DNA from: an uncultured Acidobacteriota bacterium | GTDB taxonomy: Bacteria; Acidobacteriota; Thermoanaerobaculia; UBA5066; DATFVB01 | Length of the DNA stretch: 64,000 nucleotides | Assembly: GCA_963714035.1 (NCBI GenBank) | Contig: OY970224.1 | Span: forward strand, 1,375,688 to 1,439,687 | Direction of reading: 5' to 3' | Shown here: positions 1-64,000 of the stretch, piece by piece | Position numbering within the stretch: position 1 is the first letter of the stretch | Layout: every line of letters starts with the position of its first letter | Notes under the pieces: model-generated | Database searches by the model: none | What the model saw: only the letters and a program-made list of their open reading frames with translations | What the model was told of the DNA's origin: nothing | Program-made: the position numbers and the translations under genes

Positions 1-231
1 ATACGGGTCGCGGAACATCCGGAGCTGCAGGAACGCGTACTCGATCGTTTTCCACATCCGGGTCGGGATCCGGTCGAAGCGGTTCTCCGGTTTCCCGGCG
101 GTCAGGGCCTGGAACCGCCGCGACGCGGAGTAGGCGAAGACCAGGATCGCCGCAAGGACGAGGAACCCGAAGATCGCCGTTTCCGGAACGCCCATCCACG
201 TCCCGGCCGTCGGAGCGTCGAGGCTTTTCAT
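1..231 (-). CDS. Partial CDS (N-terminal 76 aa; gene continues beyond window start): membrane-anchored Fe-S oxidoreductase of HdrD/GlpC-like type (N-terminal NarI-like segment)
   Basis: ATG at 229-231 (rc). Translation MKSLDAPTAGTWMGVPETAIFGFLVLAAILVFAYSASRRFQALTAGKPENRFDRIPTRMWKTIEYAFLQLRMFRDPY has a TM helix followed by the ...LRMFRDP... motif recalled from N-termini of HdrD-like membrane Fe-S proteins. Family assignment is from memory. Confidence 0.4.
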   Translation of the reverse strand, partial: MKSLDAPTAGTWMGVPETAIFGFLVLAAILVFAYSASRRFQALTAGKPENRFDRIPTRMWKTIEYAFLQLRMFRDPY

Positions 232-317
232 GCGCGGCAATTTGACCACATCTCCGGGGGGCTCGCCGCCCGCGCCGGAGAAACCTTCCTTCCGCCGCGA
301 CGTACCTGCGAGACGAA

Positions 318-1247
318 GTGTCTGCTTCCGCCGCCGCCCGTTCGACCGCTCCGGCCCGCGACGTCGCCGGGATCTCGATCGACTGGCTGTTCGAGAGCCC
401 GACGATCCGGCTGACCCGGTGGTGCTGCCTCGTCCGCGAGCGGGGAGTCACTGCCGAGCGGCAGCAGTTCTGGCACGTGATGGGTTTTCCGCACGCGGGG
501 ACGTACGTCGTTCACAGCGAGGGCGACTCCGCCCTGATCGACGTGAACTCGGTCGCGTTCTTCAACCCGCTCGGCGTCTACCGGACCAGCCATCCGCAGG
601 GATTCGGCGATCGCGGCGCCGGTCTCGTCGTGCGGCCCGACGTCGTCGTCGACGCGCTCGCGGAAGCCGGTTTCGAGGCGCCGTCCGAAGAAGGAAAATT
701 TCCGTTCCTGCGCGGCGCGAGCTCCGCGTGCGCCTGCTGGCTCCTTCACCGGATCTCTTTCCGCGCGGCCGCGGGCGATCCGGTGGACCCGATCGAGATC
801 GAGGAACGCAGCCTCGCGGTCGTCGCCGAGACCGTGGCCGCCGCCGTTCCGTCGAACCGCGGGCCGCGGCGGGAACACCGGTCCGCCGCTCGCCGCCGCC
901 GCGAGTCGGTCGACGCCGCGAGGGGCTACCTGGCGCTCCGGTTCCGGGATCCCGTCCGGCTCTCCGACGTCGCGGCCGCGGCCGGCCTCTCCCCCTTCCA
1001 CACCTGCCGCGCTTTCCGAAAGGAAACCGGCGTCTCGGTGAACCGCTTCCTCCACCGTCTCCGGCTTCGGACGGCGCTCGACGTCCTGCCCGGCTACCGC
1101 GGCGACATCACGCGGCTCGCCCTGGACCTCGGGTATTCGAGCCACAGCCACTTCACGTACGCGTTCCGCCGGGAATTCGGAGCGCCGCCGTCCGCGGCCT
1201 GGGACCGATCCGCGCGCCCCGCCGCGCCCGCAGGATCCGGAAACTGA
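318..1247 (+). CDS. AraC family transcriptional regulator
   Basis: C-terminal dual HTH typical of AraC/XylS (LSDVAAAAGLSPFHTCRAFRKETGVSVNRFLHRLRLRTALDVL...LALDLGYSSHSHFTYAFRREFGAPP). GTG start at 318; divergent from the partial gene at 1-231. Confidence 0.8.
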   Translation: MSASAAARSTAPARDVAGISIDWLFESPTIRLTRWCCLVRERGVTAERQQFWHVMGFPHAGTYVVHSEGDSALIDVNSVAFFNPLGVYRTSHPQGFGDRGAGLVVRPDVVVDALAEAGFEAPSEEGKFPFLRGASSACACWLLHRISFRAAAGDPVDPIEIEERSLAVVAETVAAAVPSNRGPRREHRSAARRRRESVDAARGYLALRFRDPVRLSDVAAAAGLSPFHTCRAFRKETGVSVNRFLHRLRLRTALDVLPGYRGDITRLALDLGYSSHSHFTYAFRREFGAPPSAAWDRSARPAAPAGSGN

Positions 1248-1319
1248 CGCCTCGAAGCTTCCGGCTCGCGCGGGCAATCGCGTGATAGCCGCGGCCGGCG
1301 GGGTGCCGTAAAACAGCGG

Positions 1320-1895
1320 GTGAACGATCTGAAAGGAGATTCGATGCACCGGTGCGCCCCCCTCCGGCTTTCTCTCCTCGTCGCCGCCGCGCTCGCCGCT
1401 GCCCGCCCGGGCGGCGCGAGCCCCGCTCCCCCGCCGCCGCCATGCTCCGGTCCGGAGTGGAAGCAGCTCGATTTCTGGGTCGGCGAATGGCACGCGTCGT
1501 GGCCGGCTTCGCCGGACGGCCCGGCGGGCACGGGGACGAACCGGATCGAGAAGGTCCTCGACGGGTGCGTCGTGTCGGAGAACTTCGCGGCCGAAGGCGC
1601 CGCCCCTCTCGTGGGGAAGAGCTGGTCGACGTTCGACTCCCGAACGAAGGAGTGGCGCCAGACGTGGGTCGACAATCAGGCCGGGTACTTCGACTTCCTC
1701 GGCGACGTGTCGAGTCCGGACGAGAAGATCTTCGCCATGCACGCGACGGGAAAGGACGGCAGGTCTGTGGCGCTCCGGATGGTCTTCAAGAACATCGCGG
1801 CGGACACCTTCGACTGGAGCTGGGAGCGATCGAACGACGGCGGGAAGAGCTGGATGGTGCAATGGCCCATCCATTACTCGCGAAAAAAGTCGTGA
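1320..1895 (+). CDS. Secreted protein of unknown function (DUF1579-like), paralog 1
   Basis: Signal peptide (LRLSLLVAAALAAARPGGASPAPPPPP), conserved core QLDFWVGEW...CVVSENF...WRQTWVDNQ. Strongly similar to the next ORF. Confidence 0.7.
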   Translation: MNDLKGDSMHRCAPLRLSLLVAAALAAARPGGASPAPPPPPCSGPEWKQLDFWVGEWHASWPASPDGPAGTGTNRIEKVLDGCVVSENFAAEGAAPLVGKSWSTFDSRTKEWRQTWVDNQAGYFDFLGDVSSPDEKIFAMHATGKDGRSVALRMVFKNIAADTFDWSWERSNDGGKSWMVQWPIHYSRKKS

Positions 1896-2413
1896 TCCGC
1901 GGGGGCGCGGTCGTGCCGCTGCTCCTCGCCGCCGCGTTCGCGCCGCGGCCGGCCGGCGCCGACGCCCGATGCGCGGCACGGCCGGAGACGTCGCAGTTCG
2001 ACTTCTGGCTCGGCGAGTGGAACGTCGGCCCGACCACCGGCCAGCCCGACGACGGGACGCGCGCCTTCAGCCGCGAAGAGAAGATCATCGGCGGCTGCGT
2101 CCTCCTCGAGAACTACGAGGAGCCGGGAGGCTACAGCGGGAAGAGCCTCAATTTCTTCGACCCCGTCCGGGAGAAATGGCGGCAGATGTGGGTCGACAGC
2201 GGCGGGAACACGAGCGAGTTCGAAGGCTCGTTCACCGGCGGCGCGATGCGATTCGAAGGCGAGTCCCACACGGCATCGGGCAAGCGCGTCTTCCGCCGGC
2301 TGACCTTCACGCCGCTGTCTCCCGACTCCGTCCGGCAGCGATCCGAGGCTTCGCCCGACGGGAAGACGTGGAAGGTCAACTACGACTACACGTACACGAG
2401 ACGGAAGCGTTAG
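1862..2413 (+). CDS. Secreted protein of unknown function (DUF1579-like), paralog 2
   Basis: SQFDFWLGEWNV...CVLLENY...WRQMWVDSGGN parallels paralog 1 motif for motif. ATG 1862 overlaps paralog 1 by 34 nt. Alternative GTG start at 1892 (GTGA overlap with paralog 1 stop) gives a cleaner signal peptide. Confidence 0.65.
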   Translation: MAHPLLAKKVVIRGGAVVPLLLAAAFAPRPAGADARCAARPETSQFDFWLGEWNVGPTTGQPDDGTRAFSREEKIIGGCVLLENYEEPGGYSGKSLNFFDPVREKWRQMWVDSGGNTSEFEGSFTGGAMRFEGESHTASGKRVFRRLTFTPLSPDSVRQRSEASPDGKTWKVNYDYTYTRRKR

Positions 2414-2534
2414 CCCGGGGCCGGTTTCCGAGTCGCGATCCCGCTCTCCGGGAGCCGTGTGGCTCGTCGGCCAGGCCGGCGGTCGCGGCCGGCGCGACCC
2501 GAGGCGGCGCGCCCGATGGTGATGTAATCGCCGC

Positions 2535-3473
2535 ATGCGATTCGCAATTTTCGGCACCGGTGGCGTCGGCGGGTACTTCGGCGGGCGGCTCGCGGAGGCG
2601 GGAGAGGACGTCACGTTCGTCGCCCGCGGCGCCCACCTCGACGCGATCCGGACAAACGGCCTGACCGTCGAGAGCGTCGCCGGCGATTTTCGTGTATTAC
2701 CGGCGAAGGCGACGGACGATCCCGCGTCCATCGGGCCCGTCGACGCGGTGATCGTGTGCGTCAAGGCGTGGCAGGTGAAAGAAGCCGCCGCCGCGATGCG
2801 CCCGATCGTCGGCCCGGAAACGATCGTCGTTCCGCTCGAGAACGGCGTCGAGGCGCCCGATGAGCTCGCCGGGGTGCTCGGTCCGGGTCCCGTCCTCGGA
2901 GGACTGTGCAAGATCGTCGCGTACATCGGAGCTCCCGGGATCGTGCGGCACACGGGAGTCGCGCCGTCGCTCGCGTTCGGCGAACTGGTCGGAGCCGAGA
3001 GCGATCGCGTGCGCCGGCTCCGGGAGGTCATGCGCCGCGCGAAGGGAATGGCCGTCGAGGAACCGGCCGACATCCGGGTGGCGCTCTGGCAGAAATTCAT
3101 CTTCATCTCCGCGATGAGCGGCGTCGGCGCCGTGACGCGGGCGCCCGCCGGAGCGATCCGCTCGATTCCGGAGGCGCGGGGGCTGCTCGAGGCGGCGATG
3201 CGGGAGACCCAGGCGGTCGGGATCGGGCAGGGGGTGCGCATCCCCCCGCACACCGCCGACCGGACGCTCGACTTCTTCGACACGCTGCCGGAGGGCTCGA
3301 CGGCGTCGATGCAGCGGGACGTGATGGACGGGCGCCCCTCCGAGCTCGAGTACCAGACCGGCACGATCGTCCGTCTCGGGCGCGCGGCCGGTGTGCCGAC
3401 TCCGGTCAACGATTTCCTGTACGCAGCCCTCCTGCCGCAGGAGCGCGCGGCCAGGAGCCGGCGCGGACTCTAG
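2535..3473 (+). CDS. panE: 2-dehydropantoate 2-reductase (ketopantoate reductase)
   Basis: N-terminal Rossmann motif MRFAIFGTGGVGGYFGGRLA and the overall ApbA/PanE family pattern (…VCVKAWQ…, C-terminal domain). Confidence 0.85.
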   Translation: MRFAIFGTGGVGGYFGGRLAEAGEDVTFVARGAHLDAIRTNGLTVESVAGDFRVLPAKATDDPASIGPVDAVIVCVKAWQVKEAAAAMRPIVGPETIVVPLENGVEAPDELAGVLGPGPVLGGLCKIVAYIGAPGIVRHTGVAPSLAFGELVGAESDRVRRLREVMRRAKGMAVEEPADIRVALWQKFIFISAMSGVGAVTRAPAGAIRSIPEARGLLEAAMRETQAVGIGQGVRIPPHTADRTLDFFDTLPEGSTASMQRDVMDGRPSELEYQTGTIVRLGRAAGVPTPVNDFLYAALLPQERAARSRRGL

Positions 3474-3765
3474 CAGGCCGCTGAAAAACCGCACGGGTCG
3501 CGTTCGGAGCGCCGCCTCCCTCCGGCCGCGCCTCGGAGTGTCGTCACTCGCCCACCACCCCCGTCATCGCGAGCCGCGGCAAGCGGCGCGGCGATCTGCA
3601 AGGCTCGGGCCTGGGGATTGCTTCGCTTCCGCCGCCGCTCTTCGAGCTATGGCGGACAAGCCGCTCGCAATGACAGAGAAATGACCCTTGCAATGACGCA
3701 GAAAAGACGCTCGCCTCCTCGGACGAGACCATCTCGCCTCCGGAGAAGGAAGGCGCGGGCCTCCG

Positions 3766-6465
3766 CTACTTCTGGAGCTCCGAGGCCCAGTTGGTGGCCA
3801 GCGTGATCGACGAGCCCCGCAGCCCGCTGTCCGTCGGAACGACGAAAAGGAATCGGCTCCCGTCGGGGGAAACGTCGTACTGCCACTCGTCCGTCTGCGC
3901 GAGGGCCGGAAGCCGGAAGAGAGGCTTGACCGCTCCGACCTCGAACGACGGCGAGGAGGAGACCTCCGCCTCCATCATCCTGTTCGTCTCGTCGAGGTAG
4001 TAGATCGCGCGTCCGTCGCGCCGCCAGCGCGGCTCATATCCGCCACTGGAAGAGACCTGCCATTTTCCGCCGGCCTCCGGGAAGGACGCGACGTAGATCC
4101 TCGACAGGCCGGACTCGTAGGAGTTGTAGGCGAGCCACCGGCCGTCCGGCGAGAACCGGGCCACGGGATCCTTGATGCCCTCGTAGGGAAGCTGATACGG
4201 CGCGCCCCCGGGCGCCGTCGGCGCGACCCAGAGCTCGGTCCGGTTCACGGCGCCGCCGCCGGGAAACCGGCCGTACACGACGAATCGGCCGTCGCGCGTC
4301 CAATCCGTCGGAAATGCCTCGAGCGAAGCCACCACCTGGCGTTCCGGCTCCCGGCCGGAGATCGCCTTCCGGTAGAGGTCCCCGTCGTGGGTCCGATTCG
4401 ACGAGTAGAGAATTTCCGCGCCGTCGCCTGACCATACCGGAAAGCCGTTGGAGGTCGGGCCGAAGGTGAAAGCCGCAGGCGGCGCTCCCGGCACGGCGCC
4501 GAAAAGAACGATCTGAAAGGAGAGATCGAGCGGGTTCTGGAGCCCCACGGCGATCCTCTTGCCGTCCGGCGAAAGAGAAGGCTCCGAATAGATCGCCGGT
4601 TTTCCGAAGGTCTCGAGCCTTTGACCCGACCGGTCGAGCCAGGCGAGCTGCGTCGATCCCCCGCTGTCCCCTGCGAAATACGCGAGCAGGCCGTTACGCG
4701 ACACGGAGAACGCTCCGGCATAGCGCCCCCAGTCCCTCTGGACCGGGTTTGCGAGCGTCACGGGGTCGCCCCGGATCCGTCGCGTCGAGAGATCGAAGGG
4801 GGTCGCCTGGAGCGCGCTCCCCCGCATGGACAAGAGAAATCCCGGAGCGTATTCCGCCTGGGAGCTTGCGGTCAGCAGGAATTCGGCCGACATGTCGCCG
4901 AGCGTGCCGGCGAAGATGCCGTCCGACGGACCACGTCCGTGCAATCCCGAGGACCCCGCGAGGTAGATGAAGTGGCGGCCGTCCGGGAGGAATTCGGGAA
5001 ATCGGTGGGTCGCCTGGTGTTTGCTCGGATCGAGCTTCGTGGCCGGCGAGACCGCTCCGCCGGCCGCCGGAACGCGCGACAGGGGCCCGAAGACGTCCGA
5101 AGAGAAGAGGATGACGCCGTCCGCGCTCCACGTGCCTCCCCGGCCGTTGGGAGCGTCGGCGAGGATCTGCGGCGCCCCGCCTGCGAGCGCGATCTTCTGG
5201 AGCTTCCCGGAAGCGAAGAACCCCAGCCATTTCGAATCGGGAGACCAGAACGGATAGGAGGCCTGCTCGACGCCCGCCAGCGGATGCGCTTCGAGAGAAT
5301 CGAGCGAACGGACCCAGATCTGGAACTTGCCGTCGAGCGAGGCGACGAACACGATCGACTTTCCGTCCGGCGAGATCGCCGGCGGCCCGCTCGGGTCGTT
5401 GAAGAGCAGAAACTGAGCGTCCTGCGGCGCATTGAGAGACGCGCGAAGGACGGGGCTCGGCGCGCTCCCGGACCGGAATCGGAGGAGAAGAAGGAGCAAG
5501 GCGGCTGCCGCGGAGACCGCGAACCCGGCCCACGCGACCCGTTCCCGGCTCTTCCGGCGCGACACGACCGTCGCCGGAGCGCCCGCCTGCGACCCGGCCT
5601 CGGCGATCCACTGGAGCTCGCTCTTGACGTCGTGGGCGCTCTGCCAGCGGTCGTCCGGGTCCTTGGCGAGACAGGTCTTGACGACGCGATCCAGCGCCGG
5701 GGGCGTCATTGCCGCGATCGAGGAGATCGGAGGCGGGTCGCTCGCGAGAATTGCCGCGATCGTGCTCGCCCGGCTGTTTCCCGCAAACGCCTTCTTCCCG
5801 GTCGCCATTTCGTAAACGACGCAGCCGAGAGCAAAGATGTCGGCCCGGTGATCGGCTTCCTTGCCTTCGAGCTGCTCGGGTGACATGTACTGGAAGGTCC
5901 CCATGACGGTGCCCTTTTCCGTCAGCGGCTGATGGGCTTCCGTCGGAAGAGAAGTGAAGCCTTCTTCGCGCGCCGGCGCGAGGCTCTTGGCGAGGCCGAA
6001 GTCGAGGAGCTTCACGCCGGATCGGGTCAGCATGACGTTTCCGGGCTTCAAGTCCCGGTGGACGATCCCGCGCTTGTGCGCCTTCTCGAGCGCGTCCGCA
6101 ATCTCGACGCCGTTCTTCAGGACCTGGTCGAGCGGAAGGGCTCCCTTTTCGAGACGATCAGCCAGCGTCTGCCCCTCGAGGAGCTCCATGACGAGGTATT
6201 CGACGCCGTCCTGACTGCCGACGTCGTAGAGCGCGCAGATGTGCGGATGGGAGAGCTGCGAGATCGCCTTCGCCTCGCGTTCGAATCGCTGCCGGAGCTC
6301 GACGTTCTCCGACAGATGCGACGGGAGCACCTTGACCGCGACCTCCCGATCGAGCCGCGTGTCCTTCGCCTTGTAGACCTCTCCCATGCCTCCCGCGCCG
6401 ACGGCAGAGAGAATCTCGTAGGGGCCGAGCCGTGTTCCGGAAGCGAGGGGCATGTGTGCGCGCAA
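3766..6465 (-). CDS. Serine/threonine protein kinase with TM segment and C-terminal TolB-like (PD40/WD40) beta-propeller
   Basis: Hanks kinase motifs (GAGGMGEVYKA, VAVK, HRDLKPGNVML, DFGLAK, GTFQYMSPEQ), a hydrophobic TM stretch (AWAGFAVSAAAALLLLLL), then repeated WSPDG/SPDG propeller blades. Confidence 0.85.
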   Translation of the reverse strand: MRAHMPLASGTRLGPYEILSAVGAGGMGEVYKAKDTRLDREVAVKVLPSHLSENVELRQRFEREAKAISQLSHPHICALYDVGSQDGVEYLVMELLEGQTLADRLEKGALPLDQVLKNGVEIADALEKAHKRGIVHRDLKPGNVMLTRSGVKLLDFGLAKSLAPAREEGFTSLPTEAHQPLTEKGTVMGTFQYMSPEQLEGKEADHRADIFALGCVVYEMATGKKAFAGNSRASTIAAILASDPPPISSIAAMTPPALDRVVKTCLAKDPDDRWQSAHDVKSELQWIAEAGSQAGAPATVVSRRKSRERVAWAGFAVSAAAALLLLLLRFRSGSAPSPVLRASLNAPQDAQFLLFNDPSGPPAISPDGKSIVFVASLDGKFQIWVRSLDSLEAHPLAGVEQASYPFWSPDSKWLGFFASGKLQKIALAGGAPQILADAPNGRGGTWSADGVILFSSDVFGPLSRVPAAGGAVSPATKLDPSKHQATHRFPEFLPDGRHFIYLAGSSGLHGRGPSDGIFAGTLGDMSAEFLLTASSQAEYAPGFLLSMRGSALQATPFDLSTRRIRGDPVTLANPVQRDWGRYAGAFSVSRNGLLAYFAGDSGGSTQLAWLDRSGQRLETFGKPAIYSEPSLSPDGKRIAVGLQNPLDLSFQIVLFGAVPGAPPAAFTFGPTSNGFPVWSGDGAEILYSSNRTHDGDLYRKAISGREPERQVVASLEAFPTDWTRDGRFVVYGRFPGGGAVNRTELWVAPTAPGGAPYQLPYEGIKDPVARFSPDGRWLAYNSYESGLSRIYVASFPEAGGKWQVSSSGGYEPRWRRDGRAIYYLDETNRMMEAEVSSSPSFEVGAVKPLFRLPALAQTDEWQYDVSPDGSRFLFVVPTDSGLRGSSITLATNWASELQK

Positions 6466-6607
6466 TGATAGTGCAAGGTGCGCGGCACGACCTGTCGGTC
6501 AACGCGAGAGGCGACGAGACGCGGCGAGATCCATGAACGCCTCCGTCATGGCGAGGCCGCAGGCCGCCGCTATCACCAGAGTTCCGGGACTCCGGAGATC
6601 GCCCGCG

Positions 6608-8590
6608 TCAGAAGCCGAGCGTGCCGTTGACCCGCGCCATCTCCAGCTGCTGTTTCAGGAAGTCGCGCGGATAGGAGATCCGGATGTCTCGGATCTTCCC
6701 GCTCGCGTCCCGCACGGGAGCCAGATCCGAATAGATCCCCGTGGAGTAAGGGGCGATATCCAGGGTCTTGTACCGGGCGACGACCTCGTCGCGCAGCGCC
6801 GGGTCGAAATGGATCCCGTATTTCTGCACGAGGTTCTTGATGCCGTCATAGTCCCCTTCGGCCTTGATCCGCATGATCTCGGCAAGGAGCTTCCCGACGC
6901 CTTCGTGCGCCCTGTCGTAGTCCTTCACGACGATGTAGCTCTTTCCGTTCGTCCGCGTGCGCTCGAAGGCGCCGTCCTCGATCAGGTAGTTGACGATCAA
7001 GAGTCGGTTGCGATCGTGGTCTTCCTCGGCGTCGCTCCCGGTCGGATAGTGGTTCAGGGTCGTGAGACCCTGGCGAGCGAGGCGCCGATACATTTCCTCG
7101 GCGACGGCGCGAACGTTCTCGACGCCGACCTCCGCGAGCTTCGGGTCGAAAGCGTCCCAGTAGGCGACGAGGTCCGCCCGCGCCTCCTCGAGTGTCGAGA
7201 AGTACTCCTTCAGGTACGTCTCCGGCGGGTTCGGCACCGCGACCTTGCCCGAGCCGTGGCCGACGATCTCGTGAAGCGCCGTCTGGAGGTCGCCCGCGGT
7301 TTTCCCGTATTTCTCGAAGGCTTCCTTCTCCGACGGATCCGGCCAGAACTCGACGGCGCCTTTCGACCCCGACACGGCGGTGAACGCGTCGACCGAGGAC
7401 GAGAGAAAGATGCTCTTCGTGCCGTACTGCTCTCGAACGTCGGCCTCGTTCGGAAGGTTGTCGCCGACCGTCGTCACCCGGAAATCGCCGGTCGCGTGTA
7501 TGGTCTCGACCGCCCTTCCTTCCGGCGGCCTGATGTCGAGCTTCTTGTACTTTTCGAGCCACGGAGCTTTCTTCTCGAAATAGACGGCGTTCTCGGCGAG
7601 CTTCTTCATCAAGGGATCGAGCTTCGCGTCCGTCGTCGCGACGAGCATCTGCGAGGAACCCTTCATGCCGCGGGCGTCGCGATAGACCTCGATGAACCCC
7701 GACGCGAAATCGACCGGGGGATTGTTGCGAATCCACAGGACGTTGTAGTCGTGCCAGTCGCGCAGGTCGCCGGTCTGGTAGAAGCGCACGAGCGCGCGGA
7801 TCACGCGCGCCTGCGCAGGATCGGCGGCCGCCGCGGCTTTCTCGAGCGACCGATTCGCCGCGGCGAGCTCCCGGGCGTATCGGCCCGGCGGGACCTTCCC
7901 GTCCGGCGTTCCGGCCCGATAGACCTCCTCGACGAGCTTCCCGCCGATCTTCGTGAGGCGGGAATCGAGCGGATATCTCTCCCGAAAACCGGCCAGATCT
8001 CTTGTCGTGACGCCGCTGTAGTAGTTGTTCGCGGAGGCCGTGAGGATGTCCTCGCCGGCGGGAGGATTCTTGACCGTGATCGACGGCTGGTACGCGGGAT
8101 CGAAGAGCGGCCGCCGCAACCGCCGGAGAAGAGCCGCGAGCGACGCCCGGGTGCCGAGACGAGCCCCTTTCCGGCGCGCGGTCTCGGCGGCCTGCTCGAA
8201 CGGCTCGGCCGCGATCGCCGGAACGAACTTCCTGTTCGTCGTCTCGTTGTGGTTGCCGCCGTTGGCGAAGAAAAGCTTCGCGTAGGAAACGATGGACTCG
8301 CGGCTCTCTTCGGGCAGCCGCGAGGGGTCCTGAACCATCGCGCCGAGGAGGCGCTTCTCGTCGAGGCCGCATTCCGACATCTGGTCGTAGAAGATCGGGT
8401 CGAGCTGCGCCGCCGCCTGCGCGAGGCGAAAGGCGACGATCTTGTCTCGCAGAGAGAGCTGCGGAAAGCTCGGCGACTCGATTTGGATGAACGCGCGGTC
8501 GCCGATGCGCTCGACCTGCGGTCCCGGGGACGCCGCCGAGGCCGGCGCGGCGGCCAGAAGAATCGCTCCGGCAAGCGACATCGTTCTCAT
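6608..8590 (-). CDS. Secreted dipeptidyl-peptidase III-like metallopeptidase (M49 family)
   Basis: Signal peptide MRTMSLAGAILLAAAPASAA; M49 zinc motifs HEIVGH (HExxGH) and EEARAD (EExRAE/D). Confidence 0.8.
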   Translation of the reverse strand: MRTMSLAGAILLAAAPASAASPGPQVERIGDRAFIQIESPSFPQLSLRDKIVAFRLAQAAAQLDPIFYDQMSECGLDEKRLLGAMVQDPSRLPEESRESIVSYAKLFFANGGNHNETTNRKFVPAIAAEPFEQAAETARRKGARLGTRASLAALLRRLRRPLFDPAYQPSITVKNPPAGEDILTASANNYYSGVTTRDLAGFRERYPLDSRLTKIGGKLVEEVYRAGTPDGKVPPGRYARELAAANRSLEKAAAAADPAQARVIRALVRFYQTGDLRDWHDYNVLWIRNNPPVDFASGFIEVYRDARGMKGSSQMLVATTDAKLDPLMKKLAENAVYFEKKAPWLEKYKKLDIRPPEGRAVETIHATGDFRVTTVGDNLPNEADVREQYGTKSIFLSSSVDAFTAVSGSKGAVEFWPDPSEKEAFEKYGKTAGDLQTALHEIVGHGSGKVAVPNPPETYLKEYFSTLEEARADLVAYWDAFDPKLAEVGVENVRAVAEEMYRRLARQGLTTLNHYPTGSDAEEDHDRNRLLIVNYLIEDGAFERTRTNGKSYIVVKDYDRAHEGVGKLLAEIMRIKAEGDYDGIKNLVQKYGIHFDPALRDEVVARYKTLDIAPYSTGIYSDLAPVRDASGKIRDIRISYPRDFLKQQLEMARVNGTLGF

Positions 8591-8649
8591 CTGTTTCTCC
8601 CCGGCAGGGCCGGACGGGGCTCCGCCGATCCCGATGCTACCCTTTCGCC

Positions 8650-10488
8650 ATGCCGCGCGCCCTTCGAGCCGCTGCCGCCGGGACGGCGATCCTCTGCTCG
8701 CTTTCGCACCTCGCCGGCGGCGCCGGTTGGGAGGCCCGCTATCGCCTGGCGAGGCGCGGGCTCATCGCGTTCGCGGAGCGGGCGCCGGATCGGCTGCTGC
8801 TGACGAGCAACGAGTCGGGCGCCTTCCAGCTCGAAACGCGCGATCTCGCTCGGAAGACGAGGCACGTTCTCACGCACGGCAGCGCGGGTCGAACGGCAGG
8901 GGCGATCTCTCCGAACGGCAAATTCGTGTATTACGTCGAAGACACGGGCGGAAGCGAGGTCGGATCCTGGGTGCGTGTCCCCTTCGAAGGCGGCTCTCCG
9001 GAAAAGGTGGCGCCCGGAATCGCCGGATCGAGCACCGGCATCGCCTTCGACCGCTCCGGGCGGTTCGTCGTCGTCGGAACCTCCGGCGCCGACGGTTTCC
9101 GGTTCGACCGCGTCGAGTCGATCGGCAGCGCGACGACGCTCTACCGATCGAAGAACGAGGCGTATGGCCCCGCGCTTTCGGCGGACGGGAAGTACCTTTC
9201 CCTCGTCGAGACCGAACGGAAGAACGACCGGCACTACGCGACGCTCGTCCTCGACGCGAAGACCGGAGAACGCATGGCCGAGCTCTGGGACGGCGAGGGA
9301 AACAGCGTCACCGCGGGTCGCTGGTCGCCGGTCCCGGGCGACCAGCGGCTCCTCGTCCAGTCCGATGTTTCCGGATTCGTGCGCCCCGGCGTCTTCGACG
9401 CGGCGAGCGGTAAGCGGTCGGAACTCGTCGTGTCGCTTGCCGGCGAAGTCACCGCGGAAGACTGGTCGCCGGAGGCGGGAGCGGTCCTGCTGAAGCAGCA
9501 CATCGGAGGCCGAGACCGGATCTACCGCTTCGCCCTGTCGTCGCGGTCCATCCAGCCGATCCCTCTCGGAGAGGGATCCGTCGGCGACTGCGGCTTCCAG
9601 CCGGGCGGAACGGTCCGGGCGATGTTCCAGAGCGCGGCCGCCACACCCCGGCTCGTCGAGATCGATCCCGCCACGGGGCGCGCCGAAACGATTCTGGCCA
9701 GCGAGAATGCACCACCGGGAACGCCGATGAAGCCGGTCGACTTCCCGGGCGCGGGCGCAGAGCGCGTCCCGGCGCTCCTCGGCGTCCCGAAGACGCCGAA
9801 CGGATCCGCGGTCGTCTGGCTGCACGGCGGCCCGCACTCGGAAACGACCGATTCGTTCTCGCCCGCGGTCCAGGCGTATCTCGACGAGGGGTTCGTCGTC
9901 CTCGCGCCGAACTACCACGGCTCGTCCGGCCTCGGGCGCGCCTGGGCGAATTCGGTCGTCGGCGACCCGATGACGCGCGAGCTCGCGGATCTGGCGGCCG
10001 CCCGGCAATACCTCCTGGAGGCGCATCTCGCGCGCAGCGGCGCAATCTTCCCCGTGGGCTGGTCCTACGGCGGCTACCTGACGCTCTGCGCTCTCGCGTT
10101 CCAGCCGGATCTCTGGGCCGGTGGAATCGCCGGAGCGCCGATCGCCGATTTCGCGATGCAGTACGACGATGCCCGGGCGGCCCTGCGCGGCTGGACGGTC
10201 ATGCTCTTCGGGGGAACGCCGGCCGAGAAGCCCGCGCTCTATCGGGATCGGTCGCCGCTCGCGCGCGCGGAAGCGATTCGCGCGCCGCTCCTGATCTTCG
10301 CCGGGAAGAACGACCGGCGCGCTCCACCGCGGCAGATCGAGGCGTTCGTCCGGAGGCTCTCGGCGGCGAAGAAGGACGTTTCGGTGCGCTGGTTCGAAGC
10401 CGGCCACGGGTCGCTCGCCGCCGACGAACAGATCGGGGAGATGCGCGAAGCGCTCGCGTTTCTGCGGCGGGTCGTCAGCTCCCGGTGA
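8650..10488 (+). CDS. S9 family serine peptidase (prolyl oligopeptidase/acylaminoacyl-peptidase-like) with N-terminal beta-propeller
   Basis: N-terminal propeller repeats ([21 protein letters not shown]); C-terminal alpha/beta hydrolase with nucleophile motif GWSYGG and WLHGGPH. Confidence 0.85.
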
Positions 10489-10969
10489 CGGTGAGCGTGG
10501 CGACGGACTTCAACGCCTCCCGGGTCGCCGAGAGCGTCAGACTGCGTTTCCCGTCCGGGCTGCGGAGAAGCAGCGTGTGCCCGTCGTCCGTCTTCATGTC
10601 CATCGCGGTCGTCCAGCCGGCGAGCTTCCCCTGGTAGAACTTCGCGACGTCGTCGGGCCAGTCGGAGGTTTCGATCGTCGCGGCGGTCGGGCCGTTGCGC
10701 GTGTCGACGGAGACCGCGACGTGGGCGCCCGGGTACATCGGGATGTCCTTCGGGAACCCGGCGGGGAAGCTCCCGGACGGGGCGGCGGGCATGGCCGCCG
10801 CGGTCGCGGTCCCGTCCACCGAGCGGATCGTCACGGTCTTTGCCGAGCGGTCGATCTCGACGTCCGTTCCGCCGGCGGATCCGGCTGCCGCCACCGTCTC
10901 GTTCTTCCGGCAGGCCGGCAGGGCCGCCGTGAGCAGAACACCGAGGATGACGCAGATTCGCTGGAGCAT
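10475..10969 (-). CDS. Hypothetical lipoprotein
   Basis: Signal peptide ending ...LTAALPAC (lipobox-like). No recognisable domain. Convergent with the S9 peptidase; 14-nt overlap of the 3' ends. Confidence 0.45.
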
Positions 10970-11028
10970 CGACCCTCTCCCCTCGCCGAGTTAAGCGGCT
11001 CCGCCGCTCGAACCCGGCGCCGGCTCTT

Positions 11029-12000
11029 TTATTCCGACTTGATCGCCTTCACGGCCTTCGTGAACTCCGGCACGAAGGGGAACAGGTCCGCGACGACCCC
11101 GTACGTCGCGACCTTGAAGATCGGAGCGTCCGCGTCCTTGTTGATCGCGACGATCACCTTCGACGTGCCCATTCCCGCGAGATGCTGGATCGCACCCGAG
11201 ATGCCGACGGCGACGTACAGCGTCGGAGAAACGACCTTTCCGGTCTGCCCCACCTGGTACTGATGGTCGATCCATCCGGCGTCGACGACGGCGCGCGAGG
11301 CGCCGAGCGCCGCTCCCCTGCCCATCGCCTCGACGAGGTCGCGAACGATCGGCCAGTTCTCCGGCCCCTTGATCCCGCGGCCGCCGGACACGATGACGTC
11401 CGCCTCGGTCACGTCGAGCTCCTTGCCGCCCGACGTCGTGATGCCGGTCACCTTCGCGCGGATCTCGAGAGCGCCGAGATCGAGCGCCTCGATCGCGGGA
11501 TCGGAGGCGGTTTCGTTGCGCTCCGCCGGAAAGACGTTCGGACGCGTCGTCGCGATGCGAAGCCCCGACGCCGCCTCGACGGTCGCGCGGGCCTTGCCGG
11601 AGTAGACGGGCCGGACACCGACGAGCTTTTCCCCTTCGACCTTCAATTCCATGACGTCGGCGAGCACCCCGGCGTCGTTCTTCGCGGCGAAGCGGGGGGC
11701 CACGTCCTTGCCCATCGCGGTCGCGGCGATCAGCACCGCATCCGGCGATTCCTTCTCGCGCGCGGCCTGGAGCGCGCCGACGTAGCCGCGGTTCGAATAG
11801 AGCGCGAGATCCTCGCGGTCGGCGACGTAGACCTTCCCCGCGCCGTACTTCCCGAGATCCCTCGCCGCGTCCGTGATCCCCTTCCCGGCGATGACCGCCG
11901 CGACCGGACCTCCCGCCAGCCTCGCGGCGAGCGAGAGCGCTTCGAGGGATGCCTTCCGGATCTTTCCGTCGCGCTGCTCGATGAAGACGAGGAATCGCAT
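11029..12000 (-). CDS. etfA: Electron transfer flavoprotein alpha subunit
   Basis: [14 protein letters not shown]... and C-terminal FAD-binding region (...[10 protein letters not shown]..., [12 protein letters not shown]). Start ATG 11998-12000 overlaps the etfB stop (ATGA). Confidence 0.9.
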
Positions 12001-12791
12001 CAGAGCACCTTCGCTTCTTCGCGGAGCAGCCGCGCGAGCTCGCGCGCCGCTCCGGCGGGGTCGGAGGCCGCGCCCTCGGCCGAGGACTTCGGATCGCCTC
12101 CCGGAACGAAATGGCACGGCTTCGGCGGCGGAGGCAGCTCGAGCCGCGAGAGCGTCGTCTTCGGGGCGTGAGCCTCCGCGGCGCGTTCCTGGATCGGCTT
12201 CTTCTTCGCCGCCATGATTCCCTTGAGCGAGGCGTAGCGCGGCTCGTTCAGGCCCTTCTGGGCCGTGATCACGCAGGGCAGCGGGGACTCGACGTGCTCG
12301 TGCGCGCCTTCGATCTCGCGCTCGCAGGCGACCTTGCCGTCTCCCGCTTCGAACTTGACGACGTTAGCGACGTGCGGAACGCCGAGGAGCTCGGCGACCA
12401 TCGGCCCGACGAGAGACTCATCGAACCCGACGCCCTTCTGCCCGAACCACACGACGTCGCGGGGAACGTCCTTCACGGCCGCGGCGATGTTCTTGGCGAC
12501 CGCGAGCGCGTCCAGCGCATCGCCCTTCGAATCGATCCAGATGCCGTCGTCGGCGCCGCGGGCGAGGCATTCCCGGATGCCGGTCTTCGCGCGCTCCGGC
12601 CCGAGCGCAAGGACGGTCACCGTTCCCGCGCCCTTCGATTCCTTCGTCTTGATCGCCTCCTCGAGCGCGAACTCGTCGTAGGGCGAGACGATCCATTTCA
12701 CGTCGGACTCGTCGATCGACTTCCCGTCGGCGGCGACCTTGATCTTCGTCTCGGTGTCGGGAACGTAGGCGATGCAGACGATCGAATTCAT
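12000..12791 (-). CDS. etfB: Electron transfer flavoprotein beta subunit
   Basis: MNSIVCIAYVPDTETKIKV... with the EtfB signature (VSPYDEFALEEA). ATG at 12789-12791 (rc). Confidence 0.9.
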   Translation of the reverse strand: MNSIVCIAYVPDTETKIKVAADGKSIDESDVKWIVSPYDEFALEEAIKTKESKGAGTVTVLALGPERAKTGIRECLARGADDGIWIDSKGDALDALAVAKNIAAAVKDVPRDVVWFGQKGVGFDESLVGPMVAELLGVPHVANVVKFEAGDGKVACEREIEGAHEHVESPLPCVITAQKGLNEPRYASLKGIMAAKKKPIQERAAEAHAPKTTLSRLELPPPPKPCHFVPGGDPKSSAEGAASDPAGAARELARLLREEAKVL

Positions 12792-12842
12792 CGGCCCCTG
12801 TCTTCTCTCCGCGCCCGGTTCGTGGCGGTTTCCGCGACGCTT

Positions 12843-12858
12843 GTGAAAGATTTCACCA
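12843..12858. promoter_or_regulatory. CRP/FNR-family-like palindromic site TGTGA-N6-TCAC ~50-65 bp upstream of etfB
   Basis: ttGTGAAAGATTTCACc at 12841-12858 in the etfBA upstream region. Confidence 0.3.
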
Positions 12859-13147
12859 CGAGCGCGGGAAGATATCACGGGAGATCAGAAGCAGCGGATG
12901 CGAACGGAGCGGCGATGTGACGGGTTCACGCCGGCCGGAGGAGATCCACCGCGCACACAGTCGTGCGAACCACGACCGGGGTTCCTCGCTCGATCCGGCG
13001 CCGGCACCAACGCGCCGGCGAGCTCGCTCGGGACTGGCTCGCACACTGGCGTGTGCGGCGATCGCCGCGCCATGCACCTCCGGTGCATGGGCCGCTTCGC
13101 GGCCCGTCTTTCGCGCGCACGCGAAAAACACGCTCGAATCAGTCCTT

Positions 13148-13167
13148 CGCGCGCACATCCGTGCGCG
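13148..13167 (-). terminator. Possible fabF terminator hairpin (gcgcgcac-atcc-gtgcgcgc), with a T-run ~20 nt further downstream on the minus strand
   Basis: Perfect 8-bp stem with 4-nt loop immediately 3' of the fabF stop (13175). U-run (gtgttttt, rc of 13121-13128) is not adjacent, so weak. Confidence 0.25.
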
Positions 13168-13174
13168 CTGCGGA

Positions 13175-14425
<1,251 letters not shown>

Positions 14426-14428
14426 GGG

Positions 14429-14674
14429 TCAGCTTTTCTGCGCGTGCTTTTCGATGTAGTCGTAAGCGTCCTTGACCTTCTGGATCTTCTCGGCGTCCTC
14501 ATCCGGAATCTGGATGTTGAACTCCTCCTCGAAGGCCATGACCAACTCCACCGTGTCGAGCGAATCGGCGCCGAGATCGTCGACGAAGGAGGCTTCGGGC
14601 GTCACTTGCGCGGCATCGACCCCCAGCTGCTCGACGATCTTGCTCTTCACGCGCTCCTGAATGCTGTCCGCCAT
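14429..14674 (-). CDS. acpP: Acyl carrier protein
   Basis: [19 protein letters not shown]...[20 protein letters not shown] (phosphopantetheine Ser in DSLD). RBS GGAGGAG upstream of ATG 14672-14674. Confidence 0.9.
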
Positions 14675-14765
14675 CACTCCTCCTCGATCCAAATCTCTCG
14701 TTTTTAGCGCCTCGCGCCCAAGCCCGCGTATTCTACACGAGGGCATTCTTCCCGCAACCGGGCTT

Positions 14766-16574
14766 CTAGAGGGCCGGTCCCTCCGCCCCGAGCAGCTCGC
14801 GGCGAATCAGGGCGATCGGGATCGCTCCTTCCTTCAGGAACGCGTCGTGGAACTTCCCGAGATCGAAGGAAGCCCCTTCCCGGGCCTTCATCTGGTCGCG
14901 AAGCCGGACGATCATGAGCTTGCCGAGCTGGTAGCGGAGGTAACCGGGGTCCTGCGTCCCCCGCAGTGCCTCGACCATGGCGTTGTGGGGCGTCATGAAG
15001 GCGTTCTTCTGAAAGAACGCCGCCGCCTCGTCGACCGTCATCCCTTCGGTGTGAAGGGCGATTCCCGCCAGATAGCGGCACGCCCGCTGGAGCGCCGCCT
15101 GGATCTGCGCCAGCCGGTAGCTCGGATCGTCCCCGTGGAGCCCCTGGTCCAGCATCATCTCCTCGCAGTAGAGGGCCCACCCCTCGGCGTTGGCGCCCGA
15201 CGCGAAGAGCGACCGCACCCGGTCGGGATTCAGGCGGTTGTTCAGGAACTGCGCGTAGTGCCCGGGATACACCTCGTGGGCGGAAAAATTCGAGATCGAG
15301 GGAGCCGAGAAGAACTCGAGGAGCTGTTCGGCCTGTTCCGGCTTCCAGGACGGCTCGGGAAGCGTGACGTTGAAATAGGCCTCGGTCGCCTTCTCGAACG
15401 GGCCGGGCGTGTCCATCGACGCGAACGACGTCGCGCGCGCGAAGGGCGGCGTCTCCTGCACGATCGGCCGGACCTCGGAGGGCAGCGTCGCGAGCCGGTG
15501 CGAAACGACGAACGCGCGAAGATCCTCGAGCCCGGCCTTCACCGCCGGGATCACCTGGCTCGCCTCGGGATGCCGGCGCGCGAGGGCCTGATAGACCTCG
15601 GCGGGCGGCTTGCCCGGATCGATCTTCGCGGCCGTCTCCCGGAACTCGGCGAGCAGCCGGGCGAGCTCCTTCTTTCCGATGTCCTCGAGCGTCGAGATCG
15701 GCGTGTCGACCATGTCGTCGTCGGCGAGCATGCGCTGGTAGGCCGACGCACCGATCGCGAAATGCCCGTTCGCCCTCGTCAGGAGGTCGTCGTTCAGCCA
15801 CTTTCCGTAGGCTTCGATCGCCTCGATGACGCGCGCGTTCGCGTCGGCGAACGACTTCTTCGCCGGCCCCTCCGGGACGGCCGCGAAAGCCGCCGGCAGG
15901 TCGTTCCGGAAGAAGGAGAGCGTTCCCGGCATCTGCCGGAGCGCGATCTCGACCGAGACTTTCGGAGTCTCTCCGGGCGTCAGCATCGCGCGGGCGGCGG
16001 CGAGATTGGCGAGCGAGGCCCGCTCCCGCGCGGCCGCGATGCGCATTCGCTCGGCGAGCGGCGCGAAGTCGCGCTGGATCAGGCCGTAGATCGCGGCGGT
16101 CGGCAGATAGGAACCCGGATTGACGCGGGCCGTCTTCCATTCCGTCTCGCGGAGGACCTGGCCGTCGATGAACGCCAGCAGCCATTCCCGGTCCGACGCC
16201 TCGTGCGGGGAGAGGCCGCGCGGGTCGATCGACGAGAACCTTTTCTTCCAGGCGAGGGCCTGCGCGAGACGGCGGCGTCCGCCTTCCGCGGACCGGTCCG
16301 TGACGAGCTCGTCGAAGCGGTGCTCCCCTTCCTCCGTGGCGAGCTCGGGATGGAGCCGGAAGTTCTCCTCGACGAAACGGTCCACCTCGGTCTTGAAGGC
16401 TCCATCCCCGGAGCCGGCCGCGGCCATCGTGGAAGTTGCGGCCGGCGAGGCCGCGAGGGCGGCCGGCGACGCCGCGAGGGCGGCCGGCGACGCCGCGAGG
16501 GCGGCCGGTGAGGCCGCGAGGAATGCTGTCGCCACCGCCGCGAGAACGACGATCGGAAGCCGGAAGTCACGCAT
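14766..16574 (-). CDS. Secreted DUF885 family protein (possible metallopeptidase-like), inserted between fabG and acpP
   Basis: Start [15 protein letters not shown] with RBS GAGGAGG. Signal region contains the (ASPAALA)n repeat. Body matches the DUF885 pattern from memory (…[11 protein letters not shown]…, [10 protein letters not shown]). The upstream part of the listed 907-aa ORF overlaps fabG and is not coding. Confidence 0.7.
16446..16524. repeat. 21-bp tandem repeat (~3.7 copies) encoding (ASPAALA)n in the DUF885 signal peptide
   Basis: cg(a/c)(g/c)gccgcgagggcggccgg repeated head to tail, 16446-16524. Confidence 0.8.
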
Positions 16575-16585
16575 CGAGAGCCTCC

Positions 16586-17326
16586 TCACATGTACAGGCC
16601 GCCGGAGACGTTCAACACGTGCCCGGTGACGTATCCCGCCTCGTCGGAGGCCAGGTAAACGGCCGCCCCCGCGACATCCTCTCCCGAGCCGAGGCGCTGG
16701 AGCGGGATCTGGGAAGCAAGCGATTCCTTCGCGGCATCCGTCATCTTGTCCGTCATCGCCGAGGTGATGAAGCCGGGTGCGATCGCGTTGACGGTGACCT
16801 GCCGCGAGCCGACCTCCCGCGCGAGCGACTTCGTGAGACCGACGAGCGCCGCCTTCGCCGCGGCGTAGTTCGCCTGGCCCGCATTGCCCATCAGGGCCAC
16901 CACCGAGGTGATGTTGATGATCCGCCCCGAGCGCTGCCGGATCATCATCTTGATCGCGGCCTGCGAAAGCAGGAACGCGCCGGTCAGGTTCGTCGCGATC
17001 ACGCGATCCCACGACTCCTTCGTCATCCGCAGGATCAGGTTGTCTTCGGTGATGCCGGCATTGTTGACGAGGACGTCGAGGCGCCCCTCGCCGTCGGCGA
17101 TTCCCTTGATCGCGGCGGCGACCGAGGCCGGGTCCGCCACATCGAGGGAAACCGCGCGGGCCTTGCCGCCCGCCGCCTCGATCGATCCGACCAGCGTCGA
17201 GAGCTTGTCGGCGCTCCGCGCCGCGCAGAGGACGGTCGCGCCTTCCGATGCGAACCGGCGGGCGATCGCTTCGCCGATCCCCTGGGAAGCGCCCGTCACG
17301 AGCGCGATCTTTCCGTCCAATCGCAT
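16586..17326 (-). CDS. fabG: 3-oxoacyl-[ACP] reductase
   Basis: SDR motifs TGASQGIG, NNAG, YAAAKAA. ATG 17324-17326 with GGAGG RBS. Confidence 0.9.
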   Translation of the reverse strand: MRLDGKIALVTGASQGIGEAIARRFASEGATVLCAARSADKLSTLVGSIEAAGGKARAVSLDVADPASVAAAIKGIADGEGRLDVLVNNAGITEDNLILRMTKESWDRVIATNLTGAFLLSQAAIKMMIRQRSGRIINITSVVALMGNAGQANYAAAKAALVGLTKSLAREVGSRQVTVNAIAPGFITSAMTDKMTDAAKESLASQIPLQRLGSGEDVAGAAVYLASDEAGYVTGHVLNVSGGLYM

Positions 17327-17406
17327 CGGTTCCTCCCCGCTTTTCGAACGACTTTCTACCACGGCGGCGGCGCGAACCCGCGGGGACGCCGCGATAAGAT
17401 CCGGCC

Positions 17407-18855
17407 ATGGCCGAAGTTCCGAGTCTCTCCAGCTTCGTCGGCGGCGTTTTCCGCCCTCCGGCGCAGGCCGGCTTCGTCGACGACGTCAACCCTTCCGACG
17501 CCTCCGACGTGATCGCGCGCGTGCCGGCGGGCGATCCGTCCGACGTGGATGCCGCCGTCGAGTGGGCGGCGGGCGCGCTCCCCGCCTGGCGCGGCCGGAC
17601 CGGGCCGCAGCGGGCCGAAGCGCTCTGGGCCTGGAGCGACGCGATCGCGGCCCGGCGCGAAGAGATCGCGCAGATGATGGCGCGCGAGGTCGGAAAGCCG
17701 ATCAGCGAGGCGCGCGGAGAGGCGGCGAGATGCGTCGCGATCCTCCGGTACTACGCGGGCGAATCGGTGCGCGAGATCGGCGAGGTCATTCCCGCGCAGG
17801 CCGCCGGCGCGCTGCAGTTCACGCTTCGGGAGCCTCTCGGCGTCGTCGCGCTCATCACTCCGTGGAATTTCCCGACCGCGATCCCGCTCTGGAAAACCGC
17901 TCCGGCGCTCGCTTTCGGGAACGTCGTCGTGCTGAAGCCCGCCGAAGCCGCGTCCCGCTGCGCCGTGCTGCTCGCGGAAACTGCCGCGGCGGCGGGAATT
18001 CCTCCCGGCGTCTTCAACGTGGTCCTCGGCTCCGGCGGGAAGATCGGTCCCCCGCTCGTCGGGCACGAGCGCGTCCGGGCGGTGAGCTTCACGGGCTCCG
18101 GCAACGTCGGCGCGCAGATCGCGGCCGCGGCGTCGCGGCGGAACATCCGCTACCAGACCGAAATGGGGGGGAAGAACGTCGTGATCGTCGCGCCCGACGC
18201 GGATCTCGATCTCGCCGCGACGCTCACCGTCGCCGGCGCGATGCGCTACGCGGGGCAGAAGTGCACGGCGACGAGCCGCGCCGTCGTCGACCGCCGGGTG
18301 CGCGACGCCTTCCTCGCGAAGGTCCGGGACCAGGTCGACGCTCTCGTGCTCGGCCCGGTGACGGACCCGGGGGCCGCCGTAGGCCCGCTCATCAGCCGCG
18401 AATCACAGGAGTCAATCGGTCGCGCGCTCGCCGGCGCGGCGCCGGAAAGCGTTCACGGCGGGAGACTCCCCGCCGGAGAGGCATGGTCCCGAGGGTTCTT
18501 CTGCTCGCCGGCCGTCGTTCAGAACGCCGATCCCGACTCTCCGATCGCCCGGGACGAGCTCTTCGGTCCCGTCCTCGCGACGTTCGAAGCCTCCGATCTC
18601 GACGAGGCAATCGCGCTCGCCAACCGGACCGAGTACGGGCTCTCGGCTTCCCTGTTCACGCGCGACATCAAATCGGCGCTCGCGTTCATCCCGAAGATCG
18701 AGGTCGGCCTCGTCCGGATCAACGGCGACACGACCGGGGTCGATCCGCATGCGCCGTTCGGCGGGATGAAGGGCTCGAGCTCCGGGAGCCGCGAGCAGGG
18801 CCCGGCCGCGCGCGATTTCTACACCGAGATCAAGACGGTCCAGATCAATCCGTGA
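17407..18855 (+). CDS. NAD(P)-dependent aldehyde dehydrogenase; by context 2-oxoglutarate semialdehyde dehydrogenase
   Basis: ALDH family motifs (ITPWNFP, catalytic GQKCTA, ELGGK-like EMGGKN, FTGSGNVG). Context assignment only. Confidence 0.8.
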   Translation: MAEVPSLSSFVGGVFRPPAQAGFVDDVNPSDASDVIARVPAGDPSDVDAAVEWAAGALPAWRGRTGPQRAEALWAWSDAIAARREEIAQMMAREVGKPISEARGEAARCVAILRYYAGESVREIGEVIPAQAAGALQFTLREPLGVVALITPWNFPTAIPLWKTAPALAFGNVVVLKPAEAASRCAVLLAETAAAAGIPPGVFNVVLGSGGKIGPPLVGHERVRAVSFTGSGNVGAQIAAAASRRNIRYQTEMGGKNVVIVAPDADLDLAATLTVAGAMRYAGQKCTATSRAVVDRRVRDAFLAKVRDQVDALVLGPVTDPGAAVGPLISRESQESIGRALAGAAPESVHGGRLPAGEAWSRGFFCSPAVVQNADPDSPIARDELFGPVLATFEASDLDEAIALANRTEYGLSASLFTRDIKSALAFIPKIEVGLVRINGDTTGVDPHAPFGGMKGSSSGSREQGPAARDFYTEIKTVQINP

Positions 18856-19083
18856 TGTTGCTGTCGAGAGTGCTCATCGGCAGCTCACCGTCGAGAGCCT
18901 TCGTCGGCGTTGGAAAATTCGAAATCCGAAACGCCAGACTCGAACCAATCGCGAAAACCGAATGACCGAAATCGCAAAGCGGGACCCCGTTTCGAGCTTC
19001 GATATTTGGATTTGTTTCGGATTTCGAAATTCGGACTTCGAATTTTGGATGCCTCGAGCGCCGCGGTCGGGCGAACGCCACCG
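18856..19083. promoter_or_regulatory. Unusual low-GC intergenic region with multiple TTCGAA-centred palindromes and long imperfect inverted repeats upstream of the hydroxyproline epimerase gene
   Basis: aaattcgaaatccgaaac ... gtttcggatttcgaaattcggacttcgaatt; reverse-complementary arms ~18 nt long. GC content far below the ~70% window average. Confidence 0.35.
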
Positions 19084-20031
19084 ATGAAGCTTCCCGAGAA
19101 GATCCGCGTAATCGACTCCCACACCGAGGGCGAGCCGACCCGCGTCGTCGTCGAGGGATGGCCGCCGCCCGCGGGCGCGACGATGGAAGAGCGACGCCGG
19201 GACATGAAGGCGAACTTCGATCCCCTTCGACGCGCCGTCCTGTGCGAACCGCGCGGGCACGAGGCGGTCGTCGGGGCGCTGCTCACGCCGCCCGTGCACG
19301 ACGGATCGCTCGCCGGCGTCGTCTTCTTCGACAACGCCGCTTATCTCGGGATGTGCGGCCACGGAACGATGGGGGTCGTCCGGACGCTCGAATACCTGGG
19401 GCGCCTCGCGCCGGGCCCCGTCGCGCTCGACACGCCCGCTGGCACGGTTTGTGCCGAGCTCGCCGTGGACGGCTCCGTCACGATCGAGAACGTCCCGGCG
19501 TTCCTGCACGCCCGGGACGTCTCGGTCGAGGTGCCGGGCGTGGGCCGCGTGACCGGCGACGTCGCGTACGGCGGAAACTGGTTCTTCATCACGCCCTGGG
19601 AGCCTCCGCTCGTGGCTTCCGACATCGACGAGCTCACGCGGGTCACGCGCGCGATCTCGGAGGCGCTCCGGCGGGACGGGGCGACCGGCGCCGGCGGCGC
19701 GGAAATCGATCACATCGTGCTGTTCGGCGAGAGCGACCGTCCCGACGCCGACCGCAAGAATTTCGTGCTTTGCCCGGGAAACGCGTACGACCGCTCGCCG
19801 TGCGGCACCGGAACGTCGGCGACGATGGCGATGCTGCACGGGCGCGGACGCCTCGCCCTCGGCCAGGTCTGGCGGCAGGAAAGCATCATCGGCAGCCTTT
19901 TCCAGGGCTGGCTCTCCGCGCGGGGCGATGCCCTCGTGCCGCACGTGCGAGGGACGGCGTTCGTGACGGGAGAGGCCACCCTGCGCTTCGATCCGCGAGA
20001 CCCGTTCCGGCTGGGGATTCCGCCGGCATGA
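19084..20031 (+). CDS. 4-hydroxyproline 2-epimerase (proline racemase family)
   Basis: IRVIDSHTEGEPTRVV N-terminus. Both catalytic Cys contexts present (LGMCGHGT and SPCGTGTSA), i.e. Cys/Cys = epimerase/racemase type. Strongly resembles Pseudomonas HypE/LhpA as recalled. Confidence 0.85.
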   Translation: MKLPEKIRVIDSHTEGEPTRVVVEGWPPPAGATMEERRRDMKANFDPLRRAVLCEPRGHEAVVGALLTPPVHDGSLAGVVFFDNAAYLGMCGHGTMGVVRTLEYLGRLAPGPVALDTPAGTVCAELAVDGSVTIENVPAFLHARDVSVEVPGVGRVTGDVAYGGNWFFITPWEPPLVASDIDELTRVTRAISEALRRDGATGAGGAEIDHIVLFGESDRPDADRKNFVLCPGNAYDRSPCGTGTSATMAMLHGRGRLALGQVWRQESIIGSLFQGWLSARGDALVPHVRGTAFVTGEATLRFDPRDPFRLGIPPA

Positions 20032-20167
20032 TCCGGCCGCGTTTCGAAGCCCGAAACCGTTTCGGAGCTCGGGAGGCCGGCGTTTCGTGTATTGTTTCGA
20101 GGCCGGTGTTGCGGATCCCGACCTCCCGGCGGGGGGCGCGTCCGTGTCGACTCCGGGATCGCCGGGC

Positions 20168-21286
20168 ATGACCCCGGACTCCTTCGACGCGATCGTCGTC
20201 GGCGCCGGGATCGTCGGGGCCGCCTGCGCCGAGGCTTTGTCGGCCGACGGAATGCGCGTCGCGGTCCTCGACGCGGCGTTCCCCGGCGGCGGCACGACGG
20301 CCGCGGGAATGGGCCATCTCGTCGCGATGGACGACTCCGAGCCCCAGCTCGCGTTGACGGGCTGGTCGAATCGGCTCTGGAAGGAGCGGGCAAGCTCCCT
20401 GCCCGCGGCCTGCGAGATGGATCCCTGCGGAACGCTCTGGGTCGCCGAAGACGGCCCGCAGATGGCCGAAGTCGAACGGAAGCGCGAGCGCTACGAGTCC
20501 CACGGCATCGCCGCGGAGGCTCTCGGACCGGCGGAGCTCGCGCGCGCCGAGCCGAACCTCCGCCCGGGCCTCGCGGGCGCGCTCCGGGTCCCGGGAGACG
20601 CGGTCCTGTATCCCCCGGGGGCCGCACGCGCGCTGCTCCAGTCGGCGCGAGCGCGCGGAGCGATCGTGCGGGCGGGGACGGAGGTGCGCGCGATCGGACC
20701 CGGCGAGGTCGAAACGGCGGCCGGAAACGTTCGCGCGCCGGTCGTCGTCAATGCGGCCGGTCCGCGCGCCGCCGAGCTCACGCCCGGGCTTCCCATCGTC
20801 CCGAGGAAGGGCCATCTGGTCATCACCGACCGCTACCCCGGTTTCTGCCGCCACGAGATCGTCGAGCTCGGATACCTCGCGAGCGCGCACAGGATGACCG
20901 CGGAATCCGTCGCCTTCAACGTCCAGCCGCGGGCGACCGGCCAGATCCTCATCGGCTCGTCCCGCGAGCTCGTCGGCTGGGACGCGGCCGTCAACCCGCG
21001 GGTCCTTTCGAAAATGCTCTCGCGCGCCCTCGATTTCCTTCCTTCTCTTCGCGCGCTCTCGGCGATCCGTACCTGGACCGGCTTCCGCCCGGCCACTCCC
21101 GACAGGCTTCCGATCATCGGCCGATGGCGGGGCGTGGACGGCCTCTGGATCGCGGCGGGACACGAGGGCCTCGGAATCACGACGTCGCTCGGCACGGGCC
21201 GGCTGATCGCGGACCTCGTCGCGGGGCGGCGGCCGCCGATCGACCCGGCGCCGTTCGATCCGAACCGCTCCGCCGCGGCCGCATGA
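20168..21286 (+). CDS. FAD-dependent oxidoreductase, beta subunit of a D-hydroxyproline dehydrogenase-like (opine-oxidase/HcnC-type) complex
   Basis: Dinucleotide fold DAIVVGAGIVGAACA at the chosen ATG 20168. ORF table starts at 20087, which would add 27 poorly conserved residues. DAO-family body. Confidence 0.75.
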   Translation: MTPDSFDAIVVGAGIVGAACAEALSADGMRVAVLDAAFPGGGTTAAGMGHLVAMDDSEPQLALTGWSNRLWKERASSLPAACEMDPCGTLWVAEDGPQMAEVERKRERYESHGIAAEALGPAELARAEPNLRPGLAGALRVPGDAVLYPPGAARALLQSARARGAIVRAGTEVRAIGPGEVETAAGNVRAPVVVNAAGPRAAELTPGLPIVPRKGHLVITDRYPGFCRHEIVELGYLASAHRMTAESVAFNVQPRATGQILIGSSRELVGWDAAVNPRVLSKMLSRALDFLPSLRALSAIRTWTGFRPATPDRLPIIGRWRGVDGLWIAAGHEGLGITTSLGTGRLIADLVAGRRPPIDPAPFDPNRSAAAA

Positions 21287-21537
21287 ACGAGTTTCCCCGC
21301 GTCCCGATCGTCGTCGACGATCGCCCCATCTCGGCGGAGGCGGGAACGACCGTCGCCGCCGCGCTCGTCAACGCGGGCGTCTCGGCTTTTCGCGGCTCGG
21401 TCACCGGCGCCCCGCGCGGGCCGCTCTGCGGAATGGGGATCTGCCACGAATGCCGCGTCACGATCGACGGCATCGCGCAGCGCCGCTCGTGCATGATCGA
21501 AGTGGCCGCGGGAATGCGGATCGAGACCCGTGGCTGA
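21283..21537 (+). CDS. 2Fe-2S ferredoxin-like small (gamma) subunit of the three-component oxidase
   Basis: 84 aa with Cys cluster CGMGICHECRV...C. ATGA overlap with the upstream gene. Confidence 0.75.
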   Translation: MNEFPRVPIVVDDRPISAEAGTTVAAALVNAGVSAFRGSVTGAPRGPLCGMGICHECRVTIDGIAQRRSCMIEVAAGMRIETRG

Positions 21538-22810
21538 ATCGCTCGCCGCGGACGTCGCGGTCGTGGGGGGTGGCCCGGCGGGAATCGCCGCCGCCGCCGT
21601 CGCGGCCGAGGCGGGAAAGCGGGTGCTGCTCCTCGAGGAGAACCCTCGCCCGGGCGGGCAGATCTGGCGGCATCGGGCAGGCGCGATCCCCCCGAAGGCT
21701 CGGCGCTGGATCGACCGTCTGGCCCGTTCGGGAGCGGTCCGCGTACCCGGCGCGGCCGTGCACGCGATCTCGGGAGCGTTCACGCTCTCCGCCGAAAGCG
21801 CCGGCGCGGCGATCACCGTCTCCGCGAAGACGCTCGTCGTCGCGACGGGCGCGCGCGAGCGATTTCTCCCGTTTCCGGGCTGGACCCTCCCGAACGTGAT
21901 CGGGATCGGCGGAGCGCAGGCGCTGCTGAAATCGGGCGTCTCTTTCTCCCAACGCCGCATCGTGATCGCCGGATCGGGTCCCCTCATCCTTCCCGTCGCG
22001 GCGTCGCTCGCGCGCGCCGGAGCCCGAATCGCCCTCGCCGCGGAGCAGGCGCCGGGCGGCGCCGTGATTCGCTTCGGCCTCGGGCTGTGGCGAGCTCCGG
22101 GACTGCTCGCCGACGCCGCGGGTTACCGCCGCGCCTTTCTCCGCACGCCCTACCGGTTCGGAACATGGGTGCTCGAAGCGCGCGGACGCGACCGGGTCGA
22201 GGAGGTCGTCGTCACCGACGGCAACGTGACGTGGACCGAGCGCTGCGATGTCCTCTGCACGGGATTCGGGCTCGTTCCGGCGACCGAGCTCGCCCGCCTC
22301 GCCGGATGCCGGATCGACGGCGACGCCGTCGCGGTCGACGAGCGGCAGGGCACATCCGTCGAGGGCGTTTTCTGCGTCGGCGAGGCATGCGGCGTCGGCG
22401 GCGTGGAGAAGGCGCTCGCCGAAGGCCAGGTCGCCGGGTGCGCCGCCGCCGGCCGGTCGCCGCGGCGCGGACCGGTAGCCGCCGCGCGCCGCGGTCGCCG
22501 CCACGCCGCCGCGCTCGATCGGGCGTTCCGGCTCCGGGAGGAGCTCCGTTCCCTTCCCCGGCCCGACACGATCGTCTGTCGCTGCGAAGACGTCCTGACC
22601 GCCGCACTCACCGCCGCCGGCTCCGCGCGGGAGGCGAAGCTCGCGGTCCGGGCGGGAATGGGCCCCTGCCAGGGGCGCGTCTGCGGCCCCGCGCTCCAAT
22701 ACCTTTTCGGCTGGGAATCGGATACCGTCCGCGTGCCGATCTCCCCCGTTTCGATCGGGACGCTCGCGGCGATCGACGCCGAAGCGCCTCCGCGCAAGGA
22801 GGGCGAATGA
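21530..22810 (+). CDS. FAD/NAD(P)-binding pyridine-nucleotide-disulfide-type oxidoreductase, alpha subunit (HcnB/OoxA/LhpF-like)
   Basis: VAVVGGGPAGIAAA and a second Rossmann stretch IVIAGSGPLILPVAASL; C-terminal Cys-rich segment (IVCRCEDV, GPCQGRVCGP). GTG start 21530 overlaps the gamma-subunit stop by 8 nt. Confidence 0.8.
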   Translation: MAESLAADVAVVGGGPAGIAAAAVAAEAGKRVLLLEENPRPGGQIWRHRAGAIPPKARRWIDRLARSGAVRVPGAAVHAISGAFTLSAESAGAAITVSAKTLVVATGARERFLPFPGWTLPNVIGIGGAQALLKSGVSFSQRRIVIAGSGPLILPVAASLARAGARIALAAEQAPGGAVIRFGLGLWRAPGLLADAAGYRRAFLRTPYRFGTWVLEARGRDRVEEVVVTDGNVTWTERCDVLCTGFGLVPATELARLAGCRIDGDAVAVDERQGTSVEGVFCVGEACGVGGVEKALAEGQVAGCAAAGRSPRRGPVAAARRGRRHAAALDRAFRLREELRSLPRPDTIVCRCEDVLTAALTAAGSAREAKLAVRAGMGPCQGRVCGPALQYLFGWESDTVRVPISPVSIGTLAAIDAEAPPRKEGE

Positions 22811-23709
22811 ACCGGACCGACTGGAAAGGGGTCTTCCCCGCGATCACGACGCCGTTCCGCGAAGGGCTCGCCGTCGATTTCGATTTCCTGCGCGAGCACG
22901 TCCGCTGGCTCCTCGAAAAGGGATGTTCGGGAATCGTTCCGCTGGGATCGCTCGGGGAATCCGCGACGCTCACGCTCGACGAGAAGCTCGCGATCCTGCA
23001 GACCTGCCGCGAAGCGGCCGGCGGCCGGGCGCCGGTGATCGCGGGAGTCGCCGGCCTTTCTACGGCCGAATGCGTCGCCCTCGCCCGGGGCGCGGAGGAG
23101 ACGGGGTGCGATGGCCTGATGGTCCTCCCCGCCTACGTGTATCGCGGGGACACCCGCGAGAGCGAGGCGCACGCCGCCGCCGTCCTCGACGCGACGGCCC
23201 TCCCCTGCATGCTCTACAACAACCCGATCGCCTACGGGACGGACTTCCTGCCGGCTCAGATCGCGACGCTCGCGCGCCGGCACCCGAACCTCCACGCCGT
23301 CAAGGAATCGGCCGGCGACGTCCGGCGCGTGACGGGGATCCGCGAGATCGCCGACGACCGCCTCGCGATCTTCGTCGGCATCGACGACATGATCGTCGAG
23401 GGGATCGCGGCTGGCGCCGTCGGCTGGATCGCCGGCCTCGTCAACGCGTTCCCGGCGGAGTCCGTCCTTCTCTTCGATCTCGCGATGCGCGGCGATCACG
23501 AGGAGGCGAGGCGACTCTACGAATGGTTCCTTCCGCTCCTGCGGCTCGACACGGTCCCGAAGTTCGTCCAGCTCATCAAGCTCGTGCAGCAGGAGGTCGG
23601 GCGCGGCAGCGAGCGCGTCCGCCCGCCGCGCCTGCCGCTCACGGGCGAGGAGCGCGAGGCGGCGTTCGACGTGATCCGGGGCGCGGTGCGCGCCCGCGTG
23701 ACGCTCTAA
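22807..23709 (+). CDS. Dihydrodipicolinate synthase family protein; by context delta1-pyrroline-4-hydroxy-2-carboxylate deaminase
   Basis: DHDPS/NAL family fold (GVFPAITTPF, ...VKESAGD... with Schiff-base Lys). ATGA overlap with the upstream gene. Confidence 0.85.
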   Translation: MNRTDWKGVFPAITTPFREGLAVDFDFLREHVRWLLEKGCSGIVPLGSLGESATLTLDEKLAILQTCREAAGGRAPVIAGVAGLSTAECVALARGAEETGCDGLMVLPAYVYRGDTRESEAHAAAVLDATALPCMLYNNPIAYGTDFLPAQIATLARRHPNLHAVKESAGDVRRVTGIREIADDRLAIFVGIDDMIVEGIAAGAVGWIAGLVNAFPAESVLLFDLAMRGDHEEARRLYEWFLPLLRLDTVPKFVQLIKLVQQEVGRGSERVRPPRLPLTGEEREAAFDVIRGAVRARVTL

Positions 23710-23745
23710 ACGGGCCCGCGGCGAGACGCCGCTCGCTGGCGCCGC

Positions 23746-25161
23746 TCAGCGCCCGCGAATCGTCTTTTCGACGTCGTTCGTTTCCCGAGGCGCTGCACAG
23801 GAAAGGCAGTCCATTCCGGAGGCGATCACGAGGACGTCGTCCTCGATCCGGACGCCGATGTTCCACCACTTCGGATCGACGTCCTTGGCGTGCTCCGGGA
23901 TGTAGATCCCCGGCTCGACCGTGAACGCCATCCCGGGTTCGAGCCGCGCCTGCGCGAGCGAGTAGCGCTCGAGACGGGGAGCATCGGGATTGGAGATCGC
24001 GTAGCTCCCGACGTCGTGGACGTCCATCCCGAGCCAGTGCGACGAGCCGTGCGGATAGAAAGCCGTGTACGCGCGCGTCTTCATGATTTCAGCCCGGTCG
24101 CCGTGGAGGATCCCGAGCCGCAGGAGCCCGTCCACGACGACGTCGACGGTCGCGTCGTGGACCTCGTGGAACGCGGCACCCGGACGGACCTTCGCGAAGC
24201 CCGCTTTCTGCGCCGCGAGCACGAGGTCGTAGATGGCCCGCTGTTCCGGTGAGAACCTCCCGGAAACCGGATAGCTCCGCGTGACGTCGGCCGCGTACAT
24301 GCCGTACTCGCAGGCGGAGTCGTTGACGATCGTCTCCCCGGCGCTCATTCGCCGGTCGTCGCGTTCGTAGTGCAGGATCACCGAGTTCGGACCCGATCCC
24401 ACGATCGAGGGATATGCCATCCGCAGCGCGCCGCCTGCCGTGCAGACCGATTCGAGCGCCGCGCGCACCTCGTACTCGTACTTCCCCGGACGGACGGCCT
24501 TCATCGCCGCGATGTGGCCTTCCGCGGAGAGCTCGGCGGCGCGGCGAAGGAGAGATTGCTCGGTCGCGTCCTTGACGAGCCGCAGGCGATGGACGAGCGG
24601 ACCGGCTTCCGCCGAAGGGCGGAGCTCCGCCGACTGGGCGTCGGCCGTCTCCCATGCGTCGTGGAGCTTTCCGCGGAACGCCGAGTCGCCGCCGTCGCTC
24701 CAGAGCAGCATCCGCGCGCCGCGCCAGAGACCCGGGATCTCCTTCCAGAAGTCCGCGGCGGCGTACGACGCGTCCGCGCGGAAGTCCGATTTCGCGCCCT
24801 CCAGTCCGGTGCGCCACCCGGTCCACTGCTCGGAAGCGAAGTCGCGGGGCCGCACGAACAGGAGGTACCGCGGTCCTTCGGCCGCGCCCGGCCGAAGGAC
24901 GAGGATCGCATCGGGCTCCGAGAGCCCGGTGAGGTACCAGAAGTCGGAGCTCTGGCGGTACAGGATGCCGACCTCCGACGCGACGTCGGGCGCCGCGCGG
25001 AAGACCGCGATCGACCCCGCCGGCATCGCCGCGAGGAACGCGGCGCGATGCGCCGCGAAGAACTCCGGGCCGGGCGCCGGAGCGGGCGAAGCCGCAGGGG
25101 CGCTCGCCGAAAACAGGAGGGCCGCCATCGCGGCCACGGAAGCAAAGCGGATCGTTCGCAT
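23746..25161 (-). CDS. Secreted Xaa-Pro aminopeptidase (M24B family)
   Basis: Signal peptide MRTIRFASVAAMAALLFSASAPAASPA; M24 metal ligands/motifs (YPSIVGSGPNSVILHY, HGSSHWLGMDVHDVG, EPGIYIPE). Strong GGAGG RBS. Its start lies 10 nt downstream of the fabD stop. Confidence 0.85.
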   Translation of the reverse strand: MRTIRFASVAAMAALLFSASAPAASPAPAPGPEFFAAHRAAFLAAMPAGSIAVFRAAPDVASEVGILYRQSSDFWYLTGLSEPDAILVLRPGAAEGPRYLLFVRPRDFASEQWTGWRTGLEGAKSDFRADASYAAADFWKEIPGLWRGARMLLWSDGGDSAFRGKLHDAWETADAQSAELRPSAEAGPLVHRLRLVKDATEQSLLRRAAELSAEGHIAAMKAVRPGKYEYEVRAALESVCTAGGALRMAYPSIVGSGPNSVILHYERDDRRMSAGETIVNDSACEYGMYAADVTRSYPVSGRFSPEQRAIYDLVLAAQKAGFAKVRPGAAFHEVHDATVDVVVDGLLRLGILHGDRAEIMKTRAYTAFYPHGSSHWLGMDVHDVGSYAISNPDAPRLERYSLAQARLEPGMAFTVEPGIYIPEHAKDVDPKWWNIGVRIEDDVLVIASGMDCLSCAAPRETNDVEKTIRGR

Positions 25162-25171
25162 TTTTCCTCCT

Positions 25172-26101
25172 TCAGGCGGAGATCTGGTCCGCTCTGCCGA
25201 TCGATGCGACGGGGAATTCCTTCCGGATGCGCCGGACGAGCCCCGAGAGGACCGCCCCGGGTCCCATTTCCAGGCCTTCGGTGACGCCCATGGCGGCGAG
25301 CCGCTCGACGGATTCGACCCAGCGGACCGGAGAGGCCACCTGCCGGGCGAGGGCGGCGCGCAATTCGACGGAATTCCTCGCCTCGCGCGCGTCGACGTTC
25401 GTCACGACGGGAATCCGGGGATCGGCGATCGCGAGTCCCTGCAGCACCGGCAGGAGCCGGTCCGCCGCCGGCTGCATGAGCGCGCAGTGGAAGGGCGCGG
25501 AGACGGGGAGAGGAACGGCCTTCTTCGCGCCGCGCTCGCGGCAGAGCTCCGAGGCCCGCGCGACGGCCTCCGCGTGCCCGGCGATGACCGTTTGCTCCGG
25601 CGAGTTGTAGTTGGCGGGCCCGACGATCTTCCCGGTCTCGACCGCCGCGTCCTCGCACGCGGAACCGACCGCCTCGGCCGCGAGCCCGAGGATCGCCGCC
25701 ATCGCGCCGATTCCTTCCGGCACCGCTTCCTGCATGAACCGGCCGCGCTCGTGGACGGTCCGGACGGCGTCGGAAAAAGACAGGGCTCCCGCCGCGACTC
25801 CCGCGGAATATTCGCCGAGCGAATGCCCGGCCGCCGCGGCCGCTCCGGCGAGCCTTTCCGGACGGCGCGCTTCGAGCACGCGCAGGACCGCGATCGAGTG
25901 CGTCAGGATCGCCGGCTGCGTGTTCGCGGTGCGCCGGAGGTCCTTCTCCGGTCCGTCGAAGCAGATCCGCGAGATCGCGAACCCGAGGGCGGCGTCGGCT
26001 TCGTCGAAGACGGCTTTCGCCTCGGGGAAGGCGTCGCAGAGGTCCTTTCCCATTCCGACGGACTGCGATCCCTGGCCGGGGAAAAGGAGCGCGAGCGGCA
26101 T
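25172..26101 (-). CDS. fabD: Malonyl-CoA:ACP transacylase
   Basis: LLFPGQGSQSVGMG, GHSLGEYSA active-site Ser motif. Confidence 0.9.
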   Translation of the reverse strand: MPLALLFPGQGSQSVGMGKDLCDAFPEAKAVFDEADAALGFAISRICFDGPEKDLRRTANTQPAILTHSIAVLRVLEARRPERLAGAAAAAGHSLGEYSAGVAAGALSFSDAVRTVHERGRFMQEAVPEGIGAMAAILGLAAEAVGSACEDAAVETGKIVGPANYNSPEQTVIAGHAEAVARASELCRERGAKKAVPLPVSAPFHCALMQPAADRLLPVLQGLAIADPRIPVVTNVDAREARNSVELRAALARQVASPVRWVESVERLAAMGVTEGLEMGPGAVLSGLVRRIRKEFPVASIGRADQISA

Positions 26102-26105
26102 GGGG

Positions 26106-27089
26106 CTACCAGCGCATCAGGGCCGCGCCCCACGTGAGGCCGGCGCCGAACGCGGTCATCAGCACGAGGTCGCCGCTCTTGACGCGCCCGCCGCGCGCGC
26201 ATTCGTCGAGCGCGATCGGGATCGACGCCGCCGACGTGTTTCCGTAGCGCTCGATGTTCTTGTAGACCTTGTTGGTGTCGATCTTGAGCTGCTTGCCGAC
26301 GGCGTCGATGATCCGCTCGTTCGCCTGGTGCGGGATGAAGAGCTGGATGTCGTCGTGCGTGAACCCCTGCTCCTCGAGGACCTCTTCGGAGACCTCGGCC
26401 ATCGCGCGCACCGCGACTTTGAAGGTTTCGTTCCCCTTCATCTTGATGAACGGGAGCCGCTCGTCGATCGAGGCCGGATCGTTCGCGGGGCGCGACGAGC
26501 CTCCGCCCGGCATGCAGATGAAGTCGCCGTAGTTGCCGTTGGACTTCATCGAGGAGCCGAGGATCCCGTGGTCGCCGCGCGTCGCCTGGAGGACCGCCGC
26601 GCCCGCCCCGTCGCCGAAGAGCACGCAGGTCGAGCGGTCGGTCCAGTCGACGTATCGGGAAAGGATCTCGCCGCCGACGAGGAGCACGTTGCCGGCCTTG
26701 CCCGACTGGATGAGGCCGTCGGCGAGGTGGAGGCCGTAGAGGAATCCGGTGCAGGCGGCGGAGAGATCCGAAGCCGCCGCCCTGACCGCGCCGATGTTGT
26801 TCTGGACGAGACATGCCGTCGACGGAAAGAGCATGTCGGAGGAGACGGTTCCGACGAGCACCATGTCGAGGTCCGCGGCAGCGACGCCGGCCGCGTCGAG
26901 CGCCCGCTGGGCCGCGCGCGTGGCGAGCTCGGAGAACTTCTCGCCCGGCGCGACGATGTGCCGCTCCTTGATCCCGGTCCGGGTCGTGATCCACTCGTCG
27001 GACGTCTCGACGATCTTCTCGAGGTCGGCGTTGGTGAGCAGGCGCTCGGGCACGCAGGAGCCCGTTCCGACGATCCTGGCTCTCAGCAT
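26106..27089 (-). CDS. fabH: 3-oxoacyl-[ACP] synthase III
   Basis: RIVGTGSCVPE..., active-site Cys in AACTGF; C-terminal HQAN and GNTSAASIPIAL. Confidence 0.9.
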   Translation of the reverse strand: MLRARIVGTGSCVPERLLTNADLEKIVETSDEWITTRTGIKERHIVAPGEKFSELATRAAQRALDAAGVAAADLDMVLVGTVSSDMLFPSTACLVQNNIGAVRAAASDLSAACTGFLYGLHLADGLIQSGKAGNVLLVGGEILSRYVDWTDRSTCVLFGDGAGAAVLQATRGDHGILGSSMKSNGNYGDFICMPGGGSSRPANDPASIDERLPFIKMKGNETFKVAVRAMAEVSEEVLEEQGFTHDDIQLFIPHQANERIIDAVGKQLKIDTNKVYKNIERYGNTSAASIPIALDECARGGRVKSGDLVLMTAFGAGLTWGAALMRW

Positions 27090-27280
27090 CTCGGTCGATT
27101 ATGACAGGGTTGGCCGTAGCGGCAATTCCCGAAAATCGCGCCCCGCCTGCCGTGAATGTCGGTTCAGATCGGCGGTGAGGCACGAGCCCCCGACTCGGAG
27201 CCTTGTCGTCCCGGCGGGCGCTGGAGCGGTCGAGCCCGATGCGCGCGAAGCGAGCCGCCGCTCTACGTCTTCCCGCTCTC

Positions 27281-27420
27281 GGTGGGGCGCCGGAGCGGTC
27301 GAGCCGGGAAGGCGAGCCGCGGAGGTCACCGCGCGATTAGTCTCCGCGAGTAACCGAGCGGAGGAGGATCGCGCGGTGGGAGGCCGAGCGGTTCCAGCGG
27401 AGCGTGCCGCTCGGCCGACG
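27281..27420. repeat. Structured REP-like repeat, family A, copy 1 (tandem with copy 2; period 260 bp)
   Basis: 140-nt core ~98% identical to 27541-27680. Contains nested perfect helices caccgcgcgat/atcgcgcggtg (27328-27338 / 27368-27378) and ctccgc/gcggag (27342-27347 / 27358-27363). Confidence 0.85.
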
Positions 27421-27540
27421 GGCGCAAGTGGAGCCGGGCCACGAATCGGTTCGGAACAACCTGAAAGCGCGGTGAGGCGCGAGCCCGGCGGGATGCGGTT
27501 GTCCTGGCCACGCGTTTCCAACTCGGCGGTTTGTCGTCCC

Positions 27541-27680
27541 GTTGGGGCGCCGGAGCGGCCGAGCCGGGAAGGCGAGCCGCGGAGGTCACCGCGCGATTAG
27601 TCTCCGCGAGTAACCGAGCGGAGGAGGATCGCGCGGTGGGAGGCCGAGCGGTTCCAGCGGAGCGTGCCGCTCGGCCGACG
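27541..27680. repeat. Structured REP-like repeat, family A, copy 2; ends 1 nt before the plsX stop codon (27682-27684)
   Basis: Same core as copy 1; located immediately 3' of minus-strand plsX. Confidence 0.85.
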
Positions 27681-27681
27681 G

Positions 27682-28701
27682 TTATTGGACGTGGGCGGAC
27701 TGTTCGCGCGAATGCAGATCCGCGATCGACTCCTGGATCCGCTCGGACATGCGCTTGCGCGAGAACTCGGCGGCGAGCCGGATCGCGTTCTTGATCGCCT
27801 TGGCGGAGGATCGGCCGTGGCCGATGATGCAGCACTTCTTGACCCCCAGGAGCGGCGCGCCGCCATACTCGGAGTAGTCGATGCGCGCCTTGAACGCGCG
27901 GAACGCGGACTTCGACAGGAGGAAGCCGATCGAGGCCTTCGCCGACTTCGTGATCTCCTCGCGGAGCGACTTCTGGATCATCTCCGCCAGCGACTCCGAG
28001 GCCTTCAGCAGGACGTTTCCGGTGAAGCCGTCCGTGACGATCACGTCGCACCGGCCGTTGAACACGTCGTTTCCCTCGACGTTCCCGATGAAGTTGAGGC
28101 CCGTCTCCTTGAGGACCTTGAAGGCCTCTTTCGTCTTGTCGGTCCCTTTCGTGTCCTCCTCACCGATCGACATCAGGCCGATGCGGGGGGCTTCCATGCC
28201 GAAGAGGAGCTGGGCGTAGAGATGGCCCATCACGGCGAATTCCCGGAAGTTGTTGTTCTTGCACTCCGGGTTGGCGCCGACGTCGAGGAGCAGGCAGAAG
28301 CCGGAAACGGTCGGGATGATCGCGGCGAGCGCCGGGCGGTCCACCCCTTCGATGGTCCCGATGACCATCTTGGCCGAAACCATCGCGGCCCCCGTGTGCC
28401 CCGCCGAGACGAGGCCGTCCGCCTTGCCTTCCCGCACGAGCCCGGCCGCCACACGGATCGACGAAAACCGCTTCTTCCGCACCGCCGCGACGGCCGCCTC
28501 GTCCATGCCGACGACCTCGGGAGCTTCGACGATCTCGATCGGGACGCCGCCGGTGTCCTTCCCTTGGAGGAGCGGGGCGATCCGGGCGCGCTGGCCGACC
28601 AGGATCGTCGAGACGCCGAATTCGCGGGCGGCCGCAATCGCCCCGTCGACGTTGACGTCGGGAGCGTGGTCCCCGCCCATGGCATCGACCGCGATCTTCA
28701 T
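27682..28701 (-). CDS. plsX: Phosphate acyltransferase
   Basis: MKIAVDAMGGDHAP...; family-typical GTDKTKE..., GNVLLK motifs. Confidence 0.9.
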   Translation of the reverse strand: MKIAVDAMGGDHAPDVNVDGAIAAAREFGVSTILVGQRARIAPLLQGKDTGGVPIEIVEAPEVVGMDEAAVAAVRKKRFSSIRVAAGLVREGKADGLVSAGHTGAAMVSAKMVIGTIEGVDRPALAAIIPTVSGFCLLLDVGANPECKNNNFREFAVMGHLYAQLLFGMEAPRIGLMSIGEEDTKGTDKTKEAFKVLKETGLNFIGNVEGNDVFNGRCDVIVTDGFTGNVLLKASESLAEMIQKSLREEITKSAKASIGFLLSKSAFRAFKARIDYSEYGGAPLLGVKKCCIIGHGRSSAKAIKNAIRLAAEFSRKRMSERIQESIADLHSREQSAHVQ

Positions 28702-28717
28702 CGGAAGGAAGACGCCG

Positions 28718-28900
28718 TCAGACGTTCTTGATGTCGATGACTTCCTTCCCCTTGTAGTGGCCGCAGTGCGGGCACACCCGATGGGGAAGCTTCGCCTCGT
28801 GGCAGTTCGGACACTCGGACTTCGCCGGAGCGACCAGGAAGTCGTGGGCGCGGCGCTTGTCGCGGCGGGCCTTGCTGTGGCGGTGTTTGGGATTCGGCAT
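28718..28900 (-). CDS. rpmF: 50S ribosomal protein L32
   Basis: [19 protein letters not shown]... with CPNCHE...CPHCGHYKG zinc ribbon. Confidence 0.9.
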
Positions 28901-28902
28901 CG

Positions 28903-29469
28903 TCAGACCTCTTGTTTCAGACTCTTCAGCACTTCCAGCCGCGGATCGACCGGGCGGGTTTCACAGGAGCATTCGGAGACGTTCCGGTCCCGCCCGCACT
29001 GCGGGCAGAGCCCCCGGCAGTCGTCGCGGCAGAGCGGCTTCATCGGAAGGGCCATCAGGACCTGCTCGCGCGCGATCTCGTCGAAAGGCAGCACCGGCTC
29101 GTCGAAGAACACGACGTCGATCTCGGCCGGGTCCACCTCCCGCTCTTCGCCTTCCCCGTCGGCGGACCGCCCCTTCTCGGGTTTTCCGCCCGGCGCCGCG
29201 GGGCGCTTGCGGAGGCGGAGGTGCAGCGGCACCGCCTCGGAGAACGCGTACGGGGCGACGCAGCGGGAGCAGTCGAGCTCGCCCGACCAGGTCAGCTCCC
29301 CGTCGAGCAGGTAGTTCTCGTCCACGGACGTGATCGTGCCGCTCATCCGGATGGGAGAGAGGGAAACGAGGGGATCCCCGCCGAGCTCGGCGCCGGAAAG
29401 CGTCGTCTCGCCGGAGAACTCCAGGGGCTTTTCTCGCGCCCCTTCCAGGTGAATACGCGGCTCGGCCAT
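28903..29469 (-). CDS. yceD: YceD/DUF177 family protein (large ribosomal RNA subunit accumulation protein)
   Basis: Position immediately upstream of rpmF-plsX; C-terminal CxxC...CPQCG...C pattern typical of DUF177. Confidence 0.8.
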
Positions 29470-29570
29470 CGGAACTCGTAAAGATAGGAAAATACGGGGA
29501 TTCTGTCAAATCGGCGGCGCGAACGGACCGGCGCGCCGAATCCCGGCGGCTCCGGAACGTCGCCCGTACA

Positions 29571-30713
29571 ATGCACGACGTGAAAGTGGGAATCGACGGG
29601 CGCGCCCTGCTCTCGGAGCACACGGGGATCGCCGTCTATACCGCCTCGATCGCCCGCGGGCTCGCCGCGCTGCCGAACGTGGACGTCAGGGTCTTCGCGC
29701 CCCGCCGGATCGACTCCGCCGCCGGCCTGCCCGCGTCGATTCTGAGCCGTTCCCACGGTCATCGCTTCGGAACCCTCTGGGTGCAGAGCCGTCTCCCGCG
29801 GGATCTCGCGGCCGAGCGATGCGACGTTCTCCTCTCGGCGGTGACCATCGCGCCGGCGCGGCTCGATCTCCCGTACGTCCCGGTCGTCCACGATCTCACT
29901 CCTCTCACCCACCCGGAGTGGCACCGCCGAAAGACCGTCGCCGCGTTCCTGCCCTGGATCGAACGAACGCTCGAACGGTCGGCGCGGGTGATCGCGGTCT
30001 CCCGCGCGACGGCCGACGACCTGGCGCGGCGGTTTCCCGACGTGGCCTCCCGCACCGTCGTGATCGAGCACGGCGTTGACCCGCGCTTCTCCCCCGAGCC
30101 GGCGGAGCCCGGCGAAGCGGAGGCGGTACGCGCCCGCTTCACGCGGGGGCGCCGTTACATCCTCCATCTGGGGACCCTCGAGCCCCGCAAGAACGCCGCG
30201 ACGCTCGTCGCCGCCTGCGAGCGGCTCTGGAGCGAGGACGCGCGACGCCCCGATCTTCTGCTCGCGGGAAGCGCCGGATGGAAGTCGGGCGCCCTCCTCT
30301 CGCGAATCGCGCGCTCTCCTTTCTCCGGACGGATCCACCGGGCGGGCTACGTCGACGCCGATTCGGTCCCGGCGATCCTCCGGTCGGCCGACGTCTTCTG
30401 CTATCCGTCGCTCGAAGAGGGATTCGGGCTCCCCGTGCTCGAGGCGATGGCGTCGGGAACGGCGGCCGTGATCTCCGATGCCGCCGCGCTCCGGGAAGTC
30501 GCGCAGGACGCGGCGCTCGCCGTCGCCCCGCAGGACGCCGCCGGGCTCGCCGAAACTCTCGCGCGCCTGCTCGACGACGGCGACCTGCGCCAGGTGCACG
30601 TCGCGCGCGGCCTGCGGCGAGCGGCGGCGTTCGGCTGGCCCGCCGCGGCGGAACGCACCGAGCGGACTCTTCGGGAGGCGGCCGAGAGCGGGCACGGCCG
30701 CTCCGGGCGATGA
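29571..30713 (+). CDS. Glycosyltransferase family 1 (GT4-like)
   Basis: C-terminal GT-B donor-binding signature (CYPSLEEGFGLPVLEAMASGTAAVISD). Confidence 0.8.
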   Translation: MHDVKVGIDGRALLSEHTGIAVYTASIARGLAALPNVDVRVFAPRRIDSAAGLPASILSRSHGHRFGTLWVQSRLPRDLAAERCDVLLSAVTIAPARLDLPYVPVVHDLTPLTHPEWHRRKTVAAFLPWIERTLERSARVIAVSRATADDLARRFPDVASRTVVIEHGVDPRFSPEPAEPGEAEAVRARFTRGRRYILHLGTLEPRKNAATLVAACERLWSEDARRPDLLLAGSAGWKSGALLSRIARSPFSGRIHRAGYVDADSVPAILRSADVFCYPSLEEGFGLPVLEAMASGTAAVISDAAALREVAQDAALAVAPQDAAGLAETLARLLDDGDLRQVHVARGLRRAAAFGWPAAAERTERTLREAAESGHGRSGR

Positions 30714-31819
30714 GGGGGAGAGGCGGGCGCCCGCCCGTGATCGGCATCGACGCGCGCAAGGCTCGCGACTTCGGGATCGGCACGTACACGCGCGAGCTGA
30801 TCGGCGCGCTCGCGGCCCTCCCCGAGGCCGAGACCGCCCGATTCCTCCTCTTCGTCCGCCCGGGAGACGAGCCGCTCTTCGCGACCCTCCCGTCGAATTT
30901 CTCCTTCGCGGCGGAGCCCGCGGCGGGCTACTCGGCCGGCGAGCTCTTCGGGTTCGGCGCGCGAATCCGGCGGCGGCGGCCGGATCTCTTCCACGCCCTC
31001 CACTACGTGCTGCCGCTCGCCCCCGGCACTCCCTGTGTCGTCACCGTCCACGACACGATCCATCTCGACTTTCCGGCGGACGGCGCCTCGGTTCTGCGCT
31101 ATCCGTACGCGCGCGTGATGCTCCGCCGGGCGCTCCGCACGGCCGCCGCCGTGGTCTCCGCGACGGATGCGGTCCGGGAGGAGCTGCGCTCCCTGTGCCC
31201 GGCGGCCGCGGCAAAGCTCGAGACGATTCCGCACGGCGTCCCCGGGGGATTCGGGACGGGAGTTCGCGAAGACGTGGTCCGGCGCGTGCGAGATCGATAC
31301 GGGCTTCCCGCGCGCTACGCGCTGTATCTCGGAGGGGCGAAGCCCCACAAGAACCTGCCCCGCGTCCTCGAAGCGTTCCGCGCTTCGAGGGCCCCGGAGC
31401 TGGAGCTCGTCCTCGCCGGACCGATGCCGGGCTCGGAGCCGGCGGCCGCCGGGCGCGTCCGGCGGATCGGCGTCGTCGAGGAAACCGAGCTTCCGGCTCT
31501 CTACGGAGCCGCGGAGCTCCTGCTCTACCCGACGCTCGCGGAGGGATTCTGCTTTCCCCTGCTCGAGGCGATGGCCTCGGGCGTGCCGGCGATCGTCTCC
31601 GACATCCCCGTCTGCCGCGAGGTCGCGGCCGGCGCCGCCCGGCTCGTCGATCCCCGGGATCCGGCGTCGATCGCGCGCGCGATCGAGGAGGTCGCCGGGA
31701 GCCCGGCGATCCGCGCGGAGCTCGGCGAGAAAGGGCGAATCCGCGCCCGCGCGTTCTCGTGGCAGCGGGCCGCCGAATCGACGTGGAACGTCTATCGCCG
31801 CGTCCTGGAGGACCGGTGA
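30710..31819 (+). CDS. Glycosyltransferase family 1 (GT4-like)
   Basis: LYPTLAEGFCFPLLEAMASGVPAIVSD. ATGA overlap with the previous GT. Confidence 0.8.
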   Translation: MRGRGGRPPVIGIDARKARDFGIGTYTRELIGALAALPEAETARFLLFVRPGDEPLFATLPSNFSFAAEPAAGYSAGELFGFGARIRRRRPDLFHALHYVLPLAPGTPCVVTVHDTIHLDFPADGASVLRYPYARVMLRRALRTAAAVVSATDAVREELRSLCPAAAAKLETIPHGVPGGFGTGVREDVVRRVRDRYGLPARYALYLGGAKPHKNLPRVLEAFRASRAPELELVLAGPMPGSEPAAAGRVRRIGVVEETELPALYGAAELLLYPTLAEGFCFPLLEAMASGVPAIVSDIPVCREVAAGAARLVDPRDPASIARAIEEVAGSPAIRAELGEKGRIRARAFSWQRAAESTWNVYRRVLEDR

Positions 31820-32090
31820 GGTCGAGCGCCGCCGACGCGAGCCGCGAGCGGCCAGCAGCGCGGGCCCGGTCGCGGAAAATGTGGGCGCCAAGGGCGCATT
31901 TTCATTTGCGCCTCGCGCCCTCTCCCGAGCGAAGCAGGGGACCTGCGACCCGGAGCAGATCCCTCGTCGCTTCCGCCTTCGCTCTTCGAGCGACGGCGGA
32001 CAAGTCGCTCCTCGGGATGACATCCTCCGGAGGTCCGCGACCGGAGAGAGCGCAGCGGTCGAGCGCCTCCGGCGCGAGCCGCGAGCACCG

Positions 32091-33173
32091 ATGAGCCGCA
32101 CCGCCGTCGTTCACGACTGGCTGACGGGAATGCGCGGGGGCGAATCCGTCCTCGAGGAGATCCTCGATCTCGTGCCGGACCCGACCGTCTTCACGCTGTT
32201 CCATTTTCCGGGGACCGTCTCGCCGAAGATCGAAGGTTTCCCGATCAGGACTTCGTTCCTGCAGCGGCTCGCGACGCCTCGCGGCTACCGGAACCTGCTC
32301 CCCTTCTTCCCCGCGGCGGTCGAGTCCTTCGACCTCTCGGGATTCGACCTCGTCGTCTCGTCCTCGCACTGCGTGGCGAAAGGGGCGATCGCCCGCGGCG
32401 GCGCCCGGCACCTCTGCTACTGCCACACCCCGGTGCGCTACGCCTACGGGCAGTTCGATGCGTACTTTCCGCGCGTCTCGACGCGCGCCTACGGGCTGAA
32501 GAAGCTCCTCGTCGGACGTCTGCGGCGCTGGGATCGGCGCACCGCCTCCCGTCCCGATCGCGTGCTCGCGAACTCGAGCGCGGTCGCGGCGCGCGTGCGC
32601 GAGGCGTGGAACCGCGAGGCGGCGGTCGCCTTTCCCCCCGTGGACGTCGAGTTCTTCACTCCGGACGGCGGCCCTTCCGGCGACTTCGCCCTCTGCGTCG
32701 GCGCGCTCGTCCCCTACAAGAAGTTCGACGTCGCGATCGCGTGGTCGCGCCGAACGGGCCGGCCGCTCCGGATCGTCGGGAGCGGGCCGGACGAGAAACG
32801 CCTCCGCGCAACGGCGCCGGCCTCCGTTTCCTTCGAGAGCGGACTTTCGCGGGAAACCCTGAGGGAGAGATATCGGCGATGCGCGTTCTTCCTCCAGCCG
32901 GGCGAAGAAGACTTCGGGATCGCGTCGGTCGAGGCCCAGGCCTGCGGACGGCCGGTCGTCGCGCTCGGCCGAGGCGGAGCGCTCGACGTCCTGGCCGCCT
33001 CCGGCCTCGGCGCGACGTTCGCGGAGCCGGAGCCGGGACACGTCGGGCAGGCGATTGACTCCCTTGCCGGCGTGGGCTTTAATGCCCGAGACGCGGCCGC
33101 GAACGCGCGGCGGTTCTCCCGGGAACGGTTTCGGGCGGATTTTCACCGGGAAGTGCAGAACCTGACGAAATGA
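32091..33173 (+). CDS. Glycosyltransferase family 1 (GT4-like)
   Basis: FLQPGEEDFGIASVEAQACGRPVVA GT-B C-domain motif. Confidence 0.8.
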   Translation: MSRTAVVHDWLTGMRGGESVLEEILDLVPDPTVFTLFHFPGTVSPKIEGFPIRTSFLQRLATPRGYRNLLPFFPAAVESFDLSGFDLVVSSSHCVAKGAIARGGARHLCYCHTPVRYAYGQFDAYFPRVSTRAYGLKKLLVGRLRRWDRRTASRPDRVLANSSAVAARVREAWNREAAVAFPPVDVEFFTPDGGPSGDFALCVGALVPYKKFDVAIAWSRRTGRPLRIVGSGPDEKRLRATAPASVSFESGLSRETLRERYRRCAFFLQPGEEDFGIASVEAQACGRPVVALGRGGALDVLAASGLGATFAEPEPGHVGQAIDSLAGVGFNARDAAANARRFSRERFRADFHREVQNLTK

Positions 33174-34570
33174 TCAATCAGTACGTGCGGCGACAGGCCT
33201 CGGTCCTGATCGCGGCGGACGTCGCCGCGACGCTTCTCGCGCTCGCCGCGGCGTGGTTCATCCGGTTCCGGTTCGGCGTCATCCCCGTCACGAAGGGCGT
33301 TCCCGGAGCGGCGCCGTACTGGAGGCTCGCTCCGATCCTCGCGCTCCTCTGGCCGGTCGTGTATTCGTTCCACGGCCTGTATCGGCCCCGCCGCGGCCGC
33401 TCGCGCTCGGAGGAAGCGTTCGTCATCTTCACGGCGACGGCGCTCGCCGTCGTCCTGCTCGCCGGAATCGCGACGTTCTACCGCTCCTTCTCCTATTCGC
33501 GGCTCGTTCTCGTCATCTTCTTCGGCTGCGACGTGCCTCTCGTCGTCGCCGCCCGTCTGCTCGTGCGGTCGCGATGGGAGGCGAAATGGAGGAGCGGGAT
33601 CGGCGTGAAGCGCGCGGTGGTCGTCGGCGCGGGCCGCCTCGGCCGATCGGTCGTCGACCGGCTCGTGGACCACCCGGAGGCGGGAATGCTCGCTTGCGCA
33701 ATGCTCGACGACGATCCGGCGACGCACGGCGGCGCCTATCGCGGGATTCCGATCGCCGGCCCGACGACCGACTCCGCATCGTGGCTCGCCAGCGGCCGGG
33801 CGGAGACGGTGTTCCTCGCCCTTCCGCTCGAAGCGCATCGCCGGACGCTCGAGATCGTCGCGGCCGCGGCGCGCGCGGGCGGAGAAGTCCGCGTCGTTCC
33901 CGATCTCCTGCAGCACATCACGTTCCGGGCGGGGCTCGAAGACTGGGACGGCCTGCCCGTCGTGCACCTGACCGAAACCCCCGTCTCCGGATGGTCGGGC
34001 CTCGTCAAGCGCGCCCTCGATCTCGCCCTCTCGTTTGCGGGCCTGCTCGCGCTGCTTCCTTTCCTGCCCCTGATCGCGCTCGTCATCAAGCTGACGGACG
34101 GCGGCCCGGTCTTCTATTCCCAGGAGCGGATGGGCCTCGACGGCCGGCCATTCCGGATGTGGAAGTTCCGGACGATGCGCGTGGACGCCGAGAACGAGAC
34201 CGGCGCCGTGTGGGCAAAGCCGGAAGACCCCCGGCGGACGCCGATCGGCCGGTTTCTGCGGAGCTCGTCGTTCGACGAGCTCCCGCAGCTCTACAACGTC
34301 CTGCGCGGCGAGATGTCGCTCGTCGGCCCGCGGCCCGAGCGTCCGGAGTTCGTCGCCGAGTTCAAGGAGCGATTCCCGCAGTACATGCTGCGCCACCGGG
34401 TCCGTTCCGGCATGACGGGATGGGCGCAGGTGCACGGATGGCGGGGAAACACGAGCCTCGCCAAGAGGATCGAATACGACCTGTTCTACATCGAGAACTG
34501 GACGCTCGCCTTGGACGTGCGAATCCTGTGGATGACGCTCGTCAAAGACTTGAGGGCTAATGCCCACTGA
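33170..34570 (+). CDS. Undecaprenyl-phosphate sugar phosphotransferase (bacterial sugar transferase family; EPS priming enzyme)
   Basis: N-terminal TM helices; C-terminal conserved block KRALDLALS..., KLTDGGPVFYSQERMG..., KFRTMR, DELPQLYNVLRGEMSLVGPRPE. ATGA overlap with the upstream GT. Confidence 0.85.
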   Translation: MINQYVRRQASVLIAADVAATLLALAAAWFIRFRFGVIPVTKGVPGAAPYWRLAPILALLWPVVYSFHGLYRPRRGRSRSEEAFVIFTATALAVVLLAGIATFYRSFSYSRLVLVIFFGCDVPLVVAARLLVRSRWEAKWRSGIGVKRAVVVGAGRLGRSVVDRLVDHPEAGMLACAMLDDDPATHGGAYRGIPIAGPTTDSASWLASGRAETVFLALPLEAHRRTLEIVAAAARAGGEVRVVPDLLQHITFRAGLEDWDGLPVVHLTETPVSGWSGLVKRALDLALSFAGLLALLPFLPLIALVIKLTDGGPVFYSQERMGLDGRPFRMWKFRTMRVDAENETGAVWAKPEDPRRTPIGRFLRSSSFDELPQLYNVLRGEMSLVGPRPERPEFVAEFKERFPQYMLRHRVRSGMTGWAQVHGWRGNTSLAKRIEYDLFYIENWTLALDVRILWMTLVKDLRANAH

Positions 34571-34968
34571 TCGATCGGGGGCGCGGCGATGCATCGAGCC
34601 GGACGGGCGCGTGCCGCCCACGAGACCCTGCGACATACGCCCCGGTATGCCTCGGGATCTCGCGGCCGACCCGCATCCCGTCGGGCTCGCGCCTCGCCGC
34701 GCCTTCGGCAGCTTGCAGGCCGGTACGCGTTAGCAGCCTGACCGGGAACCGGGCGAACTCGCCGGACCTTCTCTCGATGGTGACGAAGCCGTCGCCGATA
34801 CAACGGGGAAGGCCAGCGAAGGCCAAATTTTCCGTCTCATCGCGATGCTCCCGGATTCAGCAGCCGGGTGAGGTCGCGCAAATGAATCGGCCGCCAATCG
34901 CGGGTAGAAGCCAGTCTCGGATTCGAAGTGCCGACAGACCCGTACCACGGCGCGTATCGCCGTCCCCG

Positions 34969-37086
34969 CTAAAAAAACGGTACGCCGTCCATGGGGGGGG
35001 CCGGAACTCCCATCAGCCTGAGCACCGACGGGTCCACGTCCATGATCGACGGAATTCGTGTATTGTTGAGCTTCACCGTCGAGAAGAAGATCCCGCGCAC
35101 GAGCTGCGGGTCGACCGAGCAGTGGTCGCCGCTCCAGACGTCCGTGTTGTCCTCGAAGAGGTTCTCGGTCGGCACGCCGAGCGACGACTGCCACGAAACG
35201 CGGAATCCCGCCGTGTTCAGCACGAAGAGATCGGGGATCAGGTTCGGGTCGAACTTCTTGTACGCCTCTTCCCGCCGGAGCACGCGGGAGACGGCCTTCT
35301 CCCCGTTCTTCGCGTCGGTCAGCGTGAGGAGGCGGGCGATCAGCTCCGAGCGGACCTTCTCGTACTCCGCCCCCGGCGCGACGATCCCTTCCTTCTCGCG
35401 TCCCGCGACGTTGATGTAGATCTCCCCGAGCCCCATCGCGTAGGCCTTCGATTTCGACCAGTCGACGCTGTCCCAGAACGTGCCGTGCGAGAAGAGCTCG
35501 TCGAGGTTCTTGCGCTGCGCCTCCCCCTTCAGGGCGAGATAGCCGTTCTGCACGAGCCACGTGTCGTAGTTGACGGAGCGCCGCCACGTCGCGAACCCGT
35601 GGTCGGAGAGGACGATCAGGACGTCGGAGGGCGAGAGCTTCGCGCGCGCCTGTCCGACGATCGCGTCCATCGTGTCGTAGGCCTTCTCGACCGCGTCGCC
35701 GTAGATCTTCGCGAGCGCCGCGTTGTAGGCGGGGTGCAGCGGGTCGCGGAATCTCCAGAAGACGTGGCTCACCCGGTCCGGGAACTCGAAGTACTGGACC
35801 GCGCAGTCGACCGACCTGTCGGCGAGCAGCGTGTCGAGGATCTTCCGTTCCGCCGTGACCGTGGCGTCCACGTCCTGCAGGAAAGTCGGCTCGTCGATCG
35901 TTCCCGACTGGATCGACCAGGTGTCGATCGCCCACCCCATCGTCTTGAACAGCCCGACCTGCCCGGCGAGGTCCTTCGCGAACGACGCCGGCGTCGAAAG
36001 CTCGAATCCGGGCGGCAGGCGGCGCGGATCGAAGTTCACCGGCGAGAGATAGAGCCCGATCTCCGGCGCCACCGAAACGAGCTTGAACTTCGCCATGCCG
36101 TGGACGGCGACGAGCGGATTGGCGGGAAAAGCGAGAGCCACCCAGTCGCTCCACTCGCCGACCGCCAGATGGGTCCGCGAACCGGAGGTCTCGATCGTCA
36201 GCCCCTTCTTGTCCCCGTCGACGACGAGCGTCATCTTCGCGTCGAGCCACCCTTCGGGGTTGCCGAAGTACTTCGCCGGCGGCCCGGTGATCTTCGTCGC
36301 GACCGAGCCCTCGTTGGAATCGAGCCGCACGAGCTCGATCGAGAAATCGTTGCCGCCTTTCGGCGCGAAGAACGGGTCGGACGTGTAGAAAGACGGCCGC
36401 CCGATCCGCCCCGAGAGATCCGGGACGCCGAGGCCGGAGACGAGCTCCCCGTCGAACTGGTCGGGCGGGAACGTCACAGGCATGCGGATGACGACGGCCT
36501 TCTTCCCGGCCGCGCCGAGCGCCTGCCAGAGCGTCGTGCCCTGGCGGTTGTTGATGGCCGTCGGCTGCTTCTCCGGAAGGTCGCGGCGCACGATCGCGAA
36601 GACGAAACCCGCCGCGGCGAGCCCGGCCGTCAGGAAGAGCGCGCGCGCCCAGCGCCGCGCGAAGAGCTGGGGAAGGAGCCCGACGAGCGCCAGCACCGCG
36701 GCGCCGAACAGGAACGGATTCGCCGCCCCGAACAGGAACTTCTTTTCCCCCTCTTCGGCGATCGCGAACGTCGGCGTCAGCGTCTTCGGGTCGCGCTTCA
36801 GGAAATCGAAGATCCGGGTGCTGCCCGGATCGAGCCCGGTGGAGAAGGAAGCCCACGACACGGGGGTCTGGGCGGGCACCGGCGGAAGCAGCGGGGTGAA
36901 TCCGCCCTGCTTCTCGACGGCCGCGAGGTTCGGCAGGCGGCCGGCGGCGATCTGTCGCTCGACGATTCCGGCGTCCACGCCGTCGAAGCCGAGGATGACC
37001 ACGCGGCGCTTCGCCGCGTCGCCGCGCGCCGCGGCGACCGCGAGCGCGCACACGAGTCCCAGAGCGCCGATCCGGAGTCGTTTCAC
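34969..37086 (-). CDS. Alkaline-phosphatase superfamily protein (type I phosphodiesterase/nucleotide pyrophosphatase-like), ~705 aa
   Basis: GTG start 37086 (VKRLRIGALGLVCALAVAAARG signal/anchor), then VVILGFDGVD...TPVSWASFSTG, an internal hydrophobic segment, and IVLSDHGF near the C-terminal third. Upstream extension of the listed 1100-aa ORF is antisense to the methyltransferase gene. Confidence 0.7.
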   Translation of the reverse strand: MKRLRIGALGLVCALAVAAARGDAAKRRVVILGFDGVDAGIVERQIAAGRLPNLAAVEKQGGFTPLLPPVPAQTPVSWASFSTGLDPGSTRIFDFLKRDPKTLTPTFAIAEEGEKKFLFGAANPFLFGAAVLALVGLLPQLFARRWARALFLTAGLAAAGFVFAIVRRDLPEKQPTAINNRQGTTLWQALGAAGKKAVVIRMPVTFPPDQFDGELVSGLGVPDLSGRIGRPSFYTSDPFFAPKGGNDFSIELVRLDSNEGSVATKITGPPAKYFGNPEGWLDAKMTLVVDGDKKGLTIETSGSRTHLAVGEWSDWVALAFPANPLVAVHGMAKFKLVSVAPEIGLYLSPVNFDPRRLPPGFELSTPASFAKDLAGQVGLFKTMGWAIDTWSIQSGTIDEPTFLQDVDATVTAERKILDTLLADRSVDCAVQYFEFPDRVSHVFWRFRDPLHPAYNAALAKIYGDAVEKAYDTMDAIVGQARAKLSPSDVLIVLSDHGFATWRRSVNYDTWLVQNGYLALKGEAQRKNLDELFSHGTFWDSVDWSKSKAYAMGLGEIYINVAGREKEGIVAPGAEYEKVRSELIARLLTLTDAKNGEKAVSRVLRREEAYKKFDPNLIPDLFVLNTAGFRVSWQSSLGVPTENLFEDNTDVWSGDHCSVDPQLVRGIFFSTVKLNNTRIPSIMDVDPSVLRLMGVPAPPMDGVPFF

Positions 37087-37245
37087 GACGCGGCGATCGT
37101 AGCAAATCCCTCCCGCCCGCGCCTTCCGGGTCCCCGCATCCGACCTTCGACTCGCCACTCGTCCCTCGCAACTCACAACCCGCAACCCACAACCCGCCCC
37201 TCGCAACTCGCAACTCTCAACTGGCGGAGCGATAGACTTTCGGCC

Positions 37246-38421
37246 ATGGACGCCTTCGACGATCTCTCCGACCGCATCCGGGCCTCGCTCGAGCCCGACG
37301 TTCGGCGGCACTTCTCGCCCGAATTCATCATCTGCAGCGAATACTTCGACCGCTTCACCACCGAGACGGCCGGCCGCGCGCTGGAGCGCCTCGACCTCCT
37401 CCGGGAGTTCCGCGAGCCGTCGACGCCGCGCGAGGCGATCGCGCGCCGCGGCTACGCCGAACGGGCGGAGACGGCCCTTCGCTGGATGCTCGAGAAGCTG
37501 ACCGACGAGGGGTTCTTCGCCGCTCGCGAGGGAGGGCGCTTCGTCGCGCGCGTTCCGCTTCCTCCGGCGGCGAGCGGCGCGAAAGAAAAAGCGCTCGCGG
37601 TCTCCCCCGGATGCGCGCCCGGCTTCACGGTCGTCGAAGTCCTCTCCGAGAGCATCGAGGACTTTTTCGCCGGGCGAAAGAGCGGCGAGGAGATCCTGTT
37701 CGCTCCGTCGCGGCTCTCCCTCTGGTTCGAGTACTTCAACAACGACAACCTCCTGTACGCCGTGAACAACCGGCTCGGCGCGGAAGCGGCGGCGCGGGCC
37801 CTCCCGAGCACGCGCCCCGCGACGATCCTCGAGCTCGGGGGCGGAGCCGGTTCCGCGGCGCAGGCTCTCCTCGAGCGTCTCGCCGCCGACGGGCGCCTGG
37901 CCCACGTCGGGAAGTATCTCTTCACGGAGCCGGTCCCCACCTTCCTGCGGCGGGGCGAAAGGTCGCTGAAGGCCCGTTTCCCCGAGGTTCCTCTCGAGTG
38001 CCGGAAGCTCGACATGAACGATTCCCTCGTCGAACAGGGGATCGCGCCCGGATCGGCCGACCTGGTTTACGCCGTCAACACGATCCACGTCGCGCGCGAC
38101 CTCTCCCGGACCCTCGCCGGCATCCGCGAGGTCGTCGTACCCGGGGGCGCCGTCGTGTTCTCCGAGTGCGTCCGGCCGCGGGCCGGGCAGCCGATCTACG
38201 TCGAGTTCATCTTCAACTTCCTCGAGAACTTCGTCAACGTCGTGACCGATCCCGGGATCCGCCCCACCCACGGGTTCCTGACGCCGGCGAACTGGCGGGC
38301 GGCGTTGAGCTCCACCGGATTCGAACGCGTCGAGATCCTCCCCGACGTCGACGCGCTCGCGCGCGACTACCCCTCGTTCTTCGTCGGGGCGATCACGGCG
38401 CGGCGTCCGATCGCCGGCTGA
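37246..38421 (+). CDS. Class I SAM-dependent methyltransferase
   Basis: ILELGGGAGSAAQALLERL (motif I), ...VYAVNTIHV..., VVPGGAVVFSE. ATG at 37246; the rest of the listed 1214-aa ORF upstream is non-coding/antisense. Confidence 0.7.
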   Translation: MDAFDDLSDRIRASLEPDVRRHFSPEFIICSEYFDRFTTETAGRALERLDLLREFREPSTPREAIARRGYAERAETALRWMLEKLTDEGFFAAREGGRFVARVPLPPAASGAKEKALAVSPGCAPGFTVVEVLSESIEDFFAGRKSGEEILFAPSRLSLWFEYFNNDNLLYAVNNRLGAEAAARALPSTRPATILELGGGAGSAAQALLERLAADGRLAHVGKYLFTEPVPTFLRRGERSLKARFPEVPLECRKLDMNDSLVEQGIAPGSADLVYAVNTIHVARDLSRTLAGIREVVVPGGAVVFSECVRPRAGQPIYVEFIFNFLENFVNVVTDPGIRPTHGFLTPANWRAALSSTGFERVEILPDVDALARDYPSFFVGAITARRPIAG

Positions 38422-38427
38422 CCCGCG

Positions 38428-39435
38428 TCAGCGGGGGGGGCCGGGCGCGGCGAGACCGCGGGAGGCGCGGCGCGGCGGCCGCGGCGCGGCGGCTCCCGGA
38501 GATTCCTTCCGGCTCGGATCGTCCCAGAACGGATAGAAGCAGTACCACTGCGTCGGATACCGCCGGACGTAGTCCTCGAGGATCGTCACGAATCGCCCGA
38601 CGTTCGCCCGAAGGTCCGCTTCGTGCTCTCCGCCCCGCGAGATCGGCAGGGCGTCCTCGATGACGATCCGGTACCGGGTTCCCTCGCGGAGGATGAACGA
38701 CGGGAACATCGGAGCGCCGGAAACCATGGCGGCCACGAACGGCCCCCGGGGGAAGTAGGCCGGCCGTCCGAAGAAGTCGACGGCGATCCCGGTGTTGTTG
38801 AAGTCGCGGTCGCACTGGATGCCGAGGATCCCGCCCCGGGCGAGCGCCCGCATGACGGCGACGCCGGAAAAATGAGAATCGCCGACCGGGATCTCTCCGA
38901 CCCCCCAGTGCCGGTGCATCTCGCTCCGGAAGCGCTCGACGATCGGGAACCGGTCGGGCTTCAGGACGACCTGGATCGGGTGATCGAGGCCGCCGAGCAG
39001 CATTCCTCCGAGATACCAGTTGCCCAGATGGGCGGTCGCGAGGAGCACGCCCTTCCCCTGTCGCTCCGCCGCGACGATCTTGTCGTACCCGTCGATTTCC
39101 GCGATCAACCCCTGCGCTTGCGCGAACGGACGCTGCGCGAAGTAGAAGAAATCGATCCAGTGGTACGAATGCTGATCGATCATTTCCCGGGCGGCGGCCT
39201 GGACGCCCGGCGAGTCGGCCGGCTCGCCGAGAATCCGGGAGAAGTTTCCCCGGATCGCCGCGAGGTACTTCGGGCGAAGGGCGAAGAAGCGCCCGACCGT
39301 CTGCCGCGCGATCGTCCCGAGAGCGGCCCGGGAAAGGACCCGGGTCAATGCCCGGAAGAGCGGGAACCAGAGCGCGAAGGACGCGGAATACACCGCGTTC
39401 AGGAGCCGGTTCCGGGTCGCCATCTTGTTCTGCAC
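38428..39435 (-). CDS. Lipid A biosynthesis (LpxL/HtrB/MsbB-like) acyltransferase family protein
   Basis: HLGNWYLGG (HX4D-like acyltransferase region) and overall family pattern (…IQCDRDF…, FFGRPAYFP). Confidence 0.7.
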   Translation of the reverse strand: MQNKMATRNRLLNAVYSASFALWFPLFRALTRVLSRAALGTIARQTVGRFFALRPKYLAAIRGNFSRILGEPADSPGVQAAAREMIDQHSYHWIDFFYFAQRPFAQAQGLIAEIDGYDKIVAAERQGKGVLLATAHLGNWYLGGMLLGGLDHPIQVVLKPDRFPIVERFRSEMHRHWGVGEIPVGDSHFSGVAVMRALARGGILGIQCDRDFNNTGIAVDFFGRPAYFPRGPFVAAMVSGAPMFPSFILREGTRYRIVIEDALPISRGGEHEADLRANVGRFVTILEDYVRRYPTQWYCFYPFWDDPSRKESPGAAAPRPPRRASRGLAAPGPPR

Positions 39436-39437
39436 GG

Positions 39438-40688
39438 CTATTCCACCCGCGACAGCACGCGCGGCCCGCCCTCCGTCACCAGCACGTCGTCCTCGATGCG
39501 GACGCCGATGCCCCGGTAGGCGTCCGGCGCCGCGACCTCGTCCCGGAAGTAGAGCCCGGGCTCGACCGTGAGGACCATTCCGGGCTCGAGCGCGCGCGGC
39601 GCGCCGTCCACGCGCGTGGCGCCCGGATCGTGCACGTCGAGGCCCAGCCAGTGGCTCGTCCGGTGCAGCGTGTAGGGCTTGTGACGCCCCTCCTCGAGCG
39701 CCCCTTTGGCCGGCCCGCCGAGGACTCCGATCGCGACGAGCCCCTCCGCGAGGACGCGCTGCGCGGCGTCATGGACGTCGTCGAACGTCGCGCCCGGGAC
39801 GCACCGCTCGATCGCCGCCGCCTGCGCCTCGCCGACGATGTCGAGGACCGCCCGCGGCGGGCCGGTCGGAGGGCCGGAGGCGAAGTGCGTGCGGGTCACG
39901 TCGGCGCAATAGCCTTCGAGCTCGGCGCCCGCGTCGACGAGCACCAGATCGCCGGGCGCGATCCTCGCGTCGTTGCGGACGTAGTGCAGGGTCGTCGCGT
40001 TTCGTCCGGAGCCGACGATCGAAGGATAGGCCGGTCCGTCCGCCCCGCGACGGCGGAATTCGTACTCGACCGCCGCCTCGACCTCCCATTCCCCGGCCCC
40101 GGGACGCACCGCTTCGGCGGCCCGCGCGTGCGCGGCGGCGGTGATCGCGGCGGCGCTCTCGAGCGCGCGGATCTCGCTCTCCTCCTTCCGGAGGCGCATC
40201 TCCGCGAGGACCGCCGAGGGATCGACGACCTCCGGATTCGGCCCGCGCTTCCTCCGATCCGGCAGCCTCGCCCACCAGGCGTCCAGCCGGAGATCGCGGC
40301 CCACCGGCATCGCGATCCGTTCCGCGCCCGCGAGCGTGTCGGAGAGGAAATCGTCGAGGCGATCGAGGGGCCACGCCGTCGCGCCGTACGCCTTCGCTCC
40401 TTCGACTCCCGCCCGGTCTCCTTCCCACGCCTCGCGCTCGGGGTCGCGCGGCAGGACGAACAGGTGGAATCGCGAACCCTCGAAAACCGCGACGGCGTCG
40501 GGCTCCGGGAAACCGGTCAGGTAGCGGAAATCGGAGTCCTGCCGGAACCGGTGCGTCGTGTCGCGCGATCGATAGGAGATGCGCGCGGCGGGAACGACGG
40601 CGGGCGTCCCCGCGAGGCGTTCGGCGAATCGTGCGCGGCGCGCCGCGTGGTCGTGAATCGTCGGTGCCACGAGCCGGCCATCATACAA
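39438..40688 (-). CDS. pepP: Xaa-Pro aminopeptidase (M24B, cytoplasmic PepP-like)
   Basis: YPSIVGSGRNATTLHY, DAGAELEGYCADVTR, HRTSHWLGLDVHDPG, EPGLYF, IRIEDDVLV. Confidence 0.85.
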   Translation of the reverse strand: MYDGRLVAPTIHDHAARRARFAERLAGTPAVVPAARISYRSRDTTHRFRQDSDFRYLTGFPEPDAVAVFEGSRFHLFVLPRDPEREAWEGDRAGVEGAKAYGATAWPLDRLDDFLSDTLAGAERIAMPVGRDLRLDAWWARLPDRRKRGPNPEVVDPSAVLAEMRLRKEESEIRALESAAAITAAAHARAAEAVRPGAGEWEVEAAVEYEFRRRGADGPAYPSIVGSGRNATTLHYVRNDARIAPGDLVLVDAGAELEGYCADVTRTHFASGPPTGPPRAVLDIVGEAQAAAIERCVPGATFDDVHDAAQRVLAEGLVAIGVLGGPAKGALEEGRHKPYTLHRTSHWLGLDVHDPGATRVDGAPRALEPGMVLTVEPGLYFRDEVAAPDAYRGIGVRIEDDVLVTEGGPRVLSRVE

Positions 40689-40695
40689 TCCGCGC

Positions 40696-41910
40696 GTGCG
40701 TCTCGATCAGCGGGTCGCCCGCGAGCATGCGCTCTCGCGGCGGAAAGCGCGCGACTACGTCGAAACGGGGCGCGTCGACGTGGACGGCGCCGTCTGCCGG
40801 GAGCCCGGACAGGCCGTCGGCGACGGCTCGCGGGTCGTGCTGGACGTGAACCGGCCCGCGGTGGGCAACGTCCGGACGAAACTCCTCGTCCTCCTCGAGG
40901 ATCCTTCGCTCATCGTCGTGGAGAAGCCCGCGGGCCTCCTCACCCTCGCCACCGACGCGCGCGAGAAGGACACCCTCCTCTCGCGCGTCAACGCTTACCT
41001 GCAGCACCGCTACCGCCGCCGGCCGTACGTCGGCGTCGTCCACCGGCTCGACAAGGAGACCTCCGGGGCGATCGTGTTCGCCCGCTCCCGCGAGATGCTC
41101 CGCGCGCTCCAGGAGCTCTTTCGCCGGCACGACATCGAGCGGGAGTACGTCGCGATCGTGGAAGGATCGCCCGGCCCGGATTCCGGGACGATCGGCCTCG
41201 ACCTCGTCCGCGATGCGGGCGACCGCCGGCGGGGAACGGCGCGGCGCGGGGAAGAGGGACGGCGCGCCGTCACGCACTGGCGCGTCCTGCGCCGGATGCC
41301 TTCGACGACGCTCGTCGCGCTCCGGCTCGAGACCGGACGGACGCACCAGATCCGCGTGCACCTCGCCGCCGTCGGCCACCCGGTCGTCGGGGATTCCGTG
41401 TACCGACCGCGGCATTTCGAGGGACCTCCCCTCGACGCCCCCCGGCAGATGCTTCACGCGCGCACGCTGGGGTTCCGACACCCCGACACGGGAGAACGCG
41501 TGCTCGCCTCGAGCGAGATCCCGGCGGACTTCCGCGAACGGCTCGAGGCGCTCGCCCGGGCGACGCCGCCGGCGATGCAAGGCGGTCGGGGGCGCAACCG
41601 AGCGGGGACCGGCCGCAAGCCGGCCGCGTCGACCGAACGGACCGAGCGGCGTCGCGGCCCGGTGCGCCCGCCGCGCGCTTCCATGGCACAATCGGAGACG
41701 GAGGTAGCTCATGCCGGAATCGACCACCGTGGCGGCTCCCGAAAACGCTCGCCGGGCCAGAAAACGCACGGCGCCCCGCAAAAAGGCGGCGCCTCGAAAG
41801 AAAACCGCTTCCCGCCGAAAAAGCGCGTCCGGCCTCCCGGCGCTCCTGGATCGACTGTCCGCCCAGGCCTCCCGGGCCGGGGCGGCGATCGCCGCCGGCG
41901 CCGCCGGTAG
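40696..41910 (+). CDS. RluA-family 23S rRNA pseudouridine synthase (RluD-like with N-terminal S4 domain). 3' end uncertain: the last ~100 codons are low-complexity and overlap the next gene
   Basis: S4 domain (RLDQRVA...), catalytic motif HRLDKETSGAIVFA, ...YVAIV..., HQIRVHLA. No in-frame stop until 41910. Confidence 0.7.
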   Translation: MRLDQRVAREHALSRRKARDYVETGRVDVDGAVCREPGQAVGDGSRVVLDVNRPAVGNVRTKLLVLLEDPSLIVVEKPAGLLTLATDAREKDTLLSRVNAYLQHRYRRRPYVGVVHRLDKETSGAIVFARSREMLRALQELFRRHDIEREYVAIVEGSPGPDSGTIGLDLVRDAGDRRRGTARRGEEGRRAVTHWRVLRRMPSTTLVALRLETGRTHQIRVHLAAVGHPVVGDSVYRPRHFEGPPLDAPRQMLHARTLGFRHPDTGERVLASSEIPADFRERLEALARATPPAMQGGRGRNRAGTGRKPAASTERTERRRGPVRPPRASMAQSETEVAHAGIDHRGGSRKRSPGQKTHGAPQKGGASKENRFPPKKRVRPPGAPGSTVRPGLPGRGGDRRRRRR

Positions 41911-42091
41911 CCGGGACTCGGCCAAAGCGGCCCTCGTCCGGGCCCGGGGGGCTTCGCGCGGAGCGGTCCGGGCGTCGGTCCAGGAGTGGAAGAAGCTCGA
42001 CACCTCGCGGAGAGTGGAGTTCGTCGCGGCGCTCCTCGCGGCGCTCGCCGCGGCTTCGGGATCGGTCGCCGCCGCGCGGAAGAGAAAGTAG
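41711..42091 (+). CDS. Small basic Lys/Ala-rich protein (histone H1-like / AKP-repeat N-terminus)
   Basis: Strong RBS GGAGACGGAGG before ATG 41711. High third-position GC. N-terminal RKRTAPRKKAAPRKKTASRRK followed by an Ala-rich helical region. Confidence 0.5.
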   Translation: MPESTTVAAPENARRARKRTAPRKKAAPRKKTASRRKSASGLPALLDRLSAQASRAGAAIAAGAAGSRDSAKAALVRARGASRGAVRASVQEWKKLDTSRRVEFVAALLAALAAASGSVAAARKRK

Positions 42092-42228
42092 GACGCGCGC
42101 CGCGGCGCCGTCACGAGTCCGGCAGTCGAAAGTCCAAAGTCGGTTTCCGAACGGTGACCCGGGACTCTCGACTTTCGACTCGGAACTGAGCGACTCGCGA
42201 ACCACTCGTCACTCGTCCCTGAGGAACT

Positions 42229-42268
42229 CGCAACGGCTCGTGGCGTCCGCGCCCTAATGCGCGGACGC
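42229..42268. other. Perfect 17-bp inverted repeat (gctcgtggcgtccgcgc / gcgcggacgccacgagc) with 6-nt loop cctaat; the loop contains the TAG stop of the TlpA-like gene
   Basis: Direct reading of 42229-42268. Possible bidirectional terminator or protein-binding palindrome; no clean U-run. Confidence 0.4.
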
Positions 42269-42730
42269 CACGAGCTTCAGAAACTGTTCGGTCGTCCGGC
42301 GGCCGGCCGCGCTCGCGACCGGCTTTCCGTCCCTGCCGTACACGATGGTGTGCGGAAGCTCCCCCTCCCATTTCGGGTCCACGGCATCGATGAACCGCTG
42401 CGGGTCCTCGGATGACTCGATGAAGCAGCGGAACGGGTTCCCGATGCCGTCGAGCACGGCGGGAACGACCGAATCCTTGAACTTGAGCGAATCGGCGGAA
42501 ACGAGCAAGACGTCGAAGGAGCCCTTCCCTTCCCGCCACGCGCGAGCGAGCGAAGGCAGCTCTTCCCGGCAGGGTTCGCACCAGGTCGCCCAGAAGTTGA
42601 CGACGAGGGGCTTTCCGCGATGCGGGGCGACGACGTCGGAAAAGTAGCGTTCCGGGGTGACCGCGGCGATCGCGCGCCGGGGGGGCGCCGGAGCCGCCGC
42701 GGCCCCGGCGAGCAGGAGCGCGGCGATCAT
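42254..42730 (-). CDS. TlpA/ResA-like thiol:disulfide oxidoreductase (thioredoxin fold, CxxC)
   Basis: VVNFWATWCEPCREELP active site; N-terminal signal/anchor. Confidence 0.8.
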   Translation of the reverse strand: MIAALLLAGAAAAPAPPRRAIAAVTPERYFSDVVAPHRGKPLVVNFWATWCEPCREELPSLARAWREGKGSFDVLLVSADSLKFKDSVVPAVLDGIGNPFRCFIESSEDPQRFIDAVDPKWEGELPHTIVYGRDGKPVASAAGRRTTEQFLKLVASAH

Positions 42731-43314
42731 CCGCGCTTGATGCTGCAGCCGAAGGCCTTCGTCGCGGCGACCGGGACCGGACGGCCGGCCAGCAGCGCGT
42801 CGAGCGCGTTCCGAAGGTCGGGCGACCGCACCGCCGCCGGATCGTCCCGGTTCTCGTCGATCCGGCCGTGGTAACGAACCATGCCATCGCGACCGACGAC
42901 GAAGATCTCGGGAGTGTGCTCGGCGCCGTAGGCGTCCGCCGTTCGGCTCCCCTGGTCCTTCACGATCGGGAACGTGAATCCGTGTTCCTTCGCGTGCGAG
43001 GCGATCTCGGAAACCGGCTCGTTGACGTTGCTGTTCACGCCGATGAAGCGGACCCCCCTCGAGCCATATTCTTTCTCCAGCGCCTGCATCCGCTCGTCGT
43101 AGGCGTTCGACACGGGACAGCGCGTCGAGATGAACATCACGACGGTCGCGGCGTGCGCCTGCCGTTCGCCCGCGAGCGACATCGACCCGGAGCCGCTCGC
43201 CAGCGGAAGCGAGAATTCCGGCGCCCGGTCGCCGGGCTTGAGAGCCGCCGATCCGAGAACCGGAAGTCCGAAGATCAGGGCGGCGGCGAGGACGTTCGTG
43301 ACGGTTCGTTTCAT
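42727..43314 (-). CDS. Secreted thioredoxin-fold redoxin family protein (CxxS-type motif TRCPVS)
   Basis: Signal peptide MKRTVTNVLAAALIFGLPVLGSAA; redoxin pattern VVMFISTRCPVSNAY...IGVNSN...PIVKDQ...TPEIFVVGRDG. Start chosen at ATG 43314; ORF table begins 43374. Confidence 0.7.
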   Translation of the reverse strand: MKRTVTNVLAAALIFGLPVLGSAALKPGDRAPEFSLPLASGSGSMSLAGERQAHAATVVMFISTRCPVSNAYDERMQALEKEYGSRGVRFIGVNSNVNEPVSEIASHAKEHGFTFPIVKDQGSRTADAYGAEHTPEIFVVGRDGMVRYHGRIDENRDDPAAVRSPDLRNALDALLAGRPVPVAATKAFGCSIKRG

Positions 43315-43487
43315 GACTTCCTCCGAAATGCTAACAACGCCGCCGATGGGCGGGGAATTCCTTGGAGCGGCCACACATGAACGCAGCCGGAACGGAACCT
43401 AACGAGCCAACCCGCTCCGAGGATGTCGGCAATCGCCGTCTGGAGTGGATGCCGGCCGGCCGTTGGAAGCTGCCCGGGAATGGCCCC

Positions 43488-43612
43488 CGTCGAGCGCCGG
43501 AGCGGTCGAGCCGAGAAGGCGAGCCGCGAAGGTCAGATCGCGGAAAGTCTCGCCGAAGTAATCGAGGCGAGGAGGTCCGCGATCTGGGAGGCCGCAGCGT
43601 TCCAGTCGCGGT
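43488..43612. repeat. Structured REP-like repeat, family A, diverged copy 4 (compensatory changes in both helices), embedded in the 3' end of the deiodinase-like ORF
   Basis: Outer helix cagatcgcgga/tccgcgatctg and inner helix ctcgcc/ggcgag replace caccgcgcgat/atcgcgcggtg and ctccgc/gcggag of copies 1-3. Flanks (gagcggtcgagccgagaaggcgagccgcgaagg ... ggaggccgcagcgttccag) align with copy 3. Confidence 0.75.
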
Positions 43613-44270
43613 GCGACGCGCGCGATGCCGACGGAAACCGTCTGGCGAGCCAGGCCTCGAGCTCCTCGGGATGGAAGCCGAACGGCCCGGTTTTCCCCTT
43701 GTACGCGACGCGTCCGTTCTCGTCGACGACGTAAATCCGCTCGGGCCACCCGGCGTAGAGCGCGTCGGCCCGGTTGTCCATCGCGTCGACGGCGAGCGGA
43801 ATCCGAAAATGGAACCTTTTCGTGAAATCCGCCGCGATCGCGATCCGCTGCCCGAGCGTGTGCGGCTGCGGATAGCAGATCCCCTGGTCGTCGTTGGCCT
43901 TCATCTTCCACTCGTCGATGGGATGGGCCTCGCGGATGTAGACCGTCAGGAATTCGACGCGGCCGCGGTAGCGATCGTAGATGTCCTCGAGCCGCGCGAC
44001 CGAGCGGCGAAACGGCGGTCAGGTGAAGCTTCCGAACACGAGGACGAGCGGCCGCGCCCCGATCCGTTCGGCGAGACGCGTCGTGCCCGCCCCGGCGACG
44101 GCGTGCAGCACGACGTCGGGCGCCGGGCTTCCGACGCGCAGCGCCCCTTCGCGGCGGGTGTCGTACCGGAGCATGCCGATGATGTTGGACGGCCCGATCT
44201 TCGCCACGACGAAGGCGGCGAGGCCGACGACGACCGCGGCGACGAGCAGGAGCACGCGGCGAAGCGTCAT
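43533..44270 (-). CDS. Putative selenoprotein: iodothyronine deiodinase-like thioredoxin-fold protein with in-frame TGA (Sec) at 44019-44021
   Basis: ATG 44268-44270, N-terminal TM anchor (LLLVAAVVVGLAAFVVA), then ...RPLVLVFGSFT-TGA-PPFRRSV..., in the same frame continuing YIREAHPIDEWK...VVDENGRVAYKG. FGSxT(U/C)PPF and YI.EAHP.DGW-like motifs are the deiodinase signature as recalled. Listed ORFs 44019..44948 (3' part) and 43533..43904 are the two halves. The C-terminal ~25 codons derive from repeat A copy 4. Confidence 0.55.
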
Positions 44271-44400
44271 GGCGGGAAGTATTCTACTCTCCGTCCTTCC
44301 GTCGGGCGACCCTTCCGGATCTTCGTGGCAGCGGGCTTGCTGCGTTTTCCCCGGGGCGGAGCAGCGTCGCTCCGTCCGAATCCGCCAGAGGGGGTATTTC

Positions 44401-44985
44401 ATGGCGAACAGAATCGACGGAATGCGGGTCGCGATCCTCGCGACCGAGGGGTTCGAGCAGTCGGAGCTCCTCGAGCCGAAGAAGGCCCTCGAAACCGAGG
44501 GCGCGAGAGCGGAAGTCGTGTCGCCGAAAGACGGCGAGATCCGTGGCTGGGCAAAGGACGACTGGGGAAAGAAGGTGAACGTGGACGTCCTTCTCGAAGA
44601 GGCGGACCCTTCCTCGTACGACGCGCTCGTCCTGCCGGGCGGGGTCATGAACCCGGACCGGCTCCGCATGAACCCGCGCGCCGTCGCGTTCGTGAAGAGC
44701 TTCGTCGACGCCGGAAAGCCGATCGCGGCGATCTGCCACGGTCCCTGGACGCTGATCGAAGCCGGAGGCGTGCGCGGACGGCGGATGACGTCGTGGCCTT
44801 CGCTCCAGAGCGATCTGCGAAACGCGGGCGCCCGATGGACCGACGAGGAAGTGGTCGTCGACAACGGAGTCGTGACGAGCCGGAAGCCGGCCGACCTCCC
44901 GGCGTTCAACCGGAAGATGATCGAAGAGTTCGGAGAGAGACGACACACGCGCGCCGGCGCGGCGCCGGTCTCGACCCGGGCATAG
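44401..44985 (+). CDS. DJ-1/PfpI family protein (general stress protein 18-like)
   Basis: MRVAILATEGFEQSEL..., nucleophile elbow AAICHGPWTL, ...VVVDNGVVTSRKP. Confidence 0.85.
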   Translation: MANRIDGMRVAILATEGFEQSELLEPKKALETEGARAEVVSPKDGEIRGWAKDDWGKKVNVDVLLEEADPSSYDALVLPGGVMNPDRLRMNPRAVAFVKSFVDAGKPIAAICHGPWTLIEAGGVRGRRMTSWPSLQSDLRNAGARWTDEEVVVDNGVVTSRKPADLPAFNRKMIEEFGERRHTRAGAAPVSTRA

Positions 44986-45019
44986 GTCTTGCTCTTTCCA
45001 CGGTGGAGAGGGGGTTCCC

Positions 45020-45172
45020 ATGCTGCTGACCATCGCCATCATCCTGTTCATCGCCTGGGTCCTGGGGTTCTTCGCGTTTCACGTCACCGCCGGCTTCATC
45101 CATATCCTGATCGTGCTCGCGGTGATCTCGTTCGTCGTGCATCTCTTCACCGGCCGCCGATCCGTGGTCTGA
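45020..45172 (+). CDS. Small hydrophobic membrane protein (50 aa; lmo0937-like two-helix peptide)
   Basis: ATG 45020 after GAGAGGGGG; translation MLLTIAIILFIAWVLGFFAFHVTAGFIHILIVLAVISFVVHLFTGRRSVV. Below the ORF-track length cutoff. Confidence 0.45.
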   Translation: MLLTIAIILFIAWVLGFFAFHVTAGFIHILIVLAVISFVVHLFTGRRSVV

Positions 45173-45567
45173 ACGGGCGCCCGTGATCGCCACCGGGAGG
45201 CCGCTTCGGCGGCCTCCCTTTTTCACGTCGGCCTCGCGCTCGCCGCTCCGCGGCTGGAACGCTACGGCCTCCCGGATCGCGGACCTCCGGAGCAATGAAA
45301 CCGTCGCGGCTCGCCGAACGAGCGACTCGACCGCGCCACCGCCAGCCCCTTCGCCGACGCTCCCGCTCCCGCAACGCGGAGCTTTCGCCGATAAGCCCGA
45401 AATCCGCCGCACCGTTTGATCCACATCAGCGTATTCGCCTTGAACCGAGAGTGCGGGCATTCGAGCAGATCAGTCGAGACGCCTCAGCGCGGGCTCTTCG
45501 GTCTCGCCAACGATCACACTGACCTGAAGAAGCCAGCTATTTGGCTCGGGCCGAGCGGGCGGGACTT

Positions 45568-46560
45568 TCACAACAAAGACATCGAAGACCGGCTTTCGGT
45601 CTCGACCTGTTTCATCGTGCACTGCTTCGCCGCCTTGTCCGGCCGCCAGCGAAGGAGCTTCGTCCCGTGGCGGAACCGGCCGCCCGTGAACGCGTCGTAC
45701 CGCACCTCGACGACGAGCTTCGGCTTCAGGGGCTTCCAGTCCGCGCTCCGCTCCGTGCTCCACCGGCTCGGCCCCCCCGGGGCGCGGCCCGTGAACCCGG
45801 GAGCGGCAACGAGCTTCTCGAGAGCCTTCGTGAGGGCGCTCCGGTCCCCTTTCAGTCCCGAGGTGAACCCGACGTGATGGAGCTTTCCGTCGTCGCCGTA
45901 CAGCCCGAGAAGGAGCGAGCCGACCTCTTTTCCTTTCGAGGCGTACCGGAACCCTCCGACGACGCAGTCCGCGGTCCGCAGGCTCTTGATCTTCTGCATT
46001 CCGCTCCGCTCTCCCGACCGGTAGGCGACGTCGACCGCCTTCGCGACGACGCCGTCGAGGCCTCCGCCGACCATCCGGAACCATTCCTTCGCGCGCCCGG
46101 CGTCCCGCGTGGACGGCGAGAGAAAGATCCGATCCTTCCGCCGGAAATGCTTCTTCGCGAAGGCTTCGAGCTTCCTTCGCCGATCCTCGAGAGGACGGTC
46201 GACGAGAGCGCGGCCGTCCTCCCCGACGAGGAGATCGAACGCGATCAGGGCCGCGGGAGTCTCCTTCGCGAGCCGCCGGATCCGGCTTTCGGCCGGATGG
46301 ATGCGAAGGAGCAGATCGTCGAAGGACAGGCCGCCGCCGGCCGGGATCACGATCTCGCCGTCGAGGACGAATCTCGCGGCGCGAATCCCGAGGAGCGAAG
46401 CGGTCACCTCCGGAAAATACCGGCCGAGCGGCTGCCCGCTCTTCGACTGCAGATCGACTTTCTTCCCGTCGCGAAAAACGAGGCATCGGAAACCGTCCCA
46501 TTTCGGCTCGTACTGCCACTCTTCCCCCTCCGGGATGCGGTCGACCAGAAGGGCTTCCAT
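45568..46560 (-). CDS. ATP-dependent DNA ligase (stand-alone LigD-type ligase domain, NHEJ)
   Basis: Adenylation motif I KWDGFR, nucleotidyltransferase and OB-fold pattern (EGIVAK-like DGVVAK, ...WRPDKA). ATG 46558-46560; the rest of the listed 598-aa ORF upstream is out of frame with the real gene. Confidence 0.85.
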   Translation of the reverse strand: MEALLVDRIPEGEEWQYEPKWDGFRCLVFRDGKKVDLQSKSGQPLGRYFPEVTASLLGIRAARFVLDGEIVIPAGGGLSFDDLLLRIHPAESRIRRLAKETPAALIAFDLLVGEDGRALVDRPLEDRRRKLEAFAKKHFRRKDRIFLSPSTRDAGRAKEWFRMVGGGLDGVVAKAVDVAYRSGERSGMQKIKSLRTADCVVGGFRYASKGKEVGSLLLGLYGDDGKLHHVGFTSGLKGDRSALTKALEKLVAAPGFTGRAPGGPSRWSTERSADWKPLKPKLVVEVRYDAFTGGRFRHGTKLLRWRPDKAAKQCTMKQVETESRSSMSLL

Positions 46561-46589
46561 CGGCGGATACGGGGGGCGGATCGGAAGCG

Positions 46590-47525
46590 TCACAGGTATT
46601 CCTCCAGGCGGAATCGCCCTTTCTTCGCCAGGACCGGCGCCCACAGGTCGCCCGTCCGGCGCACGCGGGCGACCACGTTGTCGATGCGGAAGTCCTCGAT
46701 CGCGATCTCCTTCTCGACTTCCTTCCAGGTGACGGGCGTCGAAACGGCGGCCTTCGGAGAAGGGCGAACCGAATAGATCGACGCGAGCGTTCGTCCCCAC
46801 GCGTTCTGGTTGTAGTCGACGAGGACGCGGCGGGCCGGGCGTTTGGCGATCCGGTACTCGGCGGTCGCGAGCAACGGATGCCGCGACGCGATCTCCTGCG
46901 CGAAGCGCTTCGCGAAGCCCCAGACCTCCTTCTGGAGCGGGCCGCGGACGATCGGCACGTAGACGTGGATTCCCCGCGAACCGGTCGTCTTGGCGAAGGA
47001 GGTCATCCCGAGCGACGCCAGCGCCGCGGCGACCGCGAGGGCGGTCTCCCGCACCTGGGAGAAGGACCCCCCTTTCACGGGATCGAGGTCGAAGTGGACG
47101 AAATCCGGGCGATGCACGTCGTCGCAGCGCGCGTACCAGGGGTTGAGGTCGATGCAACCGAGATTGATCGTCCAGAGAAGCGCCGCGAGATCGTCGACGA
47201 CGGGAAAATCGATCACGTTTCCCGAGGCGTGCTCGATCGCGCACGTGCGGATCCACTCCGGCCGCGGGTCGGGAGCGCGCTTCATGAAGAAGAATTCGCC
47301 CCCGGCGCCGTGCGGGTATCTCTTCATCACCATCGCGCGGTCGGCCACGTGCGGCAGGAGCCACGGCGAAATCGCGGCGTAGTAGCGGAGGAGGTCTCCC
47401 TTGGTCACTCCGAGCGCGGGCCAGAAGACCTTCCGCAGGTTCGTCAGCCGGACGCGGCGGCGGCCCGCGGCGACTTCCGCATCGTCGCGGTCAAGCGGGA
47501 TCTCGGGAATGGCGTGACCCTTCAC
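46590..47525 (-). CDS. LigD-type primase-polymerase (NHEJ polymerase domain) as a separate gene
   Basis: VRLTNLRKVFWPALGVTKGDLLRYYAAISPWLLPHVADRAMVMKRYPHG... matches the LigD Pol domain pattern. GTG start 47525 tentative. Confidence 0.75.
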   Translation of the reverse strand: MKGHAIPEIPLDRDDAEVAAGRRRVRLTNLRKVFWPALGVTKGDLLRYYAAISPWLLPHVADRAMVMKRYPHGAGGEFFFMKRAPDPRPEWIRTCAIEHASGNVIDFPVVDDLAALLWTINLGCIDLNPWYARCDDVHRPDFVHFDLDPVKGGSFSQVRETALAVAAALASLGMTSFAKTTGSRGIHVYVPIVRGPLQKEVWGFAKRFAQEIASRHPLLATAEYRIAKRPARRVLVDYNQNAWGRTLASIYSVRPSPKAAVSTPVTWKEVEKEIAIEDFRIDNVVARVRRTGDLWAPVLAKKGRFRLEEYL

Positions 47526-48157
47526 GGGCGGATTCCCCCCCGGGACCGGATCGGCGGCGGCAGCCGCGGCGGCCGCGGACCGTGCCGCGCGCCGGCGGCG
47601 AGCCCCACGTAGGCGAGCTCGCGCCGCTCGCGCACCCTCCGCAGAAGCAACCCCCCGCGGCTCATGTCGCCCCGCCCGGCGAATTCCGCGGGGAAGCGCA
47701 GGCGATCGCCGAGCGCGGCGCCCAGGACATCGACGTACTTCGCGGTCGCGATACTTCCGAGCAGGACGACCTCGTCTCCCGCGGCGAGAGCGCCGGCCAG
47801 CCGGCGCGCGTCCCGCTCGAGCGGCCTCCGATACCGCGGCTCCCCGAGATCGATCGGAACGGCGGCGAACCGGACGAGGTCGCGGCGGGTCACCGATGTG
47901 TCGGGGGAAACGAGCCCCCGGTCGGGCGTGATCACGAGGGCCCCGGCGGCGCCGGGCGGCGCCGAAGCGAACTCCCGGGCGTAGGAGATCTTGCCCCGGA
48001 AATAGAGGCCGCTCAGGAACGAGAAGACCTCTCCGACCGGGGCGCCCTCCTCCCGCAGTCGCCGGGCCAGCGGAAAATCGGCCTTTTCCGGCAGGAGCAG
48101 GCGCGCCCGCTCCCCCGCGCACGACGCGGGAGACAGGACGAAGATCCGGTGCGGCAT
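47522..48157 (-). CDS. Hypothetical protein (211 aa), 4-nt overlap with and directly upstream of the LigD-Pol gene
   Basis: ATG 48155-48157. MPHRIFVLSPASCAGE...VVLLGSIATAKYVDVL...; no family recognised by eye. Not a Ku homolog as far as I can judge. Confidence 0.45.
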   Translation of the reverse strand: MPHRIFVLSPASCAGERARLLLPEKADFPLARRLREEGAPVGEVFSFLSGLYFRGKISYAREFASAPPGAAGALVITPDRGLVSPDTSVTRRDLVRFAAVPIDLGEPRYRRPLERDARRLAGALAAGDEVVLLGSIATAKYVDVLGAALGDRLRFPAEFAGRGDMSRGGLLLRRVRERRELAYVGLAAGARHGPRPPRLPPPIRSRGGIRP

Positions 48158-48283
48158 CGCCCCCGATTGTGCATGAGGCGGGCCATCGCGGGAAACGGGG
48201 CCGCCCCGGAACTTTCGGGCGCCGAATCCGTAGATCCTGTTCGAGCGGCGGGTTCGCCGCGGCACCCGTATAAAGGACGGAAC

Positions 48284-49501
48284 ATGAAGAAGCGATGGAT
48301 CGGAACGGGAATCGCGGCGGTCGTTCTGCTCGGCGGCCTCGTCGCCGCGCGGAGCCGCGGAAAGAACGCCGCGCCGAAGGAAGATTCGAGCCCCTTCCGG
48401 CTCGGCAAGGCCGAGGCCGACGACCTCCAGGTGAGCGTCCGCGAGGTCGGCGTCGTCGATCCCGAGACGAAGGTCGACGTGAAGTCGGCCGTTTCCGGGA
48501 AGGTGGTCGCCCTCAAGGTGCGGGAAGGCGCGGTCGTCCGGGTCGGCGACGTCCTCGCCGAGGTCGAGCCGGACGTCACGCAGGCGCAGTCGCTCTCCGA
48601 CGTCCAGGCGGGCGTACGGGAGTCCCGGCTGCGGCTCGAGGACGCCGAGCGGGAGTACGCCAGCCAGAAGGCGCTCTTCGACAACGGTCTCGTCGGGAGC
48701 GACGCCATGAAGGCGGTGACGAACAAGCGCGAGATCTCCGCCCAGGAGCTCCGGGCCGCCCAGACGCGCTACCAGATCGTCGAGGACCACGGGATCCCGA
48801 TCTCGGGCGATTCGACCACCCAGAAAGCGCGCGTGACGAGCCCGATGAACGGCGTCGTGATCACGAAGGGCGTCGAGCTCGGCGAGACCGTCACCTCGGG
48901 CGTCTCGTCGTTCAACGAAGGAACCGTGCTCTTCACCGTCGCGGACCTCAAGTCGCTCCTGATCCGCGTCAACCTGAACGAGGTCGACATCGCGAAGGTC
49001 CGGGTCGGCGAGCCCGTGCGGATCACGCTCGACGCGTATCCCCAGAAGGTCTTCTCCGGCAGGGTGCGCTTCGTCGCTCCGGCGGCCAAGCTCGTCGACA
49101 AGATCAAGGTCTTCGCGATCGAAGTCGCGCTCGACGAGCTCTCCGACGCCTACCGGACCGGAATGAGCGCGAACGTCGAGATCCTCGGCGAGCGGCGTCC
49201 CCACGCGATCTCCATCCCGCTCGAAGCGCTCCAGCGCCGCGACGGGAAGCCCGTCGCCTACCGGCTGAAGGAGAATCTGCCCGACAAGACGATCGCGGCC
49301 GCGAAGGAAGGGCTCTCCGGGCGCAACAAGTACACGTGGCTGTCGGAGCACTGGAAGGACTACTTCGAGCCGGTGCCCGTCGTCGCGGGTGTGGCGACCC
49401 TGGAACGCGTCGAGGTGCTCTCGGGGCTCTCCGCGGGAAGCCGCGTCAGCCTCGAGGATCCCACGCGCAAGAAGGTCGAAAAGGACGATGAAAACAACTG
49501 A
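48284..49501 (+). CDS. HlyD/MacA-family periplasmic adaptor subunit
   Basis: N-terminal anchor, coiled-coil region, and beta-barrel/lipoyl motifs (...VRVGDVLAEVEP..., TSPMNGVV...). Confidence 0.85.
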   Translation: MKKRWIGTGIAAVVLLGGLVAARSRGKNAAPKEDSSPFRLGKAEADDLQVSVREVGVVDPETKVDVKSAVSGKVVALKVREGAVVRVGDVLAEVEPDVTQAQSLSDVQAGVRESRLRLEDAEREYASQKALFDNGLVGSDAMKAVTNKREISAQELRAAQTRYQIVEDHGIPISGDSTTQKARVTSPMNGVVITKGVELGETVTSGVSSFNEGTVLFTVADLKSLLIRVNLNEVDIAKVRVGEPVRITLDAYPQKVFSGRVRFVAPAAKLVDKIKVFAIEVALDELSDAYRTGMSANVEILGERRPHAISIPLEALQRRDGKPVAYRLKENLPDKTIAAAKEGLSGRNKYTWLSEHWKDYFEPVPVVAGVATLERVEVLSGLSAGSRVSLEDPTRKKVEKDDENN

Positions 49502-50189
49502 GGCCGCCCGGATCATCGACGTCGAAGCGTTGACGAAGGTCTACGGCGCCAACGGGACCGCCGTCCACGCCCTCCGCGGGATCGACATGTCGGTCGCCGC
49601 CGGCGAATTCGTCGCGCTGATCGGCCCTTCCGGGTCGGGAAAGTCGACGCTGATGGCGATCCTCGGCTGCCTCGATTCGCCGACGGCCGGAAGCTACCGG
49701 TTCGACGGCGAAAGGGTCGACGGGCTCTCGGGGTCCGCGCTCGCGAGGATCCGCAACGAGAAGATCGGGTTCGTCTTCCAGAATTACAACCTCCTTCCGA
49801 AAGCGTCGGTGGCCCGCAACGTCGAGCTCCCGATGCTCTACGCGGGAGTCGGCCGGCGCGAACGCCGCGAGCGCGCGATGGAGCTCCTGGAGCGCGTCGG
49901 AATCGCCGAGAAGGCGCGCCAGCTTCCCGCGGCGCTCTCCGGAGGCCAGCGCCAGCGGGTCGCGATCGCCCGCGCGCTCGCCAATCGTCCGAAGATGCTC
50001 CTCGCCGACGAGCCGACGGGCGCGCTCGACTCGAAGACGGGACACGAGGTGCTCGCCCTGTTCCAGGACCTGCACGCTTCCGGGAACACGGTCCTCCTCG
50101 TCACGCACGACCCCACGATCGCGGCGCTCGCGCAGAGGCGGGTCGAGATCCACGACGGTCTCGTTCGGCCCGAAGCCGCGGCGGCGTGA
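49488..50189 (+). CDS. ABC transporter ATP-binding protein (MacB/LolD-like)
   Basis: Walker A GPSGSGKST, Q-loop, signature LSGGQRQRVAIARAL, Walker B LLADEPTGALD, H-loop THD. Confidence 0.9.
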   Translation: MKTTEAARIIDVEALTKVYGANGTAVHALRGIDMSVAAGEFVALIGPSGSGKSTLMAILGCLDSPTAGSYRFDGERVDGLSGSALARIRNEKIGFVFQNYNLLPKASVARNVELPMLYAGVGRRERRERAMELLERVGIAEKARQLPAALSGGQRQRVAIARALANRPKMLLADEPTGALDSKTGHEVLALFQDLHASGNTVLLVTHDPTIAALAQRRVEIHDGLVRPEAAAA

Positions 50190-50222
50190 AGCCGCGATGA
50201 CCCGCGGACCCGGATTCCTCCG

Positions 50223-51479
50223 ATGAGCGCCGGCCAGGGAGCCTTCCGCGAGCGGGTCCGCTCCGCCTGGACGGAGATGCGCGAAAACCCGGGCCGGTCG
50301 ACGCTCCAGGCGCTCGGCGTGATGCTCGGCGTCGCCTCGGTTCTCGGCGGATTCTCGATCGCCGACAGCCAGCGCCGCCGCTCCGAGGAGCTCTTCGTGA
50401 AGATCGGCGGGCTCGACAAGCTGAACGTCCAGCCGGCGGCCGCCGTCAAGGACGGCACCACGCCGTCGGCCCTCCAGACGGCGAACCTCGGCCTGCGCGG
50501 CGCCGACGCGGAATCGGGCGAATCGCTCGACCGCGCCGGCATCGCGGGCGTGAGCCAGCAGAAGACGGCGCGCGTTCGCGTGCGTTCCCCCTATGGGGAC
50601 CAGGAGCGCCAGATCACCGGGATCGGCGGAGACTACTTCGCGATCAACGGCTACTCGATCGAGGCCGGAAGGTCGTTCTCGGCGCGGGACCTCGAAAGCG
50701 GCGCGCCGGTCGCGATCCTCGGCAAGGAAGCGGCGAGCGTGTTCTTCCCGACGGGCGAGGTCGTCGGCCGGCAGATCCGCGTCGGCGACACGCCCGTGAC
50801 CGTGATCGGGCTGCTCCAGGAGAAGGTCTTTCGCTTCCGGAACGGGCAGGGGAACATTTTCGCGTGGCGCAACCGGTTGATCGCGCTTCCCGCGAGCCTC
50901 GTCGCCCGCCGGATGCAGGGCGACTCGTACCAGCGCCTCGACCGCGTGACGTTCCGGCTGCCCGAGGTCCGGTCGATGTCCGCTTTTTCGAAGCAGCTCG
51001 ACGTCCTCCTGACCGCCAACCACCGGCTCCAGCGGGATTTCCGGCTCGACGACGTCGCCGCCCGGATGCGGAAGATGGAGAGCCAGGGAGACATCTACAA
51101 CATGATCTTCATGCTCTCCGGCGTGCTCGCCCTCCTCGGCGGAGGGATGGTCAACGTCAACATCCAGATGGCGACGCTCAAGGAGCGCGTGCGCGAAGTG
51201 GGCGTGAAGATGGCGATCGGAGCGGGAGGGCGCGAGATCTTCAAGGAGTTCATGACCGAGGCGCTCCTGCTGACGGGCGCCGGCGGCGTCGTCGGACTGG
51301 CGATCGGCGTCGGCTTCTCGAAGGTGATCACGGCTGCAATCGGCATTCCGCTCCACATGGAGGCCGCGAGCTTCGCCTGGGCCTACGTCCTCGCGGCGGT
51401 CTTCGGGTTCGTCTTCGCCCTCTATCCCGCGTTCAAGGCGAGCCGGCTCTCGCCGATGGAGGCGCTGCGCTATGAGTGA
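50223..51479 (+). CDS. ABC transporter permease, FtsX/MacB-type (periplasmic domain + 4 TM)
   Basis: N-terminal TM, large periplasmic domain, C-terminal FtsX helices (...GIPLHMEAASFAWAYVLAAVFGFVFALYPAFKASRLSPMEALRYE). Confidence 0.85.
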   Translation: MSAGQGAFRERVRSAWTEMRENPGRSTLQALGVMLGVASVLGGFSIADSQRRRSEELFVKIGGLDKLNVQPAAAVKDGTTPSALQTANLGLRGADAESGESLDRAGIAGVSQQKTARVRVRSPYGDQERQITGIGGDYFAINGYSIEAGRSFSARDLESGAPVAILGKEAASVFFPTGEVVGRQIRVGDTPVTVIGLLQEKVFRFRNGQGNIFAWRNRLIALPASLVARRMQGDSYQRLDRVTFRLPEVRSMSAFSKQLDVLLTANHRLQRDFRLDDVAARMRKMESQGDIYNMIFMLSGVLALLGGGMVNVNIQMATLKERVREVGVKMAIGAGGREIFKEFMTEALLLTGAGGVVGLAIGVGFSKVITAAIGIPLHMEAASFAWAYVLAAVFGFVFALYPAFKASRLSPMEALRYE

Positions 51480-52797
51480 AGGCATCCTGGGGCTCAACGC
51501 CCCGGCAGCGCCGGCCGCCCCGGCCGGGCCGGCCGCCGCGGAAACGCCGCGCCGCCGCTTCACCTTTTCGGCGCGGGCGGGGCTCGTCTTCTCGGTCGTC
51601 CTCGGCGGCCTCGTGGAGCTCTGGGCGCACAAGCTCCGGTCGATCCTCACGCTCACGCTCCTGACCCTGGGGGTCTTCGCGCTCGTCGTGATGACGTCGG
51701 TGCTCGACGGCGTGCTCGACAAGATCGCGACCGGCTTCGCGGGGCTCGCATGGGACGGGACGGTCATGGTGGTCCCGAAGTCGCCCGAAACGACCGAGGA
51801 GCAGAAGCGATTCGCCATGAGCCCCGGCCTGCGGTTCGAAGACCTCCCGCGCGTCGCGGCGGCCGATCCGAGGGTCGTCGGGATCCTGCCGCGCGCCGAC
51901 AAGCGGTCGGCGACCCGCGTGCCGGGAGGAACGGAGCGGATCTACGTCACCGGCGTCACCCCGGACTATGCGGCGCTGATGAACCGCCCGATCGGGCTCG
52001 GGCGCGGCCTGACGCCCGACGACGAGCGGCGGCGGAGCACGGTCGCGGTCGTGGGCGCGACCCTCGCGTCGAAGCTCTTCGGCGGCTCGGACCCCGTCGG
52101 ACGCGACATGACCGTCGAGGGAGTCCCGTTCCGGATCGTCGGCGTCCAGGCGCCTGGCCAGATCTTCTCGGACGAGAACTACATGGACGCCAACGGAATC
52201 CACATCCCGCTCGCGACCTACATGGACCGGATCGATCCCGACCATCAGATCGCCCAGATCGCCGTGAAGCTCCGGAAGAAGAGCGACATGGGCGCGGTTT
52301 CCGCGATGATCCTGGGGAGGGTGCGGCAGGCCCACCACGGGATCGAAGACGCCGAGATCCGGGACCTCGACGCCGATCTCGCCCGCAGCTACCAGAATTT
52401 CCTCGAGCAGATGCGCGGGTGGCGAATCGTCCTGATGAGCCTCGCCGGAACGGTCCTCCTCGTGGGGGGCGTGGGCATCCTCTCGGTGATGCTCATCTCC
52501 TTCTCGGATCGCCGTTACGAAATCGGCCTCCGGAAGTCGATGGGGGCCTCGGATGCGGAGATCCTCGTCCAGTTCCTCCTGGAGGCCGTCGTCCTCGCTT
52601 CCCTCGGGGCGCTCGCCGGAACGGTCGGCGGCGCAATCCTCTGCCGCGCGCTCTCCGACAAGTTCCCCTACGGGCTGGTCGTCAATCCGGTCGGCCTTGC
52701 CGTCGCGTGGGGCGTCGCGCTGACGCTCGCGATCGGGTTCGGGATGTATCCGGCGGTGAAGGCTTCGCGACTCTCCCCCATGGAAGCCATGAGGTAG
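51472..52797 (+). CDS. Second, distinct ABC transporter permease, FtsX/MacB-type
   Basis: Same architecture; C-terminal ...MYPAVKASRLSPMEAMR. 8-nt overlap with the preceding permease gene. Confidence 0.85.
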   Translation: MSEGILGLNAPAAPAAPAGPAAAETPRRRFTFSARAGLVFSVVLGGLVELWAHKLRSILTLTLLTLGVFALVVMTSVLDGVLDKIATGFAGLAWDGTVMVVPKSPETTEEQKRFAMSPGLRFEDLPRVAAADPRVVGILPRADKRSATRVPGGTERIYVTGVTPDYAALMNRPIGLGRGLTPDDERRRSTVAVVGATLASKLFGGSDPVGRDMTVEGVPFRIVGVQAPGQIFSDENYMDANGIHIPLATYMDRIDPDHQIAQIAVKLRKKSDMGAVSAMILGRVRQAHHGIEDAEIRDLDADLARSYQNFLEQMRGWRIVLMSLAGTVLLVGGVGILSVMLISFSDRRYEIGLRKSMGASDAEILVQFLLEAVVLASLGALAGTVGGAILCRALSDKFPYGLVVNPVGLAVAWGVALTLAIGFGMYPAVKASRLSPMEAMR

Positions 52798-53142
52798 GAC
52801 GAGAGTCGCGCCGATACGCGCCGTTATACGGGTCCGTCGGGGCCGTGCCGGCGGCTCGACGTCCGCGCTCCCGGTACGCCTTCACCGCCGGCAGACCCCG
52901 CCGAACCCGTCTTCCAGCACGTCTCGTCGCGCCTTCGCGTTGACTCATCTGGCAGGCAGGACGAAAGATTCGTCTTCGGGCTTACCTCGCCGCGCTTCCG
53001 GTTTCCCCTAACCTGGATTCACCGCCGCCCGGGACCCCTTGGGCCCCTCTTCCAACCCGTTCTCGCCCGCCTCACCGATGCGGCCCCGCTGGCGCAATTC
53101 TTGCATTATTTCCATCGCGCTCGTTTTTTGAAAGGAGAGCCC

Positions 53143-53523
53143 ATGAAGAAGATCCTCGGGATTCTGGTGTCGGTGCTCGCCGCCGCCGCGATGGCGTCGG
53201 GAGCGGAACAGACGTGGCACGGCAAGATCAGCGACAGCATGTGCGGCGCGTCCCACAAGTCGGCGATCGAGCACTCGGGAAAGAAGCTCAGCGACCGCGA
53301 CTGCACCCAGGCGTGCATCAAGGACGGGGCGAAGTACGTCTTCGTCAGCGGCGGGAAGGTCTACGACATCTCGAATCAGGACGAACCCGCGCTGGCCGAG
53401 CACGCCGGCCACAGCGTGTCCCTCAAAGGGGAGATGACCGGCAACTCGATCAAGGTGTCGAGCATCTCGATGGGCAAGAGCGGGAAGACGATGTCCAAGG
53501 AGAAACCCGCCTCGACCTCGTAA
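53143..53523 (+). CDS. Small secreted Cys-containing protein of unknown function (126 aa)
   Basis: RBS AAAGGAGAG before ATG 53143; signal peptide MKKILGILVSVLAAAAMASGA; 4 Cys. Confidence 0.5.
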   Translation: MKKILGILVSVLAAAAMASGAEQTWHGKISDSMCGASHKSAIEHSGKKLSDRDCTQACIKDGAKYVFVSGGKVYDISNQDEPALAEHAGHSVSLKGEMTGNSIKVSSISMGKSGKTMSKEKPASTS

Positions 53524-53647
53524 GCCTGTTACAAGGCTGAAAAAGGGGACCGGTCGCGCGCGAGCGAGGCCGGTCCCTTTCGTTTTGCGGCATGACCCGC
53601 GCGCGCCGCTGCCCGGCGAACTTCTCGAGCCCCACCCGCCGTCAACG

Positions 53648-53786
53648 AATGGCTACGGTGGGGCGCCGCAGCGGTCGAGCCGAGAAGGCGAGCCGCGAAG
53701 GTCACCGCGCGATTAGTCTCCGCGAGTAACCGAGCGGAGGAGGATCGCGCGGTGGGAGGCCACGCGGTTCCAGCGAAGCGAGCCGC
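53648..53786. repeat. Structured REP-like repeat, family A, copy 3; ends ~12 nt before the rnc stop codon (53799-53801)
   Basis: gcgccgcagcggtcgagccgagaaggcgagccgcgaaggtcaccgcgcgattagtctccgcgagtaaccgagcggaggaggatcgcgcggtgggaggccacgcggttccagcgaagcgagccgcgcggccgacgg; same helices as copies 1-2. Confidence 0.85.
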
Positions 53787-53798
53787 GCGGCCGACGGT

Positions 53799-54533
53799 CT
53801 ATTGACGGGCGAGCCTTTCGAGCGTCGCCCTCGCCGCCTGCCTCTGCGCCTCCTTCTTCGACGTCCCTCTTCCCTGCGCGAAGGCGACACCGTTCCAGAG
53901 AACTTCGATCAGGAACGTCTTTTCATGGTCGGGGCCGATCTCCTCGAGGACCCGGTACTCCGGGAGCGGCAGCCCCAGCCGCTGGGCCGTTTCCTGCAGC
54001 GTCGTCTTGTAATCGTGGAACGAGAGATCGCCCAGGTCGATCCCCGAGATGTCGGGCTCGAACATGCGCGAGATGAAGGGAGCGACGGCGGGCAGGCTCC
54101 CGTCGAGATAGATCGACGCGATCACCGCTTCGAGCGCGTCGGCGAGGAGGGAGTCCTTGCTCGCGCCGCCGGACCTCGCTTCTCCCGAGCCGAGCCGCAG
54201 GAACACGCCGATCCCCAGCTCGCGCGCCTTCTGGGAAAGCGTCGCCGCCGAAACGAGGTGCGCCTTGATCTTCGAGAGAGAGCCCTCCTGGAGAGCCGGG
54301 AATCCCTTGAAGATCAGCTCGCCGATGACGAAGCCGAGCACGGCGTCGCCGAGGAATTCCAGGGTCTCGTTGTGCTGGACGCGCGGCATGCGGTTCTCGT
54401 TCGAATACGACTTGTGCGTGAGCGCCCGAACGAGGAGGGCCGGATCGCGGAACGTGTACCCGAGCTTCTTCTCGAGGACGCTCCACGGCGGCCGGAACGC
54501 AGTGCTCACGCCCGGATCCCCCGGGCGGACCAC
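53799..54533 (-). CDS. rnc: Ribonuclease III
   Basis: RNase III signature ETLEFLGDAVL and C-terminal dsRBD (EKTFLIEVLWNGVAFAQGRGTSKKEAQRQAARATLERL). True start may be the internal GTG (VSTAFRPP...). Confidence 0.85.
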   Translation of the reverse strand: MVRPGDPGVSTAFRPPWSVLEKKLGYTFRDPALLVRALTHKSYSNENRMPRVQHNETLEFLGDAVLGFVIGELIFKGFPALQEGSLSKIKAHLVSAATLSQKARELGIGVFLRLGSGEARSGGASKDSLLADALEAVIASIYLDGSLPAVAPFISRMFEPDISGIDLGDLSFHDYKTTLQETAQRLGLPLPEYRVLEEIGPDHEKTFLIEVLWNGVAFAQGRGTSKKEAQRQAARATLERLARQ

Positions 54534-54869
54534 GCCGCCGGGACCCGAGTCCGGACCGCACCGTTGCCGACAAGGCGATGCATGCCCTCGCCGCCGAGCC
54601 CGCAGGACCTCCGCCGCTCGGCGGTCTCCTTCCCCTCCGGATCGCCGGGCGCCGGACCTCTGGCGAGCGTGGCGAACGCGCGAGACCGCGCGGTCGGCGC
54701 CCTCGCCGGCGAGATCGCGAGCGAACGCGCGATCGATCGATTTTCCGCGCCCCGCCTTGAAACCGCGTGTCGAGACGCAACGGAAGGATATCCGTTCCGG
54801 ACCCGTGTAACGAAACGTCCCTCCGTTTCAGCGATTTGGCCCGGCGCGGATCCGCCGCCGGGCCGGCGG

Positions 54870-55643
54870 TCACTTCCGGGGGCGGTCGAACAGCGCGTCG
54901 AAATTCGACGTCGTCGCCGACTCGACGTCCCCGAACGGGACCTCCTTGAGCGCCGCGAGGCGGCGCGCGGTGTCGACCGCGAAAGCCGGCTCGCACCGTT
55001 TGCCCCGGTGCGGCTCCGGCGAGAGGAACGGGGCGTCGGTCTCGACGAGCATCGCGGCGAGCGGCAGACCGCGGGCGGCCGCCCGGATGTTCTCGGCCGC
55101 CTTGAACGTGATCATTCCCGAGAACGAGATCCGGTAGCCCAGATCGACGGCGCGAGCGCCGTAGGCGGCGTCCTCCGTGAACGAGTGGAAGACGCCGGGA
55201 TCGGCGCGACGCGGCTCCGCGGCGAGGATCTCGAGCATCTCGGCGCCGCTCTCGCGGTTGTGGAGGAGCACCGGCAGCTCCCGGACGCGCGCGAAAGCGA
55301 GCTGCGACCGAAGCGCCCGCCGCTGGACGTCGCGGGGCGAATGGTCGTAATGGAAATCGAGGCCGATCTCGCCGACGGCGACGGTCTTCGGCGAGCGGAG
55401 GAGCTCCTCGAAAATCCTGAGGTCGCGGTCTTCGTCGAAGTCCTTCGCCTCGTGCGGGTGGAGTCCCACCGCGGCGAAGACTCCGTCATGACCTTCCGCG
55501 ACCTCGACGGCGGCGCGAGAATCGGCCACCGTCGTTCCCGGGACGAGGATCTTTCCGACGCCGGCGTCCCGGGCGCGAGCGAGCACGTCGCGGCGCTCTC
55601 CCTCCGGCAGCATCTGCACGTGGCCGTGCGAGTCGCAGATCAT
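54870..55643 (-). CDS. tatD: TatD family metal-dependent hydrolase
   Basis: MICDSHGHVQ (H-x-H), ...GEIGLDFHYD..., HSF, ETDAPF. ATG 55641-55643; the rest of the listed 814-aa ORF is antisense/out of frame. Confidence 0.85.
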   Translation of the reverse strand: MICDSHGHVQMLPEGERRDVLARARDAGVGKILVPGTTVADSRAAVEVAEGHDGVFAAVGLHPHEAKDFDEDRDLRIFEELLRSPKTVAVGEIGLDFHYDHSPRDVQRRALRSQLAFARVRELPVLLHNRESGAEMLEILAAEPRRADPGVFHSFTEDAAYGARAVDLGYRISFSGMITFKAAENIRAAARGLPLAAMLVETDAPFLSPEPHRGKRCEPAFAVDTARRLAALKEVPFGDVESATTSNFDALFDRPRK

Positions 55644-57553
55644 TTCACCTTCGTTCCTGGCGGAACGTCCGTCTCGGGGATGAGCACGACCGGCTCCCCC
55701 GATTCGGGAAGCGAGGCGGCCAGGACCATGCCGTTGGATTCGAGGCCCATGAGCTTCGCCGGCTGGAGGTTCGCGACGACGACGATCGTCTTCCCGACGA
55801 GGCTCTCCGCCGTGTATCGCGTGGCGATCCCGGCGACGACCTGACGTCGCTCGCTTCCGAGATCGACTTCGAGCCGCATGAGCTTCTTCGATTTCGGAAC
55901 CGGCTCCGCGGCGACGATCTTCGCGGTGCGGAGCTCGATCCGCTGGAATTCCTCGATCGTGATCTTCGGGCCGGCGGGCGCCGGGACGGCGGTTTCGCTC
56001 ACGGGAACCTCGCTCGGAAAGAACGTCTTCGGATCCACGCGCGGAAAGAGGGGCTCGGTCGGGGAGAGCGGGCGGCCGGCCGGCAGCCCTCCCCAGGCGA
56101 GCGAGCCCGGGCCGTCGCCGGGGTCCGCGCCGAGCGCGGCGAGCGCCTTCGGCGCGGACCCGGGCAGGACCGGCGCGAGGGCGGCGGCGGCGATCCGTGT
56201 GCCCTCGGCGGAGGCGTAGAGCATCCGCGACAGGCGCTCGGTCTTCCCCTCTTCCTTCGCGACTTTCCACGGCTGGCGGGCCGCGACGTACCCGTCGACC
56301 TGCTTCAACATCCCGGCGACGGCCTCGAGCCCCCGCGAGAACTCGAAGCGTTCGAACGCATCGGCATAGGCCTCCGCGGCCGGGCCGGCGGCCGTCTTCA
56401 CCTCGTTGTCGTCGCAGGCGACCGGCGGCGTCGCTCCGTAGGAGTTGACGCAGAGACGCACGACGCGGGACACGGCGTTGCCGAGCCCGTTGGCGAGATC
56501 GGCGTTGTAGCGCTCCAGGAACGCCTCGTCGGAGAAGCTCGCGTCCGCGCCGAACACCATCTCCCGCAGCAGGAAGTAGCGTAGGGCGTCGGCCCCGAAC
56601 CGGGCGACGAGCGCATCGGGCCGGACGACGTTCCCCGTCGACTTCGACATCTTCTTCTCGTCGCGAAGCCACCAGCCGTGCGCCGCGACGCGGGTCGGCA
56701 GCGGGAGCCCCGCCGACAGGAGGAACGCCGGCCAGTAGACGGCGTGGAACCGGAGGATGTCCTTTCCGACCAGATGCGTGCGCTCCGCGTCCGGATGGTC
56801 CCAGTACCGGCGGTACAGCGTTTCGTCCTCGCCGCCGAAGCCGAGGGAGGTGATGTAGTTCGCGAGCGCGTCGAGCCAGACGTACACGACGTGTCCGGGC
56901 CGGCCCGGGAACGGAATCCCCCAGGCGAGATTCGTCCTCGAGACGGAGAGGTCCCGGAGTCCGGCCCCCACGAAAGACTCGACTTCCCGGAATCGCGACG
57001 GCGGGACGACGAAGTCGGGGTGATCGCGGTAGAACGCGAGGAGCGGCTCCTGGTACTTCGAGAGCCGGAAGAAGACGTTCTCCTCCGACTGCCAGGAGCA
57101 GGGCGTGCCGTGATCGGGGCAGAGGTTCCCGGGGAGCAGCTCCTTCTCGGTGTAGTAGGTCTCGCAGGCCGTGCAGTACCACCCCTCGTGGCGGGCCGTG
57201 TAGAGATCTCCCGCCGCTTCGATCCGACGGATGAGCGCGACGACGCCTCGCGCATGGCGGTCCTCCGTCGTCCGGATGAAGTCGTCGTGCGTGATCGCCA
57301 GCGTCTTCCACCAATCGTGGTAGCGGGCGACGACGCGGTCGGCGAGCGCCTTCGGCGCGATCCCCTGGGCGGCGGCGGCGCGCTCGATCTTCTGGCCGTG
57401 CTCGTCGGTTCCGGTGTGGAACCGCACGTCCTCCCCTCGGGCGCGCCGGAAGCGCGCGATCGTGTCGGCGACGATCGTCGAATAGAGGTGCCCGATGTGC
57501 GGGAGGTCGTTGACGTAGTAGATCGGGGTCGTGATGTAGAACGTCTTCGCCAT
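55640..57553 (-). CDS. metG: Methionine--tRNA ligase with C-terminal tRNA-binding (Trbp111/EMAP-like) domain
   Basis: HIGH motif (PIYYVNDLPHIGHLYS), KMSKS, zinc knuckle CTACETYYT...CPDHG; C-terminal ...LRTAKIVAAEPVPKSKKLMRLEVDLG.... ATGA overlap with radC. Confidence 0.9.
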   Translation of the reverse strand: MAKTFYITTPIYYVNDLPHIGHLYSTIVADTIARFRRARGEDVRFHTGTDEHGQKIERAAAAQGIAPKALADRVVARYHDWWKTLAITHDDFIRTTEDRHARGVVALIRRIEAAGDLYTARHEGWYCTACETYYTEKELLPGNLCPDHGTPCSWQSEENVFFRLSKYQEPLLAFYRDHPDFVVPPSRFREVESFVGAGLRDLSVSRTNLAWGIPFPGRPGHVVYVWLDALANYITSLGFGGEDETLYRRYWDHPDAERTHLVGKDILRFHAVYWPAFLLSAGLPLPTRVAAHGWWLRDEKKMSKSTGNVVRPDALVARFGADALRYFLLREMVFGADASFSDEAFLERYNADLANGLGNAVSRVVRLCVNSYGATPPVACDDNEVKTAAGPAAEAYADAFERFEFSRGLEAVAGMLKQVDGYVAARQPWKVAKEEGKTERLSRMLYASAEGTRIAAAALAPVLPGSAPKALAALGADPGDGPGSLAWGGLPAGRPLSPTEPLFPRVDPKTFFPSEVPVSETAVPAPAGPKITIEEFQRIELRTAKIVAAEPVPKSKKLMRLEVDLGSERRQVVAGIATRYTAESLVGKTIVVVANLQPAKLMGLESNGMVLAASLPESGEPVVLIPETDVPPGTKVK

Positions 57554-58230
57554 CAGAGAAGCCCCCGCTCCCGCAGGGAAGCGCAGCCCTCCCGCCCGAC
57601 GACGACGTGGTCGAGAAGACGGACGCCGACGAGGTCGGCGGAATGCTTCAGACGGCGCGTGAACTCGACGTCCTCCGCCGACGGCGCCGGGTCTCCCGAG
57701 GGATGGTTGTGGTACAGGATCATCGCGGCGGCGTCTTCGAGGAGCGCCTGCTTCAGGATCTCGCGCGGCTCGACGAGCGCGCGGTCGACCGTCCCGAGGT
57801 AGCATTCGCGGTCGCGCAGGAGCCGGTGCCGCGCGTCGAGGAGCAGCACTCCCGTCGATTCCTGCGTCCGCCGGCCGTAGAGCCGCTTGAGATACGCCTC
57901 GACGCGCGCGGGATCGGAGAATTTTTCCCGGACGAGCGTCTCGTTCCCCATGCGCGCGGCGAGCTCGATCGCCGCCGCGAGCGTCACCGCCTGGACCTTT
58001 CCGAGGCGGAGCTTCACGAGCTGTCCGGGAGAGAACGTCGAAAGCCGCTCGAGGCCGCCCGCTTCCTTCAGCACTGCCTGCGCGAGCGAGACGGCGCTTT
58101 CGCCGCGCCGTCCGCTCCGGATCAGGATCGCGAGCAGCTCGGCATGCGTCAACGCTTTCGGACCGAGCCGGTCGAGACGCTCGCGCGGACGCTCCTCTTC
58201 CGGAAGGTCCCTCAGCAGCGACGGGCTCAT
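57553..58230 (-). CDS. radC: RadC-like JAB domain protein (UPF0758)
   Basis: N-terminal HhH-like ELLAILIRSG, JAMM-like HNHPSGDPAPSAED. ATG 58228-58230. Confidence 0.8.
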   Translation of the reverse strand: MSPSLLRDLPEEERPRERLDRLGPKALTHAELLAILIRSGRRGESAVSLAQAVLKEAGGLERLSTFSPGQLVKLRLGKVQAVTLAAAIELAARMGNETLVREKFSDPARVEAYLKRLYGRRTQESTGVLLLDARHRLLRDRECYLGTVDRALVEPREILKQALLEDAAAMILYHNHPSGDPAPSAEDVEFTRRLKHSADLVGVRLLDHVVVGREGCASLRERGLL

Positions 58231-59356
58231 GCCGCCGCCTCTCCGGCGCCCCGGACGAGCTCCCGATAGAGGGCTTCGATCCGGTCGAGACGAACCGCCG
58301 AGGAAAATCCCGCCTCGACGCGGGCGCGCCCGCCGCGGGCGAGTCTCGCGGCCTCGGCGGAATCGGTCGCGACCCGGACGATGGCTTCGGCGGCCGCCGC
58401 GGGGTCCTTCACCGGCACGAGGATTCCCGACTCCCCGTCCACGACGAGCTCGGGGTTGCCTCCCGCCGCCGTCGCGATCACGGGCTTCCCGAGCGCCATC
58501 GCCTCGCGGATCGTGCCCGTGACGCCGAGGCCTTCGTAGGAGAGGTCGATCGCGAGATCGGCGGCCATCAGCACCTTCGGCATGTCGTAGCGGAACCCGA
58601 TCGGGAGCACGGCGTCGCCGACGCCGCGGGCGGCCGCATGACTCGCGACCTCGGCCTTCTGCTCCTCGTTCTTGCACGCGACGATCGCGGTGCGGAGGTT
58701 CGGGACCCGGGCGCGTGCGAGCGCGGTCGCCTCGACGAGATGCTTCCAGCCTTTCCACTCGCGCGCCCCGACCTGGACCACCAGGAATTCGTCCGGGCGC
58801 ACCCCCCATTCCTTCCGCACCTCGTTCCGGTCGAGCTTCCCGGGATCGAACACGTCGAGATCGACGCCCGCGTAGATCACCCGGACCTGATCGGGACGGA
58901 GCTTCCCCGACGCGACGATCACCTTCTTGATGTCCTCGCAGACGGTGACGACGGCGCCGAGGCGCACGTGGAACTTCGTCCGGTTGAAAACGTCGAGCGG
59001 AAACGAAACGCCCCGGTTGACGACGATCGCCGGGCGCCGCCCTCCGAGGAACGTCGCCTCGAGCGCGATCGAGTGGGCGATCCCCTTGTGCACGTGGACG
59101 ACGTCGACGGCGCGCTCCCGATACACCCGCGCGAGCCTCGCGGCGGACGCGAGGTCGAATTCGTTCCGCATCGGAAGCGCGACGAAATCGACTCCCGCCG
59201 CCGCGCAGCGCTCGCGGATCTGGCCGTCGCCGCGGGAGACGACCGCCACGCGGTGGCCGCGCCGATGCAGGTTCTCGGCGAGCTGGAACATCTGGACGAC
59301 CGAGCCCGTGTTGAAGTGGCCCTTCTCCAGGACCTGCAGGATCGAAAGCTTCGTCA
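58227..59356 (-). CDS. Glycosyltransferase family 1 (GT4-like)
   Basis: GTG start 59356 (VTKLSILQVLEKGHFNTGS...), C-terminal LSYEGLGVTGTIREAMALGKPVIATAAGGNPELV. Confidence 0.75.
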
Positions 59357-60445
59357 CGCGCGCCTTCCGAAGAACTCGCGCACCGACGCCGCGACGAAAT
59401 CGCGGTCGCCGTCGGTCAGCTCGTAGAAGATCGGCAGCGACAGGATCCGGCCGACGATCCGCTCCGTCTCCGGGAGCGGCGGCGGAGGAGGCTTCAGGCG
59501 CGCGAGCGTGGCCGGCTGGCGGTGGTTCGGCAGGGGGTAGTGAACGCCCGTCTCGATCCCGCGGTCCTTCAGGAACGCGGCGAGCGCGTCCCGCGCGTCG
59601 GTCTGGATCACGTAGAGATGGTAGACGGCCTCGCCCCCGGCGGGCTCCGGCGGCGTCTCGACGACGCCGGCGAGCGCTTCCGAATAGCCTCGCGCGAGCG
59701 CGCGGCGGCGGGCGGAGTACGCGGCGAGGCTCCGCAGCTGGATCCGGCCGACCGCCGCCTGGATCTCGTTGAAGCGCATGTTGTAGCCGACGATCTCGTG
59801 CGTGTACTTGTCGCTCCGGCCATGGTCGCGCAACCGACGCAGCGCCGCCGCGAGATCGTCGCGATCGGTCGTCACCATCCCTCCGTCGCCGAAGACGGTG
59901 AGGTTTTTCGAGGGGTAGAACGAGAACGCGCCGGCGTCGCCGAAGGAGCCGATCGTCTTCCCCCCCGACGTCGCGCCGTGCGACTGGCACGTGTCCTCGA
60001 TCCAGAAGAGGCCGTGCCGGTCCGCGATCCGGCGCATGGCGGCGACGTCCACGGGATGACCGTAGAGGTTGACCGGGATCATGCCGACGGTCCGGGACGT
60101 GATCTTCGACTCGAGGTCGGCCGGATCGACCGTGTAGGTCCGGTCGACGTCGACGAAGACGGGTGTGGCGCCCGCGTCGAAGACGGCTTCGACGGTCGGA
60201 AAGGCCGTGTGGGCCGGCACCAGGACCTCGTCGCCGGGGGCGACCCCGAGCGCCTGGAGGACGAGCTGGATCGCGGACGTCCCGTTGGCGACCGCGATCG
60301 CATGTCGCGTTCCGATCGAGGAGGCGAATTCCTCCTCGAAAGCCCGCGTCTCCGGTCCGAGGATGAAACGTCCGGAGTCGATCACGGCGAGGACCGCCTG
60401 CTTCATCTCCTCCGTGACGTGGGCTCGGGAGAGCGGAATTTTCAC
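59354..60445 (-). CDS. DegT/DnrJ/EryC1/StrS family PLP-dependent sugar aminotransferase
   Basis: N-terminus aligns with ArnB-type enzymes (IPLSRAHVTEEMKQAVLAVIDSGRFILGPE); PLP-Lys region FSFYPSKNLT. GTG start 60445 with GGGGGAA RBS. Confidence 0.8.
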   Translation of the reverse strand: MKIPLSRAHVTEEMKQAVLAVIDSGRFILGPETRAFEEEFASSIGTRHAIAVANGTSAIQLVLQALGVAPGDEVLVPAHTAFPTVEAVFDAGATPVFVDVDRTYTVDPADLESKITSRTVGMIPVNLYGHPVDVAAMRRIADRHGLFWIEDTCQSHGATSGGKTIGSFGDAGAFSFYPSKNLTVFGDGGMVTTDRDDLAAALRRLRDHGRSDKYTHEIVGYNMRFNEIQAAVGRIQLRSLAAYSARRRALARGYSEALAGVVETPPEPAGGEAVYHLYVIQTDARDALAAFLKDRGIETGVHYPLPNHRQPATLARLKPPPPPLPETERIVGRILSLPIFYELTDGDRDFVAASVREFFGRRA

Positions 60446-61479
60446 GCGTTCCCCCGGGGGACGAGGACGATCTTCCCGAACTGCCGGCCGGACTCCAATT
60501 TCGCGTACGCGTCCGCCGCGTTCTCGAGGTCGTGAACGGAGTCGATCCGGACCTTCAGGCGCCCCGAAAAAACGGCGGCCGCGACCGCGCGGAATTCGCG
60601 GTCGTTCGCCATCGTCGAGCCGAGGATCGAGAGCTGTTTCCAGAAGATCAAGCGCAATTCTTCCCTGGGATTGGGGCCGGAAGTGGCGCCGCAGGTCACG
60701 ATCCGCCCCCCCCTGGCCGCCGATCGCAACGATATCATCCAGGTCGCGTCTCCGACGCAGTCGATCACCACGTCGCATCCTCGACGCCCCGTCGCCTCCG
60801 AAACCCGGCGCGCCACGTCGTCCCGCGAGCTCCACCCCTCCGACGCGCCGGCCTCGCGCGCGGCCGCGAGCTTCGCCTCTTCGGACGAGGTCACGAAGAC
60901 CTCGGCTCCGGACAGGCGGGCGATCTCGAGGGCCGCCCAGGCGACGGCGCCGCCGATCCCGTGGATCAGGACGGTCTCCCCCGGGCCCACCGCGGCCCGG
61001 CCGACGACCATCCGCCACGCCGTCTGGTGGACGAGGGGAAACGCGGCCGCCTCCTCGAACGACAGGCCTTCCGGGAAGGGGAAGACGTTGCGCGCGGGAA
61101 CCACGGCGAGCTCCGCGAAGGTCCCGGGCACGTGCTCGCCGAGGATCTTGTACTTCACGCAGAGGCTCTGCTCGCCTCCCCGGCAGTATTCGCAGACGCC
61201 GCAGAAGAGCCCCGGCTGGATGAGCACCCGGTCGCCCGCGGCGTACCCTTCGACCGCCGGGCCGACCCGGTCGATCACCCCCGCGCCGTCGGCGCCCGGG
61301 ATCTGCGGCAGCGGAACGCGGACGTTCTCGAGCCCGTTGCGCACGAAGAGATCGAGGTGGTTGAGGGCCGCGGCGCGGATCCGGATGCGGACGTCCCCCG
61401 GACCGGGCTCCGGGTCCGGCCGGTCGCCGTATCGGAGCACTTCCGGACCGCCGTGGCTCTCGAAATAGATCGCCTTCAT
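60442..61479 (-). CDS. Zinc-binding alcohol dehydrogenase family (MDR) NAD(P)H-dependent oxidoreductase
   Basis: MKAIYFESHGGPEVL..., GroES-like N-domain, Rossmann LIHGIGGAVAWAALEIARLSGAEV. Confidence 0.8.
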   Translation of the reverse strand: MKAIYFESHGGPEVLRYGDRPDPEPGPGDVRIRIRAAALNHLDLFVRNGLENVRVPLPQIPGADGAGVIDRVGPAVEGYAAGDRVLIQPGLFCGVCEYCRGGEQSLCVKYKILGEHVPGTFAELAVVPARNVFPFPEGLSFEEAAAFPLVHQTAWRMVVGRAAVGPGETVLIHGIGGAVAWAALEIARLSGAEVFVTSSEEAKLAAAREAGASEGWSSRDDVARRVSEATGRRGCDVVIDCVGDATWMISLRSAARGGRIVTCGATSGPNPREELRLIFWKQLSILGSTMANDREFRAVAAAVFSGRLKVRIDSVHDLENAADAYAKLESGRQFGKIVLVPRGNA

Positions 61480-61515
61480 CGTTCCTTCCTCATCGACGCC
61501 GCGCGGGGCGGCCGT

Positions 61516-63069
61516 TCACTGGAGATAGCCGAGAGACCTGAGCTTTTCGAGATACTCCTTCCCGGTTTCGGTCGGCCGCTCGGCGGCGGCGGCGCGCCGT
61601 TCGCCGTAGGACCCGACGGATCCCGCCTCGAGAGCTCCGGGCCGGAAGATCCCGGAGCGCGGCGAGCCGGCGAGGTCCCTCGCCGCGGGAATTCCGAGCC
61701 GCGCAAGAGCGGTCGCGGCGATGTCTTCGGGACGGACCGCCGATTCGGCCCGTTCGGCCGCGTGGTCGACGAGCGCCCAGCCGCCGGCGGAACCCGAACG
61801 GCCCGCGTCCGCGACGAGCCAGAGGGCCTCGCCGCCCGCCCGGGCGCGGGCGATCCGCTCGGCGACGAACTCGCGGGCCGCTCGCGAGAGCGGGCCGCCG
61901 TCGATGTCCGCGCCGGGGAGGTAGACGGTCGCGAGCCGCGGACGGACGAGGTCATCGGCCCGCCGGAATGCGGCGATCGCCGCCGCGTCGTCTCCCGCGC
62001 CGTCGCGGGCCCGGAGAGCGATCTCCCGATTTTCGACGATCGTCGCTCCGGGCATCGGCTCCGACGCCCACCAGTTGACCGCGACCGTGGGAATTCCGGC
62101 TCGCGCCGCCACCTCCCAGAACGTCCACGAGCGCCGCTCCGCGGCGGACACCGGGACGCGGGCGGCCGCGCCGGCCCACCGAACGGGCCCTCGAAAGATC
62201 CACCCCGTTCCCGCCGGCGGCGTGAGGGCTGCTCGGCCGAACAGCGAAATCCGCTCGAACGCCGCCACACCGTGGCGCGAGGGGGGAACGCCGGTCGCGA
62301 TCGTCGTCCAGATCTCGGGAGGGGGAGCGGCCGGGCGCCGCCACCGCACGAGCGGCGCGTCCGGGGCGAGCAGCGCGAGCGTTTCGGGAGGAACGCCGTC
62401 GAGCCCCACGACGACGAGAGCGCCGGGTCGCGGCGAGATCGTGAGGGCGGGGAACGCCGCCGAAGGCTCCCGGCGGGATGCCCAGAGAGAGGCGGCGGCG
62501 AGTGTGGCCGCCAGCGCCGCCGCCGCGCCGCGGCGCCACGAGAGCTTCTCCGGAAGCGGCACGTGGCGGCGGAGCGCGAGAGAGAGCGAGGTGGCGCGCG
62601 CGGCCCTCGCGAAGTAGAACGCCGCGACCGCCACGGCCACGAGGGCGATCGCGGGATGCGCCCCGGGAGAGGCCGGAAGGGATCGCACGCCGGCGGTGAA
62701 GAGTCCGAACACGAGCAGGGCGGCGCCGGCCGCCGCGACCAGGGCGGAACGCGCGGGACGGGCGGGCGCCCGCCGGAAGCGGCTCGCGACGAGCGCCGCC
62801 GCGCCGGCCGCGAGGGCGAGCGGCGCCTCGACGGCGAGGAGGACGGCGGCGGCGAGGAATGCGCCTCCCGCCGGCGCCACCGCGCCTCGGGCGGCGAGCG
62901 CGGCCGCCGACGCGACGGCGCAGCCGACCGCCCCGGCCGCCGCCGACGGAAGGATCGCGCCCGACGCCCTTGGAGCGTTGAAGATCGTCCTCTCGATCCC
63001 GGCGTCCAGATACCCCTGCGCGCGCAGGCGCGCGCGGACTTCGTCGAGCGGGGGCGGCGGGTCGCTCAC
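61516..63069 (-). CDS. Polytopic membrane protein with alkaline-phosphatase-superfamily (type I phosphodiesterase-like) domain
   Basis: GTG start 63069 (GTGA overlap with ispA stop). ~7 hydrophobic helices, then LVVVGLDGVPPETL...TIATGVPPSRHG resembling the 34969..37086 protein. Confidence 0.6.
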   Translation of the reverse strand: MSDPPPPLDEVRARLRAQGYLDAGIERTIFNAPRASGAILPSAAAGAVGCAVASAAALAARGAVAPAGGAFLAAAVLLAVEAPLALAAGAAALVASRFRRAPARPARSALVAAAGAALLVFGLFTAGVRSLPASPGAHPAIALVAVAVAAFYFARAARATSLSLALRRHVPLPEKLSWRRGAAAALAATLAAASLWASRREPSAAFPALTISPRPGALVVVGLDGVPPETLALLAPDAPLVRWRRPAAPPPEIWTTIATGVPPSRHGVAAFERISLFGRAALTPPAGTGWIFRGPVRWAGAAARVPVSAAERRSWTFWEVAARAGIPTVAVNWWASEPMPGATIVENREIALRARDGAGDDAAAIAAFRRADDLVRPRLATVYLPGADIDGGPLSRAAREFVAERIARARAGGEALWLVADAGRSGSAGGWALVDHAAERAESAVRPEDIAATALARLGIPAARDLAGSPRSGIFRPGALEAGSVGSYGERRAAAAERPTETGKEYLEKLRSLGYLQ

Positions 63070-63956
63070 GCCCGGCGGTCCCGAAGGAGATAGGCGAGAT
63101 CCGCCAGCGGACGCGCGCGGACGCCGAGGGGCTCGACCGCGCGCGCCGCCGCGTCGGTCAGCTCTCCGGCGATCGTCACGGCCGTGTCCCGCCCGAGAAT
63201 CTTCGCGAAGTTCGCGCGATGGCCCTCCCCGTGGGCCTTCTTTCCCGTCCGCGCCGCCGCGTCCGGCGTCTCGAGGAGATCGTCCACGATCTGGAAGGCG
63301 AGGCCGAGGTTCTTCGCATACCGCGTGAGCGCGGCGATTCCCTCTTCGGGCGCGCGCGAGGCGATCGCCCCGCCGCGGGCGGCGGCGACGAAGAGCTCGC
63401 CGGTCTTCAGAGCGTGGATCCGCTCGAGCTCCTCGAGCGTCGCCCGCGCGGGATCGGCGGCCAGGTCGGCGAATTGGCCGCGGCAGCATCCCGGCTCCCC
63501 CGCCGCTCTCGCCAGCTCGGCGACGAGCGTGGCGCGGATCGCGGGAGACAGGCCCTCGCTCCGCCCGAGGAGCTCGAACGCCCGATTGATCAGCGCGACG
63601 GCCGCGAGGACCGCGGTCGATTCGCCGAACTCGAGGTGGAGCGCGGGGCGGCCCCGGCGGAGTGTCGCGTCGTCCATCGAGGGAAGATCGTCGAACACGA
63701 GCGACGCGGCATGCACCGCCTCGAGGGCCGCGGCAAAATCGAGGAGCACGGCGGGGTCGCCCCGGAACAGAACCCCGGCCGCGAGACCGACGAGCGCGCG
63801 GATCCGCTTGCCCGGGGAAAGGAGGGCGGCGCGCATCGCGGCGGAGAGACGGGAATCGTCCGCCGGAACGACGGCGGCGAGCCGCTCCTCCAGACGCCGG
63901 ACGTGGAGCTCGGAAAAAGTCGCGAAGGAGCCGTCAGGTCCGGGGCGCGGCGTCAA
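63066..63956 (-). CDS. ispA: Polyprenyl diphosphate synthase (farnesyl/geranylgeranyl diphosphate synthase)
   Basis: First and second Asp-rich motifs (LVFDDLPSMDD, FQIVDDLLE). Start codon uncertain: TTG at 63954-63956 in the ORF track. Confidence 0.8.
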   Translation of the reverse strand: MTPRPGPDGSFATFSELHVRRLEERLAAVVPADDSRLSAAMRAALLSPGKRIRALVGLAAGVLFRGDPAVLLDFAAALEAVHAASLVFDDLPSMDDATLRRGRPALHLEFGESTAVLAAVALINRAFELLGRSEGLSPAIRATLVAELARAAGEPGCCRGQFADLAADPARATLEELERIHALKTGELFVAAARGGAIASRAPEEGIAALTRYAKNLGLAFQIVDDLLETPDAAARTGKKAHGEGHRANFAKILGRDTAVTIAGELTDAAARAVEPLGVRARPLADLAYLLRDRRA

Positions 63957-64000
63957 CTTCCAAAGCTGGCGACGGCTTCCGGTTCGTTCTCGTAGACGTC
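63953..64000 (-). CDS. Possible partial CDS (C-terminal 15 codons), perhaps xseB by synteny with ispA
   Basis: rc translates ...DVYENEPEAVASFGS* ending at 63953-63955. Too short to confirm. Confidence 0.2.
   Translation of the reverse strand, partial: DVYENEPEAVASFGS

Follow-up and report, generated by a model that had tools for sequence, protein, structure and literature searches.

Two peptidase-type genes and a predicted hydroxyproline operon within the fatty-acid synthesis gene cluster of a Thermoanaerobaculia genome

The DNA analyzed here, a window of 64,000 nucleotides from an uncultured Thermoanaerobaculia bacterium (Acidobacteriota), carries a type II fatty-acid synthesis (fab) cluster encoded on the minus strand. 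The cluster begins with yceD (DUF177; 28903-29469; Pfam YceD, 4.4e-22), rpmF for ribosomal protein L32 (28718-28900; Pfam Ribosomal_L32p, 1.5e-25) and plsX (27682-28701; Pfam FA_synthesis, 5e-111) and continues, after a 592-bp spacer (27090-27681) holding two copies of a repeat, with fabH (26106-27089), fabD (25172-26101) and a gene for an M24-family peptidase (23746-25161; Pfam AMP_N and Peptidase_M24), hereafter M24. A six-gene plus-strand operon predicted to degrade trans-4-hydroxy-L-proline (17407-23709) follows, and beyond it the minus strand resumes with fabG (16586-17326), a gene for a 602-aa DUF885 protein (14766-16574), acpP (14429-14674; Pfam PP-binding, 9.3e-15), fabF (13175-14425; N and C ketoacyl-synt domains of Pfam), etfB (12000-12791; Pfam ETF) and etfA (11029-12000; Pfam ETF_alpha). 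FabH (NCBIfam beta-ketoacyl-ACP synthase III, 444.8 bits, cut-off 249), FabD (TIGR00128, 337.5 bits, cut-off 260.9) and FabG (TIGR01830 3-oxoacyl-ACP reductase, 318.6 bits, cut-off 297.75) all exceed the trusted cut-offs; AcpP is 92-98% identical to its counterparts in relatives, proteins 94% identical to FabF carry the name Thermoanaerobaculia bacterium, and etfBA follows fabF in all relatives. GC content (0.68-0.74) and GC3 (0.85-0.91) run through all genes with no compositional break, which indicates native composition. The genes that the first-pass annotation had named each lie at or near the place it had given, with strong Pfam and NCBIfam support; its order and junctions stood, whereas its single split and the mutual unrelatedness of the embedded genes did not, and its fabG promoter is probably not new. 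As a whole, the cluster represents a genuine, if rather ordinary, change of gene order specific to the lineage.

All eight genes of the E. coli-type cluster, yceD-rpmF-plsX-fabH-fabD-fabG-acpP-fabF, are present in the same relative order, and in both clusters a ribosomal protein gene stands beside the lipid genes. E. coli has a separate promoter ahead of acpP and a promoter serving fabH (PMC3896788), and the window likewise has putative promoters of its own for acpP and fabH. Unlike in E. coli, the non-fab genes M24 and DUF885 are embedded and etfBA comes after fabF, fabD and fabG lie 7.8 kb apart (7,845 bp) with an opposite-strand operon between them, and the plsX-fabH spacer is filled with repeats. 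Moreover, fabG is preceded by its own conserved promoter-like element, whereas no promoter reportedly lies immediately upstream of fabG in E. coli (PMC3896788).

Both embedded genes follow a fab gene closely. From the fabD TGA to the M24 ATG there are 10 nt (AGGAGGAAAA, containing AGGAGG), which bears out the earlier description of a start 10 nt past the fabD stop with a strong GGAGG ribosome-binding site; from the fabG TGA to the DUF885 ATG there are 11 nt (GGAGGCTCTCG, containing GGAGG), a junction as tight and Shine-Dalgarno (SD)-bearing as had been claimed, if one nucleotide shorter than the 12 nt given. Spacings of 4 nt and 3 nt separate fabH from fabD and acpP from fabF, and 91 nt lie between the DUF885 TAG and the acpP ATG. 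Across the clade, the fabG/DUF885 gap is 10-16 nt and the fabD/M24 gap is 10 nt in locus L104, 30 nt in L088, 51 nt in L082 and -4 nt, an overlap, in a distant relative (JGI 146,920-bp contig). Tight junctions kept in relatives argue for co-transcription, and M24 and DUF885 are most likely co-transcribed with fabD and fabG, respectively. Rather unlikely is mere adjacency, in which each gene would use its own promoter inside the 3' end of fabD or fabG and respond to signals of its own, such as peptide availability, with the fab transcripts ending earlier. The E. coli fabH promoter within plsX is a precedent for promoters inside coding regions (PMC3896788), and the fabD-M24 spacers are longer in L082, where the spacer holds a small inverted repeat, and in L088. 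However, scanning the fabD/M24 and fabG/DUF885 junctions of the window returned neither promoter-like nor terminator-like sites, the latter having been named at the outset as a sign of independent units; RNA folds of the junction regions were no better than shuffled sequence (not significant), SD sequence fills the 10-11 nt spacers, and the compact relative has its 4-nt overlap.

M24 is predicted to be an exported M24B Xaa-Pro aminopeptidase homologous to aminopeptidase P (PepP, MEROPS M24B; PDB 5WZE, 1A16). It shares the AMP_N plus M24 pita-bread architecture and aligns end to end (E = 3.5e-102 against 5WZE), with the metal-binding D, D, H, E, E motifs aligned and conserved, at a score below the NCBIfam equivalog cut-off (339.8 against 465). 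While E. coli PepP is cytoplasmic, M24 is probably exported, given some 34 additional N-terminal residues that resemble a signal peptide, and its gene lies inside a fab operon. The DUF885 protein also starts with a signal-peptide-like N-terminus (in both proteins a typical n-h-c N-terminus judged by eye, no predictor being used), which is followed by an (ASPAALA)x4 tandem repeat. It matches its family over the full length (Pfam PF05960, Peptidase_MA clan; 306 bits) and aligns with PDB 3U24 at E = 5e-53. Using an AlphaFold2 model (pLDDT 81), Foldseek placed DUF885 structures on top (3U24, 3O0Y and 3IUK; E 8e-24 to 1e-14), the same fold being found in all three, while the resemblance of this ACE-like helical protein to ACE/ACE2 is distant (E ~6e-3, TM ~0.33, rmsd ~14 A). 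Its invariant alignment columns read H433-E434-x-x-P-G-H439 ... E464-G-W, the clade having HEVxPGH...EGW in place of the canonical HExxH; no member of the family has a demonstrated activity. The two proteins had been described as secreted, apparently unrelated and embedded in lipid-synthesis units: embedded they are, but both being apparently exported and peptidase-type, they are not unrelated to each other.

The repeat in the plsX-fabH spacer is a hairpin-rich dispersed element of 145 nt, present at 27277-27421 and 27537-27681 (98% identity by repeat finder), again at 53656-53797 and 43494-43634 of the window, and in L100. Its RNA fold reaches -71 kcal/mol (z = -3.6). Like REP/BIME- or MITE-like repeats it is short, dispersed and intergenic and starts right after stop codons; it gave no match to any Rfam family. 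At the same junction, L088 has 15 nt with GGAGG.

Promoter-like elements stand before four of the genes. The promoter scan gave TTGACA-17-TATCTT upstream of yceD (29481-29509, minus strand), with the same motif before yceD in L088, and TTGCCG-16-(TG)CATAAT (27098-27125, minus strand), which stops 8 nt short of the fabH ATG; this proximity and the lack of an SD suggest a new, possibly leaderless fabH start. Regarding fabG, a new promoter had been proposed in the 80-bp divergent spacer to the aldehyde dehydrogenase gene (17327-17406). An extended -10-like element, TGGTAGAAA, does lie there (17353-17361, minus strand), some 26 nt upstream of the fabG ATG, and nine aligned fabG upstream regions conserve it or TG(G/C)TAAGCT (T-A-G-TAAGCT in L100). 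Since a -10-like element also precedes fabG in L086 and L104, which have no hydroxyproline insertion and, in L104, co-directional genes, the fabG promoter is probably not new and most likely older than the split. On the opposite strand these nine regions show TAAGAT-like motifs; in the window, TAAGAT (17395-17400, plus strand) lies 6 nt before the aldehyde dehydrogenase ATG with no SD, pointing to a possibly leaderless transcript. The 91-nt DUF885-acpP spacer contains TTGCGG-16-TAGAAT (14730-14757, minus strand), and the block TCGTGTAGAATACGCGGG is identical in L081, L082, L086, L104 and 10 metagenome contigs while its flanks diverge. Agreement with the sigma-70 consensus is only partial for the fabG and acpP motifs, which the promoter scan missed; what speaks for them is conservation in every relative, split or unsplit, whatever the upstream context.

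The operon that separates M24 from fabG comprises an alpha-ketoglutarate semialdehyde dehydrogenase (KGSADH) gene (17407-18855), a 4-hydroxyproline epimerase gene (~19084-20031), genes for the DAO (20087-21286), Fer2_4 (21283-21537) and Pyr_redox_2 (21530-22810) subunits of a D-hydroxyproline dehydrogenase, and a DHDPS-family deaminase gene (22807-23709), all assigned by Pfam. Substrate specificity is predicted from family matches, the best NCBIfam matches of the first two (GucD-type KGSADH and 4-hydroxyproline epimerase) both falling under the equivalog cut-offs. All four enzyme families of known hydroxyproline clusters (4HypE, D-Hyp dehydrogenase/oxidase, Pyr4H2C deaminase and alpha-KGSA dehydrogenase; PMC4113996) are present and adjacent, and the dehydrogenase has the tripartite make-up of DAO, small 2Fe-2S protein and Pyr_redox_2 found in such clusters. 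The operon is convergent with M24, 36 bp separating the stop codons. Peptidase genes cluster with hydroxyproline catabolic genes elsewhere, for example in Colwellia (PMC7883544); the adjacency seen here resembles such collagen-utilization clusters, and M24 appears to fit functionally with the neighboring pathway. Unlike known clusters, this one lies inside a fab cluster with no adjacent regulator or transporter gene, and its Xaa-Pro peptidase is on the opposite strand, behind fabD.

Both embedded arrangements, fabD-M24 and fabG-DUF885-acpP, recur among relatives. M24 directly follows fabD in L082, L088, L104 and the JGI contig, and DUF885 lies between fabG and acpP in L081-L088, L104 and the JGI contig, a site not seen in other lineages sampled. 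The order fabG-DUF885(-acpP-fabF-etfBA) was found in L081 (DUF885 85% identical), L082-L085 (82%, four samples), L086 (69%) and L088 (M24 72%). L082 and L088 read fabD-M24-FGE-sulfatase-[hydroxyproline operon, reversed]-fabG-DUF885. In the JGI contig (M24 65%, DUF885 62%, FabF 85% identical), ten genes are co-directional and fabH-fabD-M24-fabG-DUF885-acpP-fabF are contiguous; L104 has fabD-10 nt-M24-orf541-fabG-10 nt-DUF885-acpP, likewise co-directional, and the hydroxyproline operon was found in neither. The outgroup loci L032 and L054 (FabF 66%) show a canonical uninterrupted plsX-fabD-fabG-acpP-fabF. Homologues in other lineages lie outside fab clusters, both for M24 (62-64% identity, L089 and L090) and for DUF885 (55-63%, Binatia-labelled MAGs). 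As the compact co-directional relative carries M24 and DUF885, both are old operon residents in the clade, and the 8-kb split that had been read as including them was not one event: the only later arrival at the M24/fabG boundary appears to be the hydroxyproline operon, joined in some relatives by the FGE-sulfatase gene. It is extremely improbable that the 8-kb block arose through faulty assembly or binning, or that it is foreign DNA acquired very recently, in a genome whose true fab operon is contiguous. The source is indeed a metagenome-assembled genome, and a 100% identical M24 protein occurs on a 3.84-Mb contig; however, the fabD-M24, hydroxyproline operon-fabG, fabG-DUF885 and DUF885-acpP junctions are all found again in independent assemblies of different samples, which excludes an assembly error there, the inserted genes do not differ from their flanks in GC or GC3, and hydroxyproline genes only 58-85% identical in relatives indicate long vertical residence.

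L091, L097, L098, L099 and L100 cleanly lack DUF885 between fabG and acpP, where no remnant of it is left. L091, L097 and L099 are sister to the window (91% bootstrap; inner clade 100%), while L081 and L086, outgroups in the trees, retain the gene; these trees were built on two genes taken from metagenome contigs, and the appearance of nested loss could also arise by recombination. Such nesting inside a DUF885-bearing clade points to loss, DUF885 being not obligatory in the lipid operon: it is dispensable in the nested relatives that lost it from this site. This bears on a decidedly unlikely alternative, functional integration, by which DUF885, and perhaps M24, would act on substrates that are lipid-linked or belong to the envelope, or need timing with membrane lipid synthesis, the site being selected. 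The clade-wide site and 10-16 nt coupling to fabG fit such a role, as do homologues divergent to yceD..fabF-etfBA (L032, L054), to acyl-CoA dehydrogenase (L001, L002, L101-L103) and to etfBA (six Melainabacteria-type loci), and the family has no known function. Yet the relatives that lost DUF885 keep fabG, acpP and fabF intact, in about 60 of the 80 genome loci that carry a homologue no neighbor is a fab, etf or acyl-CoA dehydrogenase gene, and a signal peptide with an ACE-like peptidase-clan fold sits poorly with cytoplasmic fatty-acid synthesis. Moreover, amino-acid catabolism likewise uses ETF and acyl-CoA dehydrogenase, so that such neighbors would suit a peptidase just as well, and the category of lipid-related neighbor was set post hoc, with the data already seen.

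The reading we consider likely is a lineage-specific, modular type II fatty-acid synthesis cluster with peptidase passengers in a Thermoanaerobaculia clade. In the clade ancestor, two exported peptidase-type genes would have lodged in a co-directional yceD-rpmF-plsX-fabH-fabD-fabG-acpP-fabF, the M24B Xaa-Pro aminopeptidase right after fabD and the DUF885 zinc-hydrolase-like protein right after fabG. Close translational coupling to the preceding fab gene would give the units fabH-fabD-M24 and fabG-DUF885, each with the peptidase last, and several internal promoters (before yceD, fabH, fabG and acpP) would drive the cluster, which could hence be cut between units without harm. In the sub-lineage of the window, a complete hydroxyproline operon would have been inserted, reversed, exactly at the M24/fabG unit boundary, beside an Xaa-Pro peptidase able to supply its substrate, and the dispersed hairpin repeat would have entered the plsX-fabH gap later. 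The peptidase genes would be passengers for peptide and hydroxyproline scavenging on fab promoters and probably have no part in lipid synthesis.

Both peptidase genes are kept at their exact sites, translationally coupled, over some 35-40% protein divergence, which exceeds what a strictly neutral passenger needs. Separately, three other lineages have DUF885 homologues next to fab, etf or acyl-CoA dehydrogenase genes, a hint of a functional tie.

The window carries a well-known gene cluster in a lineage-specific form rather than a system of a new kind, and offers a tidy example of how an operon is remodelled at the boundaries between transcription units. All eight genes of the yceD-rpmF-plsX-fabH-fabD-fabG-acpP-fabF array, which is among the most conserved of bacterial gene arrays and a frequent synteny anchor, were found on the minus strand with family-level support in Pfam and NCBIfam scans, in a window of about 70% G+C where real genes are marked out by a GC3 of 0.85-0.94. 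Pfam identified yceD (28903-29469), rpmF (28718-28900), plsX (27682-28701), acpP (14429-14674) and fabF (13175-14425), and FabH (26106-27089), FabD (25172-26101) and FabG (16586-17326) score above their curated NCBIfam cut-offs and are therefore regarded as housekeeping proteins. That this gene is a second, decoy fabG copy was ruled out by its NCBIfam score, which exceeds the FabG equivalog cut-off. Compared with the canonical cluster, all genes have been kept but contiguity and co-directionality are broken: an Xaa-Pro aminopeptidase-type gene, hereafter M24 (AMP_N and Peptidase_M24 domains by Pfam; 23746-25161, minus strand), follows fabD, a DUF885 gene (Pfam; 14766-16574, minus strand) lies between fabG and acpP, a 6.3-kb hydroxyproline operon on the opposite strand separates M24 from fabG, and a 592-bp repeat-bearing spacer separates plsX from fabH. 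The M24 ATG is found 10 nt (AGGAGGAAAA) past the fabD TGA, the DUF885 ATG 11 nt (GGAGGCTCTCG) past the fabG TGA and acpP 91 nt past the DUF885 stop, with 7,845 bp between fabD and fabG and an 80-bp spacer between fabG and the divergent aldehyde dehydrogenase gene. The first-pass annotation had described a fab operon split by about 8 kb of peptidase and hydroxyproline genes and a DUF885 gene; every gene that it named is present (Pfam and NCBIfam scans) and its junctions hold, except that it had counted 12 nt between fabG and DUF885 instead of 11.

When related genomes were compared for synteny, both the fabD-M24 and the fabG-DUF885-acpP arrangements recurred in independent assemblies. Indeed, fabG-DUF885-acpP-fabF-etfB-etfA is present in relatives from ENA (L081), from four JGI samples (L082-L085) and on a 375-kb JGI contig (L086), and two loci (L082 and L088) have the order fabD-M24-FGE-sulfatase-hydroxyproline operon (other strand)-fabG-DUF885. 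Moreover, a search with the acpP promoter-like motif retrieved 10 metagenome contigs, half of which (L091, L097-L100) have the aldehyde dehydrogenase gene divergent from fabG. The clade, whose members were reached via metagenome contigs, is outlined by FabF identities, one group standing at 82-97% before a drop to 77% or less, and the FabF proteins 91-94% identical to that of the window carry the name 'Thermoanaerobaculia bacterium'. No compositional break was seen, GC (0.68-0.74) and GC3 (0.85-0.91) being alike across fab, peptidase and hydroxyproline genes. With each junction reproduced in independent assemblies, and with matching composition and shared presence in relatives speaking against a recently acquired foreign island, artefact and recent island are both effectively excluded as explanations.

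The first interpretation of the locus, largely right, was mistaken on the age of the peptidase genes, which it had made part of the splitting event. They are instead old residents of the cluster, since compact, co-directional relatives carry both. On a 146,920-bp JGI contig from a more distant relative (M24 65%, DUF885 62% and FabF 85% identical to the window), yceD-rpmF-plsX-fabH-fabD-M24-fabG-DUF885-acpP-fabF all lie on one strand without the hydroxyproline operon, with a 4-nt fabD/M24 overlap and 10 nt from fabG to the DUF885 start. Likewise, L104 (NCBI GCA_036704645.1; M24 65%, DUF885 67%) is co-directional, in the order fabD-10 nt-M24-1 nt-orf541-58 nt-fabG-10 nt-DUF885-98 nt-acpP. In L086, unrelated genes and a terminator-like hairpin precede fabG-DUF885-acpP-fabF. 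The outgroup loci L032 and L054 (FabF 66%) have a canonical, unbroken plsX-fabD-fabG-acpP-fabF, and homologues from other lineages sit outside fab clusters, be they M24 proteins (L089 and L090; 62-64% identity) or DUF885 proteins of Binatia-labelled MAGs (L001-L006, L101-L103; 55-63%). When genome contigs were scanned with DUF885, relatives at 39-45% in other phyla made up most of the matches listed, and none of the six listed loci at 55-62% had fab neighbours. The parsimonious reading is that M24 and DUF885 would have joined a fab operon, then still contiguous, in the clade ancestor and that the M24/fabG boundary would afterwards have been a site of repeated change, its states being empty, orf541, FGE-sulfatase with hydroxyproline operon, hydroxyproline operon alone (the state of the window) and rearrangement. 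Regarding the cargo at this boundary, orf541 (L104 1472-3097) encodes a secreted 541-aa protein without Pfam match that starts 1 nt past the M24 stop, and the FGE-sulfatase-domain gene was located at 2186-2926 in L082 and at 11399-12495 in L088, the latter with a DUF7310-like ORF as well; the window has neither type of gene there. One acidobacterial clade has thus stably held two peptidase-type genes, predicted to be exported, in its fab cluster.

DUF885 can also be cleanly deleted again from this array. The fabG-acpP gaps of L091, L097, L098, L099 and L100 measure 83-442 nt without DUF885, and neither blastn nor tblastn found DUF885 remnants in them. In a bootstrapped neighbour-joining tree of fabG and fabF codons, L091, L097 and L099 are sister to the window (91% bootstrap), within a clade of 100% support that also holds L082, which has DUF885, and L100, which lacks it; the outgroups L081 and L086 both carry the gene. 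As the DUF885-less loci are nested among DUF885 bearers, their state points to secondary loss, with at least one event indicated and probably two. DUF885 is hence dispensable at the fabG-acpP site, a point that the first interpretation had not contained. The main value of the locus is this well-documented operon remodelling in an under-studied phylum; it opens no major question.

A consensus sigma-70 scan of 17 kb called only two sites, TTGACA-17-TATCTT before yceD, found in L088 too, and TTGCCG-16-CATAAT (27098-27125), ending 8 nt ahead of the fabH ATG. In keeping with the co-transcription first proposed, the terminator scan found nothing between fabD and M24 or between fabG and DUF885, nor a terminator-like site at any other junction, its total being below chance expectation, and the junction RNA folds were not better than those of shuffled sequence (z from -1.8 to +1.4). 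It could be supposed that M24 and DUF885 are driven by promoters of their own lying inside fabD and fabG, but this reading is unsupported and we regard it as unlikely. Transcription of each from the preceding fab gene is favoured. Two further conserved blocks came out of the alignment of relatives. Ahead of acpP, every relative has TTGC(G/C)(G/C)-16/17-TAGAAT inside an identical 18-mer, TCGTGTAGAATACGCGGG (TTGCGG-16-TAGAAT in the window), kept with or without DUF885 upstream although the flanks diverge. Ahead of fabG, 20-30 nt from its ATG, all ten contexts inspected have TGGTAGAAA or TG(G/C)TAAGCT, with the variants T-A-G-TAAGCT in L100 and CATAAT in L104, and these contexts include L086 and the co-directional L104, both without the hydroxyproline insertion. 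A fabG promoter in the 80-bp region had been anticipated as a new one, created by the split; a conserved -10-like candidate is indeed there, but its occurrence in L086 and L104, which lack the insertion, argues against newness, and the promoter-like element probably predates the split within the clade. In E. coli, by contrast, fabG has been reported to have no promoter directly upstream and acpP a strong one (PMC3896788).

With promoter-like blocks conserved before acpP and fabG, the cluster looks modular, with four putative units: yceD-rpmF-plsX, fabH-fabD-M24, fabG-DUF885 and acpP-fabF, perhaps with etfBA, each behind its own candidate promoter. The hydroxyproline operon would have been inserted exactly between two of them, and it is because the units are probably separately promoted that a catabolic operon could invade the fab cluster at such a boundary. 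The genes etfB and etfA (together 11029-12791, minus strand; Pfam) and a small AF_1845-like gene (10475-10969) follow fabF in all relatives (L081-L086). As etfB starts only 10 nt past fabF in L086, some members of the clade may transcribe ETF together with acpP-fabF; the window has a gap of 383 nt there with several GC hairpins. The 80-bp region also has, on the strand opposite to the fabG element, a TAAGAT-like hexamer (17395-17400), 6-7 nt ahead of the aldehyde dehydrogenase ATG. This start has no SD, suggesting a leaderless transcript. Two -10-like hexamers (27098-27125 and 17395-17400) thus end 6-8 nt ahead of SD-less starts, those of fabH and of the aldehyde dehydrogenase gene, and such starts suggest that leaderless mRNAs occur in this acidobacterium.

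The plsX-fabH junction, 15 nt with an SD in L088, has been replaced in the window by the 592-bp spacer with two 145-nt repeat copies (98% identity), leaving fabH with a promoter-like site and no SD. The repeat is a GC-rich hairpin element with four copies in 64 kb (27277-27421, 27537-27681, 53656-53797 and 43494-43634; 78-100% identity), two local ones found with a 35-nt pattern search and two more diverged ones added by BLAST, and its fold has a z of -3.6. In L100 a related form (2892-3140) takes up the gap between fabG and acpP, and three copies begin right behind a stop codon, that of plsX (27682), of an ORF ending at 53799 and of the L100 fabG. Rfam gave no match across the whole window or the spacer. 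With several dispersed intergenic copies and stable hairpins, the element is REP/MITE-like, and it may be a 3'-end stabiliser, a terminator or a mobile element of that kind.

M24 (AMP_N 2.3e-25, Peptidase_M24 8.2e-59) aligns end to end with aminopeptidase P structures (5WZE, E = 3.5e-102; E. coli 1A16). Against 5WZE it keeps the motifs vnDs...aaDvTR, HWLGMDVHD, vEPGiY and RIEDD and five conserved metal ligands, D, D, H, E and E, whose identities we take to be those of E. coli PepP. It differs from aminopeptidase P by about 34 additional residues at the N-terminus, signal-peptide-like in character, and by its score of 339.8 bits against NF008131 (Xaa-Pro aminopeptidase), under the cut-off of 465; it is hence a family member and not a PepP equivalog. 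The neighbouring plus-strand operon comprises an aldehyde dehydrogenase gene (17407-18855; best match alpha-ketoglutarate semialdehyde dehydrogenase), a proline-racemase-family gene (about 19084-20031; best match 4-hydroxyproline epimerase) and genes for DAO (20087-21286), a small 2Fe-2S protein (21283-21537), Pyr_redox_2 (21530-22810) and a DHDPS-family protein (22807-23709). Adjacent genes for the epimerase, a DAAO-family D-Hyp dehydrogenase/oxidase, a DHDPS-family deaminase and the semialdehyde dehydrogenase (Pfam, best NCBIfam) are the gene set of the known trans-4-hydroxy-L-proline pathway (PMC4113996), with the epimerase (357 vs 450) and the semialdehyde dehydrogenase (535 vs 770) under their NCBIfam equivalog cut-offs. 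Since peptidases cluster with hydroxyproline genes in collagen-utilisation loci (PMC7883544), a predicted Xaa-Pro(Hyp) aminopeptidase would be in a sensible functional neighbourhood here, and a substrate link between M24 and hydroxyproline catabolism is plausible. Within the operon, the 228-bp spacer between aldehyde dehydrogenase and epimerase genes (18856-19083), which abut in L088, has a local GC dip to about 0.64 and repeated TTCGAAA, TTCGGA and CCGAAA units (TRF array 19016-19050); this spacer could serve as an operator array or as a regulatory region inside the operon. Beyond etfA lie a Peptidase_M49 gene (DPP III-like; 6608-8590, minus strand) and a Peptidase_S9 gene (prolyl oligopeptidase family; 8650-10488, plus strand), so that, counting M24 and DUF885, a stretch of about 19 kb around the fab and etf genes holds four genes of peptidase type.

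Finally, DUF885 matches its family profile (PF05960) over its full length (306.2 bits, positions 1-531 of 532) as well as the structural-genomics entries 3U24, 3O0Y and 3IUK. In Foldseek, its AlphaFold2 model (pLDDT 81) matches these three structures (for 3U24, E = 7.8e-24, TM 0.72-0.79), and ACE/ACE2 come behind them as weak matches (E about 6e-3, TM about 0.33, rmsd about 14 A). All 26 DUF885 sequences compared share H433-E434-V-x-P-G-H439 and E464-G-W without variation, in a spacing that differs from the canonical HExxH zinc motif of clan MA. In Pfam the family belongs to the Peptidase_MA clan (PMC12572635), and our literature search on DUF885 returned neither a functional study nor a reported activity. 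M24 and DUF885, presented at first as apparently unrelated, are thus both predicted to be exported peptidase-type proteins. DUF885 homologues stand divergent beside a yceD..fabF-etfBA cluster in L032 and L054, beside an acyl-CoA dehydrogenase gene in Binatia-labelled MAGs (L001, L002, L101-L103) and beside etfB-etfA in six Melainabacteria/Obscuribacterales MAGs (L008, L011, L012, L013, L020, L043). Such adjacency outside the clade could speak for a real tie of DUF885 to acyl-lipid or acyl-CoA metabolism, for instance as an exported zinc hydrolase with lipid-modified peptides or envelope lipoproteins as substrates. Its place between fabG and acpP would then reflect a need for production in step with membrane lipid synthesis, the same cause would lie behind its neighbours in three other lineages, and the fab-operon context would be a first functional clue for the family. 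We give this very little credence: the category of lipid-related neighbours was set post hoc, amino-acid catabolism too makes use of ETF and acyl-CoA dehydrogenase, most DUF885 loci have no such neighbour, and nested relatives have lost the gene from the operon. For annotators, position inside a fab operon is by itself no ground for a lipid role, and the context is a weak clue to this uncharacterised family. Right after its signal peptide, DUF885 carries (ASPAALA)x4, encoded by a 21-nt tandem repeat of four copies (16438-16521; 95% matches), which, with 602 aa here vs 572-580 aa in relatives, is a recent in-frame expansion.

Follow-up and report, generated by a model that had tools for sequence, protein, structure and literature searches.

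The window, a 64,000-nt stretch of DNA from an uncultured-type Acidobacteriota genome, carries six co-oriented genes on the + strand between positions 17407 and 23709, placed within a fatty-acid synthesis (fab) gene cluster. All six open reading frames are intact, and each aligns over its full length with homologues. The features of the locus are as follows.

17407–18855, + strand: ALDH (482 aa), an NAD(P)+ aldehyde dehydrogenase; predicted 2-oxoglutarate semialdehyde (2,5-dioxovalerate) dehydrogenase, GucD-like; predicted last pathway step
18856–19083, no strand: 228-nt insertion with a ~137-nt AT-rich hairpin element (about 18912–19048) built of TTCGRAW heptamers
19084–20031, + strand: epimerase (315 aa; start agrees with the database gene call); predicted 4-hydroxyproline 2-epimerase, LhpA type; predicted first pathway step
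20032–20167, no strand: epimerase/β spacer of 136 nt with four GTTTCG motifs
20168–21286, + strand: predicted cis-4-hydroxy-D-proline dehydrogenase β (catalytic, FAD) subunit, LhpB type (372 aa; alternative database call: GTG at 20087, 399 aa)
21283–21537, + strand: [2Fe-2S] γ subunit (84 aa), Fer2_4
21530–22810, + strand: FAD/NAD(P)-binding α subunit (426 aa; GTG start), Pyr_redox_2, with a C-terminal BFD-like four-Cys motif
22807–23709, + strand: DHDPS-family enzyme (300 aa; agrees with the database gene call); Pyr4H2C deaminase, LhpC type, DHDPS/NAL family, predicted by similarity to PA1254
23746–25161, − strand: exported aminopeptidase P (M24B, Xaa-Pro specific; Pfam AMP_N and Peptidase_M24), convergent neighbour

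The layout thus agrees with the original prediction of an ALDH, a Cys/Cys racemase-family enzyme, a three-subunit oxidase, and a DHDPS-family enzyme in one orientation. The coupling by ATGA/GTGA overlaps that it also described is found in part: the β/γ and α/DHDPS junctions are ATGA overlaps, but the γ/α junction is an 8-nt overlap (GTGGCTGA) and not GTGA. Gaps of 228 nt between ALDH and epimerase and of 136 nt between epimerase and β leave neither pair coupled in this genome. The closest relatives, L005 and L008, have a 4-nt overlap at each of these junctions; alignment with these loci places the 228-nt insertion within an ancestral ATGA overlap, and the 136-nt spacer is absent from both, the junction there being a GTGA/TTGA overlap. 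Translational coupling has been lost at the two junctions through insertions, and expression could be affected.

The epimerase belongs to the Pro_racemase family (Pfam, 320 bits). In NCBIfam it scores highest on two equivalog models for 4-hydroxyproline epimerase, with 358 bits (cut-off 450) and 354 bits (cut-off 442), short of both thresholds. Of the PDB matches, the seven best, including PA1268/2AZP, are all 4-hydroxyproline 2-epimerases (4HypEs) and score 323–341 bits, whereas proline racemases (ProR) reach about 200 bits or less and 3-hydroxyproline dehydratases (t3HypD) about 137 bits or less; 4JCI, 4K7X, 4JBD, 4JUU, and 4J9W were identified as 4HypEs in PMC4113996, which also gives the catalytic-residue rule for these epimerases. 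The resemblance to the Pseudomonas enzyme amounts to 53% identity with PA1268, and the expected cysteine pair is in place: Cys91 (MCGHGT) and Cys240 (SPCGTGTSA) align with the catalytic cysteines of PA1268. PA1255 has a Ser at the first catalytic site, in contrast to the Cys of the window epimerase. Judged by these comparisons, the enzyme sides with the characterised 4HypEs and is more distant from both ProR and t3HypD. Its assignment as a proline racemase was rejected on the same scores.

The three subunits that follow measure 372, 84, and 426 aa and are encoded by overlapping genes in the order β-γ-α. Order and sizes match the P. aeruginosa genes, and this gene order has been reported for D-HypDH (PMC4575208). 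The β subunit (Pfam DAO, 239 bits) features the ADP-binding motif GAGIVG and an Arg-X-Trp motif (RTWTGFR; described in PMC4575208), the latter as in P. aeruginosa LhpB. It is 52% identical to LhpB (342 bits), 32% to S. meliloti HypO (96 bits), and 28% to NoxB of pTiC58 (68 bits). The γ subunit (Pfam Fer2_4, 85 bits) carries C49-x4-C54-x2-C57-x12-C70, which matches the published γ motif Cys-x4-Cys-x2-Cys-x11-12-Cys, and is 45% identical to the P. aeruginosa γ and 42% to the Nox γ. The α subunit (Pfam Pyr_redox_2, 90 bits, plus a weak Fer2_BFD match) features GGGPAG and, at residues 350–385, CRC...CQGRVC; the spacing within this four-Cys motif is 27 residues, against 15–20 published, and its position is the same as in the P. 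aeruginosa α. Identity of α is 45% to the P. aeruginosa subunit (244 bits) and 31% to NoxA of pTiC58 (139 bits), with Ti-plasmid ooxA and noxA giving 28–30% over 55% of the length. No solved structure of the heteromeric D-hydroxyproline dehydrogenase class turned up in the PDB sequence matches; the complex may assemble as α4β4γ4.

OdhB-C-A shares the subunit architecture and gene order (PMC4575208), and the γ subunit is almost as similar to the Nox γ as to the Pseudomonas γ, so that a flavin-containing opine (nopaline/octopine) dehydrogenase in an opine-degrading cluster has to be weighed. Such an enzyme is exceedingly improbable here: identity to nopaline oxidase NoxAB drops far below that to the Pseudomonas enzyme in the substrate-binding β, and likewise in α; the genomic partners differ, an epimerase and a deaminase standing in place of opine genes; and no arginase, ornithine cyclodeaminase, or opine transporter lies nearby, in which pTiC58 differs. 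Hydrogen cyanide synthase of the HcnABC type belongs to the same superfamily and has the same three-subunit composition (PMC4575208); OdhABC/NoxAB and HcnABC alike share with the window enzyme the three-subunit architecture, the FAD and [2Fe-2S] motifs, and the Arg-X-Trp motif. This reading has an equally negligible probability. In dozens of genomes, the dehydrogenase genes are set between epimerase and deaminase. The order of hcn genes is A(2Fe-2S)-B-C, that is γ-α-β, against β-γ-α here, and JGI names relatives of β with 66–73% identity “D-hydroxyproline dehydrogenase subunit beta.” Sequence comparison covered the Lhp, HypO, and opine-oxidase subunits; HCN synthase is disfavoured by gene order, context, and these KO-style names. 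A D-hydroxyproline dehydrogenase, as first proposed, is the preferred reading; the contrary outcome, with the subunits nearest to opine oxidase and the racemase-family enzyme grouping with proline racemases, was not seen.

The DHDPS-family protein (Pfam DHDPS, 203 bits) is 40% identical to PA1254 over its full length (237 bits) and 63% identical to the syntenic Granulicella gene. Schiff-base Lys166 is conserved and aligns with the PA1254 lysine. NCBIfam and Pfam hold no dedicated Pyr4H2C deaminase profile and hence no curated threshold. On the dapA profile, the protein and PA1254 score 172.5 and 172.1 bits, both below the cut-off of 206, with the same order of lower matches. The identity to PA1254 and the near-identical NCBIfam score profile argue for a Pyr4H2C deaminase. 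A true DapA was rejected on the sub-cut-off score and on the match to true DapA structures, which is 143 bits or less.

The ALDH (Pfam Aldedh, 493 bits) retains the catalytic residues Glu252 (EMGGK) and Cys286 (GQKC). The two NCBIfam models on which it scores highest are for KGSA dehydrogenases (KGSADHs), namely GucD at 535 bits and the haloarchaeal 2,5-dioxovalerate dehydrogenase at 444 bits; the best non-KGSADH family, at 346 bits, trails them by about 100–190 bits. Both scores are below the curated equivalog cut-offs (770 and 750), and the protein is KGSADH-like rather than a certified equivalog. B. subtilis GucD (YcbD) and the haloarchaeal enzymes share the predicted reaction but act in glucarate/galactarate or pentose pathways, whereas the window ALDH, with its sub-cut-off scores, sits in a hydroxyproline operon. 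Over part of the length, the window ALDH shares about 31% identity with PA1253 and 32% with HypH of S. meliloti; identity to the ALDH of the Granulicella cluster is 26%. PA1253, for its part, scores no more than about 96–98 bits on either the GucD or the haloarchaeal model. By these measures, the window ALDH and PA1253 belong to different ALDH subfamilies, and the window ALDH is not an orthologue of PA1253, HypH, or any other ALDH shown to be active in hydroxyproline catabolism. Of the KGSA dehydrogenase claim, the enzyme type is supported by profile, while an orthologue of the Pseudomonas/Sinorhizobium enzyme is not what was found: the GucD-like ALDH occupies the same place in the operon as a non-orthologous replacement. 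Its role in the pathway is suggested by profile similarity and by the slot, which is held by another KGSA-dehydrogenase type in Granulicella and Pseudomonas. The 228 nt before the epimerase, and an identity of just 26–32% to the cluster ALDHs from Pseudomonas, Sinorhizobium, and Granulicella, would also fit a neighbour with no part in the pathway, such as a general aldehyde dehydrogenase or a succinate-semialdehyde dehydrogenase, with the last step encoded elsewhere. This is very unlikely in view of the gap of about 190 bits between GucD and the best non-KGSADH family, the ATGA overlap with the epimerase start in the closest relatives, and the position of the gene, which heads the operon in at least 33 related loci at 64–71% identity.

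The six genes very probably form a complete catabolic operon from free trans-4-hydroxy-L-proline to 2-oxoglutarate along the bacterial “Lhp” route. The Cys/Cys epimerase would invert C2 of trans-4-hydroxy-L-proline to give cis-4-hydroxy-D-proline, which the α/β/γ flavin/[2Fe-2S] dehydrogenase would convert to Δ1-pyrroline-4-hydroxy-2-carboxylate, passing the electrons to the respiratory chain and not to NAD. The DHDPS-family enzyme would then dehydrate and deaminate this product to 2-oxoglutarate semialdehyde and ammonia, and the aldehyde dehydrogenase would yield 2-oxoglutarate. Every assignment of the predicted set (epimerase, D-Hyp dehydrogenase, Pyr4H2C deaminase, KGSA dehydrogenase) held up. 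All six proteins belong to the families named; five are closest to characterised P. aeruginosa enzymes, catalytic and cofactor motifs are conserved, and synteny extends across two phyla. The substrates themselves are predicted from sequence. Each of the six stays below the curated equivalog cut-off of the NCBIfam model on which it scores best, and the assignments therefore rest on best-hit logic and context. These scores, and the promiscuity of some 4HypEs that also epimerise 3-hydroxyproline (PMC4113996), would be compatible with an operon mainly for another imino acid, be it D-proline, directly imported cis-4-hydroxy-D-proline, or 3-hydroxyprolines. That reading is improbable, though less so than the others weighed here: every one of the closest characterised epimerase homologues is a 4HypE that has the Cys/Cys pair, 3-hydroxyproline routes need a dehydratase and a Pyr2C reductase, neither of which is present, and a deaminase with a KGSA dehydrogenase makes sense solely downstream of a 4-hydroxylated pyrroline.

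Of 80 related genome loci from Gemmatimonadota and Acidobacteriota, 33 keep the six-gene order; rearranged or γ/α-less variants are seen in others. On plasmid pACIX901 of Granulicella tundricola MP5ACTX9, genes ACIX9_RS20140–20165 have the identical order ALDH-epimerase-β-γ-α-DHDPS and are annotated just generically. Five of the proteins are 45–63% identical to those of the window; the ALDH, an “aldehyde dehydrogenase (NADP+),” is PA1253-like. Flanking genes encode M1 peptidases, GH127 β-L-arabinofuranosidases, and a GntR regulator. In P. aeruginosa PAO1, the lhp genes PA1268–PA1265, PA1254, and PA1253, for which Watanabe et al. 2012 is reportedly the source, cover the same four reactions as predicted for the window. 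They are scattered over an 18-gene region with an ABC transporter, a GntR regulator, aconitase X, and 3-hydroxyproline enzymes, whereas the six window genes stand alone, without these. Nomenclature, pathway definition, and gene roles follow PMC3958920. The S. meliloti pSymB hyp cluster (HypRE, HypO, HypD, HypH) has the same pathway logic, but HypO is homomeric, in contrast to the β/γ/α enzyme, and all four enzymes are just 30–36% identical to window proteins; this cluster has an ABC transporter, a GntR regulator, aconitase X, and a 3-hydroxyproline dehydratase. The pathway is already well characterised in Pseudomonas, and the window represents an ordinary but complete instance.

As predicted, the cluster holds no transporter or regulator, and none of the two families seen in relatives occurs in the whole 64-kb window. 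In Gemmatimonadota relatives, a GntR gene lies directly upstream in at least 35 loci and a permease is often present; GntR genes likewise adjoin the P. aeruginosa and S. meliloti clusters. No recognisable sigma-70 promoter was found for the operon. Neither uptake nor regulation is encoded at the locus. The supposed position between secreted proline-specific peptidases applies to the 3′ end, where the aminopeptidase P, with an N-terminus (MRTIRFASVAAMAALLFSASAPAAS) resembling a signal peptide, abuts the operon, but not to the 5′ side, where fabG and then a DUF885 protein are located; S9 and M49 peptidases are 7–10 kb away. An aminopeptidase P is also the neighbour in L008 (73% identity) and lies near the Granulicella cluster. 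The enzyme probably supplies Pro/Hyp-containing peptide fragments, and substrate supply by it together with the other peptidases close by is plausible. Hydroxyproline occurs in collagen and in plant cell-wall proteins. That the hydroxyproline comes from collagen is a guess; an origin in hydroxyproline-rich glycoproteins of plants is no less plausible, given that GH127 β-L-arabinofuranosidase genes adjoin the syntenic cluster in Granulicella.

Folding of the 136-nt spacer gave nothing significant (z = +0.28). The hairpin element of the 228-nt insertion has inverted arms at 18915–18932 and 19014–19031 that are 94% complementary, with an MFE z-score of a mere −1.5; an Rfam search gave no match. 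Its right arm and terminus fit the consensus of 120 metagenome copies. The element is a member of a widespread and apparently undescribed repeat family, long versions of which enclose PF05635 genes.

The hydroxyproline operon consists of six intact genes on the + strand within window positions 17407–23709. The window has a G+C content of ~70%, so that raw ORF lists are full of spurious frames, and third-position G+C served to pick the one real frame at each gene. For the epimerase and the DHDPS-family protein, the chosen starts agree with the public gene calls for exactly these proteins.

Genes of the operon
17407–18855, + strand: aldehyde dehydrogenase (ALDH) gene, 482 aa, GucD-like
19084–20031, + strand: proline-racemase-family gene (epimerase)
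20168–21286, + strand: DAO-family flavoprotein gene (beta)
21283–21537, + strand: 84-codon 2Fe-2S gene (gamma)
21530–22810, + strand: pyridine-nucleotide-disulphide-oxidoreductase-family gene (alpha), GTG start
22807–23709, + strand: DHDPS-family gene

Beta/gamma and alpha/DHDPS are each joined by an ATGA overlap; gamma and alpha overlap by 8 nt. Over 17200–24000, a sigma-70 scan gave no promoter-like site, and a terminator scan gave one terminator-like site, a count below that in shuffles.

The bacterial pathway runs from the epimerase LhpA via the C4DHyp dehydrogenase (LhpB alone or LhpB/E/F) and the Pyr4H2C deaminase LhpC to LhpG, the dehydrogenase of 2-oxoglutarate semialdehyde (KGSA) (PMC3958920). 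The activities predicted for the six genes are exactly the LhpA, LhpB/E/F, LhpC, and LhpG steps. The original prediction of a complete hydroxyproline cluster is essentially right: profiles, identities to Pseudomonas aeruginosa, motifs, and synteny agree. None of the best profile hits reaches its curated equivalog cutoff; hence, the assignments are to be read as "closest to" and not as certified equivalogs. The racemase-family protein scores best on two 4-hydroxyproline epimerase profiles (358 and 354 bits) compared with 222 bits on proline racemase and 206 bits on trans-3-hydroxyproline dehydratase. Its top seven PDB matches (323–341 bits) are 4JCI, 4K7X, 4Q60, 2AZP (PA1268 of P. aeruginosa), 4J9W, 4JUU, and 4JBD, five of which are named 4R-hydroxyproline 2-epimerases (Zhao et al. 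2014, PMC4113996). The expected catalytic cysteine pair is found as Cys91 and Cys240. The DHDPS-family protein features Lys166 and reaches 172.5 bits on the dapA profile, below the cutoff of 206; its NCBIfam score list is almost identical to that of the P. aeruginosa deaminase PA1254 (dapA 172.1 bits). The beta subunit carries the motifs GAGIVG and RTWTGFR, the latter containing Arg-X-Trp, the proposed FMN-site motif, and the gamma cysteines C49-x4-C54-x2-C57-x12-C70 agree with the published motif (both PMC4575208). The alpha subunit features GGGPAG and, at residues 350–385, CRC...CQGRVC.

As the P. aeruginosa reference, a plasmid-collection record with the lhp region and NCBI annotation was compared by blastp. 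The identities are 53% for the epimerase (PA1268), 52% for beta (LhpB), 45% each for gamma and alpha, and 40% for the DHDPS-family protein (PA1254). With Sinorhizobium meliloti pSymB, they are just 36% (HypRE), 32% (HypO), 30% (HypD), and 32% (HypH), which makes the cluster one of the Pseudomonas and not of the rhizobial type. An opine oxidase was also considered for beta, gamma, and alpha. The nopaline oxidase of pTiC58 is 28, 42, and 31% identical to them, respectively, and for alpha, annotated ooxA and noxA genes from further Ti plasmids give 28–30% over about half its length; this reading was rejected on identity and genomic context. That the three subunits form an HCN synthase is judged unlikely from gene order, genomic context, and the names given to relatives. 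For Acidobacteriota or Gemmatimonadota, nothing relevant on a hydroxyproline epimerase came up in the literature search.

The ALDH departs from this pattern, being only 31% identical to the P. aeruginosa KGSA dehydrogenase PA1253, and over partial length. It carries Glu252 and Cys286, and its best profiles are two KGSA dehydrogenases, GucD (535 bits) and the haloarchaeal 2,5-dioxovalerate dehydrogenase (444 bits), with the next family at 346 bits. The ALDHs of the Pseudomonas, Sinorhizobium, and Granulicella clusters (PA1253, HypH, and the Granulicella protein) are, in contrast, 505–530 aa long and annotated "aldehyde dehydrogenase (NADP+)"; on the GucD and haloarchaeal models, PA1253 and the Granulicella protein, the two that were scanned, reach only ~96–109 bits. 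The Granulicella operon has this other type at the identical first position with synteny otherwise kept. KGSA dehydrogenases are said, in work of Watanabe et al. from 2007, to have evolved several times inside the ALDH superfamily, with Bacillus subtilis YcbD/GucD reportedly being one type. Because of the GucD-like type, the occupant of the first slot in Granulicella, and these multiple origins, the window ALDH is read as a non-orthologous replacement of predicted equal function. This documents a non-orthologous swap of the last-step dehydrogenase among otherwise syntenic operons.

A scan with the beta subunit, restricted to one genome per species, yielded 80 loci at identities of up to 70%, nearly all from metagenome-assembled genomes (MAGs) of Gemmatimonadota and Acidobacteriota.

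Gene orders among the 80 loci
aldh-epi-beta-gamma-alpha-dhdps, as in the window: 33 loci
aldh-dhdps-epi-beta-gamma-alpha: 5 loci
without gamma and alpha (homomeric type): 4 loci
truncated by contig ends: many of the remaining loci

The public labels are generic ("FAD-dependent oxidoreductase," "dihydrodipicolinate synthase family protein," and "proline racemase"), and six such genes gain a confident functional annotation here. JGI names beta relatives at 66–73% identity "D-hydroxyproline dehydrogenase subunit beta"; hence, the family is already recognized by automated KO-style annotation. The Pseudomonas-type pathway, heteromeric dehydrogenase included, is a conserved operon in soil members of Gemmatimonadota and Acidobacteriota. 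For these two abundant and poorly cultured phyla, hydroxyproline released from animal collagen or from the glycoproteins of plant cell walls may be a relevant supply of carbon and nitrogen. Existing knowledge of the pathway is unchanged, and the cluster is recognizable by routine annotation; the ALDH swap, the lack of local regulation and transport, the place inside a fab cluster, and an inserted repeat element are features of minor interest. In the Gemmatimonadota loci L046, L053, L065, and L078, the order is epi-beta-dhdps without gamma and alpha, at a beta identity of 57–61%, which suggests that the accessory subunits were lost repeatedly inside one beta lineage.

Judged by housekeeping genes, the nearest loci are L005 from a Thermoanaerobaculia MAG and L008 from an Acidobacteriota MAG (FabF 90–93% identical), which places the source of the window among Thermoanaerobaculia-like acidobacteria. 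Both loci have 4-nt overlaps at all operon junctions: ATGA at ALDH/epimerase and GTGA or TTGA at epimerase/beta. The window has spacers of 228 nt (18856–19083) and 136 nt (20032–20167) at these two junctions. The ALDH/epimerase spacer contains an AT-rich imperfect hairpin with a core at ~18912–19048, the arms AAATTCGAAATCCGAAAC and GTTTCGGATTTCGAAATT, and TTCGRAW heptamers. The arms of the repeat family are inverted, rich in TTCGAAAT, and follow the consensus ...GGATTTGTTTCGGATTTCGAATTTCGTGCTTCGAATTTT. An exact 17-mer from one arm matched at least 120 metagenome contigs (L087–L206). By themselves, the 17-mer matches could be due to chance. Among the matches listed, similarity extends past the seed for 40–50 nt at 85–93% and in a few cases for 126–136 nt at 72%, and copies often occur several per contig and in both orientations (for example, L121:423–564, L150:476–591, and L133:8714–9016). 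In the 120 copies among these matches, conservation continues beyond the seed for ~17 nt on its outer side and breaks off sharply at ...CTTCGAATTTT; the end of the window copy falls at this same point. Again among the matches listed, the host contigs have 30–69% G+C, 17 copies form arm pairs 78–485 nt apart, and seven of the 120 have an ORF, sometimes frameshifted, between or next to the arms. The intact arm-flanked ORF matches Pfam PF05635, "23S rRNA-intervening sequence protein," an Avd-like four-helix bundle. The hairpin element is regarded as a real, probably mobile, miniature inverted-repeat family.

Special RNA structure is without thermodynamic support in either spacer, with folding z-scores of −1.5 (ALDH/epimerase) and +0.28 (epimerase/beta). 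A covariation test of the hairpin arms did not support compensatory maintenance; arm identity within an element (0.82) equals that between elements (0.82), so the arms simply match one consensus. Rfam gave no real match for the spacer element in 16000–25500 (E ≤ 1) or in six metagenome loci; the other hits were chance miRNA-like hairpins, a tRNA, and, elsewhere, a subthreshold SAM riboswitch-like hit (E 1.4e-4, 36.1 bits compared with a gathering threshold of 44.4). Blastn of the consensus element against the plasmid collection gave no match, a result in which the low-complexity filter may have hidden matches, and no published description of the hairpin family was found. The epimerase/beta spacer features four GTTTCG motifs; no convincing fold or match was found for it (20032–20167), and it is a possible remnant of a similar, now degraded element. 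The fuller account, in which an ancestrally fully overlapped operon was split by insertions, the one at ALDH/epimerase carrying a miniature copy of a widespread and seemingly undescribed repeat family with a PF05635 gene inside its long versions, is put forward tentatively and judged rather improbable. rRNA intervening sequences are RNase III targets. If the long stem were such a target, the insertion would uncouple the ALDH transcript from the five genes that follow it; loss of translational coupling, a possible RNase III site, or a promoter as the element's effect on the operon is speculation.

The operon lies inside the fab cluster yceD-rpmF-plsX-fabH-fabD-fabG-acpP-fabF (13175–29505, − strand), which is interrupted twice.

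Interruptions of the fab cluster and further peptidase genes
fabD/fabG: exported aminopeptidase P (23746–25161) and the hydroxyproline operon
fabG/acpP: exported DUF885 protein (14766–16574)
6608–8590: M49 peptidase, signal-peptide-like N-terminus
8650–10488: S9 peptidase, signal-peptide-like N-terminus
39438–40706, − strand: second, probably cytoplasmic aminopeptidase P paralog, M24B (AMP_N + M24), 15 kb from the exported copy

The arrangement fabD-pepP-operon-fabG is common to L008 at ~70–75% protein identity and is, therefore, old in the lineage. In relatives, the gene immediately before the ALDH encodes a GntR/FCD regulator in at least 35 Gemmatimonadota loci, a TauE-like permease occurs in 15, and a DPP-IV-like S9 peptidase in 12. 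Tblastn with the relatives' GntR and permease families found no counterpart across the whole 64-kb window, in line with the predicted lack of regulator and transporter; since the Gemmatimonadota relatives carry them, this lack is lineage-specific. The S9 query weakly matched the S9 gene at 8650–10488 (29%, 222 aa, E 1e-11). Of the proline-specific peptidases proposed to flank the operon, only aminopeptidase P is adjacent; the M49 and S9 genes are further away. The second M24B paralog brings the Xaa-Pro peptidases of this genome to two, of which one is exported.

The source of hydroxyproline had been proposed to be collagen-like. In the cluster on plasmid pACIX901 of Granulicella tundricola (L002:398–6020), two GH127-type beta-L-arabinofuranosidase genes precede the operon, and genes for M1 peptidases, a PPIase, and aminopeptidase P come after it. 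The GH127 family removes arabinose from hydroxyproline in plant extensins, and this locus looks like one dedicated to plant hydroxyproline-rich glycoproteins. Because the GH127 genes adjoin the Granulicella cluster, plant glycoproteins equal collagen in likelihood as the source.

Two further features of the surroundings were observed. The signal-peptide region of the DUF885 protein (~16400–16520, − strand) consists of a 7-residue unit (21 nt) repeated in tandem and in frame ~4 times, which could be a slippage-prone tract. At 3766–6453 (− strand) and unrelated to the operon, the window encodes an 895-aa protein that joins a Ser/Thr protein kinase with PD40 repeats of the WD40-like beta-propeller kind.

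Follow-up and report, generated by a model that had tools for sequence, protein, structure and literature searches.

A composite, CGTC-tagged intergenic repeat family, probably REP/BIME-like, in an uncultured soil acidobacterial lineage

Introduction

In an uncultured soil acidobacterial lineage, the genes plsX and rnc both end within a few nucleotides of the same structured repeat. Two copies lie between plsX and fabH, and others occur elsewhere in the 64-kb stretch of DNA analysed here, which as a whole we call the window. An earlier note on this DNA proposed a structured, REP-like element whose helices have changed by compensatory substitution. What kind of element is this? Is it a functional part of the transcripts of the genes that it follows, or DNA that spreads from one intergenic site to another?

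REP-type repeats are known mainly from Proteobacteria. REP/BIME and REPIN-RAYT elements are proposed to be recognized as single-stranded DNA hairpins by a Y1 transposase, and they have known side effects at the RNA level, for example protection of mRNA 3' ends. The BOX elements of Streptococcus pneumoniae, built as boxA-boxB(n)-boxC, are AT-rich and can affect neighbouring genes; their mobilising enzyme is unknown.

A further class, the CGTC-tagged REPs, carries CGTC at the foot of the hairpin, with a short C-rich tail after it (Di Nocera et al. 2013, BMC Genomics 14:522; PMC3733652). These repeats are extragenic and lie near the 3' end of the upstream ORF, at varying distances from downstream genes; REP termini sometimes overlap stop codons or extend ORFs (PMC3733652). 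Stem variants coexist within a family, and no dedicated transposase is known. The published families have 8-9-bp stems starting with A/T pairs, 4-5-nt loops and mostly head-to-head dimers, and G·T pairs are reported to be frequent in REP stems (PMC3733652). The class has been reported in five phyla, Acidobacteria not among them (PMC3733652).

Results

The earlier note had counted four copies in the window, and both a repeat search and a covariance model find all four (Table 1). The repeat search delimits three of them as 27277-27421, 27537-27681 (98%) and 53653-53797 (92%), with a diverged copy at 43478-43556; the model scores c1, c2, c3 and c4 at 146, 147, 144 and 122 bits, respectively. The count itself was too low: besides these four full copies of about 145 nt, the window holds a partial inverted copy (c5) and a degenerate variant (D). 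The fourth copy, given as 43488-43612, in fact reaches 43636, and about 35 codons of the ORF next to it lie inside the element. Copy c5 is an inverted repeat of c4 (89% over 63 nt in the repeat search). It is preceded by a DUF5670 gene (stop at 45172), then by a terminator-like hairpin and T run that belong to that gene. Variant D sits between two plus-strand genes and stops 8 nt short of the start codon (ATG) of a GT4 glycosyltransferase. It aligns with the plsX-adjacent element of a related locus, L133, at 67.7% identity over 248 nt (E 2e-25), and the orthologous site in another related locus, L070, has a full copy. The gene calls of the earlier note hold: PlsX matches Pfam FA_synthesis, rnc is identified as RNase III by Pfam, and FabH and the deiodinase-like ORF are confirmed.

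Table 1. Features of the element and of its surroundings in the window
Feature	Position	Strand	Description
c1, full element (hairpins A-B-C)	27279-27423	+	In the plsX-fabH gap, the copy farther from plsX; covariance model 146.4 bits, E 7e-30
c2, full element	27539-27683	+	Covariance model 146.6 bits; GACG end 1 nt from plsX stop (TAA, 27682-27684, minus strand)
Hairpin A of c2	27555-27580	+	GCGG/CCGC outer stem, CGAG/CGAG internal loop, inner 2-4 bp stem
Hairpin B of c2	27587-27638	+	Outer stem of 11 bp (27587-27597 paired with 27628-27638), inner stem of 6 bp (27602-27607 paired with 27619-27624)
Hairpin C of c2	27642-27676	+	10-bp stem GGCCGAGCGG/CCGCTCGGCC; loop begins with conserved UUCCAG
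Tag GACG of c2 (minus strand: CGTC)	27677-27680	+	Directly at foot of hairpin C
c3, full element	53655-53799	+	Covariance model 143.7 bits; convergent intergenic region; GACG end 2 nt from rnc stop codon (TAG, 53799-53801, minus strand)
c4, full element, different subfamily (outer stem CAGATCGCGGA)	43486-43636	+	Covariance model 122.1 bits
Deiodinase-like ORF	43533-43904	-	No stop before c4; ORF terminates inside c4
c5, partial	45223-45350	-	A-like module, hairpin C and tag, without B hairpin; covariance model 30.9 bits, E 3e-5
Degenerate variant D	31838-32085	+	A module, GATCCCTCG...CTCGGGATGAC insert, truncated C
Solo A-module fragment upstream of c1	27210-27270	+	Pattern match 27228-27258; weak model score 11.2 bits; 77.6% to L041 5757-5823
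Other short repeat family, in c1-c2 spacer	27467-27498	+	Matches window 34671-34706 and at least 12 related loci, 85-97% identity

Copies c1 and c2 had been described as a tandem pair with a 260-bp period. They are indeed about 98% identical, but 260 bp is merely their spacing: the 115-nt stretches between and before them do not align with each other, TRF finds no 260-bp repeat, and the common part is the 145-nt core only. Because the repeat in the spacer belongs to a different family, the plsX-fabH intergenic region is a mosaic of repeat families. Motif counts exclude a chance origin of the copies in the window. The motif GGTCGAGC-N3-14-GCGAGCCGC occurs six times against 0.01 expected, and GGGAGGCCNNNNNGTTCCAG has five exact matches and one with two mismatches, where 0.33 would be expected at up to two mismatches. 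The ORFs that run across the element are artefacts of high GC content; the GTG that follows GGAGGAGG is under pairing constraint, and its reading frame runs off the element.

The core of about 145 nt folds into three hairpins in the fixed order A-B-C. The two nested helices seen earlier are both present and together make up hairpin B, one of the three. Their letters read exactly as first reported: caccgcgcgat/atcgcgcggtg outside and ctccgc/gcggag inside, around a 10-nt loop, in the first three copies, and cagatcgcgga/tccgcgatctg and ctcgcc/ggcgag in the fourth. The stretch said to lie 3' of the inner helix is also there, as GGAGGAGG. The loop of hairpin B is 10-12 nt long and contains GUAAC. 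In hairpin A, the CGAG/CGAG internal loop could form tandem G·A pairs, and the inner stem covaries (CC/GG vs GGG/CCC). Two of its pairs are scored in most of the 57 copies aligned, one as GC in 29 and CG in 24, the other as UA in 23 and CG in 10, with 21 unpaired cells; a third is GC in 30 and CG in 4 and is gapped in 23. The stem of hairpin C starts with GGCC and closes a loop of 15-24 nt.

Directly after that stem, at the 3' end of the element, GCCGACG is invariant in 39 of 39 aligned copies, and neither it nor the GACG tag was part of the search pattern used to gather the metagenome copies. Read on the opposite strand, the end of the element is CGTC followed by the stem, the layout of a CGTC-tagged REP. 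Simple CGTC-tagged hairpins show no special enrichment in the window beyond the element, CGTC ranking 11th of 256 tetranucleotide tags. Around this plan the element is modular. Some copies have optional upstream hairpins, and in relatives inserts of about 100 nt sit within the loop of hairpin B or replace its inner hairpin. Sizes range from about 145 to 320 nt, and subfamilies coexist in one genome.

How far does the family extend? A strict DNA pattern search recovered some 90 further loci, from soil metagenomes and two Acidobacteriota/Thermoanaerobaculia MAGs, and the covariance model has 127 matches at E<1e-3 in 90 related loci. A scan of a genome collection with a 19-base pattern returned 52 loci, of which only 6, in two MAGs, are true relatives by blastn; the others are chance matches in unrelated GC-rich genomes. 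The element was not matched in a plasmid collection. Rfam 15, which the earlier note had suggested searching, contains no family that matches the element or its variants at gathering score in the window, at E<=10 in 27100-27700, or at E<=1 in six variant-bearing loci. The host is an uncultured soil acidobacterial lineage and the family is new.

Compensatory change, first noticed in one diverged copy, extends to the whole set and supports a structured element. Over four helices in 57 distinct copies, 95.5% of cells are paired, 23 of 36 pairs have changed on both sides, and 256 cells are compensatory; controls slid into shifted registers give 33-55% paired cells and 2-5 double-sided pairs. A 39-copy alignment is 94.9% paired with changes on both sides in 15 of 36 pairs, and for neither set did any of 500 shuffles attain the values observed. 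The outer stem of hairpin B is 99.2% paired with double-sided changes in 7 of 11 pairs, and the stem of hairpin C is 90% paired with 9 of 10 pairs altered on both sides (57 copies). The stems are kept paired by Watson-Crick compensatory change while their sequence drifts.

If one RNA strand were the target of selection, a bias among imperfect pairs might reveal it. G·U accounts for 4 of 1990 cells in the 57 copies, the remaining pairs being Watson-Crick, and the sporadic mismatches in helices A and B (2 G·U vs 4 A·C) match neutral expectation and carry no strand signal. Pairing that is almost purely Watson-Crick lends no weight to selection acting on either RNA strand in particular. Both strands fold well, with z scores of -3.7 and -4.3, the latter for the minus-strand RNA; folding energy is lower for the plus strand, at -91.9 kcal/mol.

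The position of the element relative to genes is sharply polar. Among 70 distinct copies with enough flank, about one third have a convergent stop codon or a tRNA/tmRNA 3' end at 0-8 nt from the tagged end. The nearest feature at this end is a convergent stop codon in 32 copies, at 0-5 nt in 17 of them, and three ORFs run on into the element. Seven more face the 3' end of a convergent tRNA, 2-8 nt away, and one further copy (L013) lies 4 nt from the 3' end of a confirmed tmRNA. Three tRNA ends judged by eye (after L032, L062 and L086) were dropped, as neither ARAGORN nor Rfam confirmed them. The untagged end lies 17-369 nt from genes.

Not every copy follows this arrangement. Up to 15 of the 70 face a co-directional start codon rather than a gene end. 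The statement that all copies share one orientation at gene 3' ends therefore becomes a strong tendency, not a rule, since a minority abut a start codon in the opposite sense. Copies c4 and c5 are on opposite strands, each facing its own gene end. The earlier note had let its reading depend on a preference for gene 3' ends and on additional covarying pairs; the polar preference is strong, and the covarying pairs are the 23 described above.

Does the element terminate transcription? A scan of 27050-27750 and 53450-53900 found no canonical hairpin-plus-T-run terminator after plsX or rnc. The letters after hairpin C on the gene strand are UCCCACC, and the element was rejected as an intrinsic (Rho-independent) terminator because there is no U tract after hairpin C and no terminator-like site at either locus. 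A sigma-70-like site for fabH lies downstream of both c1 and c2, so these copies would end the plsX transcript.

Copies also form head-to-tail arrays and mosaics with other repeat families. In related loci with several copies, all are on one strand except in L057 and L091; opposite-strand pairs occur only there and, within the window, in c4/c5. Comparison of orthologous sites indicates that the element turns over between related genomes. After the plsX stop the window has a canonical copy and L133 a different subfamily and variant, in flanks that are 92% identical; the rnc stop in L041 is followed by a long variant; and L134 has a copy after a gene whose orthologue in the window has none. Contigs encoding the window's exact PlsX end 6-171 nt after the plsX stop: the element breaks metagenome assemblies of this lineage. 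When all loci were compared with one another, only confounded cases came up and no clean empty site was recovered, so that the case for mobility is made from copy similarity, turnover and arrays.

Is there an enzyme that could move it? We searched the window and 0.46 Mb of related loci by tblastn with an IS200 TnpA, an E. coli-like RAYT and the L013 protein as Y1 queries, and found no transposase flanked by the element. The sole Y1_Tnp gene met is that of L013, which has unrelated GGGGTCAG-type terminal inverted repeats. A solo copy of this terminal inverted repeat adjoins an element in L110; no link between the two was established. The element itself has no terminal inverted repeats, its termini being GGTGGGGCGCC... 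and ...GGCCGACGG, and no target-site duplication was found in 36 copies at all end offsets with k = 3-6 (best, 7 of 36 for a 3-mer). A match to the terminal inverted repeats of an IS or MITE, the earlier note's other concern, is thus absent.

Discussion

We conclude that the element probably represents a lineage-specific, new, composite REP/BIME-like family of non-coding interspersed intergenic repeats, whose mobility, like any effect at the RNA level, we infer. Copies would spread as DNA, as their similarity, turnover and arrays suggest. The most likely route would be that a trans-acting HUH/Y1 (RAYT-like) enzyme recognizes the hairpin and tag as single-stranded DNA; a contribution from gene conversion among copies is also probable. 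Selection for recognition as single-stranded DNA would keep the stems Watson-Crick because, we propose, on DNA G·T does not substitute for a pair. Once inserted, an element would be co-transcribed with the upstream gene, and a GC-rich hairpin of great stability would then stand 4-10 nt downstream of the stop codon. If E. coli REPs are a guide, this should affect 3'-end formation, protection from 3' exonucleases or termination-coupled translation.

How well does the family fit known systems? It shares with CGTC-tagged REPs an unpaired CGTC (39 of 39 copies) next to the foot of a GC-rich hairpin that has a short C-rich tail after it, an extragenic location with the tagged end near a gene 3' end and a variable distance at the other, occasional overlap or extension of ORFs, and coexisting stem variants. 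Those repeats, however, are units of 20-40 bp with an 8-9-bp stem, A/T at positions 1-2 and a 4-5-nt loop, whereas here the unit is about 145 nt, the 10-bp stem is G/C-footed and the loop has 15-24 nt. The tagged hairpin forms just the final third of a unit of three hairpins in fixed order, and copies form head-to-tail arrays instead of head-to-head dimers. With the REP/BIME and REPIN-RAYT systems of Proteobacteria the family has in common extragenic palindromes in high copy number, mosaics with other motifs, a place in unidirectional and convergent gene gaps, and compensatory stems. Unlike them it has a unit about four times longer, three different hairpins, almost no G·T pairs, no inverted doublets (REPINs) and no RAYT flanked by the element in the loci searched. 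An element so much larger and more complex than classical REPs, and repeated head-to-tail, not head-to-head, counts against the REP/BIME-like reading. On the same side stand the copies that face a co-directional start codon and the absence, in the loci searched, of a transposase flanked by the element and of a clean empty site. The single-stranded motifs (GGAGG three times, UUCCAG and AGUCU) also look conserved in the manner of a functional RNA, but GGAGG, CGCG, GGGAGGCC and GTTCCA were fixed by the search pattern, so that their conservation in the metagenome set is partly ascertainment. BOX elements likewise have fixed terminal modules with a variable middle, fold strongly and are intergenic. 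Their lineage and sequence are unrelated; to our knowledge they lack the CGTC tag, and they are not reported to abut stop codons or tRNA ends in a polar manner. Rfam motifs such as Acido-1 and Acido-Lenti-1 resemble the family in being intergenic, supported by covariation and from the same phylum.

The polar placement also admits a more specialized reading, which we regard as a minor possibility. The unit may be the substrate of a dedicated single-stranded DNA insertion system, HUH-type or other, that places it in one orientation a few nucleotides from gene 3' ends, be they stop codons or tRNA and tmRNA termini, or the conserved core with its expandable hairpin B may be a functional RNA or single-stranded DNA scaffold with a specific protein partner. 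A dedicated insertion system would be the first mechanism for the 'orphan' CGTC REP class, together with a gene-end-targeting mode of insertion.

It is similarly doubtful that the element is first of all a cis-acting structured RNA, a 3' trailer of the upstream gene or tRNA (the reverse complement of the strand written here). It would act as a terminator without a U tract, a 3'-end protector or a modulator of translation termination, and its copies would have spread, by duplication or gene conversion, for the usefulness of that function. Such a role would account for a first hairpin that begins 4-10 nt past stop codons and tRNA/tmRNA ends in a fixed sense, and it fits the strong covariation, the z score of the minus-strand RNA, the lack of canonical terminators after plsX and rnc, and the location of the copies upstream of the sigma-70-like site of fabH. 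Selection on one RNA strand usually tolerates G·U, however, and the scarcity of G·U and the unbiased mismatches argue against it. So do the copies that stand in the opposite sense directly before start codons, the position of c5 after an ordinary terminator-like hairpin, and the lack of a U tract in the element. Its tandem arrays, nested inserts and truncated copies, and the breaks that it causes in assemblies, are features typically seen in selfish repeats. A role of this kind is compatible with a REP/BIME-like family as a secondary effect.

Far less probable is an independent plus-strand sRNA, convergent to the neighbouring gene, that titrates ribosomes or a CsrA-like protein. Three GGAGG (Shine-Dalgarno-like) motifs occur in linkers and GGA in several loops, and the plus strand folds at the lower energy. 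Yet the search pattern itself imposed the conservation of GGAGG in the metagenome set. The sequences 5' of the element differ among copies and include no conserved promoter, scans of the plsX and rnc loci found no promoter-like site adjoining it and no terminator, and Rfam offers no match. Dozens to hundreds of copies abutting gene ends are unlike any known arrangement of sRNA genes.

The size, copy number, intergenic location and nested or mosaic copies would suit a classical MITE, derived by deletion from an insertion sequence of the DDE-transposase type and mobilized by cut-and-paste at its terminal inverted repeats. This origin is largely refuted, and very improbable, given termini that are not mutual inverted repeats, the lack of target-site duplications and an orientation that is polar relative to genes. 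Integron attC sites, group II introns, retrons and CRISPR were dropped, as the flanks are housekeeping genes and tRNAs and the defining motifs are absent.

As a REP/BIME-like family, the element would bring the CGTC-tagged class to Acidobacteria, where it was previously unreported. In practical terms, it extends or truncates annotated ORFs, among them the window's deiodinase-like gene, and fragments metagenome assemblies, and covariation screens could take it for a structured RNA. The data set is unusually clean: dozens of copies covary over about 36 base pairs by Watson-Crick changes only, the composite architecture is fixed, with a middle hairpin that can expand, and the attachment to stop codons and tRNA/tmRNA ends is sharply polar. 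Two questions can now be tested in this lineage: by what means such elements are copied and targeted, and whether expression is tuned by a hairpin beside the stop codon.

Results

Copies in the window

A repeat search of the window, which is 69% G+C, recovered all four copies of the element listed in the earlier note (c1 to c4; see table), and the helices quoted there agree exactly with the sequence of copies 1-3 and of copy 4. The count of four holds for these copies but had missed a fifth, partial one (c5) on the opposite strand. A covariance model of the element (R1) scores the four full copies at 122-147 bits and c5 at 30.9 bits, the remainder in the window being noise. Two sub-motifs are far in excess of chance there: GGTCGAGC-N3-14-GCGAGCCGC occurs six times against 0.01 expected, and GGGAGGCCNNNNNGTTCCAG has five exact matches and one with two mismatches against 0.33 expected at up to two mismatches. 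The '260-bp period' once ascribed to the pair c1 and c2 is merely the spacing of two copies; the stretches between and before them cannot be aligned, and TRF finds none. The gene calls (PlsX, FabH, RNase III and a deiodinase-like protein) were confirmed.

Features of the window and their relation to the element
Feature	Position	Strand	Observation
c1	27277-27421		pair with c2, 98% identical
c2	27537-27681		98% identical to c1
c3	53653-53797		92%
c4, diverged	start 43478
c5, partial	45226-45288	opposite	matched stretch of c5; 89% complementary to 63-nt arm 43571-43633 (inverted-repeat pair)
plsX			GCCGACG end 1 nt from TAA stop
rnc			GCCGACG end 2 nt from TAG stop
deiodinase-like ORF	43533-43904	minus	no stop before c4; ends about 35 codons inside it
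DUF5670 gene			terminator-like hairpin, then c5
conventional terminator-like hairpin and T run	45185-45215	plus	GGGAGGCCGCTTCGGCGGCCTCCCTTTTT; between DUF5670 gene and c5
sigma-70-like promoter match	27098-27125	minus	TTGCCG-16-CATAAT with TG; just upstream of fabH start
GCGCGGTGAGGCGCGAGCCCGGCGGGATGCGG repeat	27467-27498		~32 nt; in c1-c2 spacer
GCGCGGTGAGGCGCGAGCCCGGCGGGATGCGG repeat	34671-34706	minus	also in at least 12 related loci, 85-97% identity
44-nt repeat	31967-32010		part of GATCCCTCG...CTCGGGATGAC module of degenerate variant
44-nt repeat, second copy	3623-3666		far off; 89% identical
hairpin-rich intergenic block	12885-13175		290 nt; orthologous site in related locus L134 only 38 nt
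insert-like piece in that block	13037-13070		matches ~100-nt hairpin-B insert of long variants
DUF885 lipoprotein-like gene	14770-16574	minus	absent from L134, which has two element copies at that site
21-bp tandem repeat in DUF885 gene	16438-16542		4 units, near 5' end

Relatives and anatomy

Relatives (numbered loci, L) were collected by two pattern scans. GTDB species representatives, scanned with a 19-base pattern, gave 52 loci, only six of which are true relatives by blastn: five in MFD05502.bin.2.147, a MAG of the Acidobacteriota, and one in a MAG of the Thermoanaerobaculia. Metagenomes, scanned with GGAGGNNCGCGNNNNGGGAGGCCNNNNNGTTCCA, gave 84. In this metagenome set GGAGG, CGCG, GGGAGGCC and GTTCCA were fixed by the query, so their conservation is not independent evidence; all else, including the helix partner strands and the terminal GCCGACG, is unbiased. 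Several related loci show synteny with the window (80-92% nucleotide identity), which places the window in the acidobacterial group of these MAGs and metagenome contigs. In a set of 90 related loci R1 makes 127 matches at E<1e-3. The element was not found in the PLSDB plasmids.

Forty-one distinct canonical copies can be aligned over about 145 nt, and 39 of them were re-aligned (alignment A5). The unit consists of three hairpins. Hairpin A reads GCGG-U-CGAG, a 2-4 bp stem with a variable loop, then CGAG-CCGC; tandem G·A pairs are possible between the CGAG stretches. Hairpin B has an 11-bp outer stem, an internal loop in which UUAGU or AAAGU faces GAGG, and a 6-bp inner stem whose loop contains GUAAC. 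The 10-bp stem of hairpin C closes a loop that starts UUCCAG and contains a small variable distal hairpin. Linkers between the hairpins contain GGAGG, and the unit terminates in GCCGACG(G/T).

The family is built of modules. Upstream of the three hairpins, many copies have one or two more (CCGTGCTTCGCACGG and GTCGCGATCCGAGCTCCGCGAGCGTCGCGAC). In 'long' variants the B loop is interrupted, exactly between GAAG and AACCGAG, by a multi-hairpin insert of ~100 nt. In 'D' variants a GATCCCTCG...CTCGGGATGAC module replaces the inner B hairpin. Pieces of such inserts are also found alone, for example in the window (see table). A different short repeat, GCGCGGTGAGGCGCGAGCCCGGCGGGATGCGG, lies between c1 and c2. 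Repeat families are thus interspersed as a mosaic between plsX and fabH, in the manner of BIMEs.

Covariation and the type of pairing

The compensatory base changes reported in the earlier note were upheld on a larger scale. When A5 is tested against a hand-written structure derived from the sequences, 94.9% of its 1389 cells are paired; 15 of 36 pairs have changed on both sides, with 153 compensatory cells. None of 500 shuffles attains the observed values for pairing or both-sided change, and when the 3' partners are slid by 1-3 columns pairing falls to 34-51% and both-sided pairs to 1-5. The 57 best distinct R1 matches pair in 95.5% of 1990 cells, with 23 of 36 pairs (256 cells) changed on both sides, in an alignment that was fitted to R1 and so is biased towards the structure, although the MAFFT-based A5 count is concordant; slid controls give 33-55% pairing and 2-5 both-sided pairs. 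The outer stem of hairpin B occurs in at least 10 different sequences, each with its exact complement present.

Is the selected molecule RNA or DNA? G·U pairs fill only 4 of the 1990 cells. The sporadic mismatches in helices A and B comprise two G·U and four A·C, the neutral expectation for single transitions, so neither strand is favoured. Folding compared with shuffles is significant for both strands (z -3.7 and -4.3). It does not look as if selection acts on one RNA strand; selection would seem to act on a hairpin formed in DNA, or equally on both strands.

Position relative to genes

The GCCGACG end of all five window copies faces the 3' end of the nearest gene. The deiodinase-like ORF reads into c4, and its annotated C-terminus is therefore encoded by the repeat. 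We took a census of the nearest feature at this end for 70 distinct copies with at least 200 nt of flank. It is a convergent stop codon in 32 (17 at 0-5 nt, three at 13-15 nt and three with ORFs entering the element by 84-101 nt) and a convergent tRNA 3' end, 2-8 nt away, in seven; two copies face the next array module. The uniform orientation at gene 3' ends proposed earlier holds for these stops and tRNAs and for the window copies, but not for up to 15 of the 70, which face a possible co-directional start codon (six at no more than 6 nt, for example in L064 and L070). For 14 copies the census found no feature within 300 nt; in one of them, in L013 (7589-8000), 4 nt separate the tagged end from the 3' terminus of a tmRNA gene that is truncated where the locus stops (Rfam RF00023, 91 bits). 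The opposite end lies 17-369 nt from genes, mostly more than 100.

Loci with more than one copy nearly always have them in head-to-tail order on a single strand, and sometimes the copies abut directly. In the rare opposite-strand pairs (L057, L091 and window c4/c5) each element faces its own gene of a convergent pair. The junctions show no evident target sequence in common, and no feature tested accounted for the tagged end lying 0-5 nt from gene ends.

Two further signals lie nearby. The hairpin and T run after the DUF5670 gene imply that canonical terminators are used at some genes of this genome, and the promoter match downstream of c1 and c2 means that fabH may have its own promoter.

Turnover between related genomes

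Copies c1, c2 and c3 are 92-98% identical despite unrelated flanks. Next to the plsX stop lies a canonical copy in the window and, in L133, whose flanks are 92% identical, a 'D' variant belonging to a different subfamily. The rnc stop of L041 (flanks 80-86% identical) is accompanied by a long variant closer to window c4 than to c3, its positional counterpart. The site before a glycosyltransferase gene holds a full copy in L070 and only a degenerate one in the window. In L134 two copies follow a short-chain dehydrogenase gene whose window orthologue has the extra DUF885 gene directly after it instead. No clean pair of filled and empty sites was found among all loci compared. Three metagenome contigs with the window's exact PlsX (L137, L138 and L139) terminate 6-171 nt past its stop, within the repeat. 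The family therefore causes assemblies of this lineage to fragment, which is to be expected where an assembler runs into repeated sequence.

Discussion

The element is a multi-copy, modular, structure-constrained DNA repeat, polar to gene ends, which differs between related genomes and breaks assemblies. Its closest likeness is to the 'CGTC-tagged' REP super-family of Di Nocera et al., defined by an unpaired CGTC at the hairpin foot (PMC3733652). On the strand of the adjacent gene our element starts CGTC-GGCCGAGCGG-loop-CCGCTCGGCC-UCCCA, with CGTC likewise at the foot. REPs lie near the 3' end of the ORF upstream of them (<20 bp where the pair is convergent) and at a variable distance from the one downstream; their termini sometimes supply the stop codon, and some lie inside ORFs (PMC3733652). 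Polar attachment to gene ends, which we first thought unusual, is thus a known REP property. The REP-like reading put forward from the sequence is supported.

The differences, too, are real. Published CGTC REPs have 8-9-bp stems with an A/T foot and 4-5-nt loops, are mostly head-to-head dimers, and come from five phyla, Acidobacteria not among them; frequent G·T pairs are reported for REP stems (PMC3733652). In our family the tagged hairpin makes up just a third of a fixed unit of three hairpins, the middle of which is expandable; copies run head to tail, and there are hardly any G·T pairs.

Other classes fit less well. A classical MITE is ruled out: the ends are not mutual inverted repeats, and there is no target-site duplication at any offset. 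So is a canonical terminator, as no U tract follows the element. No Rfam 15 family matches the window at gathering score or the locus at E up to 10, which rules out a known RNA family. Nor does the element encode protein; the ORFs that cross it are artefacts of high GC or continue out of the neighbouring gene by read-through.

What moves it? No associated transposase is reported for the CGTC class (PMC3733652). The sole Y1 transposase in our material (L013 3631-4584; Pfam Y1_Tnp, E 1.2e-11) is IS200-like, has a DnaA-C-like HTH tail and lies between GGGGTCAGATCTACAATATAAA inverted repeats, with an extra repeat copy nearby (L013 3486-4620). It matches the 'TIRYT' type, motif GGGGWSAS, described in Acidobacteria (PMC3733652). 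We found no link between it and the element except a solo GGGGTCAGATCTACAATATAAA repeat beside a copy in L110, at about 1463.

The copies most likely arise at the DNA level. By analogy with REPs and RAYTs, a trans-acting HUH/Y1-type enzyme probably recognises the tagged hairpin in single-stranded DNA, which would account for the Watson-Crick-only covariation, for the conserved tag and for the lack of both inverted termini and target duplications. The mosaics, and the replacement of subfamilies at the same site, would be explained by copies recombining or undergoing gene conversion with one another. Once inserted, an element would be co-transcribed with the upstream gene or tRNA, and its stable GC-rich hairpin would then fall within the stretch that a ribosome at the stop codon covers. 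The REPs of E. coli shield mRNA 3' ends from exonucleases. According to Liang, Rudd and Deutscher in 2015, REPs no more than about 15 nt from a stop codon reportedly lower expression via ribosome stalling. Side effects like those of E. coli REPs are plausible in this lineage.

The finding is real, an unusually elaborate new family within a known kind of element; on present evidence no new type of system is involved. As an example of how a repeat can evolve while its structure is preserved, the family is very clean. It comes from a poorly studied lineage and could help to find the mobiliser of CGTC-tagged elements.
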